Origin: Bacteroidaceae bacterium
GTDB taxonomy: Bacteria; Bacteroidota; Bacteroidia; Bacteroidales; Bacteroidaceae
NCBI GenBank assembly: GCA_045612925.1
Contig: JAZKZX010000060.1
Coordinates: 25,866-89,865 of the forward strand
Direction of reading: 5' to 3'
Length of the DNA stretch: 64,000 nucleotides
In this document: one piece after another, positions 1-64,000 of the stretch
How the letters are laid out: every line of letters starts with the position of its first letter
Position numbering within the stretch: the stretch's first letter is position 1
Made by a program: the position numbers and the translations under genes
Notes under the pieces: generated by a model
The model's database searches: none
Seen by the model: only the letters and a program-made list of their open reading frames with translations
Told to the model about the DNA's origin: nothing

Positions 1-1905
1 TCCGTCAATGTTTCGGTAGAACAGATGGAAACGGAAGCGTTGTAATGTCCCGCTGTTGACCTGACGACTGAACAAATCGTACAAACCTCTGAGTATTACG
101 AAACCTTCAGCTGCAGCTGCATTATCGGCTGTATCACCAAATAAAGCTGTTGCGAAGTAACGGTTGAGGACATTGGACGATTCGTTTTCACCACGAGCTT
201 TGCAGAATGGCAATGCTCTGTTATGCCCCAACTCTTTAAGGTCAAATACATCGTTTAGGCGTTGGGTAATAGCCAATTCGTCCGATGCAAATACGTGAAG
301 TAATTGCATCAAACCATTTTCTTCTGGCAGATCGTAACCTGATAATTCGGCGAGTTCCACAGCTGCATCATGACAAATAGCATCAATTTTATCTTTTGCG
401 CCTTTGTTTTCCGCATATTCCTCAAAACATAATGGGTTTTCGTAGAACAAGTCATAAACCTTCTTAAATGGTAAAGTTGGCAATACAGACGAATAGTGTT
501 GGTCAGGTTGCACATAATGTCCTTCTATCACATTGCTTTCTGTGAACTCACACCCAAAAAAATCTTTCAAGAATTTAAGACTTTCTTCACGCTTTTCTCC
601 GGACATTTCCAAAGATGCTGATGATGAAAGGATTCTTAGTTGAGGGCTCTCAGGAGTTAGTCCTAAACGATTGAGAAGGAGACGAATCAGATAGGCAGTT
701 TCTGTACCTGAAGTACCACGATTAAGGTGTAGCTCGTCAATTATGAGGTGGAAAATATGAGATTCATCCTTTGCTAGCCATTTACGTGTTTTTTCTATAA
801 TAGGATTATCAACTTCACGCATCAGCATCATAGCCAACATGGAATAGTTGGTAATGAGTATGTCGGGAGGTGTTTGCTGCATATCAAAACGCGAACGCAT
901 TTCTGATGAGGCAATTCCATCCTTACCCTTCGTCATCTGTGAGATTGTTCGACGAATTTTGTATTTTTCAAGGTTCTTTTTATATTCATCTTCCGGCAAA
1001 CCTGTAGGGTCAAGCAACTTCAGTGTATCCTCGGTCATTTCATCCAGTTCCTTCATTGAAGAAAGAAGACTTTGGTATATACGAGCATTGGAGGGCTCTT
1101 TAAACTTTGGATAACCAGAAGTAGGTGTGGCTCCATTGTATCTTCCGAAAAAGATACGGTTGCCATTCAATCGTTCCACCATCCATTTCTGAACATCGTC
1201 GTTGTCAAGGGCATCGCGAAGACGGGTCATCTGATCTTCAACCAAAGCATTCATTGGATAAATGATTAGAGCTCTGACAGCAGCGTCTCTTTGTTCATTC
1301 GGACGTTGCATTGCGCATGCGGCTAATCTTCCTGGGGTTCCTTTTGTTGCACCAGTCGGGAACTCAAAGATTTCTCTTTGACTTAGTGCTGCACCGTTAT
1401 TTGATTTCCACCACTCGTTTGTTGAATAGGTAGTAGGAGACTTCCATTCTCTTTCTGCCTCAGTAACAATGTCTGCAAGCATAGGCAATAGGAATGATTC
1501 TGTTTTTCCAGAACCGGTGCCAGAGGTAATAATACAATTGTTACCTTGCAAAGCATTTTTAAGCATGTCTGCCTGATGCTGATAGATAGGATAATCGCCA
1601 TTGACAAGTCCCTTAAGCACGAATTCTTTGAATAGGGAACGTGCTTCATCATTCATACCTGGCACATCTTCGGACCGTAGAGTAGAGATTTTTAATTTTT
1701 CGCCACTCGGAAGAATTTTGTTTCTATACGATGGAAGTGGTTCAATCCACGGTTCGCGAGAAGCGACTTCATCAGTACGCAGCAATTCCTCACGTTCTGA
1801 TTCTAAACTCTTGTAACGAGTTCCGAATGCCGTCTTAACATATAGAATGAAATTGTCCTTTATCTCTTTGTATGCGTAGATTGGATTTATAAGGTATTTA
1901 GCCAT
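1..1905 (-). CDS. Superfamily-2 DExH helicase, N-terminal 635 codons; the ORF runs off the left edge and is absent from the ORF track. DruE-like.
   Basis: Hand translation of the reverse strand from the ATG (complement of 1903-1905) stays open to position 1 (MAKYLINPIYAYKEIKDNF...). Walker A IITSGTGSGKTESFLLPML at about 1440-1500. DExH box FHLIIDELHL at about 727-756. Only 10 nt separate it from the upstream 981-aa gene. Confidence 0.85.
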   Translation of the reverse strand, partial: MAKYLINPIYAYKEIKDNFILYVKTAFGTRYKSLESEREELLRTDEVASREPWIEPLPSYRNKILPSGEKLKISTLRSEDVPGMNDEARSLFKEFVLKGLVNGDYPIYQHQADMLKNALQGNNCIITSGTGSGKTESFLLPMLADIVTEAEREWKSPTTYSTNEWWKSNNGAALSQREIFEFPTGATKGTPGRLAACAMQRPNEQRDAAVRALIIYPMNALVEDQMTRLRDALDNDDVQKWMVERLNGNRIFFGRYNGATPTSGYPKFKEPSNARIYQSLLSSMKELDEMTEDTLKLLDPTGLPEDEYKKNLEKYKIRRTISQMTKGKDGIASSEMRSRFDMQQTPPDILITNYSMLAMMLMREVDNPIIEKTRKWLAKDESHIFHLIIDELHLNRGTSGTETAYLIRLLLNRLGLTPESPQLRILSSSASLEMSGEKREESLKFLKDFFGCEFTESNVIEGHYVQPDQHYSSVLPTLPFKKVYDLFYENPLCFEEYAENKGAKDKIDAICHDAAVELAELSGYDLPEENGLMQLLHVFASDELAITQRLNDVFDLKELGHNRALPFCKARGENESSNVLNRYFATALFGDTADNAAAAEGFVILRGLYDLFSRQVNSGTLQRFRFHLFYRNIDG

Positions 1906-1915
1906 GATTATTATG

Positions 1916-4861
1916 TTATTTTTGACCAAGTTTCAATAATATCGTGTCTGGGTTGCTAGCACTTGCGAAGGCGTACGGGTTCACGCCGATACTATAGGTT
2001 CTGCTTCCAAATGTTGACTCTGGTGTCTTACCTGTCAATAGAGTAAGGGCTCTTGCATAGAGAAGCGGAAGCCTTATCTGTTGCGGAAGACTTAATTCTG
2101 CTGCATCAGGATTGTGTTGCACGACTTTAGCATGTGCATAATGCATTCCCACAAAGTGGCCCCAATACTTGTCAACTTCCAGCATTCGGCCTTCTGTAAT
2201 CATTACTGTCACTTCGTCTCTTGTACCAGGGAAGAAAGTTACAATATCATTTTCTTTGTCGAATGTGTCCTTGTCAACTTCTTGATTGGAGATTGCTCTG
2301 CCTGTTTCTAACTTGCTAGGGTAAATCTCTGCCATCTTGTTATAATCGATGGAACGATAGTTGTGTACCTCAAACAAGTCGCGTTCATCTGCATCAGCCT
2401 TCTGTTTATCAATGTAATCTACTACAGATGGGAGCGTTTCAATCAAAGCATTTGCATAGATGTTATCCTGATATAACAGATTGCACCTTTCGGCTAATTC
2501 CTTGAACGAACTACGATTTTCCGCATGGACGTAAATAGTTTGCGGCATGAGGGCGTTTGCATCATCTATGAATTCAACCTGATAATTGTATCTCTGCTGT
2601 AGCTTAACGATTTCATTGACCAAAGCAATAGTACGACCGCCCGTCAAAAGACACTTGTACTTTCTTTCTGTACATTTTTTAGACACAATATTTTTGCCAT
2701 TTATGCTTGGGATTATGTCTCTATGGAATTCTGGAGTTAGCAGAATAAGTGTAGGCCGATTCGCTGAAATAGTAAGTCCATTGTTAGTATAAGCATAGTT
2801 GATGTAACCCAGACGGAAATAATCAGCAAGGGTATTCTGTAATGCATATTTGTCCTTATGCTCCTTTTCTTTTTCTTCGGACAATTCTGACATAAGACGA
2901 TCCTTTATGGATTTCAACCATTCAAGTGTAATGACGCTCTTACTAGTATCGTACGAGGCTGAAGTAATAGCGTAGAGCATATAATCGCGCTCATTGTATA
3001 TTGCTTGGGACAATGCTTGCTGTGTTGCATTGTTCATTTGCAGGTTCAATGCACTCCAATTGATTAGATTTTCTCTGATGACATTCTCTGGTAATTCAAG
3101 TCCATTGCTGAACGCATCATCAGAGACTTTACCCCATTTGTCCAACTTGATTTCCTTGAATGTGGTTGGTATAACGAAGTCTGAAAACTTGTAAATGTGT
3201 CCGTATGGAATTGGCGTCTCGTTGCAGTACAATTGAAATTCCTTCTTAATTTGGAATATATTAGTGAATACTTTCAGAACCCATACGTTGCGTTCATGAT
3301 TATAGGTCAGTTCTGACGAGTTTCTATGAGGATCGTTTACTGAAACTGCATATATTTTGTCTTTGTAAACATCAACACCTGTTATCTGGAATAGAGCAGG
3401 CATCAAGTTCGAAAGTAAAATCGTATCGGAGGAACTATCAGTTTTTACCTCAAGATTGTTGACGGACTTACATCTTATTTCTGTTTTGAAAGTCAGGTTG
3501 CTGCGATGAGGTAGTTCTTCTATTGCGTGCTCAATCTTGTACAGGTTGTAACTGCCATCAAATAGGCCTTCCATTACCACAGTTGCTCCATTGCCCTGAA
3601 GCCAACTGTCAAATGACGATAGTGATTCGGCTCTTACAAGAACAAAGTAGAACTCACCTTTGATAAACTCGTTGGTGGCAATGTATTTATTCCGATATAG
3701 TTTCAGAAGATAGTAATCCGTAACAACAAAACGCCCCCTGATGGATCTCATATTCTCTTCGTAGATGCCAAAACAGCCTTGTCTGTCAGCCATAACTTTG
3801 GATAAAAGTGATTCTTCCATCACAAAAGGACGATTGGCATAACCGTCACTCTTGATGTAAATCTTCGGAAGATGGTTGTTGCCTACTTCCGTGACAAAAC
3901 TCATCTCATCAAAGTTATCAATGTCGGAACAGAAGAGCTGAAGGGCAAACCTTGCATCGTTGGAATGTACGTTGTAATCCATCTGTAAATAGAGCGGATA
4001 GTAGGTGTTACCTGCTTCTTCTTTTACCCTTCCGGTTTTTTTGTCCTTCTCTTTGATTTTGGTAGTGCCATCCCAGTTGTCGTATTCATTTCTCAGAACG
4101 GACACTATATACTCCTTGAAACCCTTCTTTGTCAGTTGTCTAAATTTCGTTTGTGACAAGCCAATATGGTTATAGTAGGTTTTGAAGGCGGACATTAGGC
4201 GCTCATCTTCAATGTTAGCACGAGGAACAAGACCACCTTTATCAAACAAAATACGGAATTTTTGCAACTTTGAAGGTGAGAGCAAGCTTTCTTTCATTAG
4301 GGAATTGACGTATCTAGTAGCTCCATTCTCCGAAACTGTAAGGCTTGACTTGAACGGCAGGTCATTTTCTTCTGCCCATCTATCAATATAGTTCCAAATG
4401 TCATCCAATTTTATCGTTCCAAGGAAGTTGCTGGCACTTTTCTCTTTGTTTACGAAACGGTTTGCCTTAAGGAATGGTAAAAGATGACCATAGTAGTTGT
4501 TGCCATGAAGTTCTAGATCATCGTTCTCGCATATTGGCATTATCAGTATGGCTACGATAGCTAGCAAGTTCTTGTAATTGTTGGATGCGATAGCGTGTTC
4601 TTTTAATCTGATGATTTTGTCTTGCAAATCGTCAATATCTCTGTTACCTGTCTTAATATCGATCCAAAACTTGCTCACAAAATCCGTTTGAATAAACTCA
4701 TCCGAAAACTCTGCTGCAAATTTGTCCTTAGCTATCTCGACATTTTCCTCCTTAGCAAACTCAATAAGGCCCTGCAAGGAGATGTGGAATATTACCTTGG
4801 ATTCGCTGGTATTTCTAAAATAATACTCATATATCAAATCATTCCAAGAATCATATGTCAT
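1916..4861 (-). CDS. 981-aa protein of unknown function, upstream of and co-oriented with the helicase. DruH-like by size and position only.
   Basis: Complete ORF in the track. Shares AT-rich codon usage with the helicase. Its stop lies 10 nt before the helicase ATG. I recognise no catalytic motif. Confidence 0.8.
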   Translation of the reverse strand: MTYDSWNDLIYEYYFRNTSESKVIFHISLQGLIEFAKEENVEIAKDKFAAEFSDEFIQTDFVSKFWIDIKTGNRDIDDLQDKIIRLKEHAIASNNYKNLLAIVAILIMPICENDDLELHGNNYYGHLLPFLKANRFVNKEKSASNFLGTIKLDDIWNYIDRWAEENDLPFKSSLTVSENGATRYVNSLMKESLLSPSKLQKFRILFDKGGLVPRANIEDERLMSAFKTYYNHIGLSQTKFRQLTKKGFKEYIVSVLRNEYDNWDGTTKIKEKDKKTGRVKEEAGNTYYPLYLQMDYNVHSNDARFALQLFCSDIDNFDEMSFVTEVGNNHLPKIYIKSDGYANRPFVMEESLLSKVMADRQGCFGIYEENMRSIRGRFVVTDYYLLKLYRNKYIATNEFIKGEFYFVLVRAESLSSFDSWLQGNGATVVMEGLFDGSYNLYKIEHAIEELPHRSNLTFKTEIRCKSVNNLEVKTDSSSDTILLSNLMPALFQITGVDVYKDKIYAVSVNDPHRNSSELTYNHERNVWVLKVFTNIFQIKKEFQLYCNETPIPYGHIYKFSDFVIPTTFKEIKLDKWGKVSDDAFSNGLELPENVIRENLINWSALNLQMNNATQQALSQAIYNERDYMLYAITSASYDTSKSVITLEWLKSIKDRLMSELSEEKEKEHKDKYALQNTLADYFRLGYINYAYTNNGLTISANRPTLILLTPEFHRDIIPSINGKNIVSKKCTERKYKCLLTGGRTIALVNEIVKLQQRYNYQVEFIDDANALMPQTIYVHAENRSSFKELAERCNLLYQDNIYANALIETLPSVVDYIDKQKADADERDLFEVHNYRSIDYNKMAEIYPSKLETGRAISNQEVDKDTFDKENDIVTFFPGTRDEVTVMITEGRMLEVDKYWGHFVGMHYAHAKVVQHNPDAAELSLPQQIRLPLLYARALTLLTGKTPESTFGSRTYSIGVNPYAFASASNPDTILLKLGQK

Positions 4862-5257
4862 GCTTTCTATCTCTTATGCATTAATTGACAACTAAAACAC
4901 TACAAAATTAAGAAAAAAATATCAAATAGAGGTTTAAAAGGTGAGGAAAAATATTTTAAAGCCTATTGGTGACTTTTTTTTATAGTTTTAGTCAAATAAA
5001 TCGTTGGAATTTTCCTTATTTCAAGTGTTTTAACACTTTTATCCACCCAAAAACAATATTGTGTGTTATTCTTTGGAGTGGACTTTGCTCTGTTTCTTCG
5101 TAGAATAGATGAGATGAACCTGCCACGAAGACTTATATGAAAGCGAATGGTGTAATATGAAGTTTTTCGCCTTTAAATTAACTTTATAAGCTACAGAGGT
5201 TTGGGTGATGTGTGTGCTATACTTGTGTACGCACATGACAATATTGGCGTAAACAAT

Positions 5258-5287
5258 TGCATCTTATGTGTAGATGCATTATTTTTG
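5258..5287 (+). promoter_or_regulatory. Putative promoter of the 994-aa gene: -7 box TATTTTTG preceded by an operator-like palindrome.
   Basis: TATTTTTG at 5280-5287 matches the Bacteroidetes TAnnTTTG box and lies 21 nt before the ATG at 5309. TGCATCT-N7-AGATGCA at 5258-5278. Confidence 0.5.
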
Positions 5288-5308
5288 CATAGCTAAAAAA
5301 AATATAGT

Positions 5309-8293
5309 ATGATGAAAACGACCCTATCGCAACCCCCATTCTGGCTGAATGTCAAGAAGGAGTATGTCATTGATAACTTTGACAACTTGTTTCAATATCT
5401 GCGTAGCTATACCTATGTGGATAGTGCCGAAGCATCCGACAGTGACTTTAACCGTACATTCGACTGCCTGGAAGAGGTGGTCGATGACTACCTGGAGCAG
5501 TGTGCTGACGACGGATTTTGCCACAATGTGGCGACGAGGTCGGAGGACCTGAACTTCATGGTCAAGGTGATCAGTACCTATATCATCACGGCCCATAGCA
5601 AGAAGGGCAGGGATGTGGGCGATGTGCTGACGGGGCTAATCGATATCCTTGTGCTGTCGGGGCAGGCCAGCGGCAAAGAGGTGGTAGAGGAACTGAAGGA
5701 TCTGGTCGTGGGATGCCTCTCGGGAAGGCGTGTCGGCAAGCTGGGTATAACATGGGACCTGGTGGCCAAGCTGGACGAGTACTCGCTGAACTTGTTTTGC
5801 CATCATCTGAGTCAGACCACGCTCGAGGGCGAGAAGAACGAGGTGGCGGTATATGAGCAATGTGGCACACTGGTATCGGACAGCCGAGGGGTGCACATCA
5901 TACCTATGAATTATAGCAACTACACGAAGACGAGGACGATGGCACCGCTATTTGACTCGCTGGCGGGAGTGGACATCCTGGGCTCGGGCAAGGAGAGGGT
6001 GGTGACCTATGAGCAGCTGATGCAGTCGTGCAATATGCTGCTGACTGCGCAGTGCCAGGTGAAACCGTCGCCGACCTTGGTGAAAAAGATCTATGAGGAC
6101 AAAGCCACCGTGACGGTGCGCGTGGTGGATATCAACCATGACCTGTGTGTGGAGACGGTGGACCCCAGCTATGAGAGGGTGAAGGGCAATGTAGCTCTTG
6201 ACCCAGTATACTGGGAGTTGACGAAGGAGCAGCTGCTATCGTACCTTAAGGTGGGCGACTACATCAAGGTGACCCGACAATATGACAGCACCTACCCATT
6301 TTCCCTGAAGGCGGCATTCGATGCTTTCCACGATGGGTATGCCGATGGTGCTGCCGGGGGCGAGTATTGGGCGGTGTGTGAGGAGAAGTATGTGGCTGGC
6401 TACCGATGGCTCACTGAAGAGGGGCTCTATGTGAATGTGATGGATAGCAGCTCTGACCCCGAGGAGGCGATGGCAGAAGGATACCTCGTGAGGATCAAGG
6501 TACGCAACTCGAAGAAGGATAGGTATGGCAACCTCGTGCTGAATGGGGCTTACGTGGATGAGGATGAGTGTCCCGATGAGGAATATGAGGAACAGGGCGA
6601 TGAGTTCAGAAGGGTGGCAAGGAAGAATCTCTTCGATGCCTTCCTCGAATATTCGGCTCCTGAGGAACCCTATGCCCCGAAGCAGGAGGTGTGCATGGTA
6701 GATGAGGGGTATGTGGCTGCTCTGTCGCATGTGGTGTACTATCTCTCGCTGCACGAGCGCGACACGCTGGACAGATGCAAGATGCTGCTCGTGGCAAGGT
6801 GCCTGGCTACATTGGCAGGGCGCACCGACGATGCGGCTTATGTGAAGCACGACATGGATTATATCCACTGTTGCGTGAGGTTTGCCGCAGGTGATGCCCC
6901 ATCGGACCTGAAGCTCGAGCATGACGAGTGCTTGGAACAGGTGGCCGAGGTGCACGAGAAGGAGCGTAGGATAGAGGCGCTGAGGCCTTACGACAACCAT
7001 AACAGCGGCAGGGTGGAGTATTTCTTGTCTGACGCAAACATCCTCTATGACAATGTGAAGGGACTGGTAGATGCATCGAATATGCTGAAAGATAAGATTA
7101 GCCCCTTTGAGATAAACAGAATAAAGAAGACGATAGCTACATACCTGGGAGTGGCCGATATGTATAGCAGCATATGCAGCGACCTGACATATTATGGCGA
7201 GGAGAGCGATACGCTCGAGTTCAAGTCGTCAGTGGTGTATACGCCCGGCTCGGGGATGAAGCCTGACCCGGGAAGACAGAAGTGGAACATACTGAAGGCT
7301 ATCTGTGGATTCCTGAACACCTCGGTGGGAGGCGAACTGATCATCGGTGTGAATGACAATGGCAACTCGTGCGGACTCGTCAATGACATCGACCGTCTGT
7401 ATGAGGCCAAGCTGATTCCCGAGAAGTCGGTGGACAAGCTCAGAAACTATATCAAGAACATCGTGGACTGGGCGTTCGTCGATGACACTGGGGTGGCATC
7501 GTATATGGAGATTACGGCTACGCGCATCAAGTATATCATAGAGAAGAATACCGAGGGCGACTGCATCATACGTCTGCAGATAACTCCCTACGAATATGGC
7601 TTGGTGCAGTTTTGCGACAAGCTGGACCGTCCGGAAGATATTGCTGTATCTTACTACCGAACGAGCGGTGCCACCATACCGATGACCAGTGTGCTGAGGC
7701 AGCAGGCCAGGGAGAAGAAGTATGCGAGTACGCTCGATGAGAACTCGATAAAGATTCTTGAGATACAGAAGGCCATGCACGAGCGCAATGTGGTGGTGCT
7801 CAAAAACTACTCTTCACAATCGGGAATCAAGGACCGCAGGGTGGAGATCTATCAGCTGCTGCCCAAGCGCAATGCGGTGATCGGGTACGACATAGAGAAG
7901 AGGACCATCAGGGAGTTTAAGACGACGAGATTCACAAGCATACAAGTAACCAATGACAAGTGGAAGAATGTAACCAAGCACAAGAGGCTGAGCATCGATG
8001 TGTTTGATATGCTGGAGTCGCCCAATGTGCCTCCTATAGAGGTGGTGCTCAAGCTGAAGCGCATCGCCTATAACCTGCTCATAGAGGAGTATCACAACGC
8101 GAAAGAGGAGATAAGGGACAACAACGATAGCGATGCACACGACTATCCCTATGTGTTGCAGACGAAGGTCAACGACATCAAAGGCGTGGGCCGCTTCTAT
8201 ATGGGTCTGGCTAAGGAGATCAAGATCGTGAAGGGTAAGGAGCTGGCAGACTATGCAAGGGAATACATACGGAGTATTCAGATTGTGGAATAG
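5309..8293 (+). CDS. 994-aa multidomain protein: unknown N-terminal two thirds, an AlbA_2/Schlafen-type domain, and a WYL-like C-terminal region.
   Basis: Complete ORF. AlbA_2-type core ESDTLEFKSS...ILKAICGFLNTSVGGELIIGVNDNG at about 7200-7370. WYL-like stretch RRVEIYQLLPKRNAVIGYDIEKRTIREFKTTRFTSIQV at about 7840-7950. Confidence 0.75.
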   Translation: MMKTTLSQPPFWLNVKKEYVIDNFDNLFQYLRSYTYVDSAEASDSDFNRTFDCLEEVVDDYLEQCADDGFCHNVATRSEDLNFMVKVISTYIITAHSKKGRDVGDVLTGLIDILVLSGQASGKEVVEELKDLVVGCLSGRRVGKLGITWDLVAKLDEYSLNLFCHHLSQTTLEGEKNEVAVYEQCGTLVSDSRGVHIIPMNYSNYTKTRTMAPLFDSLAGVDILGSGKERVVTYEQLMQSCNMLLTAQCQVKPSPTLVKKIYEDKATVTVRVVDINHDLCVETVDPSYERVKGNVALDPVYWELTKEQLLSYLKVGDYIKVTRQYDSTYPFSLKAAFDAFHDGYADGAAGGEYWAVCEEKYVAGYRWLTEEGLYVNVMDSSSDPEEAMAEGYLVRIKVRNSKKDRYGNLVLNGAYVDEDECPDEEYEEQGDEFRRVARKNLFDAFLEYSAPEEPYAPKQEVCMVDEGYVAALSHVVYYLSLHERDTLDRCKMLLVARCLATLAGRTDDAAYVKHDMDYIHCCVRFAAGDAPSDLKLEHDECLEQVAEVHEKERRIEALRPYDNHNSGRVEYFLSDANILYDNVKGLVDASNMLKDKISPFEINRIKKTIATYLGVADMYSSICSDLTYYGEESDTLEFKSSVVYTPGSGMKPDPGRQKWNILKAICGFLNTSVGGELIIGVNDNGNSCGLVNDIDRLYEAKLIPEKSVDKLRNYIKNIVDWAFVDDTGVASYMEITATRIKYIIEKNTEGDCIIRLQITPYEYGLVQFCDKLDRPEDIAVSYYRTSGATIPMTSVLRQQAREKKYASTLDENSIKILEIQKAMHERNVVVLKNYSSQSGIKDRRVEIYQLLPKRNAVIGYDIEKRTIREFKTTRFTSIQVTNDKWKNVTKHKRLSIDVFDMLESPNVPPIEVVLKLKRIAYNLLIEEYHNAKEEIRDNNDSDAHDYPYVLQTKVNDIKGVGRFYMGLAKEIKIVKGKELADYAREYIRSIQIVE

Positions 8294-8316
8294 TTGCTGA
8301 GCACAGCATATATGGT

Positions 8317-8357
8317 AAAGAAATCGCATAATCTCTTCGACTATGCGATTTCTTTTT
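8317..8357. terminator. Bidirectional intrinsic terminator between the convergent AlbA_2 genes.
   Basis: Perfect 14-bp stem AAAGAAATCGCATA (8317-8330) / TATGCGATTTCTTT (8342-8355) with an 11-nt loop, flanked by a T-run. Confidence 0.8.
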
Positions 8358-8394
8358 GCTGGGGCTTCATGTGGTGCAACTGCACTTTATGTTT

Positions 8395-10149
8395 TTATGC
8401 AGGTATGTCGCAAAGATTCTCAAGGGTGTCCTTTACCTGTAGGAACTTTGCGTTCTTCTGCAGGTCCATCTGGAAACCGAGCGAGTTGGATAGCTGGTTT
8501 TCGGTCTTGCGCAGTGCCGAGACACGCTGTTCGTTAGCTGCTGCTACGAAGTAGATATCGGCTTGTGTGATGCCCTCCATGCCTGTGGTGTTGATCACGC
8601 GGTTGCCCTTGAGGGACATGTTGTCGTGTTGAGACACGTGGTGGATGGGGTGCACCTTGACATACTCGTGCCCATGCTGAGTGCTGAAGCAGGCAAGCAT
8701 GTCCTCGGCCTTGGCATGGAAGGCCTTGACCAGGCGTACATTGTCGCTTCGGCGACCATTCATGTAGCGCTTGCCCTCTTTTTTGTCGAGGTGGAGGTGG
8801 TAGGCATCGACTCTGTTGACGCAGCCGTCTTCGTACACCATGATGAGGTCGTTCTTGCTCGCTGGGCTATGGATGGGGATGCAGTACTCGAGGTCTGTGT
8901 CGGTAGGGCGCACCTTGCTCCACGACCAGTCGCCATTGGAGAAGAGGTTCATGTAGAAGCTGCCGTGGCCCTGTGCCTCCTCGCCGATGAACTTGAGTCG
9001 GGTGGGCTGCTCGACCTTCATCGCCACGAGGGTCTCCTCTTGTTTGTGTTCGGTGGGGAGAAGATCGCCCTCTGTTAGTACGGCCTTGGGGGCAAACTGG
9101 AGCGCTTCGGGGCGGGCCATGCAGGCTTTGTCGAACACCAGCTTGATGATGGCTTCAGAGCGCAGGTGGGTGGTGCGGTTGCCCATACGCTTGAATGCAT
9201 CGCGCTCATCGTACCAAATGACGCTCTTCGAGGGCTCTATCTCGATGGTACATATGGTGTGATCGTTGTGCTCGGTGAACTTGATGGATACGTAGTCCTG
9301 TGCCACAGGGCCGAGGTGCAGGTTCATGGCCGAGCGCAGCTTGTTTTCGTAACCGTCTTTGTTGGCTTGGTAGGTGTACTTGTCCTTGTCTGAGGAGTTG
9401 AGCATGCCGTAGTCTTGCTCGATGCCTACGGCATCACCGTTGTCGTTGACTCCTATATATAAAGTGCCCCCCTGGGCATTCATGAACCCTGCTATTGTGC
9501 GGAGAATCACGCGCATCTGTGTGTCGATATCTGCACCTGTTGCTCGGGCGGGATACACGATCGTGGACTTGAACTCTACCTTATCGCTCTCCTCACCAAA
9601 CTCACCTACGGGAGTCTCTTCGTTAGAGGAGGTAGGTAATGCTGTAATAGGTGTGGATAGCTCGGGGAACAGTATCTCGTCGAACACGAGGCGGCTGCGA
9701 TTGTTATCCCTCTCATGGATGCCCTTGACGATGAGCGCTACCTCGTCACCCGGCTGCATGAGCTTCTGTTGGGGGCTGGGCTTGTACATATGACTCAAGC
9801 CGAAGACGTCAGTTACTACATAGAAGAGCGTGTCGTTGAAGGTCTTGAGGCTTTCGACGATGAAGAGAGCCTTCTTCTCCTCTCCACGATATGCCTCGGG
9901 GTAGAGCACCATGAGCAGGATCTCCTTGCTTTGCTCGAGCACCAGCTTGCCTGAACCGTATACCTCCTTTACATAGCACTTCATGAGGTTAGCTGGTACT
10001 TGGGGTGAGGCCCAGTCCCACTCGGTCTGGAAGTCGAAGGCGTTGACAGAGAAGGTGTCACCTTGATCATCCTTTAAGTAGATGCGGTTGTTGCTGATGC
10101 CTGTAACTGTGAAGTTGTAGTACTCGCCTGCGCAATAGGTCTTTTTCAT
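8395..10149 (-). CDS. 584-aa protein: OB/S1-like N-terminal repeats, a central AlbA_2/Schlafen-type domain and an unknown C-terminal domain.
   Basis: Complete ORF. AlbA_2-type core ESDKVEFKSTIVY...ILRTIAGFMNAQGGTLYIGVNDNGDAVGI, encoded at about 9440-9600. Its own promoter carries the island box. Confidence 0.75.
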   Translation of the reverse strand: MKKTYCAGEYYNFTVTGISNNRIYLKDDQGDTFSVNAFDFQTEWDWASPQVPANLMKCYVKEVYGSGKLVLEQSKEILLMVLYPEAYRGEEKKALFIVESLKTFNDTLFYVVTDVFGLSHMYKPSPQQKLMQPGDEVALIVKGIHERDNNRSRLVFDEILFPELSTPITALPTSSNEETPVGEFGEESDKVEFKSTIVYPARATGADIDTQMRVILRTIAGFMNAQGGTLYIGVNDNGDAVGIEQDYGMLNSSDKDKYTYQANKDGYENKLRSAMNLHLGPVAQDYVSIKFTEHNDHTICTIEIEPSKSVIWYDERDAFKRMGNRTTHLRSEAIIKLVFDKACMARPEALQFAPKAVLTEGDLLPTEHKQEETLVAMKVEQPTRLKFIGEEAQGHGSFYMNLFSNGDWSWSKVRPTDTDLEYCIPIHSPASKNDLIMVYEDGCVNRVDAYHLHLDKKEGKRYMNGRRSDNVRLVKAFHAKAEDMLACFSTQHGHEYVKVHPIHHVSQHDNMSLKGNRVINTTGMEGITQADIYFVAAANEQRVSALRKTENQLSNSLGFQMDLQKNAKFLQVKDTLENLCDIPA

Positions 10150-10193
10150 AATCTTAAAGTATTAAATGTTTATTGTTATTGATTTTTCTGTTG

Positions 10194-10238
10194 CAAAGGT
10201 AGGTCAATAAAATAAGAAAGGCTGTGAATCTTGTACAC
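10194..10238 (-). promoter_or_regulatory. Island promoter copy 1: 15-nt box + 22 nt + -7 box.
   Basis: In the gene direction: GTGTACAAGATTCAC (10238-10224), then 22 nt, then TACCTTTG (10201-10194). ATG at 10149. The flanks extend to the inverted repeat GGCTGTG..CACAGCC. Confidence 0.75.
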
Positions 10239-10318
10239 AGCCCTTTGAACTACAAATTTGAACGGAATACAGACCTATTGTTATAGCTGCGCCCCCTCGA
10301 TTGGATTTATCATCGCCA

Positions 10319-10972
10319 TCAAAGCTCGATGGTGTAGCATACCTCTTCGTCGCGGCAGGCATCGAGGTTGATGCCTACGCGCTCGGCTACAAAGGCGTGG
10401 TCGTGCTCGCACACCCAACTGTAGTATTCGTCCATATCCCATTGGGCGGCGTCATCATCATCCCAGTCCTCTTCATAGAGTCTGTCATAGATGGATCGGT
10501 TGTCTTCCGCATCGGCATTCTCGTCTTCCTCTTTCGCGTCGGCGTCTTCATCTTCTTCCTCTTCTTCCTCATTGAGCTCCTCATCGTAGAATGCTGAACA
10601 GAAGCGACAATCGAAGGTCTCTTCCTCTTCTTCCTTCTTCACTGGGGTGTAGAGCCCGTTGCGCACATCCTCCTTGATGGCTTCGTCGAGGCACTCGTCG
10701 AGGCATTCGTTGTAGGCTTCGTAGAGCCAATACTCTTCGACCATGTAGTAGAACTTCTCTTCCAACTGCTCGTGCAGGGGCTCGAGCACTGTGGTGCCCT
10801 GGGCGATAGCCTTGGTAATGTCTTCGCAGGTGATCTTCTCCTTTCCAATCTGGCGGAGCGCCTCTAACTGTGCGTCGTCGACCTCGACTTCGATGTTCTG
10901 TTCACTGCCGTGTCCGTGTCCGCTACAGCTATAGCCGTAGAAGGCTTCTAATAATACTTTAATCTTTGTCAT
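10319..10972 (-). CDS. 217-aa extremely acidic protein, function unknown.
   Basis: The track ORF was trimmed to the ATG at 10972 (MTKIKVLLEAF...). Contains runs such as KKEEEEETF and NEEEEEEDEDADAKEEDENADAED. Lies directly downstream of the PfkB gene. Confidence 0.65.
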   Translation of the reverse strand: MTKIKVLLEAFYGYSCSGHGHGSEQNIEVEVDDAQLEALRQIGKEKITCEDITKAIAQGTTVLEPLHEQLEEKFYYMVEEYWLYEAYNECLDECLDEAIKEDVRNGLYTPVKKEEEEETFDCRFCSAFYDEELNEEEEEEDEDADAKEEDENADAEDNRSIYDRLYEEDWDDDDAAQWDMDEYYSWVCEHDHAFVAERVGINLDACRDEEVCYTIEL

Positions 10973-11040
10973 ATATAAAGATAGATAAATGTGAGGGTTT
11001 AATATGTAGATGTCAGTGTGTGTGGGTGTCGTCGGCTTTT

Positions 11041-11973
11041 TCAGCCCTGCTCGGCATCGATCATGCCCTTGCTGCTGAGGTAGGAGACGGAGCGCGAGGC
11101 AGTGAGGGTGGCCTCGGACAAGCACTCGTGGATGACGGGGACGGTCATCTGGTCGAGGGTGAGGAGGTCGCGCTGGCAGAGGGAGGCGATGAACTGGCTG
11201 GTGGTCCAGTCGCCAGCGCCCTCGGTGTCGACGACATGCGCGTTGGGGATGGGGGCGACCTTGACCCAGCCCTGCCCGCGGAGGTTGAACTCGAGGCCTT
11301 CGGCACCCAGGGTGCGGATGAGGAGTTTGTCGGTGCAGCGGTCGGCAAAGGTGAGGTCGCTGACCTTCTCGTGGCTAAACTTGATGATGTCGCTCACCAT
11401 GACGCCCTTGAGGAAGCGCTGCTGGGGGGCATCGCTCTCGGGCTCGAAGTAGATGAGCGTGCCTCGCTGGCGCAGCTCGCTGGCAAGGTAGCGGAGACCT
11501 GCCTCGGAGGCATCGAAGAAGAAGATGTCGGGCGTGAAGTCGAGCGCAGCCATGAAGCGTGGGGCCTCGTCGCGCACACGGAGGAAGCGGCGCTTGGGAA
11601 AGCGGCTCCCTGGCGAGGTGGCTCGAAACGAGGTGGTGGGGGTGCCGGTGAGTCTGTCGCGCTTGTGGGTGCAGCGCATGAGGGTGGTGCCACCGCTCTC
11701 GCTATTCTCGACGAAGCGTATGTCGGCTCCGTAGCGGCGGAGGTCGTCCCTGATCTGTAGACCCTGAGCAGAGAGGTCGAGGTGGGCGATGGGGTAGGTG
11801 GCTACTCCCAGGTAGGGGAGCATGCAACTGACGTTGCCGCAGGTGTTGCCCACACACTCGGTGACGATGGTCTCGGTGAAGGGGTTGCGGCTACCAATGA
11901 CGAATCCCTGGGGATAGTCGCGGGTGACGATGGTGTCGAGGGCGAAGTTGCCACTCAAAAGGCAGGTTTTCAT
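11041..11973 (-). CDS. PfkB/ribokinase-family sugar or nucleoside kinase.
   Basis: Trimmed to the ATG at 11973, which lies 34 nt below a -7 box. C-terminal PfkB signature VVDTEGAGDWTTS. GNxxGN-like motif CVGNTCGNVSC near the N-terminus. Confidence 0.75.
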   Translation of the reverse strand: MKTCLLSGNFALDTIVTRDYPQGFVIGSRNPFTETIVTECVGNTCGNVSCMLPYLGVATYPIAHLDLSAQGLQIRDDLRRYGADIRFVENSESGGTTLMRCTHKRDRLTGTPTTSFRATSPGSRFPKRRFLRVRDEAPRFMAALDFTPDIFFFDASEAGLRYLASELRQRGTLIYFEPESDAPQQRFLKGVMVSDIIKFSHEKVSDLTFADRCTDKLLIRTLGAEGLEFNLRGQGWVKVAPIPNAHVVDTEGAGDWTTSQFIASLCQRDLLTLDQMTVPVIHECLSEATLTASRSVSYLSSKGMIDAEQG

Positions 11974-11999
11974 GTGTATATTCTGTTTGTGTACGGAGG

Positions 12000-12044
12000 C
12001 AAAGATAGTGAAAATATTTAACATAGGTCGTGAATCTTGTACAC
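12000..12044 (-). promoter_or_regulatory. Island promoter copy 2.
   Basis: GTGTACAAGATTCAC (12044-12030), then 22 nt, then TATCTTTG (12007-12000). The box starts 3 nt after the stop of the preceding WG-repeat gene. Confidence 0.75.
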
Positions 12045-12047
12045 TAC

Positions 12048-12764
12048 CTATAAGAATATGCCTGAATGGTAAAGGAAGGCTTGATTGATGTCTTCGGTGA
12101 ACTGACCCTTGGAGTCGATGTAGCCCCACTGACCGTGAAGGTTGACCTTGATCCAACCGAGGTGCTGGGGGATGTGTATCTCATCGTAGATGGGTGGAAG
12201 GGGTAGGGCGGTGCCGTATAGACCTACTTTGCCGTCCTTGCGTAGCTCGATGTAGGGGGTGCCAGGGTGTGCGTCGAGGCTGTCGTAGACGGGGGTAAGT
12301 AGCTCTATGTATCTCTGATTGCCGTTGAGTGAGAGCAGGCCTACCTTTCCGTCGCGACGGAAGGAACAGAGGTCGATGATCTCGGCATAGGGTTCGATGA
12401 CATCGCAGACGAAGGGGTACATCTCCGTGCCTAGGCCATCGGCCTTGACGATGCCATACTTGTTGCCACAGCGGGCGATGTAGATTAAGGTGGTGCCAAC
12501 GCTATCGATGAGGCGGAGCTCGTCGTAGAGGGGTGCGACCAACTCGACATCGAACAGGGCGTGGTACACACCGTAGCGTCCGTCGTGCTCAAATACTTCG
12601 GCATATGAAGCGATGTTGCGATAGTGCCATGCCTCATTCTCGAGTCGGATGCGTGTGTCGTCATCGTGCTCGGCTGTTTCAAACTTGAGCATCAGTTCGT
12701 TGAGGCTCTCACGGGTAAGTGGGCGCAACTCCTCGATGGGGTTGCCAAACATGTCGAGGTACAT
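12048..12764 (-). CDS. WG-repeat-containing protein.
   Basis: Repeated units of the type KYGIVKADG, GKVGLLSLNG, GKVGLYG and GQWGYIDSKGQF, which are typical of WG/KWG beta-repeats. Confidence 0.7.
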   Translation of the reverse strand: MYLDMFGNPIEELRPLTRESLNELMLKFETAEHDDDTRIRLENEAWHYRNIASYAEVFEHDGRYGVYHALFDVELVAPLYDELRLIDSVGTTLIYIARCGNKYGIVKADGLGTEMYPFVCDVIEPYAEIIDLCSFRRDGKVGLLSLNGNQRYIELLTPVYDSLDAHPGTPYIELRKDGKVGLYGTALPLPPIYDEIHIPQHLGWIKVNLHGQWGYIDSKGQFTEDINQAFLYHSGIFL

Positions 12765-12865
12765 AGGGGGGTGATAATTAGGAGTTAGGGATTAGGAGTT
12801 AGGGAGAATGCTTGTTTGCTGCATCCTTTCATCTTAAAGCGTTAGTCTGTAATCGTTAGCATCGT

Positions 12866-14566
12866 TCATCTAAATCCTACGACGGGGTGTTTGCGTTGGA
12901 TATGTTCGAGGGACTCGCTATCACAGTAGGTACGCAGGGTGTCGAGCGAGGCCGACTGGTCGTAGAGGATGTAGTCGACCATGCGCTTGCGGGCGATGTT
13001 CTCGATCTGGCCACCGCTGAGACTGTATTCCGAGGCGAGCGAGTAGGCCTCGTCGGTGCTGAGGGTGGGGATCATGGATTGCCAGATGCTCTGGCGTGCC
13101 TCGAGGCTGGGACGGGCAAACTCCACCTTGTAGAGGAAGCGGCGCTCGAAGGCTTTGTCCATGTTGCTGGTGAGGTTGGTGGTGGCGATGAGGATGCCGT
13201 CGAGTTGCTCCATCTCTTCGAGGATGATGTTTTGCAGGGCGTTCTCCATCTTGTCGACACTGCGGGAGACGTGCTCCATGCGGGTGCCGATGATGGCATC
13301 GGCCTCGTTGAATAGCAGGATGGGAGCCTTGCTGCTCTTGGCGCACAGCTTGCGGTAGCGTTTGAAGAGCTTCTTGACGTTCTGCTCCGACTCGCCCACC
13401 CACTTGCTCTTGATGTCGGTGATGTTGACCTGCATGATGTCGCGCCCCGTGGCCTTGGCCAGCTGGAGGGCGGTCTCGGTTTTGCCCGTGCCCGGAGCTC
13501 CGAAGAAGAGGCAGGCGAAGCCCCTGCGCATGCCGCTCTCGGCGAGGCGGTGCTGAATGGCCTCGAACTGTTCGGGCTGGAGCAGCTGGCACAGCTTGTC
13601 GATGGCCTCGCGCTCGGTGGGGTTGTAGTACATGGACTTACCGACGATGTCCTTATGGCTCAGTAGACCGGCACAGTGGTCCAGCGTGTCGTCGGTCTCC
13701 CAAGCGAGGCCGAGCTCCTCGGAGAGCTGCTGGCGCACCTCGGAGGAGGGGGCTATGGAGTTGGAGCTTCCCATGAGGTCGGACTGGCTGTGGTATTCGA
13801 GGAGCGCCCCCTGGAGCAGGGGATTGGTGCCCGAGCTGATGCCCGAACTGATGTGCCCCCATGACCTGCGCTCGAAGAGAAAGCGGTATTGGTTGCTGAC
13901 GATGCGGGTGTCGCCACTGTTGACATACTCCCTGCAGCAGTAGAGGAAGAGGACCTGATCGTCGAGGCGGTGCTGAGCGATGCACTTGCACACGCTCAGC
14001 GTGCCATTCTTCTGGATGAGGCTGTTGAGTTCGCCATGGAGCTCCTTTGCCTCCATCAGCTTGTCGTCGCACTGGGTGAAAAGGTCGTCGATGCGCTCGA
14101 AGAACTCTGCTAGGGAGAGCCCCTCGTCTGTGGGGGGGATGTACTCGACATTCCTCATGTAAGCCTGTGCGGCAGCGGGGATGACGACGTACTGGATCTC
14201 ACCATCCATGTCCTTGACCTTACGGACGATGCGGCGATCGACCAGCTCGCCTATCTCGGGCATGTGGGTGATCATGTGCATGTTGCGTGTGTCGAGGTAG
14301 TGGGCCATGTTCTTCGTGCTGAGCGGACCTGCATGGTCGATGAGCATGGCTATGACCATTGACTGCAGTGGGGTAAACTGCAGGCGCTCCTCGAGGAGAG
14401 CGAAGGCCTCCTGTGCATTGGTCAGCGACTCGGGGTCGAGACTGCAGCCTCTGGACTCGATGAGCACTGTCTCCAATGCAGCGATGAGGGTGTCCTTACC
14501 GCTGACAACCTCTGTGGCAGCGATGTCGGTGGCGGATCTGGTGGTTCTTAATCTTCTTAGTCCCAT
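12866..14566 (-). CDS. AAA+ ATPase (classic AAA clade) with a winged-helix-like N-terminal region.
   Basis: Walker A FFGAPGTGKTETA. Walker B ILLFNEADAI. Second region of homology ATTNLTSNMDKAFERRF. Confidence 0.85.
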   Translation of the reverse strand: MGLRRLRTTRSATDIAATEVVSGKDTLIAALETVLIESRGCSLDPESLTNAQEAFALLEERLQFTPLQSMVIAMLIDHAGPLSTKNMAHYLDTRNMHMITHMPEIGELVDRRIVRKVKDMDGEIQYVVIPAAAQAYMRNVEYIPPTDEGLSLAEFFERIDDLFTQCDDKLMEAKELHGELNSLIQKNGTLSVCKCIAQHRLDDQVLFLYCCREYVNSGDTRIVSNQYRFLFERRSWGHISSGISSGTNPLLQGALLEYHSQSDLMGSSNSIAPSSEVRQQLSEELGLAWETDDTLDHCAGLLSHKDIVGKSMYYNPTEREAIDKLCQLLQPEQFEAIQHRLAESGMRRGFACLFFGAPGTGKTETALQLAKATGRDIMQVNITDIKSKWVGESEQNVKKLFKRYRKLCAKSSKAPILLFNEADAIIGTRMEHVSRSVDKMENALQNIILEEMEQLDGILIATTNLTSNMDKAFERRFLYKVEFARPSLEARQSIWQSMIPTLSTDEAYSLASEYSLSGGQIENIARKRMVDYILYDQSASLDTLRTYCDSESLEHIQRKHPVVGFR

Positions 14567-14687
14567 AGTTAGAGCATTTTAGTGTTTAGAGTTTAGTGTT
14601 TAGTGAGTCATCCGGATGGAAGCCAATAGCTAACAGTCAGCAACCAACCGACAAGTACCGTGTGTAGGGGAGGAGCACCCTGCTTAT

Positions 14688-15404
14688 TCAAAAGTTGGGG
14701 CGGAAGTTGTACCACCACTTGTCCTGGTCTTCGTCGCTGAGGGGCTCAGCGAGGAACTGGCCATCGCCGCTGATGTATCCCCAGGTGTCACCGAGGCGTA
14801 CGTGTACATTGTCATTCTCGTCGGGCTCCATCTCATCGTAGATGGGAGCTACATAGCTTCCATGCAGTGTGCAGAGACCATACTTGCCCTCGTTCTCGAG
14901 CATTACGATGTGGTTGAACGGCTCGTAGATGGTATCTACCATGGTGGGGAGGAGCTCGGTGCCGTCGGGGCGGAGGATGGTGGCCTTGCTGCCGCGGTGG
15001 ACGATGAAGTGGTCGGTCCAGGGGCAGAAGGTGATGTAGTCGTAGATGAAGTCGCAGATGGGTTTGCCACTGCCGTCGGCGTTTACGATGGCATACTTAT
15101 CCTCCCCGTTCATGACGGGCACGGGGAGCTCGCGCCAGTGGTCGTAGCGGTAGCGGGCGCCAATGGCCTTGTACAGCGCGGGGATGCGCACCTGGCCAGT
15201 GATGTCCTTGAGGCCCGTGAGACCGTTCTCGGTGAACTCCTGGTCGAAGAGGTCGTACTCGTCATGTAGCGCCTCCATCTTCTCGATGTACTCGTTGGCG
15301 AGGTTGAAGTCACCGTTGCGCATAGCTGCGTTCATCTCTGCGTTGTAGGTGGTGAACTTGTTGATGATCTCAGCGGTGGGGAGGTTTTTGCTCTTCTGTG
15401 TCAT
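14688..15404 (-). CDS. 238-aa WG-repeat-like protein, paralog of 18647..19366.
   Basis: Shares long identical runs with the paralog (FDQEFTENGLTGL, VDTIYEPFNHI, VHVRLGDTWGYIS). First gene after island promoter copy 3. Confidence 0.75.
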   Translation of the reverse strand: MTQKSKNLPTAEIINKFTTYNAEMNAAMRNGDFNLANEYIEKMEALHDEYDLFDQEFTENGLTGLKDITGQVRIPALYKAIGARYRYDHWRELPVPVMNGEDKYAIVNADGSGKPICDFIYDYITFCPWTDHFIVHRGSKATILRPDGTELLPTMVDTIYEPFNHIVMLENEGKYGLCTLHGSYVAPIYDEMEPDENDNVHVRLGDTWGYISGDGQFLAEPLSDEDQDKWWYNFRPNF

Positions 15405-15455
15405 AGCAGTAAAGACTTTAAGGTTAATGTATACGTGTTTTCAACTTTCACGCTG

Positions 15456-15500
15456 CAAAGTAAAAGCTTTTTCCCCAGAAAGGCTGTGAAACCTGTACAC
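15456..15500 (-). promoter_or_regulatory. Island promoter copy 3.
   Basis: GTGTACAGGTTTCAC (15500-15486), then 22 nt, then TTACTTTG (15463-15456). ATG at 15404. Confidence 0.7.
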
Positions 15501-15628
15501 GGCCGAATAATGTGTTAATTTTGTGTTAAGTAGATGGACGGATTTGGAAATCTCGGATTTTTGTTATAATATTTGTAAACACATAGCACAGCAATAAATC
15601 TTTATCCATCCTATTAATATATTTGATT

Positions 15629-16324
15629 ATGGAAAGACCGACTTATCCTTTAGACAGACGAGTGCTTGAAATCATTATTCATGATTTAGGTATGGAATCT
15701 AAGGTCTGCCTTGACGCAGAATCTAAAGCTTCTTCGTCAACATATGATGAAATCGCTATAATCATAGCAAATAAAGCGTGGGCATATATGTCAAGGCCGG
15801 GTGATAAACGTACCGAAGAGTATAATCCGTTGGATAGAATCACTTGGGAACGAATTTTTGGACAATTATCATCCAAGTCAAAATGTAGCATTAGAACACT
15901 TCAGCAGATAGCGCATGCTTTAGAATATCGCAACTGGGATGATTTGATGAAATGTATAGAAGACGACTATCATAATATAATTGAGAGGGGAATAGGTAGA
16001 GGACATTATGCATCTAGGATAAGTGTATCATCTAATAGATGTCACAAAATTAGTGAGGGTGACAAAGTGGATATAATTTGGGATAAATACCATAGAGGAA
16101 TCGCAAGAGCAGAATTGACATATCTTGGAAATAATCGTTATCGTGTGGACGATAGAGAAAATTGTAAACTTGAGCCAGGAGACGAGTTTATTTGTAAGGA
16201 TTATATGTTGCCATCTTTGTACTTTACTAATATAATAAGAGGGGGTGAGTCTATAGGCACGTACCATGGTGAGGGAATGTTTAAGAGGATTATCATTCAT
16301 AGGAATGGTGAACTCATAAAGTAG
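15629..16324 (+). CDS. 231-aa protein of unknown function, paralog of 19679..20416; candidate regulator.
   Basis: ATG at 15629; the track starts at a TTG six nt earlier. Shared N-terminus PTYPLDRRVLEII. Divergent from a box-bearing promoter. Low G+C. Confidence 0.7.
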   Translation: MERPTYPLDRRVLEIIIHDLGMESKVCLDAESKASSSTYDEIAIIIANKAWAYMSRPGDKRTEEYNPLDRITWERIFGQLSSKSKCSIRTLQQIAHALEYRNWDDLMKCIEDDYHNIIERGIGRGHYASRISVSSNRCHKISEGDKVDIIWDKYHRGIARAELTYLGNNRYRVDDRENCKLEPGDEFICKDYMLPSLYFTNIIRGGESIGTYHGEGMFKRIIIHRNGELIK

Positions 16325-16417
16325 TGTGCGAAGGATTCACAGGAATAGTAATTATCGACAAAAAAGATAAATAACGAGAGCAAACGATACGTTTTGTCAT
16401 ATGTTATGGTTCTGCCT

Positions 16418-16445
16418 CGCCCCCTTGAAGAGGGGGTGTGCTTTT
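16418..16445. terminator. Hairpin terminator between convergent genes.
   Basis: CGCCCCCT (16418-16425), loop TGAAG, AGGGGGTG (16431-16438), followed by CTTTT. Confidence 0.6.
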
Positions 16446-16504
16446 AAGTTAGTCCTTCCGTGATTAAAATGTAATATATACCCTTTCTTACCAATCTGTC
16501 TGCT

Positions 16505-16978
16505 TTACCCCTCTACTTCCTCTGAAGGGGTGTCTGATGGTTTCTGTATCAATGGTTTGATAGCTTGGTATATGTCGCGCAGGTCGATGTGGCGAAACTC
16601 GGAGGTGAGCCTGCGGGCACATGTCCAGCTCATGCTCTTGAAGGCTATACGGGGACATTGGGAGTCGGGTACATAGAGGTATAGCTCTCCCTTCGCTTGA
16701 TCCCATACGAGGGCCTCTTCATCGAGGTATTTTGTGTAGAGGGATGAGGCTAAGACGGCGCTCTTCAAGGAGAGAACCTTGATGCCGTCCTCGGTCTCGC
16801 CATGGCTATAGCGTGATGAAATGACGGGGCATAACTCAGCATAGCCACGCTCGTCGCATTGGGATGTCTTGAAGGCGTCCTCGAGGTAGGATGTGTCCAA
16901 TACGGCGGGATAGAGAGGGCGGTCTTTATTTTCCTCTATCATTGCCAAAAATTCTTTCTTGAGTGATTCGATGTCCAT
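16505..16978 (-). CDS. 157-aa hypothetical protein, last gene of the Sel1 operon.
   Basis: Complete ORF, 24 nt downstream of the 103-aa gene. No recognisable motif. Confidence 0.6.
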   Translation of the reverse strand: MDIESLKKEFLAMIEENKDRPLYPAVLDTSYLEDAFKTSQCDERGYAELCPVISSRYSHGETEDGIKVLSLKSAVLASSLYTKYLDEEALVWDQAKGELYLYVPDSQCPRIAFKSMSWTCARRLTSEFRHIDLRDIYQAIKPLIQKPSDTPSEEVEG

Positions 16979-17002
16979 AATTGTAGAGATGGTTAAGGTG
17001 GA

Positions 17003-17314
17003 TTAAGAAAGGTAATGCTTTACCAATCGCTCGATATATTCCTCGTTGGGGACTCGCTTGCCCGATTCGTCAAGCATAGTAATATCCTCTGCCAAATGAT
17101 GATATTCGCAGGGCGTTGTGTTCACTGGACGGCCATCGCTGTCTCTATAGACTGTGCCATCGTCATTCAGGTCGAATCCCGATTCTGCCAGAGTGCGAAC
17201 CTCTACTATGGACTCATCGGAAAAATCGATATGAAAGAGTTCGTCGGGATTGTAGCCATTACAACGAAGATGATCTTTGATGTAGTAACACACGTAGTCA
17301 AAGCTATATTCCAT
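17003..17314 (-). CDS. 103-aa hypothetical protein.
   Basis: Complete ORF, 18 nt downstream of the Sel1 gene stop. No recognisable motif. Confidence 0.55.
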   Translation of the reverse strand: MEYSFDYVCYYIKDHLRCNGYNPDELFHIDFSDESIVEVRTLAESGFDLNDDGTVYRDSDGRPVNTTPCEYHHLAEDITMLDESGKRVPNEEYIERLVKHYLS

Positions 17315-17332
17315 TGATATATTTATATAATG

Positions 17333-18223
17333 TTAATTGTTTGTTCTTATTTCTGCTTCTCTTTCAACGGCTAATCGCTCGAGCGAGGCTTTGGCCTCTT
17401 CGTCGCCCCGCTCGGCGGCTTGCTGGTACCAGTGGATGGCTTGCTCGAGGTCTTCGGCAACGCCATAGCCATTTTCGTAGCAATAGCCAAGCATCTCCAT
17501 GGCATTCTCGTCGTCTTGCTCGGCTGCGAGACGGAAGAGTTCTACGGCTCGCTCATCGTCTTCCTCTACGATGTCGCCATCGAAGTAGAGGGTGCCAAGG
17601 GTGAATAGGGCGTCGGCATCGCCCTGATCGGCGGCTTGGCGGTACCAATAGATGGCTTGCTCTCCGTCCTTCTCGACCCCCAAGCCCTCTTCGTAACAGG
17701 TGCCGAGGTGGTACTGGGCATAAACATCGCCTTGCTCGGCGGCTTGCCGGTACCAATATGCTGCTTGCTCATCGTCTTGCTCGACGCCCTCGCCGTTTTT
17801 GTAGAGACTGGCAAGGAGTGTCTGGGCAAACTTGTTACCTTGCTCGGCTGCGAGTCGGTACCAGTGGGCGGCTTGAGTATCGTCCTGCTCTACCACCTTG
17901 CCTTCTAAGTAGTATGAGGCTATGCGTCTTTGGGACTCGGCAAATCCCTGCTCTGCTGACTTGCGAAACCAGAGGTATGCTTGCTTGGGGTTGGGCTCGC
18001 CGTCATAGCCCTTCTCGTACCATACGCCCAGGGCGCACTCGCCACGGGCATTGCCCTGCTCTGCTGACAGGGTGAAGTAGTGATGGGCCTTGGCGAGGTC
18101 TTTCTCTGTGTCAATGCCATTGGCATAGCGTAGTCCAAGTTCGCACTGAGCAGCTGCATCGCCCTGCTCGGCTAATGCCTGCAGCTCCTGGAGGGTGGGA
18201 GTGTTTTCGTTGGGGTGTGTCAT
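17333..18223 (-). CDS. Sel1-like repeat (SLR/TPR-family) protein.
   Basis: About seven tandem units of the type AAEQGnaxAqxxLGxxYexGxGVexDxxqAxxWYrxAA. A -7 box TACATTTG (complement of 18247-18254) lies 24 nt before the ATG. Confidence 0.85.
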   Translation of the reverse strand: MTHPNENTPTLQELQALAEQGDAAAQCELGLRYANGIDTEKDLAKAHHYFTLSAEQGNARGECALGVWYEKGYDGEPNPKQAYLWFRKSAEQGFAESQRRIASYYLEGKVVEQDDTQAAHWYRLAAEQGNKFAQTLLASLYKNGEGVEQDDEQAAYWYRQAAEQGDVYAQYHLGTCYEEGLGVEKDGEQAIYWYRQAADQGDADALFTLGTLYFDGDIVEEDDERAVELFRLAAEQDDENAMEMLGYCYENGYGVAEDLEQAIHWYQQAAERGDEEAKASLERLAVEREAEIRTNN

Positions 18224-18302
18224 AGTTGTTGTTCTTAATAGTGATGCAAATGTACGGGATTAGTTTGTTAAATGCAAGTGTATGTGGGTGTTGTCAGCTT
18301 TT

Positions 18303-18400
18303 TCAGCTCTGCTCGGCTTCAATCATGCCCTTGCTGCTGAGGTCGGAGGCTGAGCATGAGGCAGTGGGCGTAGTATCGGCCAAGAGCTCGTGGAGGATGG
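18303..18400 (-). pseudogene. 3' remnant of a second PfkB-kinase gene.
   Basis: About 125 nt (18278-18400) align with 11016-11140. They encode ...TASCSASDLSSKGMIEAEQS*, compared with ...TASRSVSYLSSKGMIDAEQG* in the intact gene. The same 3' flank GTGGGTGT.GTC.GCTTTTTCA is present. Confidence 0.7.
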
Positions 18401-18502
18401 CTATGACCCATCTGAGGATTTTTCTCTTGAATCTTTTCATAAATGAATGTCTCTTTGGGTTATTGTTAGTTGTAGGAGATGGACAATGAGCGATGAACTT
18501 GT

Positions 18503-18646
18503 TTAGGGAGTTAAGGAGTTTAGGTGTTACGCTCCGCTTAGGAGTATAGACGATAGTCCGTCCGCGGCTTGCGATTTTCATAGTCTAAAGTATCGTCTTT
18601 ACTCCTTCACTCCTATACACCTTTACTCCCAAGAAGAAACACTTCT
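18503..18646 (-). repeat. GGAGT-rich palindromic element, copy A.
   Basis: Near-identical core to 36221-36402, 32288-32520 and 41729-41903. Abuts the stop of 18647..19366. Confidence 0.8.
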
Positions 18647-19366
18647 TTACTCCTCCCAGTCGGGGTCGAAGTTGTAGAGCCACTTGTCGTAGTCTTCGTC
18701 GCTGAGGGGCTCGGGGAGAAACTCGCCCTCGCTACTGATGTAGCCCCAGGTGTCACCCAGGCGTACATGTACCTTGTTGTCCTCGTCGGGCTCAATCTCT
18801 TCGAAGCGGGGAGCCACGAAGTCGCCACCTAAGGTGCAGAAACCATACTTGTCCTCATCCTTGAGGATGATGATGTGGTTGAACGGTTCGTAGATGGTGT
18901 CTACCATAGCGGGGAAGAGTGCAGAGCCGTCGGGGCATAGGAGGGTAGTCTTGTTTCCGACATGTGCTCTGAAGTCGCTGGTCCAGGGGAAGATTTCGAT
19001 ATAGTCATAGGCAAACTCGCACAGAGGTGTGCCACTGCCGTCGGCCTTGACGATGGCATACTTGTCCTCGCTGTTCATGACGGCTACGGGGAGGCTGCGC
19101 CAATGGTCGTAGCGGTAGCGGTCACCGATGGCCTTGTACTGGGCGGGGATGCGCACCTTGCCGGTGATGTCCATGAGGCCTGTGAGACCATTCTCGGTGA
19201 ACTCCTGATCGAAGAAGTCGTACTCGGCGGTGAGTGCCTCTACCTTTCTCAAGTACTCGTTGGCGAGGTCGAGGTCGTTGCTCTTCAGGGCGGCGTTCAT
19301 CTCAGCGTTGTAGGCTACGAAGGTTGAGATCGTCTCGGCGGTGGGGAGTAGTTTTGTCTGTTCCAT
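18647..19366 (-). CDS. 239-aa WG-repeat-like protein, paralog of 14688..15404.
   Basis: Complete ORF. See the paralog entry for the shared runs. Confidence 0.75.
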   Translation of the reverse strand: MEQTKLLPTAETISTFVAYNAEMNAALKSNDLDLANEYLRKVEALTAEYDFFDQEFTENGLTGLMDITGKVRIPAQYKAIGDRYRYDHWRSLPVAVMNSEDKYAIVKADGSGTPLCEFAYDYIEIFPWTSDFRAHVGNKTTLLCPDGSALFPAMVDTIYEPFNHIIILKDEDKYGFCTLGGDFVAPRFEEIEPDEDNKVHVRLGDTWGYISSEGEFLPEPLSDEDYDKWLYNFDPDWEE

Positions 19367-19417
19367 GTGAATGTAATGTTTTAAAGGTTTATAACTCGTG
19401 TTTCAATTTTCATGCTG

Positions 19418-19462
19418 CAAAGTAATACATATTTTTTGTGAAAGGCTGTGAATCCTGTACAC
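19418..19462 (-). promoter_or_regulatory. Island promoter copy 4 (proximal).
   Basis: GTGTACAGGATTCAC (19462-19448), then 22 nt, then TTACTTTG (19425-19418). ATG at 19366. Confidence 0.7.
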
Positions 19463-19518
19463 GCTCGAACAAATTTTCTTTATATGTCAGTAAACTCGTG
19501 TCCTCAGTTTTCATGACG

Positions 19519-19563
19519 CAAAGTAATATATAATCTATGAGAAAAATCGTGAATCCTGTACGC
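19519..19563 (-). promoter_or_regulatory. Island promoter copy 5 (distal, a tandem duplicate of copy 4).
   Basis: GCGTACAGGATTCAC (19563-19549), then 22 nt, then TTACTTTG (19526-19519). Confidence 0.6.
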
Positions 19564-19678
19564 GGCTCGTTTTTAGACGATTTTGTTGGGAAGTGCTTGG
19601 AAATGTCGAATATTTTTTATAATATTTGCAAATCGAGTAACGAAAAATCTTATACTAATCTTAATACCTATATATATT

Positions 19679-20416
19679 ATGGCAAATCCTACTTATCCAC
19701 TGGACAGACGAGTGCTTGAGATTATCATGGTGCTTACAGAAACTACACGTGAGGTTAATCTCGATACCGAAGCTAAGGCAACTAACGCCGTGTTTGAGAA
19801 AATTAGCACCAAGGTAGCAGATGAAGCATGGGAGATGGTGCGAGGAAATAGAAGTGAAGATGAACGCACTAAGGAGTATAAACCTAAGGATCCTAATACG
19901 TGGAAGCGCGTATTCGGGCACAACAATATGAGCAAGGGGTCTACCATCGGCACTGAAACTCTGAATCAGATATTGCTATTCCTTGACTACGCAAAGTGGG
20001 AAGATGTAGTAAAAGACCTCGACAATTTGTATAAGCGTGTCGTAGAAGAGCAGCAGCCCATTCGTAAAGCTGATGATGTGTCGGAACAAACACCGTATAC
20101 CAACTTCAGCCACCTGAGACCGGGCGATGAACTGGATGTGTATTGGCTCAAGAGTAGCAGATATGATGCGCCAGGCGAGGCTTGCATGAAAATTCGTTAT
20201 CTGGGAAGTTATGGAACTTATGGTGCACCTAAATTCCATATCAATGCCGTGCAGAACTGCTCGCTCGAGGCAGGAGAGGATTTTGATGCCCAGTGCTTAG
20301 AAGAGGGCATGAAGATTATGCTCACCAACCGACGACTCAACAATCGCCACAGAGGCAATTATGTGAGCGGCAGTGCGGTGACCTCTATCAAGATTTTCCG
20401 CAAGAAGGATTGCTGA
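19679..20416 (+). CDS. 245-aa protein of unknown function, paralog of 15629..16324; candidate regulator.
   Basis: ATG at 19679 (MANPTYPLDRRVLEII...). The track ORF starts upstream at a non-ATG codon. Confidence 0.7.
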   Translation: MANPTYPLDRRVLEIIMVLTETTREVNLDTEAKATNAVFEKISTKVADEAWEMVRGNRSEDERTKEYKPKDPNTWKRVFGHNNMSKGSTIGTETLNQILLFLDYAKWEDVVKDLDNLYKRVVEEQQPIRKADDVSEQTPYTNFSHLRPGDELDVYWLKSSRYDAPGEACMKIRYLGSYGTYGAPKFHINAVQNCSLEAGEDFDAQCLEEGMKIMLTNRRLNNRHRGNYVSGSAVTSIKIFRKKDC

Positions 20417-20533
20417 TAGGGAAGTATTCTCTTTTCCCAATATCTGTCAGTTGCATATATTATATATAGAATTAATATGTGGTTTGAATAGGGCTATTAA
20501 CGTAGGGAAATAACTATATAAAGGAATGTGAAT

Positions 20534-23500
20534 ATGGTGTGTATAGATGCAAGGAGATTGGCTTTATGGGAGTCCATGTCTGAAGAACAGAGATTGGAAA
20601 CATTGATTCAATATATGCAAAAATATGTTGTTGACAGGACTTATGATAACTATATTTTGCTTGCATTAGCTGCTAATGGCTTTTTGGATATCACATACAC
20701 TCATCAACCATTAGACGAATCAGTGCTTCGCCATATGGATAAGCCCCATGTGGTATTCAATCATGATCCAGATGGTATATGGAGAAAAAGGGTTGTTGAC
20801 GAAATAAATATTGTCCATATGGTCCCAGACAATCATCTGTTTCATCCGTTAGTAAAATATATGCAATCATTTTATGCTAATGGCTATTCTCGTTTATTGG
20901 ATATATACTCTTCAAAATTCGAAGCAGATTTTATGCTCTCTTATCTGCTATTATTAATAGGACAAGAGAATCTTAAGAGAAATTTTCGTAAAATATTACT
21001 TGATACATATCGACCTGAAGTAGACAATACTTTACATTTAACAACGAGTCCTATAGAAAGGAAATATGGAAATTGGGAAGCTTTTGCGAAAGCTTATTTA
21101 AATATAAATCACGGAAGAGTTCTTGATGTTTGTGCGGGTATTGGAACGTTTGCCATGCATATAGATTTGAAGAATACGACATATGTAGCTAATATGCCCA
21201 AGCGAATGGAAAATGATTTAATGAAAATGTTTTTCTATTCTGATGCTGAGTTTTCTTCTTATTACAAGCATAATCAAATTCAGGTGTGTGAGGATGATTT
21301 ATCTGATTTGGTGAAAAAAGGGCAACTATTTGACTATGTTATTTTCAATGGAGATAATATGTATAATATACATAATCTCGGGAAGGGAGAAAGTGATTTT
21401 ATAATAGAGTCTCATGATGTATTAAATCCTTTTCGTTTTAAAGAGGATTCACTTGAGTTAATAATGAAGTTGTTGTCTTCGGGTGGAAAGGCTTTGGCGG
21501 TAGTTGAAAATGAGAATTTATCTTATTTCCCAGAGGATTTGTATGGACATTGTATTGTTGATGTAATTCTAATTAGTCCTTATAGGAGTATTGTTTTATT
21601 GAATAACGATAAGAAGGTTAATGCAATCAAGGTGTATGATCGAACAACGTGGAATGATTTTACAGCAGAACGATTATTGGATAGCATTAACAGGCAAGAA
21701 GGTTTAATTACAATAACTCCTGAGTACTTAGATTGCATGGGGGGATATCTAAATGTTGATATTCTCAAACGGGATTTATATGAGATAGAGGTCCCTGTAG
21801 GGTACAAACTCCTCAAACTAGATAATATTGTGAATAGTGTTATTCCATCAATATATTATGGTTTATATGACAGTACTAAAATTTTGAATTACAATATAGA
21901 GGAATGTACTCCATTATCACCTTATGTTACCGCTCTTAATGGGCGATTCCCAGCAAAACATGAAAAAGACAACCCTTTCTCGTATTTCACTATTAAAGAT
22001 AGAGTTGTACTCATTCATTGCTTAAATAGGGAAAACTATAAGACTTGTATTTTTGACCCCAAAGAAGGAGAAATTGCTGTTGATTCGAATTATGTATACC
22101 TTTCTATCGATGAAGAGAAAGTTTGTATCGACTATCTTGTGTATCAAATGAATGAGGAGTATTTTCTTAAACAAATATTCCCTCATGGAAGGGAAAATAT
22201 AAACCATGTAGAGGATGAAGATATTTACTCTTGTCAGATTCTCGTCCCAGATGGAGAATCAAGTATAGAGCTCCAAAAGCAATTCATCGAAGACCTACGG
22301 CAAAGAGAAATTGCAAAGTTCGCTAAAAATTATGGATACGACTTGGGTAAATTTGTGCAGTACGAAGCCAGCAACCTGCCCAAGGGAACAACGTTGCATA
22401 GTAAAGAATATACCTATACCATTTTGGGAAATATCGGTTATGGTGGCTTCGGCAAGGTTTATAGGGCTATGAATGAGGATACCATGACGGAGGTTGCTAT
22501 TAAGGAATTCTTCCATAATGCACTTCAAGTGAGAGATCCTCAGACGAATGAGGTTAAGGTCAAATTTTCAGATTTTGATGCTATTGACTTTGCGGAGAAG
22601 AAATTTTGTGGTGAAATAGAAAAAATAAAGGAGTGCGCTCACGACAATATCGTAAAGGTATATGAGTTCTTTAGGGAGAACAATACTTGCTATTACTCTA
22701 TGGAATATATCGATGGGGAAAACCTCGTAAATAAAAAATGCATCGGAGAGCGTGAGGCACTTGCTATTATCAGACAGGTGGCTGGAGCCTTGAAGGCAAT
22801 GCATGAAAAGGGGTACAATCACTCGGATGTGAAGCCACAAAATATCTTAATAGATGACAATGGAGTGGCTACCTTGATTGATTTCGGGGGTGCACACTAC
22901 TATGGATATGACAACGATGAGGGGGTGTCGATATCGGGCAATTCGGTTGCCATGAAGATTGAGTCACCAGGATATACGCCAAAGTGTGCCTATGACACAC
23001 AGAAATTCCATGCAGGAAGGGATATCTATTCATTGGGCGCGACACTGTATTATATGCTTACTGGTAATTCACCTGCAACTATCGATAAGCAGATGAAGCC
23101 CGACAAGATATCTTCCAAGTCGTGGAGGGCAATATGCAAGGCAATGGAGGAGGACTCAAGTAAATGGCTCAACAGCATGGATGAGTTCTTAGCGCTTTTG
23201 CCTAGCGATGAAGAGGAGAAAATAGACAATATAGATGTGTCAGAGCCAACAAGAAAATGGCGAATAACTCCAACCCCAATAGTGGAACTAAAGATGGATG
23301 AGGTGTTTGTCTTTGGAAGCAACATTAAAGGCTTACATACTGGCGGTGCTGCAAAGCAAGCGCTTAAATGGGGAGCGCAAATGGGCGTAGCATCTGGTCC
23401 CATGGGGGATACCTATGCTATACCTACGGTAAATGTTACGGGGCTTGATGCGATTGAGGGATATGTGTCGCAATTCATAAAATATGTAGAGGGGAATGAC

Positions 23501-23656
23501 CATATAACCTTTTATGTAACAGCCATTGGTTGTGGCAATGCTGGCTTCTCTCCCGAGCAGATAGCTCCTCTCTTCAGAGATTGTATCGACTTGTCCAATG
23601 TCTATCTGCCCGAAAGCTTCTGGAGAGTACTCCGAAATAAGGGCCTCATAAAGTAG
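20534..23656 (+). CDS. 1040-aa fusion: SAM-methyltransferase-like domain with degenerate motif IV, a Hanks-type Ser/Thr kinase and a C-terminal A1S_2505-like domain.
   Basis: MTase motif I RVLDVCAGIGTF. At the motif IV position, FDYVIFNGDN replaces NPPY/F. Kinase motifs GYGGFGKVY, VAIKEF, HSDVKPQNILI and DFGGA. C-terminus VFVFGSNIKGLHTGGAAKQALKWGA..GDTYAIPT...AIGCGNAGF. ATG at 20534 (the track starts at a GTG at 20528). Confidence 0.8.
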   Translation: MVCIDARRLALWESMSEEQRLETLIQYMQKYVVDRTYDNYILLALAANGFLDITYTHQPLDESVLRHMDKPHVVFNHDPDGIWRKRVVDEINIVHMVPDNHLFHPLVKYMQSFYANGYSRLLDIYSSKFEADFMLSYLLLLIGQENLKRNFRKILLDTYRPEVDNTLHLTTSPIERKYGNWEAFAKAYLNINHGRVLDVCAGIGTFAMHIDLKNTTYVANMPKRMENDLMKMFFYSDAEFSSYYKHNQIQVCEDDLSDLVKKGQLFDYVIFNGDNMYNIHNLGKGESDFIIESHDVLNPFRFKEDSLELIMKLLSSGGKALAVVENENLSYFPEDLYGHCIVDVILISPYRSIVLLNNDKKVNAIKVYDRTTWNDFTAERLLDSINRQEGLITITPEYLDCMGGYLNVDILKRDLYEIEVPVGYKLLKLDNIVNSVIPSIYYGLYDSTKILNYNIEECTPLSPYVTALNGRFPAKHEKDNPFSYFTIKDRVVLIHCLNRENYKTCIFDPKEGEIAVDSNYVYLSIDEEKVCIDYLVYQMNEEYFLKQIFPHGRENINHVEDEDIYSCQILVPDGESSIELQKQFIEDLRQREIAKFAKNYGYDLGKFVQYEASNLPKGTTLHSKEYTYTILGNIGYGGFGKVYRAMNEDTMTEVAIKEFFHNALQVRDPQTNEVKVKFSDFDAIDFAEKKFCGEIEKIKECAHDNIVKVYEFFRENNTCYYSMEYIDGENLVNKKCIGEREALAIIRQVAGALKAMHEKGYNHSDVKPQNILIDDNGVATLIDFGGAHYYGYDNDEGVSISGNSVAMKIESPGYTPKCAYDTQKFHAGRDIYSLGATLYYMLTGNSPATIDKQMKPDKISSKSWRAICKAMEEDSSKWLNSMDEFLALLPSDEEEKIDNIDVSEPTRKWRITPTPIVELKMDEVFVFGSNIKGLHTGGAAKQALKWGAQMGVASGPMGDTYAIPTVNVTGLDAIEGYVSQFIKYVEGNDHITFYVTAIGCGNAGFSPEQIAPLFRDCIDLSNVYLPESFWRVLRNKGLIK

Positions 23657-23657
23657 C

Positions 23658-23702
23658 GTGTACAAGATTCACAGCACGATCAAAAACTTGTAATTATCTT
23701 TG
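23658..23702 (+). promoter_or_regulatory. Island promoter copy 6 (plus strand).
   Basis: GTGTACAAGATTCAC (23658-23672), then 22 nt, then TATCTTTG (23695-23702). The box starts 2 nt after the kinase-fusion stop. ATG at 23732. Confidence 0.75.
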
Positions 23703-23731
23703 CGGCATAAACGATAAAGGACTATTTACTT

Positions 23732-24508
23732 ATGCTTACCGATAAGAACATCATTGTCATAGGCGATGTGCATGGACGCACATCGTGGCGGAGGATTGTT
23801 GATCGGCACACGGGTTGCCGATTCGTGTTCTTGGGCGACTACTGCGACCCCTATGAGGAGATACCCGGTGAGGCGGTGCTCGACAACCTGAAGGAGATTA
23901 TCCATTTCAAGCAGGAGCATCCCGACGAGGTGGTACTCCTGTTGGGAAATCATGATGTGCACTACATAGACTACGGAGCTCCCCTCTGCTCGCGAATCAA
24001 CCTGGAGCTGGCTTGGCAGCTTAGGGAGATCTTCACCAAGCATGCCGACTGTTTCCAGTGCGCCCATAGCGAGCGGGGCATCCTCTTTACCCATGCAGGG
24101 GTCTCCGAGGCATGGTTCTGCCAGTCGTTCGTGGGCGATGCCGATGGCGACATCGCTTCGCAGCTCAATGCCCGCTCCACAGACAAGGTCCTTTACCACT
24201 GCGGAGCGGCACGCCGAGGCCCTCATCCCCATGGAGGCATCTACTGGGCAGGGAAGAGCGAAATGCTATGTCCGCTCCGAGGGACGACGCAAGTGGTGGG
24301 GCATACACGCACCGAGGGCGTGGAGCGCATCGAGAGTGGCGAGGGGGTAGTGTACTTCTGTGACTGTCTGGAGAAAGGCAAGTACCTCATGATCGAGGGC
24401 GGATCAGTCCCACAACTCTACGAACTGAAGATTGATAGCGAGGAGCGAAGATCTCTCACTGCTCACCTCACGTCGAGCAGCGTGATGTCAAAGATGAGGG
24501 TAGAGTAG
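23732..24508 (+). CDS. Calcineurin-like (PPP-type) metallophosphoesterase, probably a Ser/Thr protein phosphatase.
   Basis: Motifs GDVHGR, FLGDYCD, GNHD, THAG and VVGHT. Confidence 0.8.
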   Translation: MLTDKNIIVIGDVHGRTSWRRIVDRHTGCRFVFLGDYCDPYEEIPGEAVLDNLKEIIHFKQEHPDEVVLLLGNHDVHYIDYGAPLCSRINLELAWQLREIFTKHADCFQCAHSERGILFTHAGVSEAWFCQSFVGDADGDIASQLNARSTDKVLYHCGAARRGPHPHGGIYWAGKSEMLCPLRGTTQVVGHTRTEGVERIESGEGVVYFCDCLEKGKYLMIEGGSVPQLYELKIDSEERRSLTAHLTSSSVMSKMRVE

Positions 24509-24861
24509 GGCTTGATGACTCCCGCTTGGCGGGTGCCGTAGCCGAGGTGATAGGGGATGACGATCTCCCAGCGTGAGCCTGCGGGCATCTCGCGCAGCGC
24601 CGTGTTCCATCCCGTGATGAGTTCGCCCAAGCGAAAGGTGGCAGGGCGCCCCTTCTGCGTCTGGTCAAACACCTTACCGTTGATCAGCATGCCCTTGTAG
24701 TACACGGTGATGTGGCTCTTGGGCGAGGGCTTGGGCCCATTGCCCTTGGTGATGATGCGGTACATGACGCCGTTGAACATGGTCTTCACGCCTGGTCTCT
24801 GGGCATACTCCTGCAAGAACTCCTGATTCTTCGCTTTGTACTGGTTTTCGATGGGTGGCAT
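24463..24861 (-). CDS. FKBP-type peptidyl-prolyl cis-trans isomerase.
   Basis: FKBP core VTVYYKGMLINGKVFDQT...FRLGELITGWNTAL..IPYHLGYG. Preferred start is the ATG at 24861, which lies 33 nt downstream of a -7 box TACATTTG (complement of 24895-24902). The track ORF extends to 25056. Confidence 0.7.
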   Translation of the reverse strand: MPPIENQYKAKNQEFLQEYAQRPGVKTMFNGVMYRIITKGNGPKPSPKSHITVYYKGMLINGKVFDQTQKGRPATFRLGELITGWNTALREMPAGSRWEIVIPYHLGYGTRQAGVIKPYSTLIFDITLLDVR

Positions 24862-25163
24862 GGTGCGGTAGTCTGTGTCTTTTCTTTGAGTGTACAAATG
24901 TACAACATTATTTTCAGATAGCCTACTTGTGATGGTGATATATTTCGTGACGATCGGCTTGTATGAGAAGTTGATGCAATCTCCCTCTTCCAGCATAAAA
25001 TAAAGCCGCAGGGTGCATAATTTAGCAATAATGTGGGCGATGCGAATATTTTTCACTAATTTTGTACCCTGAGAGTAGGCACTCCATTGAAAAGGGGGTG
25101 CTGAATAGTTTTTTTTGATGTAAAAACCGAAGGTTTGTTTATTAAAGAGTAAAGCGTAGTTGT

Positions 25164-26519
25164 ATGAAGATAGCTGTTGCTGGTACTGGTTATGTGGGCC
25201 TTAGTATGGCGACCCTTTTGGCACAACACCATCGTGTAGTGGCTGTTGACATCATCCCCGAGAAGGTCGAGATGATCAACCGTCGCCAATCACCTATCCA
25301 AGACGAATACATTGAGAAGTTCTTTGCTGCCAAAGAACTGGACCTCACGGCTACCCTCGATGCCGAACAGGCTTATAAGGATGCCGAGTTTGTGATCGTC
25401 GCTGCGCCTACCAACTACGATAGTCAGCGCAACTTCTTCGACACCTCGGCTGTAGAGAAGGTGATAGACTTAGTGCTGAAGTGTAATCCCGATGCGATTA
25501 TCATCATCAAGAGCACCATTCCTGTGGGCTATACCGAGTCCATTCGCAAGAAGACAGGCAGTGATAATATCCTCTTTTCGCCCGAGTTCCTCCGTGAGAG
25601 TAAGGCCTTGTACGATAACCTCTACCCGAGCCGCATCATTGTGGGGCGCCCTGAAGGGGATGCTCGCTTAGATAAGGCAGCCCACACCTTTGCCCGTCTC
25701 CTCGTCGAAGGCGCCATCGGCAATGGTGACAATAACGCTAACACCCCGGAGGGTTTAAAGTCCTCTCTTGGAGAGGATTTAGGGGAGGTCCCATCGCTTA
25801 CTAAGGGCATTCCCGTGCTCTTTATGGGGCTCACCGAGGCTGAGGCAGTAAAGCTCTTTGCTAACACTTATCTCGCTTTGCGTGTCAGCTATTTCAATGA
25901 GCTCGACACCTATGCTGAGATGAAAGGCCTGGACTCTGCAGCCATCATTGAAGGTATCGGTCTCGACCCACGCATCGGCACCTACTACAACAACCCCTCA
26001 TTCGGCTATGGAGGCTACTGCCTGCCCAAAGATACCAAGCAACTCTTGGCCAACTATCAGGATGTGCCGCAGAACATGATGACAGCCATTGTAGAGAGCA
26101 ACCGCACCCGCAAGGATTTCATCGCCGATCAGGTGCTCCGCCTCGCCGGCTGGTACGGCTATAGCGAGAGTAATCAATATGTGGCATGTTCATCAACTTC
26201 CTCTCTTTCAGGAAAGGGCAGGGGAGAGGCCTCTGTTCCCGTCATCGGTGTCTACCGCCTCACCATGAAGGCCAATTCAGATAACTTCCGCCAGAGCTCC
26301 ATTCAAGGCGTCATGAAGCGCATCAAGGCCAAGGGGACCGAGGTCATCGTCTACGAGCCCACCCTGCAGGATGGCTCCACCTTCTTCGGAAGTAGAGTAG
26401 TCAACGACCTCGCAGCCTTCAAGTCACAAGCTCAAGCCATCATCGCCAACCGCTACGATGCCGTCCTCGATGATGTACAAGATAAGGTATACACTCGCGA
26501 CATCTTTAGAAGAGATTAA
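25164..26519 (+). CDS. ugd: UDP-glucose 6-dehydrogenase.
   Basis: N-terminal Rossmann motif [13 protein letters not shown]. Catalytic-Cys motif [15 protein letters not shown]-terminus VYTRDIF. Two extra segments compared with the roughly 388-aa enterobacterial enzyme. Confidence 0.9.
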
Positions 26520-27025
26520 GAAATCATCCCCAGAGGCAAAGTCATCGTATCGTTAATGTTATCTTGATTGGACCACCCGGAGGACAAGACGAGTGTAGTA
26601 ATGCGTTTTCTGTGTAAGTCCGCGATTTTTGCGTGAGAAAAGATATATTGGGAAAAGACATTACATTTTACCGATTTGCCAATCCGATTCCTATATGGGA
26701 GCTATATTTAAATAATTAATTAAAAGATAAGCCATCTTGATAATTATTTTTATATATACAATATATAGAAAACAAATCGGTAAAAGGTGTCATCTGTCAT
26801 CCTATAAGAAATCTGATTACTAATTGTAAATCAATTGTCACCGATACTCCCACCAAAAAGTTTTTCTAAGAAAAAAGTACTTCTCAAGGCCATGGGATAT
26901 AGAATAGCCAAATGTCGCAAATGAAAAATGGTGAACTGGGCGAAAAATGTCTCAATTTATGATGAGCTTTCTATGAAAAGGCTTACCTTTGTGACTGGCT
27001 GTTAGACTTTGTAAACTAAGAAGAC

Positions 27026-28840
27026 ATGAAAGCAATAGACAATATCAAAGCGCTGCGTCAGGTGATGCAGACTGAAGGATGGGATGCCATCGTTATCTCT
27101 GGTACAGACCCTCACAGTAGTGAATATCTCCCCAAACGCTGGCAGGCGAGGCAGTGGGTGTCGGGTTTTACCGGATCGGCAGGTACGGTGGTGATCACTG
27201 CCGACCACGCAGGACTGTGGACTGACTCGCGCTACTTTATACAAGCAGCAGCGCAGCTTGAGGGATCGGGCATCGTGCTGCACAAGTTGGGACTCCCCGA
27301 CACTGTGGACTATCCTGAGTGGATGGCGGGAAACCTTGCCGAGAAGAGCATCGTATGCGTAGATGGTCTCTGCATGCCGCTCGCTACGGTAGAGCATATG
27401 CAGGCGTTATTCGCCTCTAAAGAGATTGCTGTGGTGAGCCGCCCCGACTTTATCGATGCAGTTTGGAGCGACCACCCTGCACTGCCCGATGCACCGGCAT
27501 TTGAATTAGGAGTAGAGTATACGGGGCGCTCACGTGCCGACAAACTCGCTTGGCTGCGCGAGGCGATTGCTGCCAAGGGATGTGGAGAGATGCTCCTCAG
27601 CAGTCTTGACGAGATTGCCTGGCTGCTCAACATTCGTAGCTGCGATATTGCCCATACGCCTGTGGTGATTGCTTACCTTTGGGTGAATGCTGAGCGTGCT
27701 GTGCTATATACCACAGAGAGCAAGTTTGACGCTGCACTCACGGAGGCTCTTGCCACTGATGGCGTGGTGCTGGCTCCCTATGGTAGCATCGTGGAGAGCA
27801 TTGTTGAGTGGCCCAATGATACTCCTATATATATAGATGGCGCAATGCTCAACTATGCACTCTACGAGCAGGTGACTGTGCGCTTTGGCGCGAAGGTGGT
27901 CAATGCTGCTTCGCCCGTGAAGCTTGAGAAGGCATTGAAGAATGAGACGGAGATACAGGGATTCCGAGAGGCTTATCGTAAGGATGGTATCGTGCAGACC
28001 CGCTTCTTCCGTTGGCTCGAAGAGGCGCTGGTTCAGGGTGAGCGCATCACCGAGATTGATGCCGCGAACAAACTCATCAGCCTGCGCAAGGAGATGGATG
28101 GCTACATTGACGAGAGCTTTGCGCCCATCTCGGCTTATGGTGAGAATGCAGCCCTGCCTCACTACTCGGCTACACCAGAGCAGTGCAGCGTGCTGGAGCC
28201 GCGTGGGCTCTATCTACTCGACTCGGGTGCCCACTATATGGATGGTACTACAGATATCACGCGCACCATCCCGCTGGGCCCGCTCACTGAGGATGAGGCT
28301 TTCGACTATACCTGTGTGCTGCAGGGCATGATAGCACTCTCTATGGCTTCGTTCCCGCGTGGTACCCGTGGTTGCCAACTCGATGTATTGGCTCGCATGC
28401 CGCTATGGAAGTACAATCGCAACTATGGCCACGGCACAGGTCATGGCGTGGGGCATGTGCTCTGTGTGCACGAGGGTCCGCAGGGTATGCGCCAGAACCT
28501 CCTTGACCAGCCCATACTCCCAGGCATGGTGACCTCGTGCGAACCGGGTATGTACTGCGAAGGGCTCTATGGCATACGCCACGAGAACATGATTCTCTGT
28601 TACGAGGATGAGGCGAACAAGTTTGGCGACTGGCTGGCTTTCATGACGCTCACTTGCACCTATATCGACACCACACCGCTCGTGGAGGAGCTGCTCACCG
28701 AAGATGAGAAGATGTTTATCGACTGCTTCAACACCAGTGTCTACGAGACTCTGCTCCCCGACCTCACACCCGACGAGGCTGCATGGCTCAAGACGAAGAC
28801 GATTGATTGTTTGTTTGAACCGGAAGCGTTGGAGGAGTGA
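27026..28840 (+). CDS. pepP: Xaa-Pro aminopeptidase (M24B family).
   Basis: M24 metal-ligand region YGHGTGHGVGHVLCVHEGP and EPGMY. Creatinase/prolidase-like N-terminal domains. Confidence 0.85.
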   Translation: MKAIDNIKALRQVMQTEGWDAIVISGTDPHSSEYLPKRWQARQWVSGFTGSAGTVVITADHAGLWTDSRYFIQAAAQLEGSGIVLHKLGLPDTVDYPEWMAGNLAEKSIVCVDGLCMPLATVEHMQALFASKEIAVVSRPDFIDAVWSDHPALPDAPAFELGVEYTGRSRADKLAWLREAIAAKGCGEMLLSSLDEIAWLLNIRSCDIAHTPVVIAYLWVNAERAVLYTTESKFDAALTEALATDGVVLAPYGSIVESIVEWPNDTPIYIDGAMLNYALYEQVTVRFGAKVVNAASPVKLEKALKNETEIQGFREAYRKDGIVQTRFFRWLEEALVQGERITEIDAANKLISLRKEMDGYIDESFAPISAYGENAALPHYSATPEQCSVLEPRGLYLLDSGAHYMDGTTDITRTIPLGPLTEDEAFDYTCVLQGMIALSMASFPRGTRGCQLDVLARMPLWKYNRNYGHGTGHGVGHVLCVHEGPQGMRQNLLDQPILPGMVTSCEPGMYCEGLYGIRHENMILCYEDEANKFGDWLAFMTLTCTYIDTTPLVEELLTEDEKMFIDCFNTSVYETLLPDLTPDEAAWLKTKTIDCLFEPEALEE

Positions 28841-28975
28841 TTTTTTTATAACCACGGATAATACTTGTTTCATTTAAATCATGAGGGATGATATTGATTT
28901 AATTCGTTTTATTTGCTCTTTTCCGTAGTAAGGTCTATCTTTGCAGATTAGAATATTAAATACTGATTGATATCA

Positions 28976-30085
28976 ATGGCTGAAAATAATTTGCTTACAC
29001 GACTCGACGGACTCGTGGGGAAATATGAGGAGATAGAACTCCTTATCACTGACCCTGCGGTGATTGCCGATATGCGCCGTTTCGTGAAGCTCAACAAGGA
29101 ATACAAAGAGCTGGGCGCACTCATGGAGGCGCGTACCCGCTATATGCAGCTCATCCGCCAGCTCGACGAGGCGAAGGAACTCTTCGCTACGGAGAGCGAT
29201 GCCGACATGCGAGAGATGGCTCGTGAAGAAATCGACACTTGTGAAGCACAGATACCCGCTCTCGAAGAGGAGATAAAACTGCTACTCGTGCCTGCCGACC
29301 CCGAGGACGACAAGAATGTGATCATGGAAATCCGTGGTGGTACGGGTGGTGATGAGGCGGCGCTCTTTGCGGGCGACCTCTTCAAGATGTACATGAAGTA
29401 CTGCGAGCAGAAGGGGTGGCGAGTAGAGGTATCGAGCTTCAATGAAGGTACCGCAGGTGGCTACAAGGAGATCATCTTCAGCGTCAGCGGTGAGAAGGTG
29501 TATGGCACACTCAAGTATGAGTCGGGTGTGCACCGCGTACAGCGTGTGCCTGCCACCGAGACTCAAGGCCGTGTGCACACCTCGGCTGCTACCGTGGCTT
29601 GTCTGCCACAAGCCGAGGCCTTCGAAGTAGAAATCAACGAGGGTGAGATCAAGTGGGACACCTTCCGCTCATCGGGTGCTGGTGGACAGAATGTGAACAA
29701 GGTGGAGTCGGGTGTACGCCTCCGATACAACTGGAAGAACCCCATCACGGGCGAGGTAGAGGAGATACTCATCGAGTGTACCGAGACACGCGACCAGCCG
29801 AAGAACAAGGAGCGTGCTTTGGCTCGCCTGCGTACATTTATCTATGATAAGGAGCACCAGAAGTATATCGACGACATCGCCTCAAAGCGCAAGACCATGG
29901 TGTCGACCGGTGACCGCTCGGCGAAGATACGCACCTATAACTATCCGCAGGGACGCATCACAGACCACCGCATCAACTACACCATCTATAACCTGGCGGC
30001 CTTCATGAATGGCGACATCCAAGACTGCATAGACCAGCTGATGGTGGCTGAGAATGCGGAGAGACTGAAGGAGAGCGAACTGTAA
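28976..30085 (+). CDS. prfA: Peptide chain release factor 1.
   Basis: GGQ motif SGAGGQNVNKVESGV. RF1-type tripeptide PAT in RVPATETQGR. ATG at 28976. Confidence 0.95.
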   Translation: MAENNLLTRLDGLVGKYEEIELLITDPAVIADMRRFVKLNKEYKELGALMEARTRYMQLIRQLDEAKELFATESDADMREMAREEIDTCEAQIPALEEEIKLLLVPADPEDDKNVIMEIRGGTGGDEAALFAGDLFKMYMKYCEQKGWRVEVSSFNEGTAGGYKEIIFSVSGEKVYGTLKYESGVHRVQRVPATETQGRVHTSAATVACLPQAEAFEVEINEGEIKWDTFRSSGAGGQNVNKVESGVRLRYNWKNPITGEVEEILIECTETRDQPKNKERALARLRTFIYDKEHQKYIDDIASKRKTMVSTGDRSAKIRTYNYPQGRITDHRINYTIYNLAAFMNGDIQDCIDQLMVAENAERLKESEL

Positions 30086-30117
30086 TTTACGATTTGACAA
30101 TTTACTATTTACGATTT
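30085..30117 (-). repeat. GTAAAT-heptad repeat, copy 1.
   Basis: Its reverse complement matches 35558-35590 at 32 of 33 nt. A shorter related copy lies at 30198-30223. Confidence 0.8.
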
Positions 30118-30233
30118 ATTTTGTGATTTGATAATTTTATTATTTCGTCATCGCGGTAAATGTAAATAGCCAAATAGTTAAATCGTCAATAAATAGTAAA
30201 TCGTAAATAGATAAATTGTAAATAAAGAAAGTT

Positions 30234-31067
30234 ATGAACAAACAACAACTTATCCAGAACATCAAGGCACGCAAGTCATTCCTCTGCGTTGGCCTCGACA
30301 CTGACACGAAGAAGATCCCTACTCACCTCTTGAACGAGGAGGATCCTATCTTTGCCTTCAACAAGGCTATCATCGATGCTACTGCCGACTACTGCGTAGC
30401 TTACAAGCCTAACTTGGCTTTCTACGAGTGCGACGGTCTCAAGGGCTATGAATCATACGAGAAGACCATTGCTTACCTTAAGGAGAACTATCCCAACCAC
30501 TTCATTATCGCTGATGCCAAGCGTGGTGATATCGGCAATACCGCTTCGATGTATGCCCGCTCATTCTTTGAGGAGCAGGATGTGCATGCACTCACTGTGG
30601 CTCCTTACATGGGCGAAGATAGCGTGACTCCGTTCCTTGCTTATGAGGGCAAGTGGGTGATACTGCTTGCGCTGACCTCAAATAAGGGCTCGCTCGATTT
30701 CCAGCTCATGGAGGACAAGGAGACTGGCGAACGCCTCTTCGAGAAGGTGCTCCGCCGCTCACAGGAGTGGGGTAACGATGAGAATATGATGTATGTGGTA
30801 GGTGCTACACGCGGACAACTCTTCGAGGATATCCGTAAGATTGTGCCTAACCACTTCCTCTTGGTACCTGGCGTAGGTGCACAGGGTGGCTCGCTCACCG
30901 AGGTGTGCAAGTACGGTATCAATAAGGAGTGCGGATTGCTCGTAAACTCAAGCCGTGCCATCATCTATGCTGATAAGACGGAGAACTTCGCTGCGGTAGC
31001 TCGCGAGGAGGCTCGTAAGGTGCAGGAGGAGATGGCTGCTGAACTCGTAAAGTATGGTATCCTTTGA
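30234..31067 (+). CDS. pyrF: Orotidine 5'-phosphate decarboxylase (long type).
   Basis: Motifs FLCVGLDTD and [13 protein letters not shown]. Confidence 0.9.
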
Positions 31068-32287
31068 TGCAATCAGGTAAGATTATCAACGACCCGGTAT
31101 TTGGGTTTATCAATATCCCCAAAGGGCTCATCATGGAGGTGCTCTCGCACCCCATGGTGCTGCGCCTTCATCGTATCAAGCAGTTGGGGCTGTCGTGTAT
31201 GGTGTACCCCGGTGCACAGCATACACGCTTTCAGCATTCGTTGGGCGCTTTCTTCCTCATGACCGAGGCTATACAATCGTTGCGTGGCAAGGGGGTAGAG
31301 ATTACCGACCATGAGGCTGAGGCAGTGAAGATTGCCATCTTGCTGCACGATGTGGGGCATGGTCCCTTCTCGCATGTACTGGAGAGCACCATTGCCCAGG
31401 GTGTGCATCACGAGGAGATCTCACTGATGCTGATGGAGAAGATGAACCGCGAGTTGGACGGGCGTCTTGATCTTGCCATACGCATCTATAAGAATGAGTA
31501 CGAAAAGCGATTCTTGCACCAACTGGTGAGCAGTCAGCTCGATATGGACCGTCTCGACTACTTGCGTCGCGACAGCTTTTATACGGGAGTGACTGAAGGT
31601 AACATCGGGTCGGCTCGTATCATCAAGATGCTCGGCGTGAAGGATGACCATCTGGTGGTGGAGTCGAAGGGTATCTACTCTATCGAAAACTTCCTCACTG
31701 CGCGTCGCCTCATGTACTGGCAGGTATACCTGCACAAGACATCGGTGGTGTGCGAGAAGATGCTTATCAATACACTCACGCGTGCCAAAGAATTGGCTAG
31801 GAAGGGAGAGGAACTCTATGTGTCGCCCGCACTGCGCTATTTCTTGTATAATGATATCACGCGCGAGACTTTCTTTACAGATGACAAGTGTCTTGATACC
31901 TTTATTCTATTGGACGATAATGATATCTGGTGTGCGCTGAAGGCATGGGCTACACACCCCGACAAGGTGTTGTCGACCCTTAGCAGTGGACTTGTAAACC
32001 GTAAGCTGTTCAAGGTGGAGGTTTCTTCCAAACCCTTCAGTCGTCAATATAAGGCAGAACTCACGGAACGCATATGTTCGACCTTTGGGGTGAACAAGCA
32101 TGAGGCCGACTACCTGCATTGTGTTGTCACCTTGGAGAAAGATATGTATAGCCCCTTCGATGATCATATAGAAATCCTCTACAACGATGGTACGACTTGT
32201 GACATTGCTGAGGCTTCGGATATGTTTGACCTCTCGCTGCTGCAAAAGAAGGTGAAGAAATACTTTATGTGTTATCAGAGGCTGTGA
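31064..32287 (+). CDS. HD-domain phosphohydrolase (dNTP triphosphohydrolase-like).
   Basis: Motifs HTRFQHSLG and [12 protein letters not shown]. Its start overlaps the pyrF stop by 4 nt. Confidence 0.8.
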
Positions 32288-32520
32288 GCGTTTTCTTTGG
32301 AATATAGGAGTCGAGGAGAGTCTCTTTTTTGGAGTAAAGGAGGGTTCCCTTTTTTGGAGTAAAGGAGTATAGGAGTGAAGGAGTAAAGACGATACTTTAG
32401 ACTATGAAAATCGCAAGCCGCGAACAGGCTATCGTCTTCACTCCAGAGCGAAGCGGAAACTCCTTAATTCCTAAACTCCCGAAACAAGCGAAGCGTAACT
32501 CCTAAACTCCCATACTCCTA
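32288..32520 (+). repeat. GGAGT-rich palindromic element, copy B (expanded).
   Basis: Starts at the nucleotide after the HD gene stop. Same core as the other copies: GGAGTGAAGGAGTAAAGACGATACTTTAGACTATGAAAATCGCAAGCCGCG. Confidence 0.8.
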
Positions 32521-32558
32521 AAATAAAAAACACTATACACTAAACAAAATAAATCACT

Positions 32559-34787
32559 ATGGCAACAAAGAAACATGTATGGAACTACGACAATGTGGGT
32601 GGTTCTACTCGAGTGAAAATTACAACAGGTGCTGACATCGCCCATCTTGGCGAGTTGGACCCCAAGAAGTGGACCGTCCTCTCATGTCCCTCTACTGGCT
32701 TGGAAATTGATGAGAAGAGTCTGAAGTATATTGATACTGACGCTGATGGCCGTATCCGTGTGAACGATATCGTGGCTACTGCTCAGTGGATGACTGCAGC
32801 GATTAAGAATGCTGACCTGCTCTTGAAGGGTGCTGATGGCATCAATATCGAGGAGTTCAATCAAGAGGATGCCAATGGTAAGCGCCTCTACACCTCGTCA
32901 AAGCAGATTCTTGCCAACCTCGGCAAGGAGGGCTCGGTAATCTCATTGGCAGAGACCAAGGATAGCACAGCTATCTTTGCCAAGACCGCCTTTAATGGCG
33001 ATGGTATCATCACCGATTATTCTACTGCTGACCTGGATGAGAAGGCAGCTATCGCTGCTGCTGTGGCATCGTTTGGTGGTGTGGCAGACCGTAGTGGCGA
33101 TAAGGGTGTGAATGCAGAGATGATCGAGAAGTTCTATCAGGCTTTGGCCGACTATGCTGCATGGCAGGCTGCTGCCGTAGAGGCTCCCTATGGTGCTGAT
33201 ACAGACAAGGCTATCGAGGCATACAATGCGCTCGACGCTAAGGTGAAGGACTACTTCGTGCGTGCCAAGTTGGCTTCATTCTCTCCCGAGAGTGCCGCTA
33301 AGCTTGATGTGCAGACAGCACTCATCGAGACCATCAGCGCTGACAACCTTACGGGCAAGACCGACGAGATCGCTTCATACCCGATCGCACGCATCACCGG
33401 CAAGGCTGAGCTTGATGTAGATGCCGCTATCAACCCCGCTTGGGCGGGTAAGTTTGCCACCCTCATGGCTATCGTGAAGCCCAAGAGCAAGGCGCTCACT
33501 GAGGCTGACTGGGCGGCTATAGGTGCTGCCTTTGCCGCTTACAATGGCTGGAAGGCTGCCAAGAAGGGTGCCGAAGTGGAGGCACTTGGACTTGATACGA
33601 TAAAGAAGTTGCTTGCCGATGACAAGAAGCAGGCCTTGCTCGACCTTGTGGCTCAGGATGCTGCGCTCAAGGAGGCAGCCGAAGGCATCGATATGGTGGA
33701 CAAGTTCCTCCACATCTACCGCGACTTCTACCGCTTGTTGCGCAACTTTGTCACCTTCCAGGACTTCTACTCAAGAGACAAGAAGGTGAAGGCTGTGTTC
33801 CAGTGTGGCCGTCTGCTCATCGACCAGCGTGAGTGCCGCATGTGTATGAAGGTGGCTGATATGGGTAAGCACAACACTATGGCTGCTGCCAGTGGCATGT
33901 ACCTCGTATATTGCGACTGCGTGACCCCCACCAAGCCAGGCAAGCAGACCATCGTGGCTGCTGTTACGGTAGGTGAGATAGGCGATCTTGCCGTAGGTAA
34001 GAATGCCATCTTCTACGACAACGCAGGTGTGGTATGGGATGCTGTTATCACCAAGATCATCGACAACCCCATCAGTGTAGGTCAAGCCTTCTGGTCGCCC
34101 TATCGTCGCTTGGCTACTACCATTGAGAACCTCATCAACAAGAGCGCTGCCGATAAGGATGCTGCTATGATGAAGGACCTCAATACGAAGGTCAACTCGG
34201 TGCCCACAACAGCTCCTGCTGCTGCCGATGCCAAGGCTCCTGCACAGCCCTTCGATATAGGTAAGTTTGCTGGTATCTTTGCTGCCTTCGGTATGGCATT
34301 AGGCATGATTGGTACCGCTCTCGCCAGCCTCGCCAAGGGCATCTTCGCCCTCAAGTGGTGGCAGCTCATTGCCGCTTTCGTAGGTATCCTTCTCGTCATC
34401 TCTGGTCCTGCCATGGTGATGGCATGGATGAAGCTGCGTCGTCGCAATGTAGCTCCGCTGCTCAATGCCAATGGCTGGGCTATCAATGCTGCTTCGAAGA
34501 TCAGTATACCTTTCGGTGAGACACTGACCGATGTGGCCAAGTTCCCCAAACTGAAACTGAAGGATCCCTATGCAAAGAAGGGTATCCCCACTTGGAAGAA
34601 GTGGCTTATCTCACTCGCTGCACTCGTAGTCGTAGCTGCTGGTTTGTGGCTCGGCAATCTGCTCAACTGGGCGGGTGCTCCTTCTCCGCTGCCTGTATTC
34701 AATAAGGCTGAGGTAGAGGTAGTAGAGGTTGCTGAACCTGCTGCAGAGGTTGTGGCTGACAGTGTGGCTGTATCGCCCTCTCTGTAA
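32559..34787 (+). CDS. 742-aa conserved membrane protein, function unknown.
   Basis: EF-hand-like DTDADGRIRVNDI near the N-terminus. Ala-rich central region. Cys-rich segment CGRLLIDQRECRMCMKV. Several C-terminal hydrophobic helices. Confidence 0.7.
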   Translation: MATKKHVWNYDNVGGSTRVKITTGADIAHLGELDPKKWTVLSCPSTGLEIDEKSLKYIDTDADGRIRVNDIVATAQWMTAAIKNADLLLKGADGINIEEFNQEDANGKRLYTSSKQILANLGKEGSVISLAETKDSTAIFAKTAFNGDGIITDYSTADLDEKAAIAAAVASFGGVADRSGDKGVNAEMIEKFYQALADYAAWQAAAVEAPYGADTDKAIEAYNALDAKVKDYFVRAKLASFSPESAAKLDVQTALIETISADNLTGKTDEIASYPIARITGKAELDVDAAINPAWAGKFATLMAIVKPKSKALTEADWAAIGAAFAAYNGWKAAKKGAEVEALGLDTIKKLLADDKKQALLDLVAQDAALKEAAEGIDMVDKFLHIYRDFYRLLRNFVTFQDFYSRDKKVKAVFQCGRLLIDQRECRMCMKVADMGKHNTMAAASGMYLVYCDCVTPTKPGKQTIVAAVTVGEIGDLAVGKNAIFYDNAGVVWDAVITKIIDNPISVGQAFWSPYRRLATTIENLINKSAADKDAAMMKDLNTKVNSVPTTAPAAADAKAPAQPFDIGKFAGIFAAFGMALGMIGTALASLAKGIFALKWWQLIAAFVGILLVISGPAMVMAWMKLRRRNVAPLLNANGWAINAASKISIPFGETLTDVAKFPKLKLKDPYAKKGIPTWKKWLISLAALVVVAAGLWLGNLLNWAGAPSPLPVFNKAEVEVVEVAEPAAEVVADSVAVSPSL

Positions 34788-35554
34788 TGCTTGACCTGTA
34801 CGACCTACATATAGGCTATGATGAGGATGCCTCTCGCCACATTGTGGCAGAGGCCCTCAATGCCTCTCTCTCGTCTGGTACGATGACCTGCTTGGTGGGT
34901 GCCAATGGAGTGGGCAAGAGCACGCTCATGCGCACCCTATCGGGGTTCCAACCCGCGTTGCAGGGTGAGGTACATGTCGATGGTAGGCCGATAGGGGAGT
35001 ATACTCCTCGCGAATTGTCCGAAAAGATTGGCGTCGTGCTTACCGAGAGGAATGCCACCCCCGACCTTACGGTCGAAGAGGTGGTGGCGATAGGGCGCAT
35101 GCCCTACACGAACTTTTGGGGCAGACTGACGGCTGCAGACCTTCGTATCGTGGATGAGGCTATAGCACTGGTCGGTATCGAACCTCTGCGCCATAAGAAG
35201 ATAGGGCGCGTGAGCGATGGTGAGCGGCAGAAGGTGATGATAGCCAAAGCACTGGCACAACAGACAGGAATCATTCTCCTGGATGAGCCTACGGCATTCC
35301 TTGACTATGGAAGTAAGGTCGCGGTGATGCGTCTATTGCGCCAGCTGGCCCACGAACAGGGAAAAACGGTGTTGCTCTCTACGCACGATCTTGAGATTGC
35401 TTTCCAGACGACTGACGAGGTGTGGATATTGCAGCGCGAAAGCTTGCAGACGGGCACACTCGATGCGTTGGAACAGCGTGGTGCTGTGTCGGCATTCCTT
35501 GCTGCAAATGGACTGCGTTACGAGGCAGAGCAGAGGAGGATAATCATTGGATAG
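34787..35554 (+). CDS. ABC transporter ATP-binding protein (FepC/BtuD-like).
   Basis: Walker A GANGVGKST. Signature VSDGERQ. Walker B IILLDEPTAFLD. The ATG overlaps the upstream TAA (TAATG). Confidence 0.85.
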   Translation: MLDLYDLHIGYDEDASRHIVAEALNASLSSGTMTCLVGANGVGKSTLMRTLSGFQPALQGEVHVDGRPIGEYTPRELSEKIGVVLTERNATPDLTVEEVVAIGRMPYTNFWGRLTAADLRIVDEAIALVGIEPLRHKKIGRVSDGERQKVMIAKALAQQTGIILLDEPTAFLDYGSKVAVMRLLRQLAHEQGKTVLLSTHDLEIAFQTTDEVWILQRESLQTGTLDALEQRGAVSAFLAANGLRYEAEQRRIIIG

Positions 35555-35557
35555 CCA

Positions 35558-35590
35558 AAATCGTAAATAGTAAATTGTCAAATTGTAAAT
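35558..35590 (+). repeat. GTAAAT-heptad repeat, copy 2.
   Basis: AAATCGTAAATAGTAAATTGTCAAATTGTAAAT, located between the ABC ATPase stop and the ribE start. Confidence 0.8.
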
Positions 35591-35598
35591 ATATTATC

Positions 35599-36204
35599 AT
35601 GTTTTCAGGAATAGTAGAAGAATGTGCCACCGTAGTGGGCATCGTAAGAGAACAGGAGAACTTGCACCTTACGCTCAAGTGCAGTTTTGTAGACGAACTG
35701 AAGATTGACCAGAGCGTGGCGCACAATGGTGTGTGCTTGACCGTGGTGAGCATTCAGGATGGTACCTATACGGTAACTGCCATGAAGGAGACCATCGAGC
35801 GTTCTAACCTCGGTATGCTGCAGGTGGGCGATGCTGTCAATGTGGAGCGCAGCATGGTGATGAATGGTCGTCTTGACGGTCACATCGTGCAGGGACATGT
35901 GGATCAGACTGCAATTTGTGTGAAGGTGGAAGATGCAGAAGGTAGCTGGTACTATACCTTCAAGTATGCCTTCGATAAGGAGATGGCTCGCCGTGGCTAC
36001 TTCACGGTAGACAAGGGCTCGGTGACGGTCAATGGCGTGAGCCTCACCGTATGCAACCCCACTGCTGATACCTTCCAGGTAGCTATAATCCCCTATACTC
36101 ATGACAATACCAACTTCAACGCTATCCGCGAAGGTAGTGTGGTGAATATCGAGTTTGATATTATCGGTAAGTATATGGCGCGTATGGTGGCGCTGAGTGA
36201 GTAG
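35599..36204 (+). CDS. ribE: Riboflavin synthase alpha chain.
   Basis: MFSGIVEE N-terminus and two lumazine-binding repeats (..GVCLTV.. and ..VNGVSLTV..). Trimmed to the ATG at 35599. Confidence 0.9.
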   Translation: MFSGIVEECATVVGIVREQENLHLTLKCSFVDELKIDQSVAHNGVCLTVVSIQDGTYTVTAMKETIERSNLGMLQVGDAVNVERSMVMNGRLDGHIVQGHVDQTAICVKVEDAEGSWYYTFKYAFDKEMARRGYFTVDKGSVTVNGVSLTVCNPTADTFQVAIIPYTHDNTNFNAIREGSVVNIEFDIIGKYMARMVALSE

Positions 36205-36220
36205 ACTTTTGTTTTTGGTT

Positions 36221-36402
36221 GGAGTATAGGAGTTTAGGAGTTACGCTCTGCTTAGGAGTGTAGACGATAGTCCGTCCGCGGCTTGCGATTTTCATAGTCT
36301 AAAGTATCGTCTTTACTCCTTCACTCCTATACTCCCAAAAAAGGAACTCTCCTTTACTCCAAAGAAACACTCCTCGACTCCTATACTCTCAAGAAAGTAG
36401 CG
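36221..36402 (-). repeat. GGAGT-rich palindromic element, copy C.
   Basis: Lies between the convergent ribE and prmA stops, oriented as the 3' region of prmA. Confidence 0.8.
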
Positions 36403-36418
36403 GCTCCGCAGCTACTAT

Positions 36419-37261
36419 TCACAGCTTAAACTGTGCTGCTGTCCACTCCTTCTCCATGCGATGGCTCACATAGGATAGGCCGAGGCGTTCTGCTTCGGCC
36501 TTTATCATGGGCAGGTCGCTCTCGTAGAATCCGCTGAAGTATATCTCTCCGCCCTTGTTCATGCGTGCCACATAGTATTGCATGTCGGCAAGCAGGATGT
36601 TGCGGTTGATGTTGGCAATGATGACATCGAACGGGCCCTCTGTAGCCAGCGATGAGGCATCGCCCTGGAACACCTTGATATTGTCGATGTGGTTGAGGGC
36701 GAGGTTGTCGATAGAGTTGTTTACGCACCACTCGTCAATGTCGATGGCTGTGAGCTCCGAGGCGCCTCGCATCGAGGCGAGTATGGCCAGTATCGAGGTG
36801 CCGCAGCCCATGTCGAGCACCATCTTTCCTTGCAGGTCGGTGTCGAGCAGGTAGCTGATGATGAGGCGTGTGGTTTGGTGATGTCCCGTGCCGAAAGCCA
36901 TCTGTGGGTTGATGATGATGTCGTAGTCGGCCTTCGGGTAGTCTTTATGGAAGGTGCTGTGGATGACGCAGCGGCTATCCACTACGATAGGCTCAAAGAA
37001 GTTCTTTTCCCATTCCTCATTCCAGTCCTTATCCTCCATCTCCTCAGCTACGAAGGTGATGGTGGTGTCGGGCATGGGGAAGTCTGCCATCACCGCCTGC
37101 AGAGCCTGTTCGTCGTAGAGATGTGTGGGCACATATCCTGTGGTGCCGTCGGGCGACTCTACGAAACTCTCAAACCCCATTTCCATCGCCAAGGCAGCAA
37201 TGATATCGTTAGCCGTCTCGCTGACTGGGCATACGGTGAAGCGCACTTCGTTGTATTTCAT
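36419..37261 (-). CDS. prmA: Ribosomal protein L11 methyltransferase.
   Basis: GTGHHQTT motif and SAM motif VLDMGCGTSILA. Trimmed to the ATG at 37261. Confidence 0.85.
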   Translation of the reverse strand: MKYNEVRFTVCPVSETANDIIAALAMEMGFESFVESPDGTTGYVPTHLYDEQALQAVMADFPMPDTTITFVAEEMEDKDWNEEWEKNFFEPIVVDSRCVIHSTFHKDYPKADYDIIINPQMAFGTGHHQTTRLIISYLLDTDLQGKMVLDMGCGTSILAILASMRGASELTAIDIDEWCVNNSIDNLALNHIDNIKVFQGDASSLATEGPFDVIIANINRNILLADMQYYVARMNKGGEIYFSGFYESDLPMIKAEAERLGLSYVSHRMEKEWTAAQFKL

Positions 37262-37421
37262 TTTTTTATATTTTTTAATGTTTTCGGCACAATATTGTGA
37301 TTCGTTGTGCAAAATTACGATTTTTTAGGAAAAATATCCATAAAAGCATTCAAAAATACCCTTTCGAGATAGGAATTATGTGTTATCTTTGCAGAGTCAA
37401 CACATCTAAAACATATAAGGT

Positions 37422-38606
37422 ATGAAAAGAATGGTATGGATAACATGTTTGTTGATGGGAGTCATAGGCTCGGCATCAGCACAGCGCGACGATTTGTATT
37501 TCGTTCCCCAGAAGAAATCCTCATCTGTTCAGGCTGCTAAGAGCAGCTCTTCCCGATCCACCTCGGCTTCGGCCAAGAGCACCTCTGACCTCTCCACTTC
37601 GGTGCAGTCACTCGAGATAGACGATGACGCCTACAACCGTCGAGGGTCGTACCTCGAGACAAACCCCGAGGAGGAGCCTGCCGGTGTTGCCACCCAGCTC
37701 GCCACCACTGATGCCCCATCGCCAGCCCGCGCCGATGTCGACGAAGGCTGGGTCTATGGCTTCGATGGCAGCGACGTTGACTACGAGTATGCCATGCGCA
37801 TTGTCCGTTTCCGCAACCCCCGTTATGCCATTCCCGTGAGCAGTCCGCTCTATTGGGATGTGGTCTATGGTGGCGCCTTGTGGCCCAGCTGGGAGTGGAA
37901 TATTTATGACGATGGCCTATACGCCTATATCGTTCCCACGCGGAGCAACTGGTACTACTGGGACTATATGACCAGCTATCCCTTTGGCTGGCATCACCAC
38001 TGGACGCATCACCACCACTACTACAGTTGGCACTATCACAATCATCTGTGGTGCGACCCCTGGCACTATGCCTACCATCACCACCACACGCCTGGTTGGT
38101 ACTATGGTACGCACCATGGCCATCACCATGCAGGTAGCGTGACGGTCAAACCCAGTGTCACCCCAGGCTCACGCCCCAATCACCGTACTCCTACCACAGC
38201 CTCTACCCGTCGCGACGAGTTCTCAGGAGCCACCGCCCCATCAAGCTCGCGCCCCAGCACCTCTACGACCCGCACCACCGGCTCTACACGTCGCACTGGA
38301 GGCAGTGTGTCGGGCTCAAGCACCACGGGTCGCGTGTCGACAAGCCGTACGGGTGCTACATCGCCCTCATCGAGCACCGTGCGCTCATCGGGCAGCTCGC
38401 GCAGCAGCTCAACAGGTAGTTCACGCAGCAGCTCTACGGGCAGTTCACGCAGCAGCTCATCGTATAGCAGCGGTAGCTCACGCAGCAGCTCCTCATACAG
38501 CAGCGGCAGTTCACGCAGCAGCTCCTCGTATAGCAGCGGCAGCTCACGCAGCAGCTCCTCATACAGCAGCGGCAGCTCGCGCAGCAGTGCAGGCAGTCGT
38601 CGATGA
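37422..38606 (+). CDS. Secreted His/Trp/Tyr-rich protein with a Ser/Arg-rich tandem-repeat tail.
   Basis: Signal peptide MKRMVWITCLLMGVIGSASAQ. Block WHHHWTHHHHYYSWHYHNHLWCDPWHYAYHHHH. C-terminal SSGSSRSSSSY repeats. Confidence 0.75.
   Translation: MKRMVWITCLLMGVIGSASAQRDDLYFVPQKKSSSVQAAKSSSSRSTSASAKSTSDLSTSVQSLEIDDDAYNRRGSYLETNPEEEPAGVATQLATTDAPSPARADVDEGWVYGFDGSDVDYEYAMRIVRFRNPRYAIPVSSPLYWDVVYGGALWPSWEWNIYDDGLYAYIVPTRSNWYYWDYMTSYPFGWHHHWTHHHHYYSWHYHNHLWCDPWHYAYHHHHTPGWYYGTHHGHHHAGSVTVKPSVTPGSRPNHRTPTTASTRRDEFSGATAPSSSRPSTSTTRTTGSTRRTGGSVSGSSTTGRVSTSRTGATSPSSSTVRSSGSSRSSSTGSSRSSSTGSSRSSSSYSSGSSRSSSSYSSGSSRSSSSYSSGSSRSSSSYSSGSSRSSAGSRR
38391..38594 (+). repeat. Coding tandem repeat: 2 x 24 nt, then 4 x 33 nt, then a partial unit.
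   Basis: Units begin at 38391, 38415, 38439, 38472, 38505, 38538 and 38571 (GGCAGYTCACGCAGCAGCTC...). Confidence 0.9.
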
Positions 38607-38693
38607 CAGTTACGCTATCTATAAATAAAAGAAACTCCAATCATAGGGTAGGCGGTACCCTTGCCCCTGACTCTCAACAAATACACCGACATT

Positions 38694-40268
38694 ATGAAAC
38701 ACAATAGGCTATTCCTCTCCATACTACTGCTCCTCTTGGTGGCGCATTTGCAGGCGCAGACCACCTACGAGGCCTCTGCCTTGCTCGACACCGACCTCAG
38801 CGGCACAGCCCGCTATGTCGGCATGGGTGGTGCCATGAGTGCCCTCGGAGCCGACATGAGCACCATGAGCATCAATCCCGCAGGTACGGGTCTCTATCGC
38901 AGCTGGGATGCCGCCCTCTCGTTCAGTGGCAACTGGGCCACTCAACTCACCCAGTCCAACCGAGGTCGCGGACGCTCGTTCGACTCGTACGGAGCCTTAG
39001 ACAACCTCGGCATGGTCATGACCAGCGCGATGAGCGACGAGGGCATCCTCCGCTTCGTCAACTTCGGCTTCAACTACCGCAGCGTGAAGCGCTTCGATGG
39101 CACCATGGGCATGGCGTCCAACCTGGGCGGCCTCTCGCAGACGGGGCAGATGGCATGGCAGGTCTATGACAACTACGACAATGTGCTCCCCGACGACTTC
39201 AACGACACCCACGACGAAGGCTTCTTCCTCACCAACTACTACGACGACCCCCGTCTCGGCTGGCTCACGCTCATGGGTGCGCAGGGCTACCTCATCGATG
39301 CCTCGTCGCTTGATGGAGGCGCCTACTACCCCTCGGTGAGCAACACCTACAGGGAGCAGGTCAGTGGCGGCATCGAAGCCTACGACTTCAACCTCTCGCT
39401 CAATCTGGCCGACAGGGTCTACCTCGGTGCCACCCTCACCACCTACGATGTCGACCGCCATCTCGAGTCCACCTACTCAGAGCAGCTCCGCGATGGAGGC
39501 AGCTACACCCTCGACAACTACTACCGTACGGTAGGATCGGGCACCGACTTCAAGGTAGGAGCCATCGTGCGTCCCCTTGCCGAGTCGTCACTGCGCATCG
39601 GCCTGTCGGCCACCACGCGCACCGTCTACACCCTCTGCGACTACAACTCCGCCGTGCTGCGCTCCGATATATCGCTCACCGATGGCCACACCCACTGGAT
39701 GCAATCCACCACCATCGACACGCAGAGCCGCGACGCCTTCGGTGCCGACTGCGCCACCGAGTATACCCTCCTCACCCCCGCTCGGTACAACCTCAGTGTG
39801 GGAGGCACCATCGGTCGCTCATGGGCGCTCGGTGCCGAGTACGAGTATACCGACTATAGCCGCACCACCCTCTACGACGAGTATGGTAATGCCAACACCA
39901 CCATGAACACCCACACATCGTCCGTCCTCACAGCCCATCACACTCTGCGCTTCGGTGCCGAGAAGACCTTCGGCACTTTCTACACCCGCGTGGGTTACAA
40001 CTATCAGACAGGAGGCTACAGCCGCGAGGCATGGAAGATGATCCCCGTCAACTCCGTGCAGACCAACACCGCCTACGCCAACCTCCGCCACGCCTCGCTC
40101 TACACCTGTGGCTTGGGCTACCGTGGCGATGTGTTCTATGTCGATGCCGCCCTGCTCTATAGCACGCAGTCGGCGCAGTTCTTCGCCTTCGACGACCCCA
40201 ACCTACAGGGCACTCTCCTCAGTCGCAACATTCTCAAGGGTATGATGACCATAGGGTTGAGGCTCTGA
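38694..40268 (+). CDS. Outer-membrane beta-barrel protein (FadL/OmpP1-like, tentative).
   Basis: Signal peptide MKHNRLFLSILLLLLVAHLQAQ. N-terminal ARYVGMGGAMSALGADMSTMSINPAG motif. Alternating aromatic beta-strand pattern ending in a hydrophobic terminal strand. Confidence 0.6.
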   Translation: MKHNRLFLSILLLLLVAHLQAQTTYEASALLDTDLSGTARYVGMGGAMSALGADMSTMSINPAGTGLYRSWDAALSFSGNWATQLTQSNRGRGRSFDSYGALDNLGMVMTSAMSDEGILRFVNFGFNYRSVKRFDGTMGMASNLGGLSQTGQMAWQVYDNYDNVLPDDFNDTHDEGFFLTNYYDDPRLGWLTLMGAQGYLIDASSLDGGAYYPSVSNTYREQVSGGIEAYDFNLSLNLADRVYLGATLTTYDVDRHLESTYSEQLRDGGSYTLDNYYRTVGSGTDFKVGAIVRPLAESSLRIGLSATTRTVYTLCDYNSAVLRSDISLTDGHTHWMQSTTIDTQSRDAFGADCATEYTLLTPARYNLSVGGTIGRSWALGAEYEYTDYSRTTLYDEYGNANTTMNTHTSSVLTAHHTLRFGAEKTFGTFYTRVGYNYQTGGYSREAWKMIPVNSVQTNTAYANLRHASLYTCGLGYRGDVFYVDAALLYSTQSAQFFAFDDPNLQGTLLSRNILKGMMTIGLRL

Positions 40269-40343
40269 CTCTATAGTTCAGAACTCTTTAGAACAATCCT
40301 TTATAAACGATGTTAATAGGTAATCTATTAGCATCGTTTTTCT

Positions 40344-41720
40344 ATGAGGAATGTGATGGCTTTAATTTGCCTTGTGGCTGCATTTCCGCTTGTTGCTCAG
40401 CAGGTAGAGTGCTCTTTCGATGAGGCTCGCGACCGCATGTACCGGCACAGTGCAGCGCTGAAGGTGGCCGATGCCCAGGTGCAGCTGGCGCAGCGCGAGC
40501 AGCAGCGCACACAGGCGCTATGGTGGCCGCAGCTGCAGGCCGAGGGCATGTATGTGCACCTGTCCGAAGCGGTTGAGGTGCGCGAGCCGTTGTCGCAGTT
40601 TACCGACCCTGCCAAAGCCTATGTGCAGAGCATCGTGCCGGGCGAGGAGTTGGTGACGGGAGTGCTCGATAGGATAGGGGAGTACACCCTCTCCCTTCCC
40701 TTGATACCTCAGGATGTGGCACAGGTGGGTGTCACTGCCGAGTGGGTCGTGTTCAGTGGTGGCAAGCGCCTATTGGCCGATAGAATAGCTCGCCGCCTCA
40801 CCGATGTGGCGCAGGCCAGCAGCGGTAAGGTGCATGCTACCGAAGAGGTGTTGCTGGTAGAGCGCTACTATGGGTTGGCACTTGCGCAGCAGGCCGTGAG
40901 CGTATGCCGTGAGCGCTACGAGGCTATGCAGCGCCATCATGCCGATGCAGTGCGCATGGAGCAGGTGGGGCTGATAGATAGGGCCTCGCTTCTGGCTGCG
41001 CAGGTGGCTGTGGCCGAGGCCGAGCGCGAGTGGCAGCATGCGACGAGTGTGGAGCAGGTGAGGCAGACGGCGCTGAAGCAGCTATTGGGCATGACCGATG
41101 AGGATGCGCAGCTGATCCCCACCTCACCCCTATTTGCTACGACGAAACTTCCCGCCGAAGCGGTATTCGTAGAGGCCATGCGTGGTGGCAACTACACCCT
41201 CGCTACGCTCTCCCTGGAGCAGCAGATGGCCCATGACAGGTTGCGCATGGACTATGGCGGCTACCTGCCCGAGGTGGCCCTCTTTGGCAAGCAGACGCTC
41301 TACGCCCACGGCTTGCCCGGCAACCTGTTGCCCCGCACGATGGTGGGGGTAGGCTTCGTGTGGAACCTTTTCGATGGCCTCGATCGCGAGCGCAAGGTGG
41401 CACAGACCAAGGTGGCGCAGCAGGCCTTGGCGTGGAGCCGTGCGGAGGCCGAGGCTGACCTCACATTGGTGGTGTCGGAGCTCTATGCTACCCTGCAGCG
41501 CACGATGGGCGACATCCGTGTGCTCGATTCTACCATTATCCTCAATGAAGAGCTACTCCGCATGCGCCGTGCCGCCTTTGTCGAGGGCATGACCACCACT
41601 ACCGAGGTCCTTGATGCCGAGAACGCCCTCGCTACCGCTCGCCTTGCACGCCTCACCGCCCAGTATGCCTGCGATGTGGCGATGGCCAATCTGAAGGCGG
41701 TGTGTGGGGATGGGCTTTAG
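40344..41720 (+). CDS. TolC-family outer membrane efflux protein.
   Basis: Signal peptide. Two-repeat coiled architecture with conserved LL.AQ....AE motifs. Operon context with HlyD and ABC-2 genes. Confidence 0.8.
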   Translation: MRNVMALICLVAAFPLVAQQVECSFDEARDRMYRHSAALKVADAQVQLAQREQQRTQALWWPQLQAEGMYVHLSEAVEVREPLSQFTDPAKAYVQSIVPGEELVTGVLDRIGEYTLSLPLIPQDVAQVGVTAEWVVFSGGKRLLADRIARRLTDVAQASSGKVHATEEVLLVERYYGLALAQQAVSVCRERYEAMQRHHADAVRMEQVGLIDRASLLAAQVAVAEAEREWQHATSVEQVRQTALKQLLGMTDEDAQLIPTSPLFATTKLPAEAVFVEAMRGGNYTLATLSLEQQMAHDRLRMDYGGYLPEVALFGKQTLYAHGLPGNLLPRTMVGVGFVWNLFDGLDRERKVAQTKVAQQALAWSRAEAEADLTLVVSELYATLQRTMGDIRVLDSTIILNEELLRMRRAAFVEGMTTTTEVLDAENALATARLARLTAQYACDVAMANLKAVCGDGL

Positions 41721-41728
41721 CGACCCCA

Positions 41729-41903
41729 GGAGCGTTTTCTTTGGCGTGTAGGAGTCGAGGAGCGTTTCCTTTTATGGAGTATAGGAGTGAAGGAGTAAAG
41801 ACGATACTTTAGACAATGAAAATCGCAAGCCGCGGACAGACTATCGTCTACACTCCTAAACAAAGCGTAACTCCTAAACTCCTACACTCCTAAATAAACT
41901 CCC
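41729..41903 (+). repeat. GGAGT-rich palindromic element, copy D.
   Basis: Starts 9 nt after the TolC stop. Contains a 25-codon mini-ORF at 41816-41893. Confidence 0.8.
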
Positions 41904-41928
41904 AATAAAAACATAAATTTCCCTACTC

Positions 41929-42927
41929 ATGAATACACCTAATCATAAACCCCTTGTCATCGCCTTCATTGTGCTGCTTGCAGCAGTCGTCGTTATCACC
42001 CTCGTCGGTCTGTTTACCACGCGCAAGCCCCCCATCACCCTGCAGGGGCAGGTCGAGGCCACCGAGATACGCATCAGTGGCAAGCTGCTGGGCCGAGTCG
42101 ACTCGCTGCTCGTGCGCGAAGGCGATGAGGTGCATCGTGGCGATACCTTGGTCGTCATCAACAGTCCCCTCGTAGAGGCCCAGTACCGCAAGAGCGAGGC
42201 CCTTCATCGTGTCACCGTAGAGGAGAATAGGAAGGTCGATGCCGGCACCCGACGCCAGGTCGTGGCAGCCGCCTATCAGATGTGGCAGGCCGCAAGGAGC
42301 CAAGCCGCGCTGGCCGAGAAGACCTACGAGCGCGTCAGCGCCCTTCGTGCCGACAGCGTAGTGTCGCGCCAGCGCCTCGATGAGGCCGAGGCCGCCATGC
42401 TCACCACGCGTGCCACCGAGCGTTCGGCCCACGAGCAATACCTGCTGGCTGCCGAGGGCCTGCAGCGCGAAGATCGTGCCGCGAGCCATAGTATGGTAGA
42501 GGCTGCTGCCAGCGATGTCGCCGAGGTAGAGGCGCTGCTCGTCGATGCCCACCTCACTGCCCCTGCCGACGGACATATTGCGGGTATATACCCCAAGCGG
42601 GGCGAGCTCGTGGCCCCCGGTGCCCCCATCATGACCCTCGTGACGCTCGACGATAGCTACGTCATCTTCAACGTGCGCGAAGACCTCATGCCCCACTTCC
42701 GCATGGGCAAGCGTTTTGAAGTGTCTGTGCCCGCCCTGGCTCGCACCGATGTGCCGATGACGGTCTACTACATCAGTCCTCTCGGCAGCTTTGCCACATG
42801 GAAGTCCACCAAGGAGGTCGGCAGCTACGACATGCGCACCTTCGAGATACGCCTGCGTCCTGATGCCTCTATTGAAGGTCTTAGGCCCGGCATGAGTGCG
42901 ATATTAGAGTTGTCTTCCTTGCCATGA
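41929..42927 (+). CDS. HlyD-family membrane fusion protein.
   Basis: N-terminal TM helix, lipoyl/barrel-sandwich motifs (G.V..L.V.EGD.V..GD.L) and a coiled-coil middle. Confidence 0.85.
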   Translation: MNTPNHKPLVIAFIVLLAAVVVITLVGLFTTRKPPITLQGQVEATEIRISGKLLGRVDSLLVREGDEVHRGDTLVVINSPLVEAQYRKSEALHRVTVEENRKVDAGTRRQVVAAAYQMWQAARSQAALAEKTYERVSALRADSVVSRQRLDEAEAAMLTTRATERSAHEQYLLAAEGLQREDRAASHSMVEAAASDVAEVEALLVDAHLTAPADGHIAGIYPKRGELVAPGAPIMTLVTLDDSYVIFNVREDLMPHFRMGKRFEVSVPALARTDVPMTVYYISPLGSFATWKSTKEVGSYDMRTFEIRLRPDASIEGLRPGMSAILELSSLP

Positions 42928-44126
42928 AGAATGCTATCCTTCGCGAATGGCGGCGCATGACCTCGCGCCGCATCTACTTGTTTGCTGCGGTGGTGCTGCC
43001 TCTGTGTCTGCTGCTGTTCATGACCACGATCTTCGGTAGCGGACAGATGGAGCAGCTGCCTGTGGGCATCGTCGATGCCGACAATACGGGCACCTCGCGC
43101 AGCATCGTGCGCGGCATTGCTGCCACGCCTACGCTACGTGTGGCGGCTCACTATGCCGACGATGCCGAGGCACGGGCAGCCGTGCAGCGCAAGGAGGTGT
43201 ATGGCTATCTCTCCATACCGCCGCGGTTTGAAGAGTCGGTGTTGCGGGGTGCTGGAGCAACGCTCTGCTACTACTACCACTATGCGCTGCTGGCCGTAGG
43301 AGGCGAGGTGATGAGTGCTTTCGAGACGGCCCTCATGCCTGTGCGCATGGCACCTATCGTGACGGAGGCTGTCGTGCTGGGCGGCACCGAGCAGGGGGCC
43401 GAGACCTTGCTGCTGCCCATGACCGCAGACGACCATGCCCTGTACAATCCCTCGCTGGACTATGCAGTGTATCTGGCCGTGCCCATCTACTACATCATGT
43501 TGCAGATCTTGGTGCTGCTGGTGACGCTCTATGCTGTGGGTAGCGAAAGGAAGGAGGCGGGAGCTTCGTCTCTTAGGAGTAATGGAGTGAAGGTGTTTAG
43601 GAGTGAAGACAATAGTTTGTATGCAGCGCAGTCTTCGTTTTCGTTAACGTTCATCGTGGGCAAGCTGCTGCCCTATACGCTCATCTTCGTCGGGCAGGCG
43701 CTACTGGCGGGGGTGGTGTTCTTCCGTTGGGAACATATCCCCATGGCAGGCGATATGTGGCTTTTCTCTTTACTCACGATACTCTTCATCATCGCTACGC
43801 AGTCGGTGGCGGTGATCCTGTATGCCCTGTTTCCTGTGCTGTCGCTGGTCATCAGCGTGGTCTCCATGGTGGGGTCGCTGGGGGCTACGCTCTCAGGGCT
43901 CACCTTTCCGCTCAGCGCCATGTCGCCCGTGGTGGGGTGGGTGGCGCGGCTTTTCCCCGTACGCCACTTCACAGAGGCTATGCAGTGTGTGGTTTACTTC
44001 GATGGCGGCTTCGCAGAGTGCTGGTCTCAGCTAATGGTGCTTTGCTTGTTTCCTTTGGTGGCAGTTGTGCTGTTGCCTCGGTTGAAAAGAATACTAACGA
44101 CTAGTCCCTATGATACGGTGGAGTAG
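42924..44126 (+). CDS. ABC-2 type transporter permease.
   Basis: N-terminal TM helix, a large external loop and a C-terminal five-TM bundle. ATGA start/stop overlap with the HlyD gene. Confidence 0.8.
   Translation: MKNAILREWRRMTSRRIYLFAAVVLPLCLLLFMTTIFGSGQMEQLPVGIVDADNTGTSRSIVRGIAATPTLRVAAHYADDAEARAAVQRKEVYGYLSIPPRFEESVLRGAGATLCYYYHYALLAVGGEVMSAFETALMPVRMAPIVTEAVVLGGTEQGAETLLLPMTADDHALYNPSLDYAVYLAVPIYYIMLQILVLLVTLYAVGSERKEAGASSLRSNGVKVFRSEDNSLYAAQSSFSLTFIVGKLLPYTLIFVGQALLAGVVFFRWEHIPMAGDMWLFSLLTILFIIATQSVAVILYALFPVLSLVISVVSMVGSLGATLSGLTFPLSAMSPVVGWVARLFPVRHFTEAMQCVVYFDGGFAECWSQLMVLCLFPLVAVVLLPRLKRILTTSPYDTVE
43571..43637 (+). repeat. GGAGT-element-like fragment, in frame inside the permease CDS.
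   Basis: GGAGTAATGGAGTGAAGGTGTTTAGGAGTGAAGAC..GTCTTC compared with the element core GGAGTATAGGAGTGAAGGAGTAAAGACGATA. Confidence 0.6.
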
Positions 44127-45258
44127 GTGTCCTATGGTCTTGCACGTCACATGGCGTGAGTTTTGCACCATTGCCACCAGCTACTCGGTGTTGCTGGTGC
44201 TCGTGGGCGGTGTCTTTGCCTACGGACTCCTCTACAACTACATGTATGCCCCCAATGTGGTGCGCGAGGTGCCCATCTGCGTGGTCGACCACTCGCATAG
44301 CGCCCTCAGCCGCCAATATGTGCGCCTGCTCGATGCTACGCCCGAAGCGCAGGTCGCCTACCATGCACAGGACATGCTCGAGGCGAAGCGCTTGATGCGA
44401 GGCACCGAAGTCTATGGCATCCTGTATCTCCCGCGCGACTTTGAGGAGCGTATGCTACGGGGCGAGCCCTCGGTATACCCCTTCTATGCCACTACCGACG
44501 CCTTCCTCTACTACGAAGCCCTCGAGCGTGCCAACCTCGAAGTGATGGAAGCCATGGATGCCGCCTATCGCCTACAGCTGGTGCCGCTCACCGCTCCGCA
44601 AGAGCTGCTCGCAGCTGCCACGCAGAGCCCCGTCGCCGTGGTGGGCACCGCCCTTTACAATCCCCTCGAAGGCTACGGCATATACCTTATCCCCTCGGTG
44701 CTGATGATCATCATCTTTCAGACGCTGATGATGCTCGTGGCCATGATGTCGAACACCGTCACCGAAGCTCCTCTGCTCGCCACCTATAGGGGCAATGCCC
44801 TTGCCCTGGTATGTGGCAAATCGCTCACCTATGCGGTGCTCTACGGCATCTTCGCCCTCTTCCTCGTGGGGCTGCTCCCGCTGCTCTTCGACATCCCTCA
44901 CCGGGCATCGTGGGGGGCATTGGCTGTATTGCTTGTACCTTATATCTTGGGTACCAGCTTTCTCGGCCTCGCTCTCTCGCGCTGGTATACAGATGCCGAA
45001 GCTCCCATACTGCTCATCGCCTTCTTCTCCATCGGACTCATCTTCCTCTCGGGCGTATCGTATCCCCTCGAGCTCATGCCCTGGCCTTGGCGTGTGGTGC
45101 ACTACCTCGTGCCCGCTGCCCCCGCCGTGCTTGCCTATGTGCAGTTCAGCTGCATGGATGCCACACTGTACGATGTGTGGCCGCAGCTTCTCGCCCTCTA
45201 TGTGCAGATGGCGATCTACTTCGCCCTTGCCTTATATAGCTATAAGGGGAAGAGGTGA
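44110..45258 (+). CDS. ABC-2 type transporter permease (second subunit).
   Basis: Paralog of the preceding gene. Start uncertain: ATG at 44110 (overlaps the upstream gene by 17 nt) or ATG at 44134. Confidence 0.8.
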   Translation: MIRWSRCPMVLHVTWREFCTIATSYSVLLVLVGGVFAYGLLYNYMYAPNVVREVPICVVDHSHSALSRQYVRLLDATPEAQVAYHAQDMLEAKRLMRGTEVYGILYLPRDFEERMLRGEPSVYPFYATTDAFLYYEALERANLEVMEAMDAAYRLQLVPLTAPQELLAAATQSPVAVVGTALYNPLEGYGIYLIPSVLMIIIFQTLMMLVAMMSNTVTEAPLLATYRGNALALVCGKSLTYAVLYGIFALFLVGLLPLLFDIPHRASWGALAVLLVPYILGTSFLGLALSRWYTDAEAPILLIAFFSIGLIFLSGVSYPLELMPWPWRVVHYLVPAAPAVLAYVQFSCMDATLYDVWPQLLALYVQMAIYFALALYSYKGKR

Positions 45259-45376
45259 GGGTGCGGTGTTAGCATTTAGGTGATGTTGCTCACTACAAAA
45301 AATGTTGTCTATCCCTTGTCTTTTCGCCTGTTTGTTTGTACCTTCGCGCTTTATATCTATAAATAGAATAGGACTT

Positions 45377-46735
45377 ATGCAAATCATATTACTCTCAGGT
45401 GGCTCGGGTAAGCGCCTGTGGCCCCTGTCGAACAGTACACGATCGAAGCAGTTCCTACAACTGCTGCAAGACCCCGATGGTAAGCGCGAGTCGATGGTGC
45501 AGCGCGTGGTGCGCCAGATAGGTGAGTCGGCCCTGGAGGCTGAGGTGACCATCGCTACCAGTGCCTCGCAGCGCGACTTCATAGAGACTCAGCTGGGCAC
45601 GAGGGTGGATGTGGTGGCTGAGCCCGAGCGCAGAGAAACATTCCCCGCCATCGCCTTGGCCGTGTCGTACCTGGCATCGCAGAAGGGATGCTCGCGCGAC
45701 GAGGTGGTGCTGGTGATGCCGTGCGATACCTATACCGAGGCACGCTACTTCGATGTGGCGGCACGCATGGTGGAGCTCGCCCAGCAGGGCGTGGCAGACC
45801 TGGTACTGATGGGCATAACGGCGACGCACGCCTCGGCCGACTTTGGCTATGTGATGCCTGTCAAGGACGACGAGGGCACGCTATGCATGGGGGTGGAGCA
45901 GTTCGTCGAGAAACCTACCGAGAGGCGAGCACAGGAGCTCATCGCACAGGGGGCTTACTGGAATGGGGGTGTCTTTGCCTTCCGCATAGGCTATATGATG
46001 GATCTCGTGGCACGCTATGTGCCGACGGGTGACTACGCTGAGCTATGCCAACGCTATGGGGAGCTGCCGAAGATAAGCTTTGACTATGAGGTGGCCGAGA
46101 AGGCTACGTCGGTGGCCATGGTGCCCTTCGCGGGTAAGTGGAAGGATCTGGGCGACTGGAAGTCCCTCGTGCACGAACTACCTGCCCACGCCATGGGCAA
46201 TGTGGTGCTGGGGGGCGATGTCATGGGGACGACGGTCATCAATGAGCTGAGTCTGCCTGTGGTGTGCGACGGGGTAAGCAATGTTGTGGTGGCCGCAGGC
46301 CACGATGGCATACTGGTGTGTAGCCGTGAGTCGTCTGAGTATATCAAGCAGTATGTTGACCCTATACACATGCGACCCATGTTTGAGGAGCGCCGTTGGG
46401 GCACCTACCGCGTGCTCGATGATGCACGCTATGCCGATGGCTCGCACTCGCTGACCAAGAGCATCACGCTGCACCCAGGCAAGTATATATCGTACCAGAT
46501 ACATCACCATCGTACCGAGGTGTGGACATTCGTCGAGGGTGAGGGTCTCTTCGTGCTCGATGGTGAGGTGCGCCATGTGAAGGCGGGCGATACGGTGATC
46601 ATACCCGTAGAGCACTATCACTCTATTAAGGCGCTCACAGAACTTACCTTCATCGAGGTGCAGATGGGAAACCCGCTCATCGAGGAGGATATAGAGCGGT
46701 TTGACTGGGACTGGAGTACGAACTGTGAGAAGTGA
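45377..46735 (+). CDS. manC: Mannose-1-phosphate guanylyltransferase with a C-terminal cupin (type II PMI-like) domain.
   Basis: LSGGSGKRLWPLS nucleotidyltransferase motif. Cupin motif HHHRTEVWTFVEGEG. Trimmed to the ATG at 45377. Confidence 0.85.
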   Translation: MQIILLSGGSGKRLWPLSNSTRSKQFLQLLQDPDGKRESMVQRVVRQIGESALEAEVTIATSASQRDFIETQLGTRVDVVAEPERRETFPAIALAVSYLASQKGCSRDEVVLVMPCDTYTEARYFDVAARMVELAQQGVADLVLMGITATHASADFGYVMPVKDDEGTLCMGVEQFVEKPTERRAQELIAQGAYWNGGVFAFRIGYMMDLVARYVPTGDYAELCQRYGELPKISFDYEVAEKATSVAMVPFAGKWKDLGDWKSLVHELPAHAMGNVVLGGDVMGTTVINELSLPVVCDGVSNVVVAAGHDGILVCSRESSEYIKQYVDPIHMRPMFEERRWGTYRVLDDARYADGSHSLTKSITLHPGKYISYQIHHHRTEVWTFVEGEGLFVLDGEVRHVKAGDTVIIPVEHYHSIKALTELTFIEVQMGNPLIEEDIERFDWDWSTNCEK

Positions 46736-46815
46736 GAACTTCTTTGGGGAATATACATGAGATGTCCTTCCCCTTAGGGGAGGCTTATTACTAAAAAAAT
46801 AAATATAAGATATAT

Positions 46816-47946
46816 ATGAAAAAAGCATTGATAACCGGTGTCACTGGTCAAGACGGGTCGTTCCTGTCAGAGTTTCTTCTAAACAAGGGGTATGAGGTGC
46901 ATGGCACCATACGCCGCTCGTCGGTAGACTTCCGTGAGCGTATCGCTCACCTCGAAGGCAACCCACACTTCCACCTCCACTATGCCGACCTGGGCGACTC
47001 GCTGAGCCTCATACAGGTCATCGGCAAGGTACGTCCCGATGAGATATACAACCTCGCCGCACAGAGCCATGTGCAGGTGAGCTTCGACTCGCCCGAGTTT
47101 ACCGCTAATGTAGACGCTACGGGAGTACTGCGCGTGCTCGAGGCTGTACGTCTGTGTGGACTGGCCAGCACATGTCGTATATACCAGGCGTCGACCTCGG
47201 AGCTCTATGGTAAGGTAGAGGAGGTGCCGCAGAATGAGAACACACCCTTCCATCCCTATAGCCCCTATGCCGTGGCCAAGCTCTATGCGCATTGGATAGT
47301 GAAGGAGTATCGTGAGGCGTACGATATGTTTTGCTGCTCGGGCATCCTCTTCAATCACGAGAGCGAGCGCCGTGGCGAGACCTTCGTTACACGCAAGATC
47401 ACGCTTGCTGCCGCACGCATAGCACAGGGAAAGCAACGGAAGCTGTACCTGGGCAACCTGTCATCGCTGCGCGACTGGGGATATGCCAAAGATTATGTGG
47501 AGTGTATGTGGCTGATGCTGCAGAATGAGAGACCCGAAGACTTTGTCATCGCTACGGGAGTGCAGCACTCGGTGCGAGACTTCTGCTACTATGCTTTCAA
47601 ACATGTGGGTATCGAACTGGAGTTTGTGGGTGAGGGAGCTGACGAGAAAGGCATCGTCAAGAGCATTGACACGCAGGCAACTGCCGTAGCTCATACCCGG
47701 ATTGCCGTAGGCGATGTGCTGATAGAGGTGTCGCCCGACTTCTTCCGTCCGACCGATGTGGTGAACCTCTGGGGTGACCCCTCGAAGGCACGCAAGCAAT
47801 TGGGGTGGGACCCGCAGAAGACGACCTTCGAGCAGCTCGTGAAGATTATGGTAGAGGCAGATATGGCCAAGGTGGCCGTGGAACGCGCCAGCGAACATAT
47901 CACCACCAACCTCGTAGAGTACCTCGAAAAGGGTATCGTAAAGTAA
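46816..47946 (+). CDS. gmd: GDP-mannose 4,6-dehydratase.
   Basis: [12 protein letters not shown] Rossmann motif. SDR YxxxK motif in [17 protein letters not shown]. Confidence 0.95.
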
Positions 47947-47956
47947 TGCGCGTGGA

Positions 47957-48901
47957 ATGATGGAGAAGAACGCTAAGATCTATGTGGCTGGCCACCGCGG
48001 TATGGTGGGGTCGGCCATCGTACGAGAGTTGAAGAAGCAGGGGTACACCCGCATCGTCACCCGCACACATGCCGAGCTCGACCTTTGCAGGCAAGACCAG
48101 GTGGAGCGCTTCTTTGCTGAGGAGCGCCCTGACTATGTGTTCCTCGCTGCAGCCAAGGTGGGAGGTATCGTAGCCAACCAAAGCGCACTGGCCGACTTTA
48201 TGTACGACAACATGATGCTCGAGATGAATGTCATCCATGCTGCATGGCAGCACGGATGTACGAAACTCTTGTTTCTCGGCTCATCGTGCATCTATCCGCG
48301 ATTAGCACCACAGCCCATGCCCGAGAGCTGCCTGCTCACTTCGGCACTGGAGCCTACCAATGAGGCCTATGCGCTGGCCAAGATATCGGGACTGAAGTAT
48401 TGCGAGTACCTCAACCGACAGTATGGCACCGACTACATCAGCGTGATGCCTACCAATCTCTATGGCCCCAACGACAACTATCACCCCACGCACAGCCATG
48501 TGCTGCCCGCACTGATACGCCGATTCCATGAGGCTAAAGAGGCTGGACTCGACACGGTGACTTGCTGGGGCGACGGTACACCGCTGCGAGAGTTTCTCTA
48601 TGTAGATGACCTCGCCCACCTGTGCGTGTTCCTGATGAACAATTATAGTGGCAACGAGACGGTCAATGCAGGTACGGGAAAGGAGATCTCTATCAAGGCG
48701 CTCACCGAACTGGTGGCCAAGGTGGTGGGCTATGAGGGGCAGATCCTATGGGACACCTCGAAGCCTAATGGTACGCCTCGCAAACTGCTCGATGTATCGA
48801 AGGCTGAAACATTGGGATGGCGCTATCGCACCGAATTGGAGGAGGGCATACGACTCGCGTACAACGACTTCCTCAGCAATCCTATGCGGGCTGAGCGGTA
48901 G
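47957..48901 (+). CDS. fcl: GDP-L-fucose synthase.
   Basis: [11 protein letters not shown] and YALAKI (YxxxK). Immediately follows gmd. Confidence 0.9.
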
Positions 48902-48989
48902 TATCCGCAGGAACTTTTGCCAAGCATAGACAAAGAGTAGAGGGTGTACCCGCGGGTACACCCTCTTGCTTGTTATCCTACCTTAAGGG

Positions 48990-51494
48990 CTACTTACTGC
49001 TCTTGAGGTATGAGCCGAGCGATAACAGCCAGGCCACTACGATACTTACCACCATGCCGATGGCACCGAAGAGGAGGAAGTTGGCGTTGGTGTACTCGCT
49101 CATCCAGAACACGACAATCTCGCCAGCGACGAAGCCTGCCAGTGCGGCATTGCCCTTGACACGCTTCATGAACACGGCGATGAAGAACAGTCCGCCCAAG
49201 CCGCTAGTGAGCAGGCCGAGGGCTTCGTTGAAGAAGTCGAGGAACGACTGGATGTTCCATGTGGCCATGAACAGGGCGAGAGCCAAGCCGATGAGACCGC
49301 TCACTACGGATGCCCAGCGGGCTATGACGACGAGTTGTGAGTCGGTGGTGGGGCGGAAGCGCTTCCAGAAGTCGATACTGAAGGCGGTGGCAACACTGTT
49401 GATGTTGCTCGAAATGGTACTCATGGTGGCAGCAAAGATGGCTGCGATGAGGGCTCCGGCTATACCTGCTGGCATCTGGCTCATCATGAAGAAGGGGAAG
49501 ATGGCATCGCTCTGTCCCATGGTGACGTCGAGCTCTGCAGGGTGGGTCTTGTAAAAGGTGTAGAGACCCGTACCAATCATGTAGAAGGCAACGGAGACGA
49601 ACACGCTCATGACTCCATTGACGAGGATGCCACGGCCAGCAGACTTCTCATCGGGAGTGGTGAGGTAGCGCTGGATGACGGTCTGGTCAGAGGTGTAGGA
49701 GATGAGGTTGTTAGCCAAGCCACCGATGATGATGACCCACCATACACCGCCCGACCATGCGTTGCTCCAGTCGAAGAGGCGCAGCTTGTCATTCTCCAAG
49801 GCAAGGTCGATGCAGCCCATCACACCGCCCTCAGTGCCCATGGCAAGGTATACGACGGCAAAGATGGCGCCAAACACGAGGATCAGTCCCTGTACTACGT
49901 CGCCCCAGATAACAGCCTCGACACCACCCATAGTACAGTAGACGATAGTGACCAACCCCATGAGCACGATGCACAGGTAGATGTCGATACCTGTCACGGC
50001 GGTGAGTGCCAATGAGGGGAGGTAGAGCACGATGGCCATGCGCACAATCATAAACACGCAGAACAGTGCCGAGGCCAGCAGGCGGGTGAAGAGGTTGAAG
50101 CGCTGCTCCAGTATCTCGTAGGCGCTGGTGACGTTGAGCTTGCGGAAGTAGGGTAGGTAATACTTGATGACGGGGAAGCTGATGAGCAGGATCATCCACA
50201 ACATGGGGTAGTAGGTCCAGTCGGTGGTGTAGGCCTTGGCAGGGATGGTCATGTAGGTAATGGCGCTGAGCATGGTGGCGTAGATACTGATACCCGCTGC
50301 CCACCAGGGGATGCGGCCACCGCCCTTGAAGAAGTCGTCGGCGCCATTCTCCTTGCGCATGAAGTAGATACCCATGCCGAGCATGCCGAGGAGGTAGAGG
50401 GCGAGGACGGCCCAGTTGAGCCAGCCGAAGCGCTTTTCGTTGGTGACCTCTACATGGCTCACATCGGTGCTGCGTATGCCGGGCATCAGTTCGCCACCGC
50501 TATAGCTCCAGCCCTTGCCACCCACCTCAGGCGTAAGGCAAGCACCGGCACGAGCCAGAAGGCTGTCGCCAGGGAGCATGCCCCATGAGTCGGTGATGGT
50601 GTGGTAGGTGAGCACCTCACTGCGGAAACGGTACCACGCGGGCTGATGGCGCAGGTAGAGGCTATCCTGCTTGCCCTCGATGGCGCTGAGGAAGATGTCG
50701 TGGTCGACACCGCCGAAGAATAGTATGTGACTATAGCCCGATGTGGCGCAGGTGGCACCCACCACGGCTTGTATCTGCTGGGTGCGGGCACCGTCGGTCT
50801 CGTCTATCCATGCCAATGAGGGGGATGTGCGATGCCACTGCGAGTTGCCCTTCTTGAGGTTGGCAATGGTCATATACACGCCGTCGGTGTGCACTATCGC
50901 TGCTCGGTTTTCGCCCTTGGGTTGGTAGCCTCCGAAGATGAAGAGCGCGTAGCCCGAGGCTGTGTTCTGCACAGCCACGCAGGGTTGCAGGCGACAATCG
51001 TCGGGGAGGGTGGCGGCAATGGTCCACGCCTTGCCTTCGCTGGGGAAGGGGAGGGCATATACCTCGCGGTTGGGGATGCCATAGGTCTGTCCGCCAGCTA
51101 CCCAGAGCATACCATCATGGTAGGTGGCGGCGAAGTTGTCCAGTGCCTTGGGCAGTGAGGCGATGGGGGTAGAGGTACCATCGGCAGCATTGAGAAACTC
51201 GCACTCGCTGAGCGAGCCGTCGGCATTCATGCCACCCAGATATACGGCACCGCCAGGCATCTGTACGCTGGCACCGTAGGCGCGGGGGTAGTAGACCTTC
51301 TGTCCGCCATCGGCACAGGGTATATCGGGGAAGTTGCAGCCACCGTAGACGCTGAGCGAACCATTGAGCCAACCGGCATAGTGTCCCGACACGGCATTGT
51401 CCAGAGGTGTTGCGGGCGTTACGGTGACACGATTCTGCGCCATGCTGAGCAGGGAGCAGAGCAATGTTATGGATATGAAGAGATGTTTTCTCAT
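48990..51494 (-). CDS. Fusion of a Kelch/NanM-like mutarotase domain with a sodium:solute symporter.
   Basis: Signal peptide plus Kelch-type beta-propeller repeats (GG...YGG) in the first roughly 390 aa, followed by an SSS-family polytopic membrane domain. Confidence 0.8.
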   Translation of the reverse strand: MRKHLFISITLLCSLLSMAQNRVTVTPATPLDNAVSGHYAGWLNGSLSVYGGCNFPDIPCADGGQKVYYPRAYGASVQMPGGAVYLGGMNADGSLSECEFLNAADGTSTPIASLPKALDNFAATYHDGMLWVAGGQTYGIPNREVYALPFPSEGKAWTIAATLPDDCRLQPCVAVQNTASGYALFIFGGYQPKGENRAAIVHTDGVYMTIANLKKGNSQWHRTSPSLAWIDETDGARTQQIQAVVGATCATSGYSHILFFGGVDHDIFLSAIEGKQDSLYLRHQPAWYRFRSEVLTYHTITDSWGMLPGDSLLARAGACLTPEVGGKGWSYSGGELMPGIRSTDVSHVEVTNEKRFGWLNWAVLALYLLGMLGMGIYFMRKENGADDFFKGGGRIPWWAAGISIYATMLSAITYMTIPAKAYTTDWTYYPMLWMILLISFPVIKYYLPYFRKLNVTSAYEILEQRFNLFTRLLASALFCVFMIVRMAIVLYLPSLALTAVTGIDIYLCIVLMGLVTIVYCTMGGVEAVIWGDVVQGLILVFGAIFAVVYLAMGTEGGVMGCIDLALENDKLRLFDWSNAWSGGVWWVIIIGGLANNLISYTSDQTVIQRYLTTPDEKSAGRGILVNGVMSVFVSVAFYMIGTGLYTFYKTHPAELDVTMGQSDAIFPFFMMSQMPAGIAGALIAAIFAATMSTISSNINSVATAFSIDFWKRFRPTTDSQLVVIARWASVVSGLIGLALALFMATWNIQSFLDFFNEALGLLTSGLGGLFFIAVFMKRVKGNAALAGFVAGEIVVFWMSEYTNANFLLFGAIGMVVSIVVAWLLSLGSYLKSSK

Positions 51495-51504
51495 ACGGCT
51501 TTCC

Positions 51505-52674
51505 TTACTTCGTTAGTTCTTTACACAATTCGTACGACTTGATCATCATGCGGGGGATGTGGAAGGGCCCCTTGAAGATGTTACCCTTAGCAGGTTGTGC
51601 TACGGTGCCGTCGCGATGCAGGTAGCCATACCACTCGCCATACTCGCTGTCGGGGAAGTGGGTGTAGGTCCACTCGCTGATCTGGCGGTGCATCTCGATA
51701 TACTTCTCATCGCCCGTAGCCTCATAGGCATAGAGGGTGGCAATGATGGCCTCGGTCTGCGGCCACCAGAACTTCATGTCTTGTGAGTAGTCCTGAGGAG
51801 GTAGACCACGGCAGTCGCGGAAGTTGATGATGCCGCCATACTGCTCGTCCCATCCCCACTGCCATGACCAATCGAGAATCTCGAGGGCACGCTGGGTGAT
51901 CTCCTTGTCCCAACCGTGGTGCTTGGCCTCTTCGAGCATGAACCATGCCGTCTCGATGCAGTGTCCGGGGTTGATGACACGACCATTGATGGTGTCGATG
52001 AACCCCCCGTTGGGGCCTACCATCTCGAGCAATGCCTTGAACTCGGGCTTCACGAAGTCCTTGAGCGACTCTAATGACTCGTCGATCTGTTGGTCGAGCA
52101 CGGGGTCACTGATCACCTCGCGGATCCGTGAGGCGGTGTTGATGAGGATCATCACGATAGAGTGGCCCTTGGCCTGCAGGGTGTCGAGGTACTTAGGTTC
52201 GAGGCAACCGGGTGTGGCGATGAAACGGCGTATGTCTTTGAACAGCTTGAGCGCCTTCTCTGCATAGTTCATGTCGCCCGATGCCTTGGCATACTCGGCC
52301 ATGGCGATGGCGGCAAACGACTCGGAGAAGACGTAGCGGCGCTTGCGCAGGGGATGGCCGTCGGCTGTCACCTCGAAATACATGCGACCATCGGTGTCGA
52401 AGCAGTGTGCCTCGATGAAGTCAATGGTGCTCTTGGCTGCAGCCAGCCACTCGGGATTCTGCTCTATGGTGTTATAAGCAAAGGATGCCACGAAGGCAAA
52501 GCGCCCTTGGAACCATACCGACTTGGTGGTGTCGATGAGCGAACCATCGCGGTTAACACAAGTGTAGATACCGCCATTCACGCGGTCGAGTCCGTTCTTG
52601 AGCCAAAAGGGCATGATGTTTTCGGTAAGGTCGGCACGATAGCGCTCGGCCCAGGTGTTGAGGTAATTTTTCAT
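51505..52674 (-). CDS. N-acylglucosamine 2-epimerase (AGE family).
   Basis: Alpha/alpha-barrel AGE-type sequence (WPQTEAI, KGPFHIPR). 10 nt upstream of the symporter fusion. Confidence 0.8.
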   Translation of the reverse strand: MKNYLNTWAERYRADLTENIMPFWLKNGLDRVNGGIYTCVNRDGSLIDTTKSVWFQGRFAFVASFAYNTIEQNPEWLAAAKSTIDFIEAHCFDTDGRMYFEVTADGHPLRKRRYVFSESFAAIAMAEYAKASGDMNYAEKALKLFKDIRRFIATPGCLEPKYLDTLQAKGHSIVMILINTASRIREVISDPVLDQQIDESLESLKDFVKPEFKALLEMVGPNGGFIDTINGRVINPGHCIETAWFMLEEAKHHGWDKEITQRALEILDWSWQWGWDEQYGGIINFRDCRGLPPQDYSQDMKFWWPQTEAIIATLYAYEATGDEKYIEMHRQISEWTYTHFPDSEYGEWYGYLHRDGTVAQPAKGNIFKGPFHIPRMMIKSYELCKELTK

Positions 52675-52746
52675 AGGATATGTGTATTAATAATGATAGA
52701 TGATACGTCTTTTATTTTTTTTCGGGTAGTTCGATGACTCCTCTTT

Positions 52747-54177
52747 TTAACGATGCTGCCTTGCTCGCAATTCTTGCGTGCGCAAGCTGTCTTTGTAGTG
52801 GTTGTGTGCTGCCACACGCTCGGGACTCAGTGCGGCATCGCTATTACCTTCCCATCTGCGACATAGGTAGATGGGTTCGTATATGCGCCCCAACTTGTAG
52901 CTGCGGCTGATGGCAATGCCTACTGCATAGTCTTCGCCATAGCTCACATTGGGGAACCCTATCTCACGGATGATAGGGGTGTAGAATGCACGTGGTGCCC
53001 CCAGCCCGTTGATGCGCAAGGCGTTGTTCATACCATTCTCGGGGGTCCACTCACGGTGGTCGATGATGCCGGGAGGGAGCGTATCCAAGGCAAAGTTGCA
53101 CAAGCGGTAACTGCCTACCACCATGGCACACTGCTCGCGACGGAAGGTGTCGACGATGCGTTGTAGCGTGTGTGTGTCACTATAGAGGTCGTCACTGTCG
53201 AGCTGCACAGCATAGCGCCCGCATTGATCGTGACGTATGGCAAGATCCCAGCAACCACCAATGCCGAGGTCAATGCGCTCGGGAGTGATCATTACCACTT
53301 GTTTGTTATCGCTGATGAGTTGTGTTACAATCTCGGTGGTGCCATCTGTAGAGTGGTTGTCTACCACGATGAGGTTGAATCTGAAGTCGGTATCCTGTGA
53401 TAGCACCGAATGTATGGCATCTGCAATTGTCTTTGCACGATTCCTAACGGGAATGATGACGGTGGCCTCGTAGGGAAACTCTCCCACGGTAGGGTCTATG
53501 CTCTGCAGTGTGAGATAGTCAACAAAGGCACCCACAGATTTAAGGTGTGTGGTACAAGCACGTTCCATTTCGATCTGTATCTGTCGGTTGCGCGGGTCTA
53601 CATAGTCAAATTGTTTCTCTCCCGAGCTGCGTGTGTCTTGCTCCTGCTCGGTATAAAGGTATTCGTTGATGTGTACCAGTCGGCCTGTGCGACTGATAAA
53701 GAGTCGCAGCTGATATAGTGCCGCATGTTGCATGGCTTCGGGTTCAGTAGCGAGGAACTGGCGTAGGGCCTCGGTGCGTATCAGTACCATGGGGCCAAAG
53801 TCAAAGTCGTCGCGTATGCTACCTTCCTGATATTCGTTGGTGGGTACGGCGAGTGTATCGCCCTGTTTGGTGGCATGTCTATTGCAATAGACCCAGTCGG
53901 CATGGCTATCGGTGGCTACAGCCAGCATACGCTCTATCGCGCGATATCCTATACAAAGGCCTCCTGCATGAGTATATATGAGGAGGTATTCAGTGCTGCA
54001 CAATCTGTCTATGGTTTTCAGTGCCTCGCTAGAGAGGTTACGTTCGAGGGGTATGAAGGAATTGCCTGCATCGCCTTCGATTATATGTATATTATTGACG
54101 AGTGGACATGCCGCAAATTCGCAGCGTAATGTGTCGGCGCTGATTTGTGGTACGAAACAGTCGATTCGATGTGACAT
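52747..54177 (-). CDS. Family 2 glycosyltransferase with an extra N-terminal domain.
   Basis: GT2 motifs [22 protein letters not shown] and LDSDD in the C-terminal half. Confidence 0.8.
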
Positions 54178-54336
54178 AGTAATCTATATTCTACAATAAA
54201 TATATATGAATGTTACAAAAGTATAAAAAAAATGCATATTATCACCGATTGGTGTCAGTATTTTGCAATTTTATAAAATAGTTTGTACCTTCGTTGGCGA
54301 AAGAATAGTATTTAGTGTTAACAAAATTAGAAAAAG

Positions 54337-54747
54337 ATGAAAAAGGTAACTAATTTGTGTATGGCTTTGGTAGCCGCTTTAGTGATGGTAAGTTGTGTTG
54401 AAAAGAATACATTCGAACAGCTCGAGGGTGAATGGAATGTGGTGTCGGTAGGCGAGTTGATAGTCCCTGATTCGGTAGACGCCTTTATGGGATTCAATAT
54501 TGCTGAACAATTGGTCTTTGGTTGCACCGGATGTAACCAGCTTACAGGTACTCTCCCCACAGAGGTAAGCTCCGACATGCCCATGTTTGCTGCTTTAGGT
54601 AGCACCCGAAAGGCTTGTGCTGACATGACTGTCGAAGATGCAATGCTCCCAGCGTTGGGTAGTGTGGTCGACTTCAAGGTAGAGGGGGATAACCTCTATT
54701 TCCTCGATGCTGCAGGTTCTACGGTATTGACTTTGGAGAAGCGATAA
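54337..54747 (+). CDS. META-domain (HslJ-like) lipoprotein.
   Basis: Lipoprotein signal ending VMVSC. GCTGCNQLTG and CADM motifs typical of the META domain. Confidence 0.75.
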   Translation: MKKVTNLCMALVAALVMVSCVEKNTFEQLEGEWNVVSVGELIVPDSVDAFMGFNIAEQLVFGCTGCNQLTGTLPTEVSSDMPMFAALGSTRKACADMTVEDAMLPALGSVVDFKVEGDNLYFLDAAGSTVLTLEKR

Positions 54748-54915
54748 TCGACGTAGATGGAAATAATATCTTATAGGCATGAGGGTGTGATGACATACCC
54801 TCATGCTTTGTATATAACAGCTTCTGTAAGTTGGTCGTTTTGATAGAAAAACGGACTAATGTTTGGCTATAAGGATTATTTGCTATACATTTGCGAGATT
54901 GTTGTTTTGTAATCT

Positions 54916-56715
54916 ATGGAATATACGCATCGTCAGAATACCTCATGGCTTGTGCGCTTCACTCAATGGCGTGAGCAACATATAAGTGCCAAGACCTTTA
55001 CCCTTATCTTAGCGGTACTCGTGGGGCTATGCTCAGCATTCGCGGCACTTACATTGAAGAATCTGATCCATTTTATTCAGCATTTCCTCACAGAGAACTT
55101 TCACGCCAATGAGGCCAACTACCTCTATCTCATCTATCCCGTGGTGGGTATCTTCATCGCAGGTCTGTTTATCCGCTACATCGTGCGTGACGATATTGGG
55201 CATGGCGTGACCAAGATTTTATATGCTATCTCGCGTAAACAAGCCCGCATACGCACTCACAACATGTATTCATCCGTGGTGGCGAGTAGCATCACTATCG
55301 GTTTTGGAGGCTCGGTAGGAGCTGAGGCACCTATCGTGCTCACCGGTTCGGCTATTGGTTCTAACTTAGGACGTCTATTTCGTGTAGATGCCCGTACGAT
55401 GATGCTTCTTGTGGGTTGCGGAGCCGCAGGGGCTGTGTCGGGAATCTTCAAAGCTCCCATTGCAGGACTCGTTTTTACAATCGAGGTGCTGCTCATTGAC
55501 CTCACCATGTCGTCGCTCATGCCACTGCTCATCTCGAGTGTCACGGCTGCCACGGTGTCGTATATAGCTACGGGTACCGACTCGATGTTCCATTTCACCA
55601 TGGCCAACTCGTTTACCATGGAGCGTATACCTTATGTGATACTGTTAGGTATTGTCTGCGGATTTGTCTCATACTATTTCTCTGAGACGATGAACAAGCT
55701 GGAAGATTTCTTCCGCCGTTTCAAGAGTCCTTATGTGAAGTTTGTTATCGGTGGCATTGCATTGAGTTTGCTCATCTTTCTCTTCCCCTCTCTCTATGGT
55801 GAGGGATACGAGACTATTGAACTCCTTCTTAATGGTAGTACAGAGGCTGAGTGGGGAGCTGCGATGGACAACTCCTTCTTCTATGGGCATTCGCGCATGT
55901 TGCTCGTATACCTCGCTCTCGTATTGCTTTTTAAGGTGTTTGCTACTACGGCGACGAATGCAGGTGGTGGATGTGGCGGAATCTTTGCCCCCAGCCTTTT
56001 CTTGGGTTGCATCTCTGGGTTTGTCTTCTCACACTTCCTCAATACGATGGGAGTAAATGTATATCTCCCCGAAAATAATTTTGCTCTCTTTGGTATGGCG
56101 GGACTGATGAGTGGTGTCATGCATGCTCCGCTCACGGGTATCTTCCTCATAGCAGAACTTACTGGTGGGTACGACCTTTTCCTTCCGCTGATGATAACTT
56201 CGGCTTTCTCGTACCTCACTATTCGTGTGTTCCAGACTCACAGCATATACTCTATGCGTCTTGCCAAGAAGGGTGAACTGCTTACTCATCATAAAGACCA
56301 GTCTATCCTCACACTCATGCGCACCGAGCATGTCATCGAGAAGGATTTCAAGGCTACCACAACCGATATGGAACTGGGGCGTTTTACTACAGTGATTTCA
56401 GAGTCGCGTCGAAACCTCTTCCCCGTACTCAATAAGGATAATCGTTTGGTGGGTATAGTGCAGCTTGACGATGTACGTCACTACATGTTCCGTAGTGAAT
56501 TGTATCATCGCTACACGATGGACAAATTCATGCGTGAGCCTGCAGCCCGTATTTCGGTTACTGACGCTATGGATGTAGTAATGCGTAAGTTTGATGATAC
56601 ACGAGCATGGAACCTGCCCGTAGAAGATGAAGATGGACGATATTTGGGTTTTGTGTCACGATCAAAAATATTCAATGAATATCGTAAGATTATGCTCGAC
56701 TATTCAGATGAATAA
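54916..56715 (+). CDS. ClC-family chloride channel with a C-terminal CBS pair.
   Basis: Selectivity motifs GFGGSVGAEAP and GGIFAPSLFLG. CBS-like C-terminus. Confidence 0.9.
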   Translation: MEYTHRQNTSWLVRFTQWREQHISAKTFTLILAVLVGLCSAFAALTLKNLIHFIQHFLTENFHANEANYLYLIYPVVGIFIAGLFIRYIVRDDIGHGVTKILYAISRKQARIRTHNMYSSVVASSITIGFGGSVGAEAPIVLTGSAIGSNLGRLFRVDARTMMLLVGCGAAGAVSGIFKAPIAGLVFTIEVLLIDLTMSSLMPLLISSVTAATVSYIATGTDSMFHFTMANSFTMERIPYVILLGIVCGFVSYYFSETMNKLEDFFRRFKSPYVKFVIGGIALSLLIFLFPSLYGEGYETIELLLNGSTEAEWGAAMDNSFFYGHSRMLLVYLALVLLFKVFATTATNAGGGCGGIFAPSLFLGCISGFVFSHFLNTMGVNVYLPENNFALFGMAGLMSGVMHAPLTGIFLIAELTGGYDLFLPLMITSAFSYLTIRVFQTHSIYSMRLAKKGELLTHHKDQSILTLMRTEHVIEKDFKATTTDMELGRFTTVISESRRNLFPVLNKDNRLVGIVQLDDVRHYMFRSELYHRYTMDKFMREPAARISVTDAMDVVMRKFDDTRAWNLPVEDEDGRYLGFVSRSKIFNEYRKIMLDYSDE

Positions 56716-56768
56716 AAATACGGCTACTACTATATTGGATTTAAAAACAAAATATACAACTATACAAT

Positions 56769-57281
56769 ATGAATTTTCTTGAATTGACTAAAGCTCGCTA
56801 TTCAGTGCGTTCATTTGAACAGCGTGCTATCGAACCCGAAAAGTTGCAATATGTGATGGAGTGTACTCGTCTGGCTCCTTCGGCAGTGAACCTCCAGCCT
56901 TGGAAGTTTTATGTAGTTTCAAAGCCCGAGGACTGCGCCAAGATACGACAGTGTTATCATCGAGACTGGTTCAATGAAGCTCCCATGTATATCATCGCTT
57001 GCTCTAATCATGATGAGTCGTGGAAACGTCGTCGCTCTGAACCCAAAGATCATGCCGACATTGATATCAGTATTGCCGTAGAGCATCTATGCTTGGCGGC
57101 AGCTGAGCAGGGGTTGGGTACCTGTTGGGTATGTAACTTCGATGTGACTCTTTGTCGCGAGCTCTTCGGCATTGCTGATCCTCTTGAGCCCGTAGTACTC
57201 ATCCCTATGGGATATCCTACTACCAATGAGCCCGATGAGAAGAAACGCAAGGATATGACAGATATTTTCATTGAACTTTAA
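56769..57281 (+). CDS. Nitroreductase-family protein.
   Basis: ARYSVRSF N-terminal motif, PSAVNLQPW, and typical size. Confidence 0.8.
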   Translation: MNFLELTKARYSVRSFEQRAIEPEKLQYVMECTRLAPSAVNLQPWKFYVVSKPEDCAKIRQCYHRDWFNEAPMYIIACSNHDESWKRRRSEPKDHADIDISIAVEHLCLAAAEQGLGTCWVCNFDVTLCRELFGIADPLEPVVLIPMGYPTTNEPDEKKRKDMTDIFIEL

Positions 57282-57365
57282 GGCTATCGCGGAGTTATTC
57301 AAGATATTATGAGGATTCTTATCTTGTACGAAGTATCTTTGTATTGATTTTTTTAACTGAATAAA

Positions 57366-57842
57366 ATGACTAAAAATAACTATTTGAAAGCGTGCATGGG
57401 GCTGGTGCTGGGATTGATGTTGGCATCATGTCATCCTGATGGTCCGGAAGGTGAATATCCTGAATATCGTAGCTTGAAGTTTACTAAGGATGACGCCAAG
57501 GATATTTTGTTTGCAGCACAAAATGATATCAATAATATCTCTTCGTGCAACGCGGGTGACTCGCTGATTGTATATATGCAAGTAGGTTATACTGGAGCCT
57601 ATATCTATCATGCAGATTATGTGTGGGAACTCATTGTGGGCGACGTGTCAGAGAAGTATATCACAGGGGTTGTAGATCCCGTAAACCGAGTGGACCTTCC
57701 GATGTGGAAATTCAAGGCGCCCGATACCCCAGGCAATTATCTGATAAAGTTTAAGGCTAAGTATAGCTTCTCTGCAGATACCGAAATTGGTACTATCTAT
57801 GGTGAGTCTGAAAACTATAGTGCTACCTTGCGAGTAGAGTGA
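57366..57842 (+). CDS. 158-aa lipoprotein, function unknown.
   Basis: Lipobox LMLASC. No other motif. Confidence 0.6.
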   Translation: MTKNNYLKACMGLVLGLMLASCHPDGPEGEYPEYRSLKFTKDDAKDILFAAQNDINNISSCNAGDSLIVYMQVGYTGAYIYHADYVWELIVGDVSEKYITGVVDPVNRVDLPMWKFKAPDTPGNYLIKFKAKYSFSADTEIGTIYGESENYSATLRVE

Positions 57843-57873
57843 CTATAGTCGTAATACTTGTGAAAAGAAAAAA

Positions 57874-57900
57874 AGAGAAGCCGAAACTTCTCTTTTTTTT
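57874..57900. terminator. Intrinsic terminator between the lipoprotein gene and the tRNA.
   Basis: AGAGAAG (57874-57880), loop CCGAAA, CTTCTCT (57887-57893), followed by a T7 run and preceded by an A-run. Confidence 0.75.
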
Positions 57901-57904
57901 GTCG

Positions 57905-57978
57905 TGATTCCGTTGCGACTCGAACGCAAGACCTACTGCTTAGAAGGCAGTTGCTCTATCCAGCTGAGCTACGGAACC
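57905..57978 (-). tRNA. tRNA-Arg (anticodon TCT).
   Basis: 74-nt cloverleaf folded by hand: acceptor GGTTCCG/CGGAATC, D stem GCTC/GAGC, anticodon stem ACTGC/GCAGT with loop CTTCTAA, T stem TTGCG/CGCAA with loop TTCGAGT. No encoded CCA. Confidence 0.9.
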
Positions 57979-58110
57979 GACCTTATACTTATCAAAAGCG
58001 CTGCAAAATTAGTGCGTTTTATTGGTTTTTCCAAGAAAAAGAGGAATTATTTATCGCTTTATTGTATCTTTGCACTCTGTATTCAGAATAATCAATATAA
58101 AGATAGAGAT

Positions 58111-58479
58111 ATGTCATTATTGGGAAATCTTGTTTGGCTCATCTTTGGTGGTTTAGCTATGTCGTTTGCTTATCTCATATTAGGATTAGGCTATTGTATC
58201 ACCATTATCGGCATTCCTGTTGGTCTTCAATTATTTAAATTGGCAAGCCTCTCGCTTATGCCCTTCGGTCGTGATGCTGTCACTACTCATGGCGATATGG
58301 GCTGTGGCTCTATTATACTCAATGTGCTCTGGTTGATATTTGGAGGCGTTGAGATGGCCTTGACTCATCTTGGCCTTGGGTTACTCTTCTGCATCACTAT
58401 TGTAGGTGTTCCTTTCGGTATGCAGCATTTCAAACTTGCTCTTTTAGCTCTAATGCCATTCGGAAAAGATATTGTATAG
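58111..58479 (+). CDS. yccF: YccF-family inner membrane protein.
   Basis: Duplicated motif N..W.IFGG...A..H...G...CITI.G.PFG.Q.FKLA..AL.PFG. Trimmed to the ATG at 58111 because the longer track ORF overlaps the tRNA. Confidence 0.8.
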   Translation: MSLLGNLVWLIFGGLAMSFAYLILGLGYCITIIGIPVGLQLFKLASLSLMPFGRDAVTTHGDMGCGSIILNVLWLIFGGVEMALTHLGLGLLFCITIVGVPFGMQHFKLALLALMPFGKDIV

Positions 58480-58504
58480 ATTAATAATTTAAGTAAAGTA
58501 TATT

Positions 58505-59461
58505 ATGTGGATTGATTTATTGTGGATTGTAGCTGGCTTGGTGATGATACTTGTTGGATCTGATTGGCTCGTTGACGGAGCATCAGGTATAGCTCGTAAG
58601 TTTGGCATCAGCGAGTTTGTCATTGGTATGACAATTGTAGGTATTGGTACTTCTATGCCCGAACTTGTGTCGAGCGTAATTTCTGCCGTAGGTGGACATG
58701 GAGATATGGCTTTGGGTAATGTGTCGGGTTCAAATATCTGCAATGTGTTGCTCATCTTGGGTGTTACTGCTCTTATCTCGCCTATAGGCTTTACGAGAAG
58801 CAATGTATTTAAGGATCTTCCTTTCGCTATCGTGGTGTCGTTAATATTGATTATGCTCCTATATACCGGTTTCGGTCAGCAAGGTGGTAGCCTTGGTATT
58901 TCTCGTGTTGAGGCCATGTTTTTACTTTTGGTATTTGTCATCTTTATGGTCGATTCGTTCCGCTCTTCAACGGGTGGGGTTGAGGAGGATAACGCTGTTA
59001 AGCCTATGCCTATGGGCAAGGCTGTTTTGTTCATCGTGCTTGGTTTGGCAGGACTCGTATTTGGTGGTAGATTCTTTGTGGACCATACGGTAAGCATAGC
59101 TCAGCGTTTCCATGTGTCTGAGGCATTCATATCCATCACGCTGATGGCAGTGGGTACCTCGCTCCCTGAACTTGCGACATGCGTGGTGGCAGCTATAAAG
59201 GGTAAGAATCAGTTAGCTTTGGGTAATATCATTGGCTCTAATATCTTTAACATAGCCCTCATTATAGGTGCTAGTGGTATCATCTCACCATTCCAGATAG
59301 AAAGTATATCAACTATTGATACGTCTATGGTATTGGTAAGCATTATCATGTTGTGGGGAGCAGCGTTCACCTTCAAGCGTTATAAACTCGATCGCATTGA
59401 GGGTGCTATCTTCCTCCTTGCCTATGTGGGGTATATCACCTATTTGGCGATGAATATCTAA
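58505..59461 (+). CDS. Ca2+/Na+ antiporter (CaCA/YrbG family).
   Basis: Two alpha-repeats: GTSMPELVSS and GTSLPELATC. Confidence 0.85.
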   Translation: MWIDLLWIVAGLVMILVGSDWLVDGASGIARKFGISEFVIGMTIVGIGTSMPELVSSVISAVGGHGDMALGNVSGSNICNVLLILGVTALISPIGFTRSNVFKDLPFAIVVSLILIMLLYTGFGQQGGSLGISRVEAMFLLLVFVIFMVDSFRSSTGGVEEDNAVKPMPMGKAVLFIVLGLAGLVFGGRFFVDHTVSIAQRFHVSEAFISITLMAVGTSLPELATCVVAAIKGKNQLALGNIIGSNIFNIALIIGASGIISPFQIESISTIDTSMVLVSIIMLWGAAFTFKRYKLDRIEGAIFLLAYVGYITYLAMNI

Positions 59462-59550
59462 GTAAGGTGGACTTTTATCCTTTAAGATTTTGCATTTCGC
59501 TCGCCTTATAGTAAATTTGCGTGATTTTTTGATAATAACAACAACAATAT

Positions 59551-60570
59551 ATGATAAGCAAGATTGAAACACTGATGGCCGAGATTGAAAATCTCCATGC
59601 CAATAGCGCTGAAGAACTCGAGGCTCTGCGCATCAAATATCTGAGTAAGAAGGGTGCCATCAATGACCTCATGGCTGACTTCCGTAATGTGCCTGCCGAG
59701 CAGAAAAAAGAGGTGGGTATGCGTCTTAATGCTTTGAAGACCCGCGCTACCGAGCGCATTGCAGAACTCAAAGAGGCTTTTGATACCAACGATAGTGGTG
59801 CTGCAGAGATGGATCTCACACGCACGGCCTATCCCGTAGAATTGGGTACAAGACACCCTCTGTCTATTGTGAAGAACGAGATTATCGATATTTTTGCACG
59901 CATGGGCTTTGCCCTTGCCGATGGCCCTGAAGTTGAGGACGACTGGCACGTGTTCTCTTCAATGAACTTTGCTGAAGATCACCCTGCGCGTGATATGCAA
60001 GACACTTTCTTTATAGAAGCGCACCCCGACATCATACTGCGTACTCACACCTCATCGGTGCAGAGTCGCGTAATGGAGAATGCTCAGCCTCCTATCCGTA
60101 TTATTTGCCCTGGTCGCGTATATCGTAATGAGGCAATCAGCTATCGTGCGCACTGTTTCTTTCACCAGGTTGAGGCTCTCTATGTAGATAAAAATGTGTC
60201 ATTTACCGATCTTAAGCAGGCTCTTTTGCTCTTTGCAAAGGAAATGTTTGGTGAGGAAACAAAGATTCGTTTGCGTCCCTCATACTTCCCCTTTACCGAG
60301 CCTTCGGCCGAGATGGATATCAGCTGTAATATCTGTGGTGGTAAGGGATGTCCCTTCTGTAAGGGTACCGGCTGGGTTGAAATCCTCGGCTGCGGTATGG
60401 TAGACCCCAATGTGCTTGAGCTCAATGGTATTGATAGTAAAGAGTATTCAGGTTATGCCCTTGGTATGGGTATCGAGCGTATTACCAACCTTAAGTACCA
60501 GGTTAAGGACCTTCGCATGTTCTCCGAGAACGATGTGCGCTTCCTTAAAGAGTTTGAGGCAGCTAATTAA
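59551..60570 (+). CDS. pheS: Phenylalanine--tRNA ligase alpha subunit.
   Basis: Class II motifs HPARDMQDTFF, GRVYRNE and GYALGMGIERI. Confidence 0.95.
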   Translation: MISKIETLMAEIENLHANSAEELEALRIKYLSKKGAINDLMADFRNVPAEQKKEVGMRLNALKTRATERIAELKEAFDTNDSGAAEMDLTRTAYPVELGTRHPLSIVKNEIIDIFARMGFALADGPEVEDDWHVFSSMNFAEDHPARDMQDTFFIEAHPDIILRTHTSSVQSRVMENAQPPIRIICPGRVYRNEAISYRAHCFFHQVEALYVDKNVSFTDLKQALLLFAKEMFGEETKIRLRPSYFPFTEPSAEMDISCNICGGKGCPFCKGTGWVEILGCGMVDPNVLELNGIDSKEYSGYALGMGIERITNLKYQVKDLRMFSENDVRFLKEFEAAN

Positions 60571-60805
60571 CCCCTTTTTTATTTGATAGGGTTGCAGCGT
60601 TTTCTCACAAGTGATTCGCGCGCATGATCCACAAAATGGGTGAAGAGATTTTATTTTTCTCTTTGCCCATTTTTGTATTTCAAAATGAAGAAGTAGTTGG
60701 ATATGTCTTTGCCAAAATGGACTTTCTGTCATGTTTGTAGCTGAAAACTTGCATTTTCGTTCAGTTTGCACTAACTTCGCATGATATTTGAAATGCTATA
60801 TATTT

Positions 60806-61756
60806 ATGGGATTTTTTTCGTTTTTCTCAAAAGACAAGAAAGAAGTGCTTGACAAGGGATTGTCAAAGTCAAAGGAGAGTGTGTTAGGTAAGATTACACG
60901 AGCTATTGCTGGTAAGTCTAAGGTAGATGATGAAGTACTTGATAACCTTGAAGAGGCACTCATAACCTCAGATGTGGGTATAGATACTACACTGAAGATT
61001 ATCAAACGTATTGAGGAGCGTGTGGCGCGCGACAAGTATGTGACGACCAACGAACTTAATACTATCCTAAAAGATGAGATTGCAGCGCTACTTACTGAGA
61101 ATGAAACCACAAATACAGAGGGGTTCTCTATACCTGAAGATGCCAAACGCCCCTATGTGATCATGGTGGTGGGTGTGAATGGTGTGGGTAAGACCACAAC
61201 TATCGGCAAATTGGCACATCAGTTCAAAAAGGCTGGATTGAAGGTTTACCTTGGTGCTGCTGATACATTCCGCGCTGCAGCGGTAGAACAGTTGGTAGAA
61301 TGGGGGCATCGTGCAGATGTGCCTGTCATCAAGCAGAAGATGGGGGCAGATCCCGCATCAGTAGCTTTCGATACCTTGAAGTCTGCAGTGGCCAATGATG
61401 CCGACGTGGTGATTATTGATACTGCTGGTCGCTTGCATAATAAGGTGGGGTTGATGAATGAGCTCACCAAGATTAAGAATGTGATGAAGAAGGTGGTAGA
61501 CTATGCTCCCAACGAGGTGCTGCTGGTACTTGATGGTTCTACTGGACAGAATGCTTTTGAACAAGCCCGTCAGTTTACACTTGCAACTGAAGTGACAGCA
61601 TTGGCTATTACAAAGTTAGATGGAACGGCTAAGGGTGGCGTGGTGATTGGTGTATCTGACCAATTTAAGATCCCCGTGCGTTATGTTGGCTTGGGCGAGG
61701 GTATTGATGACCTTCAGCCATTCAATAAGACCGAATTTGTGGATTCATTGTTTTAA
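60806..61756 (+). CDS. ftsY: Signal recognition particle receptor FtsY.
   Basis: GVNGVGKTTTIGKLA, DTAGRL and TKLDGTAKGG. ATG at 60806. Confidence 0.95.
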   Translation: MGFFSFFSKDKKEVLDKGLSKSKESVLGKITRAIAGKSKVDDEVLDNLEEALITSDVGIDTTLKIIKRIEERVARDKYVTTNELNTILKDEIAALLTENETTNTEGFSIPEDAKRPYVIMVVGVNGVGKTTTIGKLAHQFKKAGLKVYLGAADTFRAAAVEQLVEWGHRADVPVIKQKMGADPASVAFDTLKSAVANDADVVIIDTAGRLHNKVGLMNELTKIKNVMKKVVDYAPNEVLLVLDGSTGQNAFEQARQFTLATEVTALAITKLDGTAKGGVVIGVSDQFKIPVRYVGLGEGIDDLQPFNKTEFVDSLF

Positions 61757-61800
61757 TGTTTTTAAACAATGTTTTCGATGACAAAGTTTACTCTTGAGAT

Positions 61801-63138
61801 ATGATAAAAAACCAGATAGATATAATCACGCTCGGCTGTTCGAAGAATCTTGTTGACTCGGAGAAGTTGATGAAGATGCTCGAAGTGAATGGCTATACTA
61901 TGTGCCACAATCCCGAGCAGGTGAAGGGAGAAATCGTGGTCATCAATACATGTGGTTTTATCGGTGATGCCAAAGAGGAATCTATCAATATGATTCTTGA
62001 GGTATGTGAGTTGAAAGCTAAGCGTCGTGTACGCAAGGTGTATGTGATGGGTTGCCTTTCGGAACGCTATATGGCCGAATTGGGCGAAGAGATTCCCCAA
62101 GTAGATGCCTTTTATGGTAAGTTCGATTGGGATAAGATTGTTAGTGAACTAAAGACTGATAATAGTCAATTGTCAACAGATAACTGTCATTTAGATCGTG
62201 TCCTCACTACTCCCCATCACTATGCTTATGTGAAAATCTCAGAAGGGTGCGATCGCACATGTGCCTATTGTGCTATACCTATCATCACTGGTCGTCATGT
62301 GAGTCGTCCTATAGAGGAGATTGTCGAAGAGGTGCGTCTTCTTGTGAATAAAGGTGTAAAAGAGATACAACTCATCGCACAGGACCTTACATACTATGGT
62401 GTTGACCTCTATAAGAAACAATCTATAGCAGAACTCGTTGAACGCATTTCTGATGTAGAGGGAGTTGAGTGGATACGTTTACACTATGGGTATCCTACTC
62501 ATTTCCCGATGGACTTGTTGCGTGTGATGCGCGAACGTGATAATGTGTGCAAATATCTTGATATAGCTTTGCAGCATGTGAGCACTGATGTGCTGAAGCG
62601 TATGCGTCGAAACATAAGCAAAGAGGAAACTATTGAGTTGCTGCAGACTATTCGTCGTGAGGTGCCGGGTATCTATTTACGCACCACGCTGATGGTGGGA
62701 TTCCCTGGTGAGACGGATGAGGATTTCAACGAACTGGTACAGTTTGTCAAAGAAATGAAATTCGAGCGCATGGGTGCCTTTGCCTACTGCGAAGAGGAGG
62801 GTACATATGCAGCTGAGCACTATACTGACGATATTGATGACGAAATCAAACAAGCTCGTTTGGGCATGCTGATGCGTGTGCAGCAACGCATAGCCGAGGA
62901 AGTAAGTGCTTCGAGTATTGGAAAGACGATGCGGGTAGTTATCGATCGTGAAGAGGGTAACTACTACATTGGTCGTACACAATATGACTCTCCAGAAGTA
63001 GATCCCGAAGTGTTGTTGCTTAAATCGGAGAATGATGTTGAGCTTGGGTGTTACTATGATGTGGAGATAACAAGTGCTGATGAATTTGATCTATACGGAA
63101 GGACTACACTTGATTTAAGGATTAAGAATGAACAATAA
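61801..63138 (+). CDS. rimO: Ribosomal protein S12 methylthiotransferase.
   Basis: MTTase N-terminus LGCSKNLVDSE. Radical-SAM CDRTCAYCAIP. TRAM-like C-terminus. Confidence 0.9.
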   Translation: MIKNQIDIITLGCSKNLVDSEKLMKMLEVNGYTMCHNPEQVKGEIVVINTCGFIGDAKEESINMILEVCELKAKRRVRKVYVMGCLSERYMAELGEEIPQVDAFYGKFDWDKIVSELKTDNSQLSTDNCHLDRVLTTPHHYAYVKISEGCDRTCAYCAIPIITGRHVSRPIEEIVEEVRLLVNKGVKEIQLIAQDLTYYGVDLYKKQSIAELVERISDVEGVEWIRLHYGYPTHFPMDLLRVMRERDNVCKYLDIALQHVSTDVLKRMRRNISKEETIELLQTIRREVPGIYLRTTLMVGFPGETDEDFNELVQFVKEMKFERMGAFAYCEEEGTYAAEHYTDDIDDEIKQARLGMLMRVQQRIAEEVSASSIGKTMRVVIDREEGNYYIGRTQYDSPEVDPEVLLLKSENDVELGCYYDVEITSADEFDLYGRTTLDLRIKNEQ

Positions 63139-63406
63139 GGAATTTATCTGCGAGTTGTCAAAGAATACCAGTCTGTCGGCAAGTGCTACGGGCAAGTTGG
63201 TGAACGACACAATCAAGATTTTAGAAGAGCACTTTGAGCACAATGATGTTGTGAGCATATCAGGATTCGGAACTTTTGAGGTGAAGAAAAAAATGGAACG
63301 TATATCGGTGAATCCCACTACAGGAAAACGTTACCTGATACCTCCGAAACTCGTTCTTGCTTTCAAGCAAAGCAATGTGCTGAAGGAAAAGTTTAATGCT
63401 GAATAA
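63128..63406 (+). CDS. HU/IHF-family DNA-binding protein.
   Basis: GFGTFEVKKK..R...NP.TG beta-arm motif. 92 aa. Overlaps the rimO end by 11 nt. Confidence 0.85.
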   Translation: MNNKEFICELSKNTSLSASATGKLVNDTIKILEEHFEHNDVVSISGFGTFEVKKKMERISVNPTTGKRYLIPPKLVLAFKQSNVLKEKFNAE

Positions 63407-63419
63407 TGCGATGTGATAT

Positions 63420-64000
63420 GGGAAAGATTACATTGACAAATATTGCTGAGGAACTATCTGCTAAAAGTGAACTCAATAAAGAAACAACAGAAGTTTTCGT
63501 AAAAGCTCTTATAGATACAATAGAAAAGGGCCTTTATAATGATAAAGTAGTAAAGGTCAAGGGGCTAGGTACTTTTAAACTTCTGGAAGTGAGTGATCGA
63601 AGTAGTGTAGATGTAAACACGGGAGAACGAATAACGATCAAGGGCTATAATAAGGTGAGTTTTACTCCAGATAGCGCCATGAAGGAGTTTGTGAACCGCC
63701 CTTTCTCGCATTTCGAACCTACAGAACTAAAAGAAGGATATCCCGAAGAAGAATTTATAGAAGGGGGAGTCTTGCCTGAAGGAAGTGAAGATGAAGAGGA
63801 ACTTGAGGTAATGGAAGAATTCCAAAATCCAGTTGTTTCAGAGTCTGTAGAGGATTCAGTAAGCAATTTTGAAGTAGAACTAATTCCTTCAGTAATAGAA
63901 ACTGATGATGTTATAGTCGATTCTGAAGTTCCAGCAGTTGATAACGCAAAGAATGGTGCCGAAGATATAGGTACTGAAGAGGGTATTGTGGAGAATACTG
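63420..64000 (+). CDS. HU-like DNA-binding protein with an acidic C-terminal extension; partial, runs off the right edge.
   Basis: Hand translation from the ATG at 63420: MGKITLTNIAEELSAKSELNKETTEVFVKALIDTIEKGL..GLGTFKLLEVSDRSSVDVNTGERI.., then an E/D-rich tail. No stop before 64000. Not in the ORF track. Confidence 0.75.

Follow-up and report, generated by a model that had tools for sequence, protein, structure and literature searches.

Gene content and box promoters of the locus

The window, the whole 64,000-nt stretch of Bacteroidaceae DNA analysed here, carries a conserved, uncharacterised six-gene system of uncultured gut Bacteroidaceae to which a recurrent 15-nt sequence, the box, belongs. 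In this system, an operon encoding a WG-repeat protein, an AAA ATPase, and a second WG-repeat protein lies divergent from genes for a small protein, a Ser/Thr kinase, and a metallophosphatase. The operon occupies positions 12048-15404 on the reverse strand of the window, where Pfam identified WG-repeat genes at 14688-15404 and 12048-12764 and a 566-residue AAA ATPase at 12866-14566. The forward-strand module at 19679-24508 comprises small protein B (19679-20416), the 1042-residue Ser/Thr kinase (20528-23656), a box promoter (promoter 6), and the metallophosphatase (23732-24508). Small protein A (15629-16324, forward strand) is a paralogue of B with 35% identity, is divergent from box promoter 3, and is a candidate box-binding factor. 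The WG-AAA-WG operon is conserved in the related loci L002, L028, L042, and L047, and the gene order small protein, kinase, metallophosphatase was also observed in L006, L020, L028, and L047.

Accessory genes accompany the system. A reverse-strand operon at 16505-19366, which is absent from L002, contains a WG-repeat gene (18647-19366), a 92-aa ORF, a Sel1-repeat gene (17333-18223), and ORFs of 103 and 157 aa. Variable accessory genes at 8395-11973, also on the reverse strand, encode a PfkB-like kinase (11041-11973), an acidic 218-aa protein (10319-10975), and a 584-aa AlbA_2 protein (8395-10149), with box promoters preceding the PfkB-like and AlbA_2 genes. Different box-driven genes were found at the equivalent place in other genomes, and the box-driven accessory set includes PfkB, AlbA_2, HD, and AddAB-like genes as well as unknowns. 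Within the system, boxes stand before the phosphatase gene, the changing accessory genes, and the WG operon, where they usually come as a tandem pair; none was found before the small-protein/kinase operon.

Promoter 1 (10194-10238, reverse strand) consists of a box at 10238-10224, a 22-nt spacer, and the -7 element TACCTTTG at 10201-10194. Its predicted target is the AlbA_2 gene, which starts with an ATG at 10149; an orthologous promoter is present in L025, and a 10-bp hairpin, with a T-rich run after it, has the box in its loop. Promoter 2 (12000-12044, reverse strand; box 12044-12030, -7 element TATCTTTG at 12007-12000) begins 3 nt past the stop codon of the WG gene at 12048-12764, has orthologues in L002, L016, and L025, and is predicted to serve the PfkB-like kinase (11973-11041) and the acidic protein. 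The predicted target of promoter 3 (15456-15500, reverse strand; box 15500-15486, -7 element TTACTTTG at 15463-15456) is the WG-AAA-WG operon (15404-12048). This promoter is paralogous to promoter 4 and has orthologues in L002 and L026/L049.

Promoters 4 and 5 form a tandem pair on the reverse strand. The proximal member, promoter 4 (19418-19462; box 19462-19448, -7 element TTACTTTG at 19425-19418; orthologue in L020), is predicted to serve the accessory operon at 19366-16505, in which Pfam identified the WG-repeat and Sel1-repeat genes. The distal member, promoter 5 (19519-19563), lies 101 nt further upstream and combines the box GCGTACAGGATTCAC at 19563-19549 with the -7 element TTACTTTG at 19526-19519; its L002 orthologue starts with GTG, as opposed to GCG in the window. 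Tandem pairs spaced by 97-101 nt were also observed in L006, L020, and L047. Promoter 6 (23658-23702, forward strand), with its box at 23658-23672 and the -7 element TATCTTTG at 23695-23702, has the metallophosphatase gene (23732-24508) as its predicted target.

Sequence, position, and conservation of the box

A search of the window with GTGTACARGWTTCAC, allowing up to one mismatch, returned six matches, exactly the six boxes located in the earlier note, including copy 5 with its GCG start. Dinucleotide shuffles of the window gave a mean of 0.4 matches, and none of 100 shuffles contained six copies. No further copy was found in positions 1-64000 with up to two mismatches, and the extra matches obtained with three mismatches were at about chance level. 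A degenerate box, GTGCGAAGGATTCAC, at 16326-16340 on the forward strand has three mismatches and lies 2 nt past the stop codon of the small protein A gene. It has no -7 element at the 22-nt distance downstream and is probably either without function or a match by chance.

The gap between the box and a T[AT]nnTTTG element was exactly 22 nt in all six copies, as had been claimed. The -7 element is of the TAnnTTTG type in copies 1, 2, and 6 and of the TTnnTTTG type in copies 3, 4, and 5. The distance from these elements to the ATG of the following gene is 26-51 nt, with copy 5 as a distal promoter, and T[AT]nnTTTG elements were likewise found upstream of gene starts in related loci. Related contigs from metagenomes and MAGs yielded more than 25 further box promoters. 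The gap was 22 nt in each of them, including those in loci in which boxes were found without a spacing constraint (L006, L028, L042, L044, L045, and L047). When 185,579 species genomes were scanned with gaps of 20-24 nt allowed, seven matches fell in Bacteroidaceae, every one with a gap of 22 nt; the single match outside the family, in Desulfoluna, had a gap of 23 nt and looks like a chance occurrence.

The consensus over these promoters is GTGTACA[AG][GC][AT]TTCAC. Across 17 non-redundant promoters, information content was concentrated in a sharp 15-nt block and the -7 element, with uninformative spacer and flanking sequence. The two halves of the box, GTGTA and TTCAC, came in the same order in every one of more than 25 instances, implying that orientation relative to the promoter matters. 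No TTTG or TTG was present 19-21 nt upstream of the -7 element, the -33 position, in any of the 17 box promoters, whereas among 15 other intergenic promoters in the window, 5 had TTG there; TTCAC was at this position in no other promoter of the window. The position of the -7 element in Bacteroides promoters is established. Reckoned from that consensus position, on which both the predicted activity of these promoters and the placement of the box depend, the box would span about -48 to -34, with its center near -41.

Copies 3 and 4 are not independent. Both are contained within a duplicated stretch of ∼800 bp (promoter plus WG-repeat gene), and the two stretches are 82-86% identical to one L002 segment. 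Copies 1, 2, 5, and 6 have only the box and the -7 element in common with other copies. Alignment of seven orthologous phosphatase promoters, including promoter 6, showed that the box and -7 element were kept and the spacer had diverged. The box was unchanged between loci in which the small protein and kinase are only 23-57% identical and the WG, AAA, and phosphatase proteins 38-87% identical. At least 10 unrelated gene families are preceded by boxes, nearly all adjoining the conserved system. The proposal that the box is a real promoter-associated element, over the -35 region at fixed geometry, is supported, and the element is judged to be under selection. Its invariance across orthologous promoters with diverged spacers, and its recurrence before new, unrelated accessory genes in related islands, likewise uphold the claim that unrelated genes are tied into one putative regulon. 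That regulon had been attributed to an island; the shared regulon stands, but the generic island gives way to a specific conserved system with exchangeable accessory genes.

Distribution of the box and candidate binding proteins

With few exceptions, boxes are found no more than a few kb from the system. All nine loci examined that encode the small-protein subfamily with an N-terminal PTYPLDRR motif have a box nearby, and two loci with small-protein family members lacking that motif have none. None of the housekeeping genes in the window (40 kb) carries a box, as the earlier note had observed, but restriction to the island does not hold throughout: in two other Bacteroidaceae MAGs, a box is present in a lineage-specific promoter before obg. 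This promoter sits in the adk-obg spacer, which in close relatives is only 2-39 nt long and has no box, and no system genes were found near it in 8 kb of sequence.

The factor that binds the box could thus be encoded by the host, with the island genes and obg each having acquired a site. This reading is tentative. It accords with the absence of a recognizable DNA-binding domain from the system proteins and with the divergence of those proteins around an invariant box. It is opposed by the clustering of boxes close to the system, by their absence from the 40 kb of housekeeping genes and from ∼126 kb of related Bacteroidaceae sequence without the system, and by another Bacteroidetes-like contig, whose distant version of the system has no box.

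Three proteins of the window had been put forward as binders. The AlbA_2 plus WYL protein (5309-8293) was not seen in other loci, and the two small proteins (15629-16324 and 19679-20416) proved to be paralogous core components without a significant DNA-binding match; indeed, no protein of any of the loci gave such a match. The AlphaFold2 model of small protein A had a pLDDT of 80.6 overall and 93.1 for the N-terminal domain and gave no significant fold or family match; Foldseek searches with the small protein and with its N-terminal domain (the pLDDT-93 model) were also negative. Comparison with Cro/C1 helix-turn-helix (HTH) proteins by hhalign gave a probability of 0.6%, and among the top families, none of 150 small-protein family members scored against an HTH family. 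Subthreshold similarities within the family were to HTH_26 (E = 0.05, one member) and to a transposase HTH (E = 0.6). The small protein evolves fast, unlike the invariant box, and such a mismatch would be unusual for a protein and its cognate site. Among candidates for the box-binding factor, the divergent small protein is nevertheless the best, although a doubtful one.

Regulatory role of the box

The box could be read without any regulatory role. That its copies resemble each other through repeated duplication of one promoter, with no shared function, fits copies 3 and 4 but is scarcely tenable for the set, given that most copies have unrelated spacers and flanks and that the box resists divergence where its surroundings have changed. 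Only marginally more credible is the earlier suggestion of an attC-like recombination site at cassette junctions, with a secondary link to promoters. Like an integron attC site, the box lies between exchangeable genes: accessory genes differ between genomes, each with a box at its 5' end, some boxes follow a stop codon by 1-7 nt, the TGTACA core is palindromic, and copies 1 and 2 lie within hairpins, with stems of differing sequence. By contrast, attC sites mark the 3' ends of promoterless cassettes, have a conserved hairpin, and need an integrase, none of which holds for the box. Hairpins had been noted in three copies. The perfect GGCTGTG...CACAGCC stem is present in copy 1 (z = -3.7), but in copy 2 this loop is closed by another stem (z = -3.0), and copies 3-6, four of the six, fold no better than shuffled sequence. 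A start 2-3 nt past a stop codon, described for two copies, was found for copy 2 (3 nt), but the gap is 1 nt for copy 6 and elsewhere ranges from -11 nt (a box inside the L006 kinase gene) to ∼180 nt. Neither the window island nor 12 related loci showed a recombinase or integrase domain, and the only rearrangement mapped, between the window and L002, has its breakpoints in the ∼800-bp paralogous sequence and not at the box. A junction would also leave unexplained the exact link to the -7 element and the location of copies 3-5 between divergent genes.

Among the regulatory readings raised in the earlier note, an activator site is favoured over a repressor site, and a sigma factor element is unsupported. 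The last, a -35-type element of a dedicated alternative sigma factor, would account for the fixed distance, fixed orientation, and missing -33 element, but is improbable: the downstream element is the ordinary primary-sigma TAnnTTTG rather than the -10 of an extracytoplasmic function (ECF)-type sigma factor, no gene of the loci encodes sigma-70 region 2 or 4 domains, and 15 nt is long for a -35 element. A repressor operator over the -35 region, keeping potentially toxic effector and accessory genes silent until triggered, is unlikely, although less so. The box does overlap the region bound by polymerase, defence and toxin-like genes are commonly repressed, and tandem sites could permit cooperative repression. 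Repressor sites normally tolerate variable positions, however, and here the gap never varied and the orientation never flipped in more than 25 promoters. Without a -33 element, moreover, the box promoters look weak in the absence of help, and by argument this combination of geometry and missing element is typical of activator-dependent promoters.

The reading of the box as a cis-regulatory site for a sequence-specific activator, of class II type and within primary-sigma promoters, is preferred, at a probability of roughly 60%. The -7 element, start-codon distance, and A-rich leader are typical of canonical Bacteroides primary-sigma promoters, which differ in having a -33 TTTG where all 17 box promoters have the 3' end of the box instead. 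As in CRP/FNR class II promoters, with sites centered at -41.5, the box overlaps the -35 region, the normal upstream element is missing, and the distance to the downstream element is strictly kept. Unlike CRP/FNR sites, however, the box is an imperfect GTGTA-N5-TTCAC in one orientation, matching neither TGTGA-N6-TCACA nor the two-fold symmetric TTGAT-N4-ATCAA-like site; the promoters are of the Bacteroidetes -33/-7 type, and the loci have no CRP/FNR-family gene, with neither a cNMP-binding nor a Crp HTH domain found among the island genes. Other parallels are the MarA/SoxS/Rob marbox and the PhoB pho box, which are asymmetric, oriented, at fixed distance from the -10 element, replace or overlap the -35 element, and allow one factor (here putative) to serve many unrelated genes; the box has no sequence similarity to either, and the loci contain no AraC-family or response-regulator gene. 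BrxR, CapW, and other WYL-type regulators also act on locus-linked sites that control genes of defence-island type, and a WYL-domain gene (5309-8293) is nearby in the window. Their operators, though, are palindromes that repress one promoter per system, whereas up to six promoters of one island share the asymmetric box, always at the same position, and the WYL gene lies outside the conserved module.

In the proposed mechanism, the box would be a protein-binding site in -7 type Bacteroidetes promoters, always at one position and in one orientation, where it takes the place of the usual -33 TTTG element. A bound factor would activate rather than repress, contacting RNA polymerase in the manner of class II activation, so that one signal could switch on several targets of the system together. 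The WG-AAA-WG operon would be induced from two tandem box promoters, and changing plug-in accessory genes would be co-induced through boxes of their own. The sensor/regulator half, the small protein and Ser/Thr kinase, would remain under an ordinary promoter; the kinase and phosphatase may control the bound factor, and induction of the metallophosphatase could provide negative feedback on the kinase.

The system gene set matched none of the anti-phage systems catalogued in PADLOC-DB v2. Domain-level matches were obtained for the kinase (mad6/PD-T4-6) and the AAA protein (IetA/TRIP13), and none for the WG, small-protein, or phosphatase genes. As a regulatory motif the box is new but of a familiar kind, and the system that carries it in uncultured gut Bacteroidaceae is possibly a new signalling or defence system.

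The box and its spacing in the window and beyond

Searching the 64-kb window with GTGTACARGWTTCAC and allowing at most 2 mismatches returned exactly six sites, copies 1 to 6, at 10238-10224, 12044-12030, 15500-15486, 19462-19448 and 19563-19549 on the reverse strand and at 23658-23672 on the forward strand. Shuffled sequence contained a mean of 0.4 such sites, six or more being found in none of 100 shuffles, and the extra matches gained by allowing 3 mismatches in the window were only near chance. Anchored on the box, the gap to TAnnTTTG or TTnnTTTG was 22 nt in all six copies, which bears out the positions and the fixed spacing described in the earlier note. In every copy but one an ATG follows 26-51 nt beyond the -7 element; the exception, copy 5, is a distal promoter and lies 101 nt farther upstream than copy 4. 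Copies 3 and 4 were counted once because they belong to a single duplicated stretch of ~800 bp (promoter plus WG gene); the remaining copies have only the box and the -7 element in common. A degenerate box with 3 mismatches (16326-16340, forward strand) lies 2 nt past the stop codon of small protein A, and no -7 element was found 22 nt downstream of it. A strong terminator-like hairpin follows at 16418-16438.

Hairpin formation, which had been suggested for three copies, was seen in part. In copy 1 the box is enclosed by a 10-bp stem (z = -3.7) and in copy 2 by a different stem with the same loop (z = -3.0), and copies 3-6 folded no better than shuffles. Boxes 1 and 2 occupy the 9-nt loop of hairpins at 10214-10250 and 12020-12056 (reverse strand), the stems of which, AAAGGGCTGTG/CACAGCCTTT and ATAGGTAGTG/CACGACCTAT, are unlike in sequence; a T-rich run follows the first. 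These hairpins may be terminators for the upstream genes that overlap the next promoter. Rfam and ARAGORN searches over the window revealed no RNA element except tRNA-Arg(TCT) (57904-57978, reverse strand).

The box pattern is genuine, and its occurrence reaches far outside the window. A scan for the box followed after 20-24 nt by TWNNTTTG, in one genome for each of 185,579 species, gave seven matches in three Bacteroidaceae MAGs, the gap being 22 nt in 7 of 7; an eighth match, in Desulfoluna, had a gap of 23 nt and resembled a chance hit. With a looser box and the gap fixed at 22 nt, 21 loci were matched in metagenomes. Nine belong to a single assembly, which contains the organism of the window and its relatives; most of the remaining loci look like chance matches. 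From these matches the source can be placed only as a Bacteroidaceae member related to MAG JAZONP01 (SGB_8104) and to contigs of assembly JAEIGA01. The box pattern had no match in IMG/VR, and a looser pattern gave a single match, intragenic in a phage of 31% GC and attributable to chance.

Among the other metagenome and MAG contigs (numbered with the prefix L), those retrieved by homology to the small protein were scanned for the box without a spacing condition. L006, L028, L042/43, L044, L045/46, L047/48 and L049 contain boxes, and every box has a -7-like element at a distance of 22 nt. The information profile of 17 non-redundant promoters shows a sharp 15-nt block, with C preferred just before it; the 22-nt spacer is uninformative, and after it comes TAnCTTTGC. 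Across seven orthologous phosphatase promoters the spacer changes and both box and -7 element are kept. The consensus of all instances is GTGTACA[AG][GC][AT]TTCAC, in which GTGTA always forms the left half and TTCAC the right. L010, an unrelated metagenome contig of 40% GC, also has an exact box with TAGTTTTG after 22 nt (5620-5664), and an LptF/LptG permease gene lies 30 nt downstream; the match may be fortuitous, or a further housekeeping promoter may have been recruited.

In two Bacteroidaceae MAGs from ruminant rectum (L001 and L003), adk and obg are separated by a spacer of ~115 nt (5984-6099 and 2163-2275, respectively) that contains the box with TAACTTTG 22 nt after it, and the -7 element there is surrounded by a repeated GAATTCnTAACTT. 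In relatives at 95-97% Obg identity the adk-obg gap measures only 2-39 nt and lacks the box, and ~126 kb of their sequence contains no box promoter. That such close relatives have a short, boxless gap implies a recent, lineage-specific obg promoter, and obg was rejected as a general target on the same grounds.

A conserved system with exchangeable genes

The boxes of the window lie in a region of ~5-24.5 kb with a composition unlike its surroundings, in which gene identities were assigned with Pfam and PADLOC. On the reverse strand are genes for a 584-aa AlbA_2 protein (8395-10149), a very acidic protein of 218 aa (10319-10975), a PfkB-like kinase (11041-11973), a WG-repeat protein (12048-12764), a 566-aa AAA ATPase (12866-14566) and the first WG-repeat protein, WG2 (14688-15404), as well as an operon with a WG-repeat and a Sel1-repeat gene (16505-19366). 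The forward strand encodes small protein A (15629-16324), its 35% identical paralogue small protein B (19679-20416), a Ser/Thr kinase of 1042 aa (20528-23656) and a metallophosphatase (23732-24508). The promoters that carry a box are those of the AlbA_2 gene, the PfkB pair, the phosphatase gene and both WG operons, one WG operon having two such promoters; both small-protein genes have ordinary promoters. The acidic protein, encoded directly after the PfkB-like kinase, has long Glu/Asp runs and matched no family. A low-GC 981-aa gene similar to DruL/DruF of Druantia (1916-4861, reverse strand) adjoins a gene for a 994-aa AlbA_2 plus WYL protein (5309-8293, forward strand). The box is absent from both, and they are probably separate defence genes beside the system.

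Every longer contig has the WG, AAA and WG genes divergent from the small-protein gene (200-245 aa) and the Ser/Thr kinase gene, usually with the metallophosphatase gene; the loci are the window (12048-24508), L002, L006, L020, L028, L042/43, L047/48 and L031. In a distant member, kinase, AAA and phosphatase are still together. A single box promoter or, more often, a tandem pair spaced by 97-101 nt serves the WG operon, and the phosphatase gene has one of its own that sometimes overlaps the end of the kinase gene. In L002 the tandem promoters are spaced by 259 nt, as against 101 nt in the window, with 171 nt between them (4174-4344) that have no counterpart in the window and a possible 89-aa ORF at 4151-4420. 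L031 holds a distant version without the box, and its kinase promoter (2150-2250) reads CATTCAC followed after 22 nt by CACATTTG, a single case that may be coincidence.

Gene content around this core varies by genome, and each newcomer comes with a box promoter. In the window the newcomers are PfkB, the acidic protein and AlbA_2; L005 and L028 have HD-domain proteins, L015 an AddB/AddA-like nuclease-helicase pair, L019 a 171-aa ORF downstream of an AddA-like fragment, L030 a further WG protein and L047 a 207-aa ORF. Comparison with L002 marks the Sel1 operon and small protein A as an extra module of the window. The paralogous promoter-plus-WG stretches that flank it suggest ordinary homologous recombination.

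The small protein (23-57% identity between loci) and the kinase (32-56%) diverge much faster than WG2 (56-86%), the AAA ATPase (55-91%) and the phosphatase (51-75%), as compared in L002, L006, L028, L042 and L047. In these sequence comparisons the pattern resembles that of an arms-race sensor pair. No defence system catalogued in PADLOC matches the system. Relatives of the WG protein were absent from IMG/VR and PLSDB, as were those of the small protein from GenBank phages, and a phage or plasmid origin was rejected on these results together with the lack of a box-pattern match in IMG/VR.

Promoter anatomy and mode of action

The -7 element is the hallmark of Bacteroidetes primary-sigma promoters, and with this element taken at its usual place the box spans about -48 to -34, its centre being near -41. 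All 17 box promoters lack the -33 TTG; among the remaining intergenic promoters in the window, 5 of 15 have it. TTCAC was absent at the -33 position from every other window promoter, so a general TTCAC element of the -35 type was rejected. A sigma-70 and terminator consensus scan was uninformative for promoters of the Bacteroidetes type. The view that the box is restricted to island genes holds for the window promoters but not for those lineages in which it was recruited to obg.

In box promoters the distance never varies by a single base, the orientation is fixed, the site is asymmetric and the upstream element is missing, the same signature as in class II CRP/FNR, MarA/SoxS and PhoB promoters, where the activator touches RNA polymerase. 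Because of these four features, and because repressor sites are usually less constrained in position, promoter anatomy favours an activator site over a repressor site. The earlier note had also considered a -35 element of a specialised sigma factor and a cassette junction analogous to attC. The former was rejected since the loci contain no sigma gene and the motif downstream of the box is the -7 element of housekeeping promoters. The latter was rejected as well: the distance from the preceding stop codon to the box varies from -11 to ~180 nt, and the loci have neither a consistent hairpin nor a recombinase gene; a junction would, moreover, leave the 22-nt rule and the boxes in divergent intergenic regions unexplained. 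Nor does plain inheritance of a duplicated promoter suffice, as flanks and spacers are unrelated and the box is nonetheless maintained. An operator that defines a regulon is the best interpretation of the box, as had been proposed, but the regulon is that of a specific conserved kinase, phosphatase, AAA and WG system with exchangeable genes and not of a generic island. We infer each step of a circuit in which the small protein and the kinase would be produced constitutively, a signal would lead to activation of all box promoters, and the box-driven phosphatase would reset the kinase.

The candidate binding factor and the meaning of the box

The small protein is the best candidate for the box binder, on account of its position at the tandem boxes, the co-occurrence of a protein motif with the box and an HTH-like helix. 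Its gene always adjoins the tandem boxes and is divergent from them. The N-terminal motif PTYPLDRR(V/I)LE (encoded at 15629-15680 and 19679-19730) is invariant only in the 15 closest of 298 family representatives; boxes were nearby in 9 of 9 examined loci with this motif and in 0 of 2 with motif-less relatives. A nearly invariant T-x-K-R helix, followed by TL..IA.FLGY, resembles in sequence the recognition region of Cro/C1-type HTH domains. The wider family of 298 representatives is mostly ~190 aa long with a small C-terminal beta-barrel, and when 150 members were scanned with Pfam this barrel showed no more than weak TOBE-like similarity. The small protein itself had no match in Pfam, NCBIfam or PADLOC, and PDB profile searches gave nothing significant. 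The only hints were sub-threshold ones, to HTH_26 in one family member (E = 0.05) and to a transposase HTH (E = 0.6). Comparison by hhalign with a hand-made Cro/C1/SinR alignment gave 0.6% probability, and Foldseek found nothing significant in the PDB for AlphaFold2 models of the N-terminal domain (pLDDT 93) or the whole protein. That the small protein evolves fast while the box is unchanged across loci whose system proteins diverge argues against it as the binder. A factor encoded by the host instead is in play, mainly for the reason that two MAGs have a box promoter at obg.

As a type of element the box is familiar, being a transcription-factor site with a fixed place in the promoter. Both the motif and the system that it marks appear to be undescribed, and literature searches on the box sequence, on TAnnTTTG with an activator and on the WG repeat found nothing relevant. 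To our knowledge, the unusual Bacteroidetes promoter type has hardly any defined regulons and only very few defined activator sites. The motif supplies a precise, testable geometry of box, 22 nt and -7 element, and it singles out a conserved, uncharacterised kinase, phosphatase, AAA and WG-repeat system with swappable accessory genes. Surveying genomes for the box directly lists the members of that system. Should this prove to be an immune or stress pathway, the box would offer a handle for reporters, pull-downs and induction assays. A tentative reading, to which we assign a probability of roughly one in four, is that the box is the output switch of an undescribed kinase/phosphatase signalling system of gut Bacteroidaceae, probably anti-phage, with the small HTH-like protein and the kinase, both fast-evolving, as its sensor pair. 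One invariant 15-nt operator would then activate the WG-AAA-WG effector operon, a feedback phosphatase and plug-in effectors, and any gene would join the regulon by gaining a box 22 nt upstream of its -7 element, obg being such a recruit in some lineages.

Follow-up and report, generated by a model that had tools for sequence, protein, structure and literature searches.

A candidate DNA-sensing kinase with a degenerate methyltransferase-like half and a macrodomain in a Bacteroidales defence island

The window analysed here, a stretch of 64,000 nucleotides, carries a gene encoding a single polypeptide of 1040 aa in which an N-terminal domain, an apparently dead N6-MTase-like domain, a target-recognition domain (TRD), a linker helix, a Hanks-type kinase, and a macrodomain follow one another. 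We give about an even chance to the reading that this fusion is a sequence- or modification-specific DNA sensor of anti-phage immunity, which would signal by phosphorylation, be reset by a phosphatase, and be coupled to ADP-ribose.

Architecture and distribution of the fusion

The longest ORF starts at a GTG (20528), and the 1040 aa are counted from the ATG at 20534, from which the ORF is uninterrupted. This ORF and the domain order proposed in the preliminary description were confirmed by the ORF check and profile matches, and all motifs quoted there were located in the translation: RVLDVCAGIGTF (aa 195-206) and FDYVIFNGDN (aa 266-275) in the MTase-like part; GYGGFGKVY (aa 635-643), VAIK (aa 654-657), HSDVKPQN (aa 763-770), and DFG (aa 783-785) in the kinase; and VFVFGSN (aa 924-930) and AIGCGNAGF (aa 997-1005) in the C-terminal domain. 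The gene and its parts are as follows.

20534..23656, + strand: fusion gene, 1040 aa; uninterrupted ORF from ATG, homologues of the same architecture
20534..20923, + strand: family-specific N-terminal alpha/beta domain, aa 1-130; AF2 pLDDT about 85-93, outside the hhalign match
20930..21733, + strand: class I (N6-adenine, gamma-type) DNA-methyltransferase-like domain, aa ~133-400; hhalign, HMM alignment, AF2 topology, BFVD
21734..22258, + strand: TRD of the type I HsdS / type IIG kind, aa ~401-575; P0109 alignment, Methylase_S, BFVD
22259..22408, + strand: conserved long helix and linker from TRD to kinase, aa 576-625; invariant columns, modelled helix
22415..23182, + strand: Hanks-type Ser/Thr kinase, non-RD (HSD), aa 628-883; Pfam Pkinase, Foldseek
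23303..23620, + strand: minimal macrodomain, A1S_2505 family / phrog_2072, aa 924-1029; NF049995, phrog_2072, AF2, Foldseek
20534..22108, + strand: hypervariable 'sensor cassette', aa 1-~525; blastn against L001, L003, L007, and L090

The gene had been described as AT-rich, and its GC content was 0.34 in the N-terminal half, 0.43 in the kinase, and 0.47 in the macrodomain compared with 0.57-0.60 in neighbouring genes; this composition looks foreign. An assembly artefact was ruled out by 25 full-length homologues from independent metagenomes, which showed 48-98 % identity and the same architecture. The same domain order recurs in other genomes, but it is rare and not that of a housekeeping kinase. 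It was found in 26 protein clusters among 5.8 billion, and 185,579 species genomes yielded a single full-length relative. The preliminary description did not know this architecture as a described system, and the literature that could be searched likewise gave no description of it.

The parent clade of the fusion consists of macrodomain-less MTase-like-TRD-kinase proteins (P0078-P0108; L008, L087, L091, and L092; E 1e-39 to 1e-13), for which no name or description was found either. These proteins share the dead MTase-like domain, without NPPY, the TRD, and the non-RD kinase with the fusion, and they are found in islands of the same kind, alongside AAA+, WG-like, X-like, and ART/NADAR genes. Some of them (L008 and L091) are followed by the same phosphatase. 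In contrast to the fusion, they are 830-930 aa long and stop right past the kinase, and none has a macrodomain.

The N-terminal half

The N-terminal 620 residues gave no direct Pfam or NCBIfam match, no profile matched aa 1-130, and Pfam N6_Mtase missed the MTase-like domain even at E = 1. However, when the family profile was compared with bona fide N6_Mtase+TRD proteins, hhalign aligned 432 columns (99.8 %, E 1.8e-28), with motif I on motif I and FDYVIFNGDN on FDLIIaNPPF. The family profile also retrieved relatives bearing N6_Mtase/Methylase_S/Eco57I, the AF2 model showed a 7-strand beta1-beta7 topology in the MTase-like domain, and an adenine-specific DNA MTase was among the BFVD fold matches of this half (E 2.2e-12). 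Motif I (VLDVCAGIGT) is kept in the window protein, and NPP(Y/F) of motif IV is replaced by NGDN, in agreement with the earlier suggestion of an MTase-like fold that had lost motif IV. SAM binding may persist because motif I is retained; it is uncertain because no acidic residue of motif II was evident in the SAM pocket.

The TRD, called weak and vague in the preliminary description, proved real: it aligned to the region of P0109 that matches PADLOC Specificity_I and mad5, Pfam Methylase_S was matched by 6 of 44 relatives, and a BFVD match was named 'Type I RM DNA specificity domain protein' (E 9.5e-11). Across the family, hardly any variation was seen at the TRD end or in the linker helix (aa 577-599 in the AF2 model); helix and linker together have the consensus SSxERQKQxIEDLRQxEIA...DLGKFVQY. 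The inter-domain geometry of the AF2 model is unreliable (pTM 0.53), so coupling between the TRD and the kinase is conjectural. The same 432-column homology (E 1.8e-28) relates the fusion to the MTase and single-TRD scaffold of N6_Mtase-TRD-HATPase_c proteins (P0104, P0109, P0130, and others), which also carry an ATP-using signalling/effector domain attached at the same point past the TRD helix. These proteins retain NPPF and are recognised by Pfam N6_Mtase and Eco57I, whereas the fusion does not; they end in a GHKL ATPase without a macrodomain, whereas the fusion has a Hanks kinase and a macrodomain.

These comparisons indicate that the N-terminal half is homologous to N6-adenine DNA methyltransferase and type I specificity modules, with a methylase that is predicted to be dead. 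It is highly improbable, in our estimate, that the domain instead still methylates DNA (or RNA) through an unorthodox catalytic loop and that the whole protein is a self-contained modification enzyme controlled by its own kinase. Conservation of motif I (AGxGT) and of the whole Rossmann core would fit such an enzyme, as would YNPYN at the motif IV position of P0008. Against it, the motif IV position was unconstrained, differing in almost every clade of the family (NGDN, NCYN, NLCN, NPYN, SLRE, SLHT, and NHGG), and in some members (SLRE and SLHT) the Asn itself is gone. Additionally, (N/D/S)PP(Y/F/W) was present in the HATPase_c-fused, N6_Mtase-scoring relatives but in none of the nearer kinase-fused ones, and Pfam N6_Mtase was silent on the domain, as noted above.

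Comparison of closely related islands by blastn showed that aa 1-~525 are replaced between them, nucleotide similarity coming back at about 22109. The island flanks are 84-95 % identical at the nucleotide level, yet similarity is lost across the companion gene X (see below) and aa 1-525. Conservation followed the same division, family identity to the window protein being 48 % in the N-terminal domain, 44 % in the MTase-like domain, and 43 % in the TRD, against 70 % in the linker helix, 73 % in the kinase, and 80 % in the macrodomain. P0002 is a mosaic, with 44 % in the TRD versus 92-97 % in the kinase and macrodomain. Judged from these alignments, the putative sensor half is swapped as a cassette in a specificity-like mode of evolution, and the kinase and macrodomain stay conserved.

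Kinase and macrodomain

Pfam Pkinase matched aa 628-883 (E 8.6e-38; 130.7 bits vs a cut-off of 31.7), and the best fold matches were PknB (Foldseek E 2.6e-13, TMt 0.76), PpkA, and Stk1. K657, E694, D765, K767, N770, and D783 were conserved in the family, and the catalytic residue set is complete, as expected for the complete Hanks kinase that had been read from the motifs. The best PADLOC matches of the domain were mad6 and PD-T4-6.

The earlier assignment of the C-terminal domain to the A1S_2505 family was borne out by NCBIfam NF049995 'A1S_2505_Nterm' on aa 924-1029 (E 2.1e-34; 118 bits vs a cut-off of 45) and by phrog_2072 (E 1.6e-31). The accompanying suggestion of a LOG/DprA-like Rossmannoid fold was wrong and is rejected: the AF2 model of the domain had a pLDDT of 94.8, and all 50 best Foldseek matches in the PDB were macrodomains, including MacroD2, macroH2A1.1, the PARP14/PARP9 macro domains, Af1521, and TARG1. 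Some homologues of the domain are already named 'Macro domain-containing protein', and Pfam Macro does not detect it. Because the A1S_2505 family is a macrodomain family, the functional link shifts from generic nucleotide binding to ADP-ribose, and the domain is predicted to be an ADP-ribose-binding or -hydrolysing module. By our reading of the motif, the MacroD-type Asp is not conserved; judged from sequence, the domain may or may not be catalytic.

The fold is common to stand-alone A1S_2505 / phrog_2072 proteins and classical macrodomains (MacroD2, Af1521, TARG1, and DarG), whereas the macrodomain of the fusion has about 110 residues compared with about 170 in the classical ones. Stand-alone A1S_2505 homologues are 130-150 aa long and about 50 % identical to it, and the two ADP-ribose-binding loops, GSN..G.H.GGAA and IGCG.AG, are conserved in both. 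The A1S_2505 macrodomain is joined to a kinase only in the clade of the fusion.

Gene neighbourhood, known defence systems, and proposed function

The following features surround the fusion gene.

12866..14566, - strand: AAA+ ATPase (IetA-like); Pfam AAA E 9.4e-24, PADLOC IetA E 1.8e-25
18647..19366, - strand: WG-repeat protein, divergent from X and conserved beside the module; paralogue at 14688-15404
19445..19465, + strand: left arm of an inverted repeat, 21 nt, with the island box GTGAATCCTGTACACG
19676..20416, + strand: companion gene X, 246 aa, no known domain; directly upstream of the fusion, same strand
23655..23675, - strand: right arm of the inverted repeat, a box copy 60 nt upstream of the phosphatase start
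23732..24508, + strand: PPP-type (calcineurin-like) phosphatase; Pfam Metallophos E 7.6e-9

The gene order X-fusion-phosphatase is conserved, with X in every case immediately before the fusion. X homologues were present in L001, L003, L005, L007, L087, L089, and L090, no Pfam domain was found in the X family (0 of 26 clusters), and X has the paralogue in the window that had been noticed before (15623-16324; 35 % identity, E 1e-37). The downstream phosphatase, also noticed before, was found in all seven macrodomain-bearing loci and in the macrodomain-less L008, and a promoter region of its own bears the island box. It is presumed to be the antagonist of the kinase; its nearest PDB sequences were PP1 and a Rhizobiales-like phosphatase (E 5e-4 to 0.03), and with a protein-phosphatase similarity as weak as E 5e-4 it may alternatively be an ApaH-like nucleotide hydrolase. 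The arms of the inverted repeat are 95 % complementary and bracket X and the fusion. The AAA+ ATPase accompanies the module in most related loci (L003, L005, L007, L087, L089, L090, and L092) and is a possible further component. The surroundings are a variable defence island, with DruF/DruL-like, IetA-like AAA+, and SLFN/AlbA_2 proteins in the window and VapE primase, ART-PolyVal+NADAR pairs, an SbcCD-like pair, and Mrr in related loci. The window has no ART/NADAR neighbours, so an ADP-ribose link in cis is not a requirement.

In MADS, the methylation-associated defence system (10.1101/2023.03.30.534895), and in Pgl/BREX-2 (PMC4365076, PMC12839542), kinases act alongside an MTase and a specificity subunit. 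MADS (mad1-8, Pseudomonas aeruginosa) comprises the Ser/Thr kinase mad6, the type I-like specificity subunit mad5, the N6-methyltransferase mad2, and the ATPase mad8. Of these, mad6 was the best PADLOC match of the fusion kinase (E 2.3e-40), mad5 was matched by a distant N-terminal relative, and mad8 was matched weakly by the neighbouring AAA+ protein (E 3.9e-5). In contrast to the fusion, which joins MTase-like domain, TRD, and kinase in one polypeptide with a dead MTase, MADS has eight separate genes and an active methylase, and it lacks the macrodomain and the PPP phosphatase of the fusion locus. It occurs in Proteobacteria, Actinobacteria, and Nostocales (10.1101/2023.03.30.534895), and the fusion in Bacteroidales. 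Membership in MADS was rejected (NCBIfam MAD6 102 bits vs a cut-off of 460; MAD7 absent).

Pgl / type 2 BREX (PglW kinase, PglX methyltransferase, PglZ phosphatase, and PglY ATPase) shares its functional vocabulary with the fusion locus: both combine a recognition module of the DNA-methyltransferase type with a protein kinase, an ATPase, and a member of a phosphatase family. PglW, composed of a NERD nuclease, pseudokinase, kinase, wHTHs, and inactive STAND without an MTase fold, is viewed as a sensory hub linking a kinase with DNA-binding modules (PMC12839542), and the BREX methyltransferase BrxX/PglX is reported to be the DNA sensor required for defence (PMC11842806). However, PglX has catalytic activity, PglZ has an alkaline-phosphatase fold and is not a PPP enzyme, and Pgl/BREX-2 has no macrodomain; BREX-2 identity was rejected (NCBIfam BREX_PglW 26.7 bits vs a cut-off of 990). 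In PD-T4-6 and Stk2-type single-gene defences, a Hanks kinase is the presumed effector, as in the fusion. PADLOC PD-T4-6 models matched the fusion kinase with E down to 3e-37, covering only aa ~625-855, and these proteins of 300-550 aa lack the RM-derived DNA reader and the macrodomain; PD-T4-6 membership was also rejected.

The earlier proposal of a sensor-kinase defence or abortive-infection effector is made plausible by context, namely the defence island around the gene, its hypervariable cassette, and its conserved phosphatase partner. We infer DNA binding, kinase activation and targets, the phosphatase role, the macrodomain ligand, and an anti-phage effect. The fusion would be a single-chain immune sensor-transducer whose N-terminal half would descend from a type I / type IIG RM enzyme (N6-adenine MTase fold and one TRD) and, having lost the (N/D)PP(Y/F) loop, would now be purely a sequence- or modification-specific DNA reader. 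Binding of cognate, presumably foreign, DNA would be signalled via the conserved HsdS-like helix to the non-RD kinase, probably by dimerisation, and the kinase would phosphorylate host or phage proteins to arrest infection or activate neighbouring effectors. The phosphatase would undo this phosphorylation and avert autoimmunity. The macrodomain may supply a second input by reading an ADP-ribose mark or a small molecule, or may remove ADP-ribose in cis, e.g., that put on the fusion by phage ADP-ribosyltransferases.

Besides this immune sensor-transducer, the locus could be a selfish module that serves an integrated mobile element in kinase/phosphatase addiction or in competition between elements, with a toxin-like kinase, an antidote phosphatase, and a phage-type macrodomain as a counter-defence enzyme erasing DarT-like/ART ADP-ribosylation by the host or rival elements. 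We consider this unlikely. The macrodomain family is phage-associated by its phrog_2072 match and NCBIfam name, its stand-alone members occur among TA genes (Fic, MNT/HEPN, and Zeta), L001 and L089 have a VapE-like primase at the flank of the island, and ART-PolyVal+NADAR pairs, which are toxin-antitoxin-like, are frequent neighbours in related loci. The low GC content of the fusion gene points the same way, and Pgl has been called toxin/antitoxin-like (PMC4365076). On the other hand, an integrase or attachment site was not identified beside the module. GC is host-like in the phosphatase and the other flanking genes, which also show far stronger conservation than the fusion, and a simple addiction module needs no hypervariable DNA-recognition half. 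Addiction and defence may also hold together.

Quite improbable, in our view, is a physiological epigenetic reader-kinase that reads host DNA methylation or chromosomal sequence and, through phosphorylation, regulates host processes such as capsule switching, the stress response, or the cell cycle, with the phosphatase as an ordinary opposing enzyme. The narrow, patchy distribution, the cassette-like replacement of the sensor half, the defence-type neighbours, and the foreign-looking composition all speak against it. In its favour, Hanks kinase/phosphatase pairs commonly regulate physiology, the kinase fold matches PknB, PpkA, and Stk1, and the box cis-element lies upstream of several island genes including the phosphatase, which suggests a regulon.

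Domain architecture of the fusion gene

The fusion gene, 20534..23656 (+), is a single unbroken ORF encoding 1040 aa counted from its ATG; a GTG start two codons earlier gives the longest form of the ORF. AT-rich overall, the gene rises in GC content from 5′ to 3′ (0.34 for aa 1–625, 0.43 for the kinase, and 0.47 for the C-terminal domain), compared with 0.57–0.60 in the neighbouring genes and 0.50 across the whole window. A search of 5.8 billion protein clusters yielded 26 close relatives with 48–98% identity, all of them metagenomic and unnamed. Among 185,579 species-representative genomes, a full-length relative was found in one, a Bacteroidaceae MAG (locus L007; 56% identity). The motifs quoted in the preliminary description were each found where it had placed them, and the domain order, which it proposed to look for in other genomes, is shared at full length by 25 of the 26 metagenomic relatives. 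The fusion is genuine, and an assembly artefact is excluded. It is at once a Hanks kinase, a member of the macrodomain superfamily (through the A1S_2505 family), and, in degenerate form, a descendant of the N6_Mtase/TRD lineage.

The kinase domain was matched by Pfam Pkinase (PF00069) at aa 628–883 (E 8.6e-38, 130.7 bits against a cut-off of 31.7). Its Hanks catalytic residues are complete, comprising GYGGFGKVY (635–643), K657 of VAIK, αC E694, the catalytic loop H763-S-D765-V-K767-P-Q-N770, and D783-F-G. The Gly-rich loop, K657, E694, D765, K767, N770, and D783 are kept throughout the family. By fold, Foldseek paired the kinase with PknB in the PDB (E 2.6e-13, TMt 0.76) and, at E about 1e-13 and TMt about 0.76, with PpkA and Stk1. 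Profile, residues, and fold thus agree on the complete Hanks kinase that had been read from motifs. The catalytic loop carries HSD where RD kinases have HRD. Since HxD with a non-Arg residue also occurs in the more distant kinase-fused relatives, the whole clade is of the non-RD type.

The C-terminal domain had been assigned to the A1S_2505 family, with a LOG/DprA-like fold as a guess. The family assignment held: NCBIfam NF049995 (A1S_2505 family phage non-structural protein) matched aa 924–1029 over the whole model (positions 1–109) with 118.1 bits against a cut-off of 45. A match to phrog_2072, a family without assigned function, was obtained as well (E 1.6e-31). Homologues of the domain occur as stand-alone proteins of 130–150 aa with about 50% identity, some of which already bear the name "Macro domain-containing protein" in some sources. 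The proposed fold did not hold. An AF2 model of aa 907–1040 built from a 47-sequence alignment (pLDDT 94.8, pTM 0.90) was compared with the PDB by Foldseek, and all of the 50 best matches were macrodomains (E 5e-4 to 2e-2, probability 0.94–1.0, TMq up to 0.65), with no LOG, DprA, YpsA, or other SLOG protein among these 50. The macrodomain fold was taken as a three-layer α/β/α arrangement with a mixed six-stranded sheet. The matches include MacroD2 (E 5e-4), macroH2A1.1, the macrodomains of PARP14 and PARP9 (TMq up to 0.65), Af1521, TARG1, Poa1p, YmdB, and viral nsp3 X-domains. The conserved loops FVFGSN..G.H.GGAA and VT.IGCG.AG match the positions of the two ADP-ribose-binding loops of macrodomains, and IGCGNAG gives a weak sequence match to IGTGNAK of PARP14 macro 3. 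According to the model, the C-terminal domain folds as a macrodomain of minimal size, about 110 residues. Judging from its loops, it is predicted to bind ADP-ribose and may likewise hydrolyse it. Some known macrodomains erase ADP-ribose derivatives and others sense them; in DarTG-like pairs, NADAR takes the place of Macro (PMC9503650).

We found no paper characterising A1S_2505 in the literature searched, the coverage of which was incomplete. For this widespread, uncharacterised phage family (A1S_2505/phrog_2072), the macrodomain can now be proposed as the fold and ADP-ribose as the likely class of ligand. The contexts of its stand-alone members were not decisive, including a toxin-antitoxin-rich islet in Bacteroidales and plain chromosome in Brachyspira. 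In the Bacteroidales loci L093–L095 (4778–8585), the stand-alone macrodomain gene lies right after an MNT/HEPN pair and a Fic gene, with a Zeta-toxin gene nearby, which marks the region as a toxin-antitoxin islet.

The N-terminal half and its exchange between loci

The N-terminal 620 aa had no direct match among the Pfam, NCBIfam, PADLOC, and PHROGs profiles. A PDB sequence-profile search with this half returned just a putative methyltransferase (E 1.3), and in a Foldseek search of the PDB with the full-length model, kinases swamped the output, which was uninformative on the other domains. The assignment came from a profile search of a representative library and from hhalign. A 14-member family profile searched against 1.84 billion representatives found 112 proteins in two groups. 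In the nearer group (E 1e-39 to 1e-13, 830–930 aa), this N-terminal region leads into a Hanks kinase, and neither a macrodomain nor an (N/D/S)PP(Y/F/W) motif is present. In the farther group, NPPF is present and a C-terminal GHKL HATPase_c stands where the nearer group has the kinase. Among 44 relatives scanned, Pfam matched N6_Mtase in 19 (best E 1.5e-40), Methylase_S in 6, and Eco57I in 3.

When the fusion family was compared with 20 NPPF proteins, hhalign gave a probability of 99.8% (E 1.8e-28) over 432 columns (aa ~133–604). The register places VLDVCAGIGT on motif I and FDYVIFNGDN on FDLIIaNPPF, in agreement with the plain HMM alignment. The TRD stretch (aa ~401–575) aligns with the part of P0109, a distant N6_Mtase-TRD-HATPase_c relative, that matches the PADLOC Specificity_I models and mad5. 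The full-length AF2 model (mean pLDDT 74.8) has class I methyltransferase topology, β1–β7, at aa 194–357. In BFVD, a viral fold library, the matches besides many kinases were an adenine-specific DNA methyltransferase (E 2.2e-12, 751 columns) and a "type I RM DNA specificity domain protein" (E 9.5e-11, 740 columns). Homology to the Rossmann core of N6_Mtase (PF02384, gamma class) is thus supported by the family profile, hhalign, and BFVD, and a relation to type I HsdS-like TRDs (PF01420) is supported for aa ~401–575, after which a conserved helix follows. The end of the TRD and this helix are almost invariant (ILVPDxESSxERQKQxIEDLRQ...DLGKFVQY).

The motif I residues D198, G204, and T205 are nearly invariant in the family, and an acidic motif II residue is not evident. 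The motif IV signature (N/D/S)PP(Y/F/W) is missing: NGDN sits on the NPPF position, and this position is free to vary in the family (NGDN, NCYN, NLCN, NPYN, NRWA, SLRE, NHGG, and SLHT). The methyltransferase-like fold with a lost motif IV, as first read from motifs, is borne out by this register, and the TRD, which had been noted as weak, gains substance from the P0109 alignment and the BFVD specificity match. We conclude from these sequence comparisons that the N-terminal module is most probably a catalytically dead derivative of a type I/type IIG methyltransferase-TRD unit. Because motif I is kept, a nucleotide or SAM pocket may survive in it.

Directly after the degenerate motif IV (window 21359–21445, aa 276–304) lies an insertion of ~20–30 residues, MYNIHNLGKGESDFIIESHDVLNPFRFKED, which is predicted to be disordered (pLDDT below 50). 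It is present in the window protein, its 98% twin P0001, and the homologue P0004, and absent from the other family members. Separately, ~60 proteins together with P0104, P0109, and P0130 form a sizeable, apparently unnamed family of 800–950 aa with a sister architecture to the kinase fusions, each combining one TRD with an intact, NPPF-bearing N6_Mtase and ending in a GHKL HATPase_c.

Between loci whose flanking proteins are 87–97% identical, the fusion is only about 56% and its upstream neighbour X 53–66% identical. The divergence is concentrated in the N-terminal half.

Mean identity of fusion domains to the window protein
N-terminal domain: 48%
Methyltransferase-like domain: 44%
TRD: 43%
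Linker helix: 70%
Kinase: 73%
Macrodomain: 80%

The homologue P0002 is a mosaic, with 44% identity to the window in the TRD versus 92–97% in the kinase and macrodomain. In nucleotide alignments of four related loci (L001, L003, L007, and L090) to the window, identity is 76–95% on either side, while no similarity is detectable in the first ~525 codons of the fusion or in the greater part of X. Similarity picks up at window position 22109 in L003, L007, and L090 and at 22126 in L001. This exchangeable sensor cassette co-varies with the small protein X. By analogy, the pattern of the sensor half resembles TRD swapping in hsdS genes, and a specificity determinant under diversifying selection would be expected to show it. 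No second copy of any fusion part, such as a silent sensor or TRD cassette, was found in the window. A local shufflon is therefore ruled out, and allelic replacement is indicated. The exchangeable cassette amounts to a natural specificity experiment and permits a direct swap test.

Conserved partners and proposed function

At every locus with a macrodomain-bearing homologue (the window, L001, L003, L005, L007, L089, and L090), the gene order X, fusion, Metallophos phosphatase is fixed on one strand.

Genes of the module in the window
19676..20416 (+): X, 246 aa
20534..23656 (+): fusion gene, 1040 aa
23732..24508 (+): phosphatase

X has 241–277 aa across the loci and no recognisable domain. Its homologue search gave 26 unnamed clusters, again without domains, and the sole outcome of a PDB sequence search was a weak, probably spurious bromodomain match. 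In the phosphatase, the motifs GDxHG (GDVHG), GDxxD (GDYCD), and GNHD are visible, and Pfam Metallophos matched with E 7.6e-9. Its closest PDB sequences are PP1 and a Rhizobiales-like phosphatase, both weak (E 5e-4 to 0.03), and a weak ApaH-like signal was also obtained. Phosphatase copies also accompany macrodomain-less relatives: one with 47% identity comes next after the relative in L008, and one with 50% identity is found two genes downstream in L091. Kinase-phosphatase pairing is thus older than the macrodomain fusion.

Related loci additionally hold ART-PolyVal-like ADP-ribosyltransferase and NADAR pairs, an SbcCD-like pair, Mrr, and a VapE-like primase.

Regions with ART-PolyVal-like ADP-ribosyltransferase and NADAR genes in related loci
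L003: 12537–18475
L005: 12015–13183
L007: 9790–15728
L090: 14487–20405
L087: 1718–3662
L091: 1261–2430

These pairs recur beside the kinase module and are often accompanied by a 1158-aa SbcC-like ATPase and a 420-aa SbcD-like phosphoesterase, and once by Mrr. None of the ART, NADAR, SbcCD-like, or Mrr genes is present in this window; ADP-ribosylation is a recurrent, non-obligatory context for the fused macrodomain.

Kinases stand alongside a methyltransferase and a specificity subunit in MADS (mad2, mad5, and mad6; 10.1101/2023.03.30.534895), and Pgl/BREX-2 provides another precedent of kinase plus methyltransferase (PMC4365076). PglW has been described as a kinase-bearing sensory hub (PMC12839542), and BrxX as a methyltransferase serving as a DNA sensor for defence (PMC11842806). 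The fusion does not belong to these systems. A MADS locus is defined by a MAD6 equivalog kinase, mandatory MAD7 and MAD8, and an active MAD2 methylase (10.1101/2023.03.30.534895). Here, antiphage_MADS6 scored 102.5 bits against a cut-off of 460, the PADLOC mad6 match was confined to the kinase domain, MAD7 and an active MAD2 were lacking, and the sole mad8-type signal was a weak match on the neighbouring AAA+ protein. BREX type 2/Pgl, which calls for a PglW equivalog along with PglZ, PglY/BrxC, and PglX, was rejected likewise (BREX_PglW, 26.7 bits against a cut-off of 990), with no PglZ/BrxC-type match among the neighbouring genes scanned, as was PD-T4-6, whose match was limited to the kinase domain. 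The 64 kb of the window contain no NPPY-type methyltransferase ORF, and the lone [NDS]PP[YFW] ORF, considered as a partner amino-methyltransferase, is a spurious antisense frame. Kinases occur in several RM-related defences (MADS, Pgl/BREX-2, and DndF); the fusion carries its presumed reader and its kinase on one polypeptide chain. A methyltransferase-like-TRD-kinase fusion, with or without a macrodomain, was not described in the literature searched; its coverage was incomplete, so that this absence is no proof of novelty.

The preliminary description had suggested a defence or abortive-infection effector. We regard the fusion as a putative kinase-linked, RM-derived defence protein, with a disarmed methyltransferase as its presumed sensor. 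Our preferred model, in which a DNA reader signals to a kinase, a phosphatase resets the signal, and the macrodomain provides a link to ADP-ribose, is given about even odds. The dead methyltransferase-TRD unit would read DNA sequence or modification state, and the conserved helix would couple this reading to the non-RD kinase. Dimerisation is typical of half-HsdS proteins and PknB-type kinases, and on that basis we propose that it takes part in this coupling. The kinase would then phosphorylate host or phage proteins, and the PPP phosphatase would reset the system; the macrodomain could act as a second, ADP-ribose-dependent input or as a cis-acting eraser. No methylation "writer" is visible at the locus.

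There are three rival readings. The kinase and phosphatase could form a selfish addiction or counter-defence module of a mobile element, an explanation that we regard as rather unlikely. A physiological epigenetic reader-kinase, which would use the same N-terminal module and kinase outside defence, appears less probable still. That the N-terminal module is an unorthodox methyltransferase, still active, is very improbable, as the motif IV position varies freely, even though motif I is kept.

Returning to the preferred model of a DNA reader signalling to a kinase, we tentatively suggest, with less confidence than in the model itself, that bacteria have a new class of pattern-recognition receptors, of which the fusion is the prototype and in which a disarmed RM enzyme with exchangeable specificity cassettes serves as a DNA reader wired to a eukaryotic-like kinase and an ADP-ribose-reading or -erasing macrodomain. 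If so, one polypeptide would turn nucleic-acid and ADP-ribosylation signals into protein phosphorylation, while a dedicated PPP phosphatase and the co-varying small protein X would gate the output. In MADS, Pgl/BREX-2, and DndF, the question is how recognition of DNA leads to phosphorylation; with reader and kinase joined and the reader unable to methylate, the fusion would be the simplest natural construct for testing whether a methyltransferase/TRD unit, on binding DNA, turns a kinase on. The fusion covalently links phosphorylation and ADP-ribose modules and may thereby connect two major currencies of phage-host conflict. The clade inhabits gut and rumen Bacteroidales, the defence repertoire of which is poorly explored.

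The surrounding island

A 16-nt box, GTGAAnCnTGTACRCG, occurs in six copies, all within the island, and none of 100 shuffles gave six matches (mean 0.72).

Copies of the 16-nt box
10224–10239 (+)
12030–12045 (+)
15486–15501 (+)
19448–19463 (+)
19549–19564 (+)
23657–23672 (−)

Five copies lie near a clear start codon, about 60–180 nt upstream of a gene and in consistent orientation relative to it. The genes so preceded are the 584-aa AlbA_2-like gene, both WG-repeat genes (the second has two copies), and the phosphatase, and the copy at 12030 may serve the PfkB-like gene. In appearance, the box is a promoter or operator element common to the GC-rich genes of the island. Two of its copies make up a 21-nt inverted repeat (19445–19465/23655–23675) that flanks X and the fusion, placing this low-GC unit between two inverted boxes.

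In most loci, the module is accompanied by a 566-aa AAA+ ATPase (PADLOC IetA, E 1.8e-25), a WG-repeat protein, and a 238-aa protein. This set usually adjoins the kinase module, is kept in L003, L005, L007, L087, L089, and L090 with up to 92% identity, and may be a separate system or part of that of the kinase module. The phosphatase is followed by housekeeping genes, FKBP among them, and the L001 island stops at the same FKBP gene.

Other island genes in the window
1916–4861 (−): DruF/DruL-like protein, 981 aa (PADLOC DruL E 1.1e-17 in the C-terminal part, DruF E 1.6e-9 in the N-terminal part)
5309–8293 (+): 994-aa protein with an AlbA_2/Schlafen-type motif by eye
8395–10149 (−): 584-aa protein; Pfam SLFN_AlbA_2 is found in its L001 homologue (97% identity)
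12048–15404 (−): 238-aa protein, 566-aa AAA+ ATPase (IetA-like), and WG-repeat protein

At the island edge, the 981-aa protein could represent a defence gene that is fused or related to Druantia. By eye, the 994- and 584-aa proteins share the motif "...VEFKS..VY...GG.L.IGVNDNG...", typical of AlbA_2/Schlafen-like DNA-binding domains.

The divergent pair of WG-repeat and X genes is duplicated in tandem (14688–16324 and 18647–20416), and no kinase gene follows the first X copy. Between the pairs lie three minus-strand genes, encoding proteins of 157 and 103 aa and a 7-repeat Sel1 protein (17333–18223). The WG proteins of the two pairs are 69% and the X proteins 35% identical, and the intergenic regions share a ~75-nt element.
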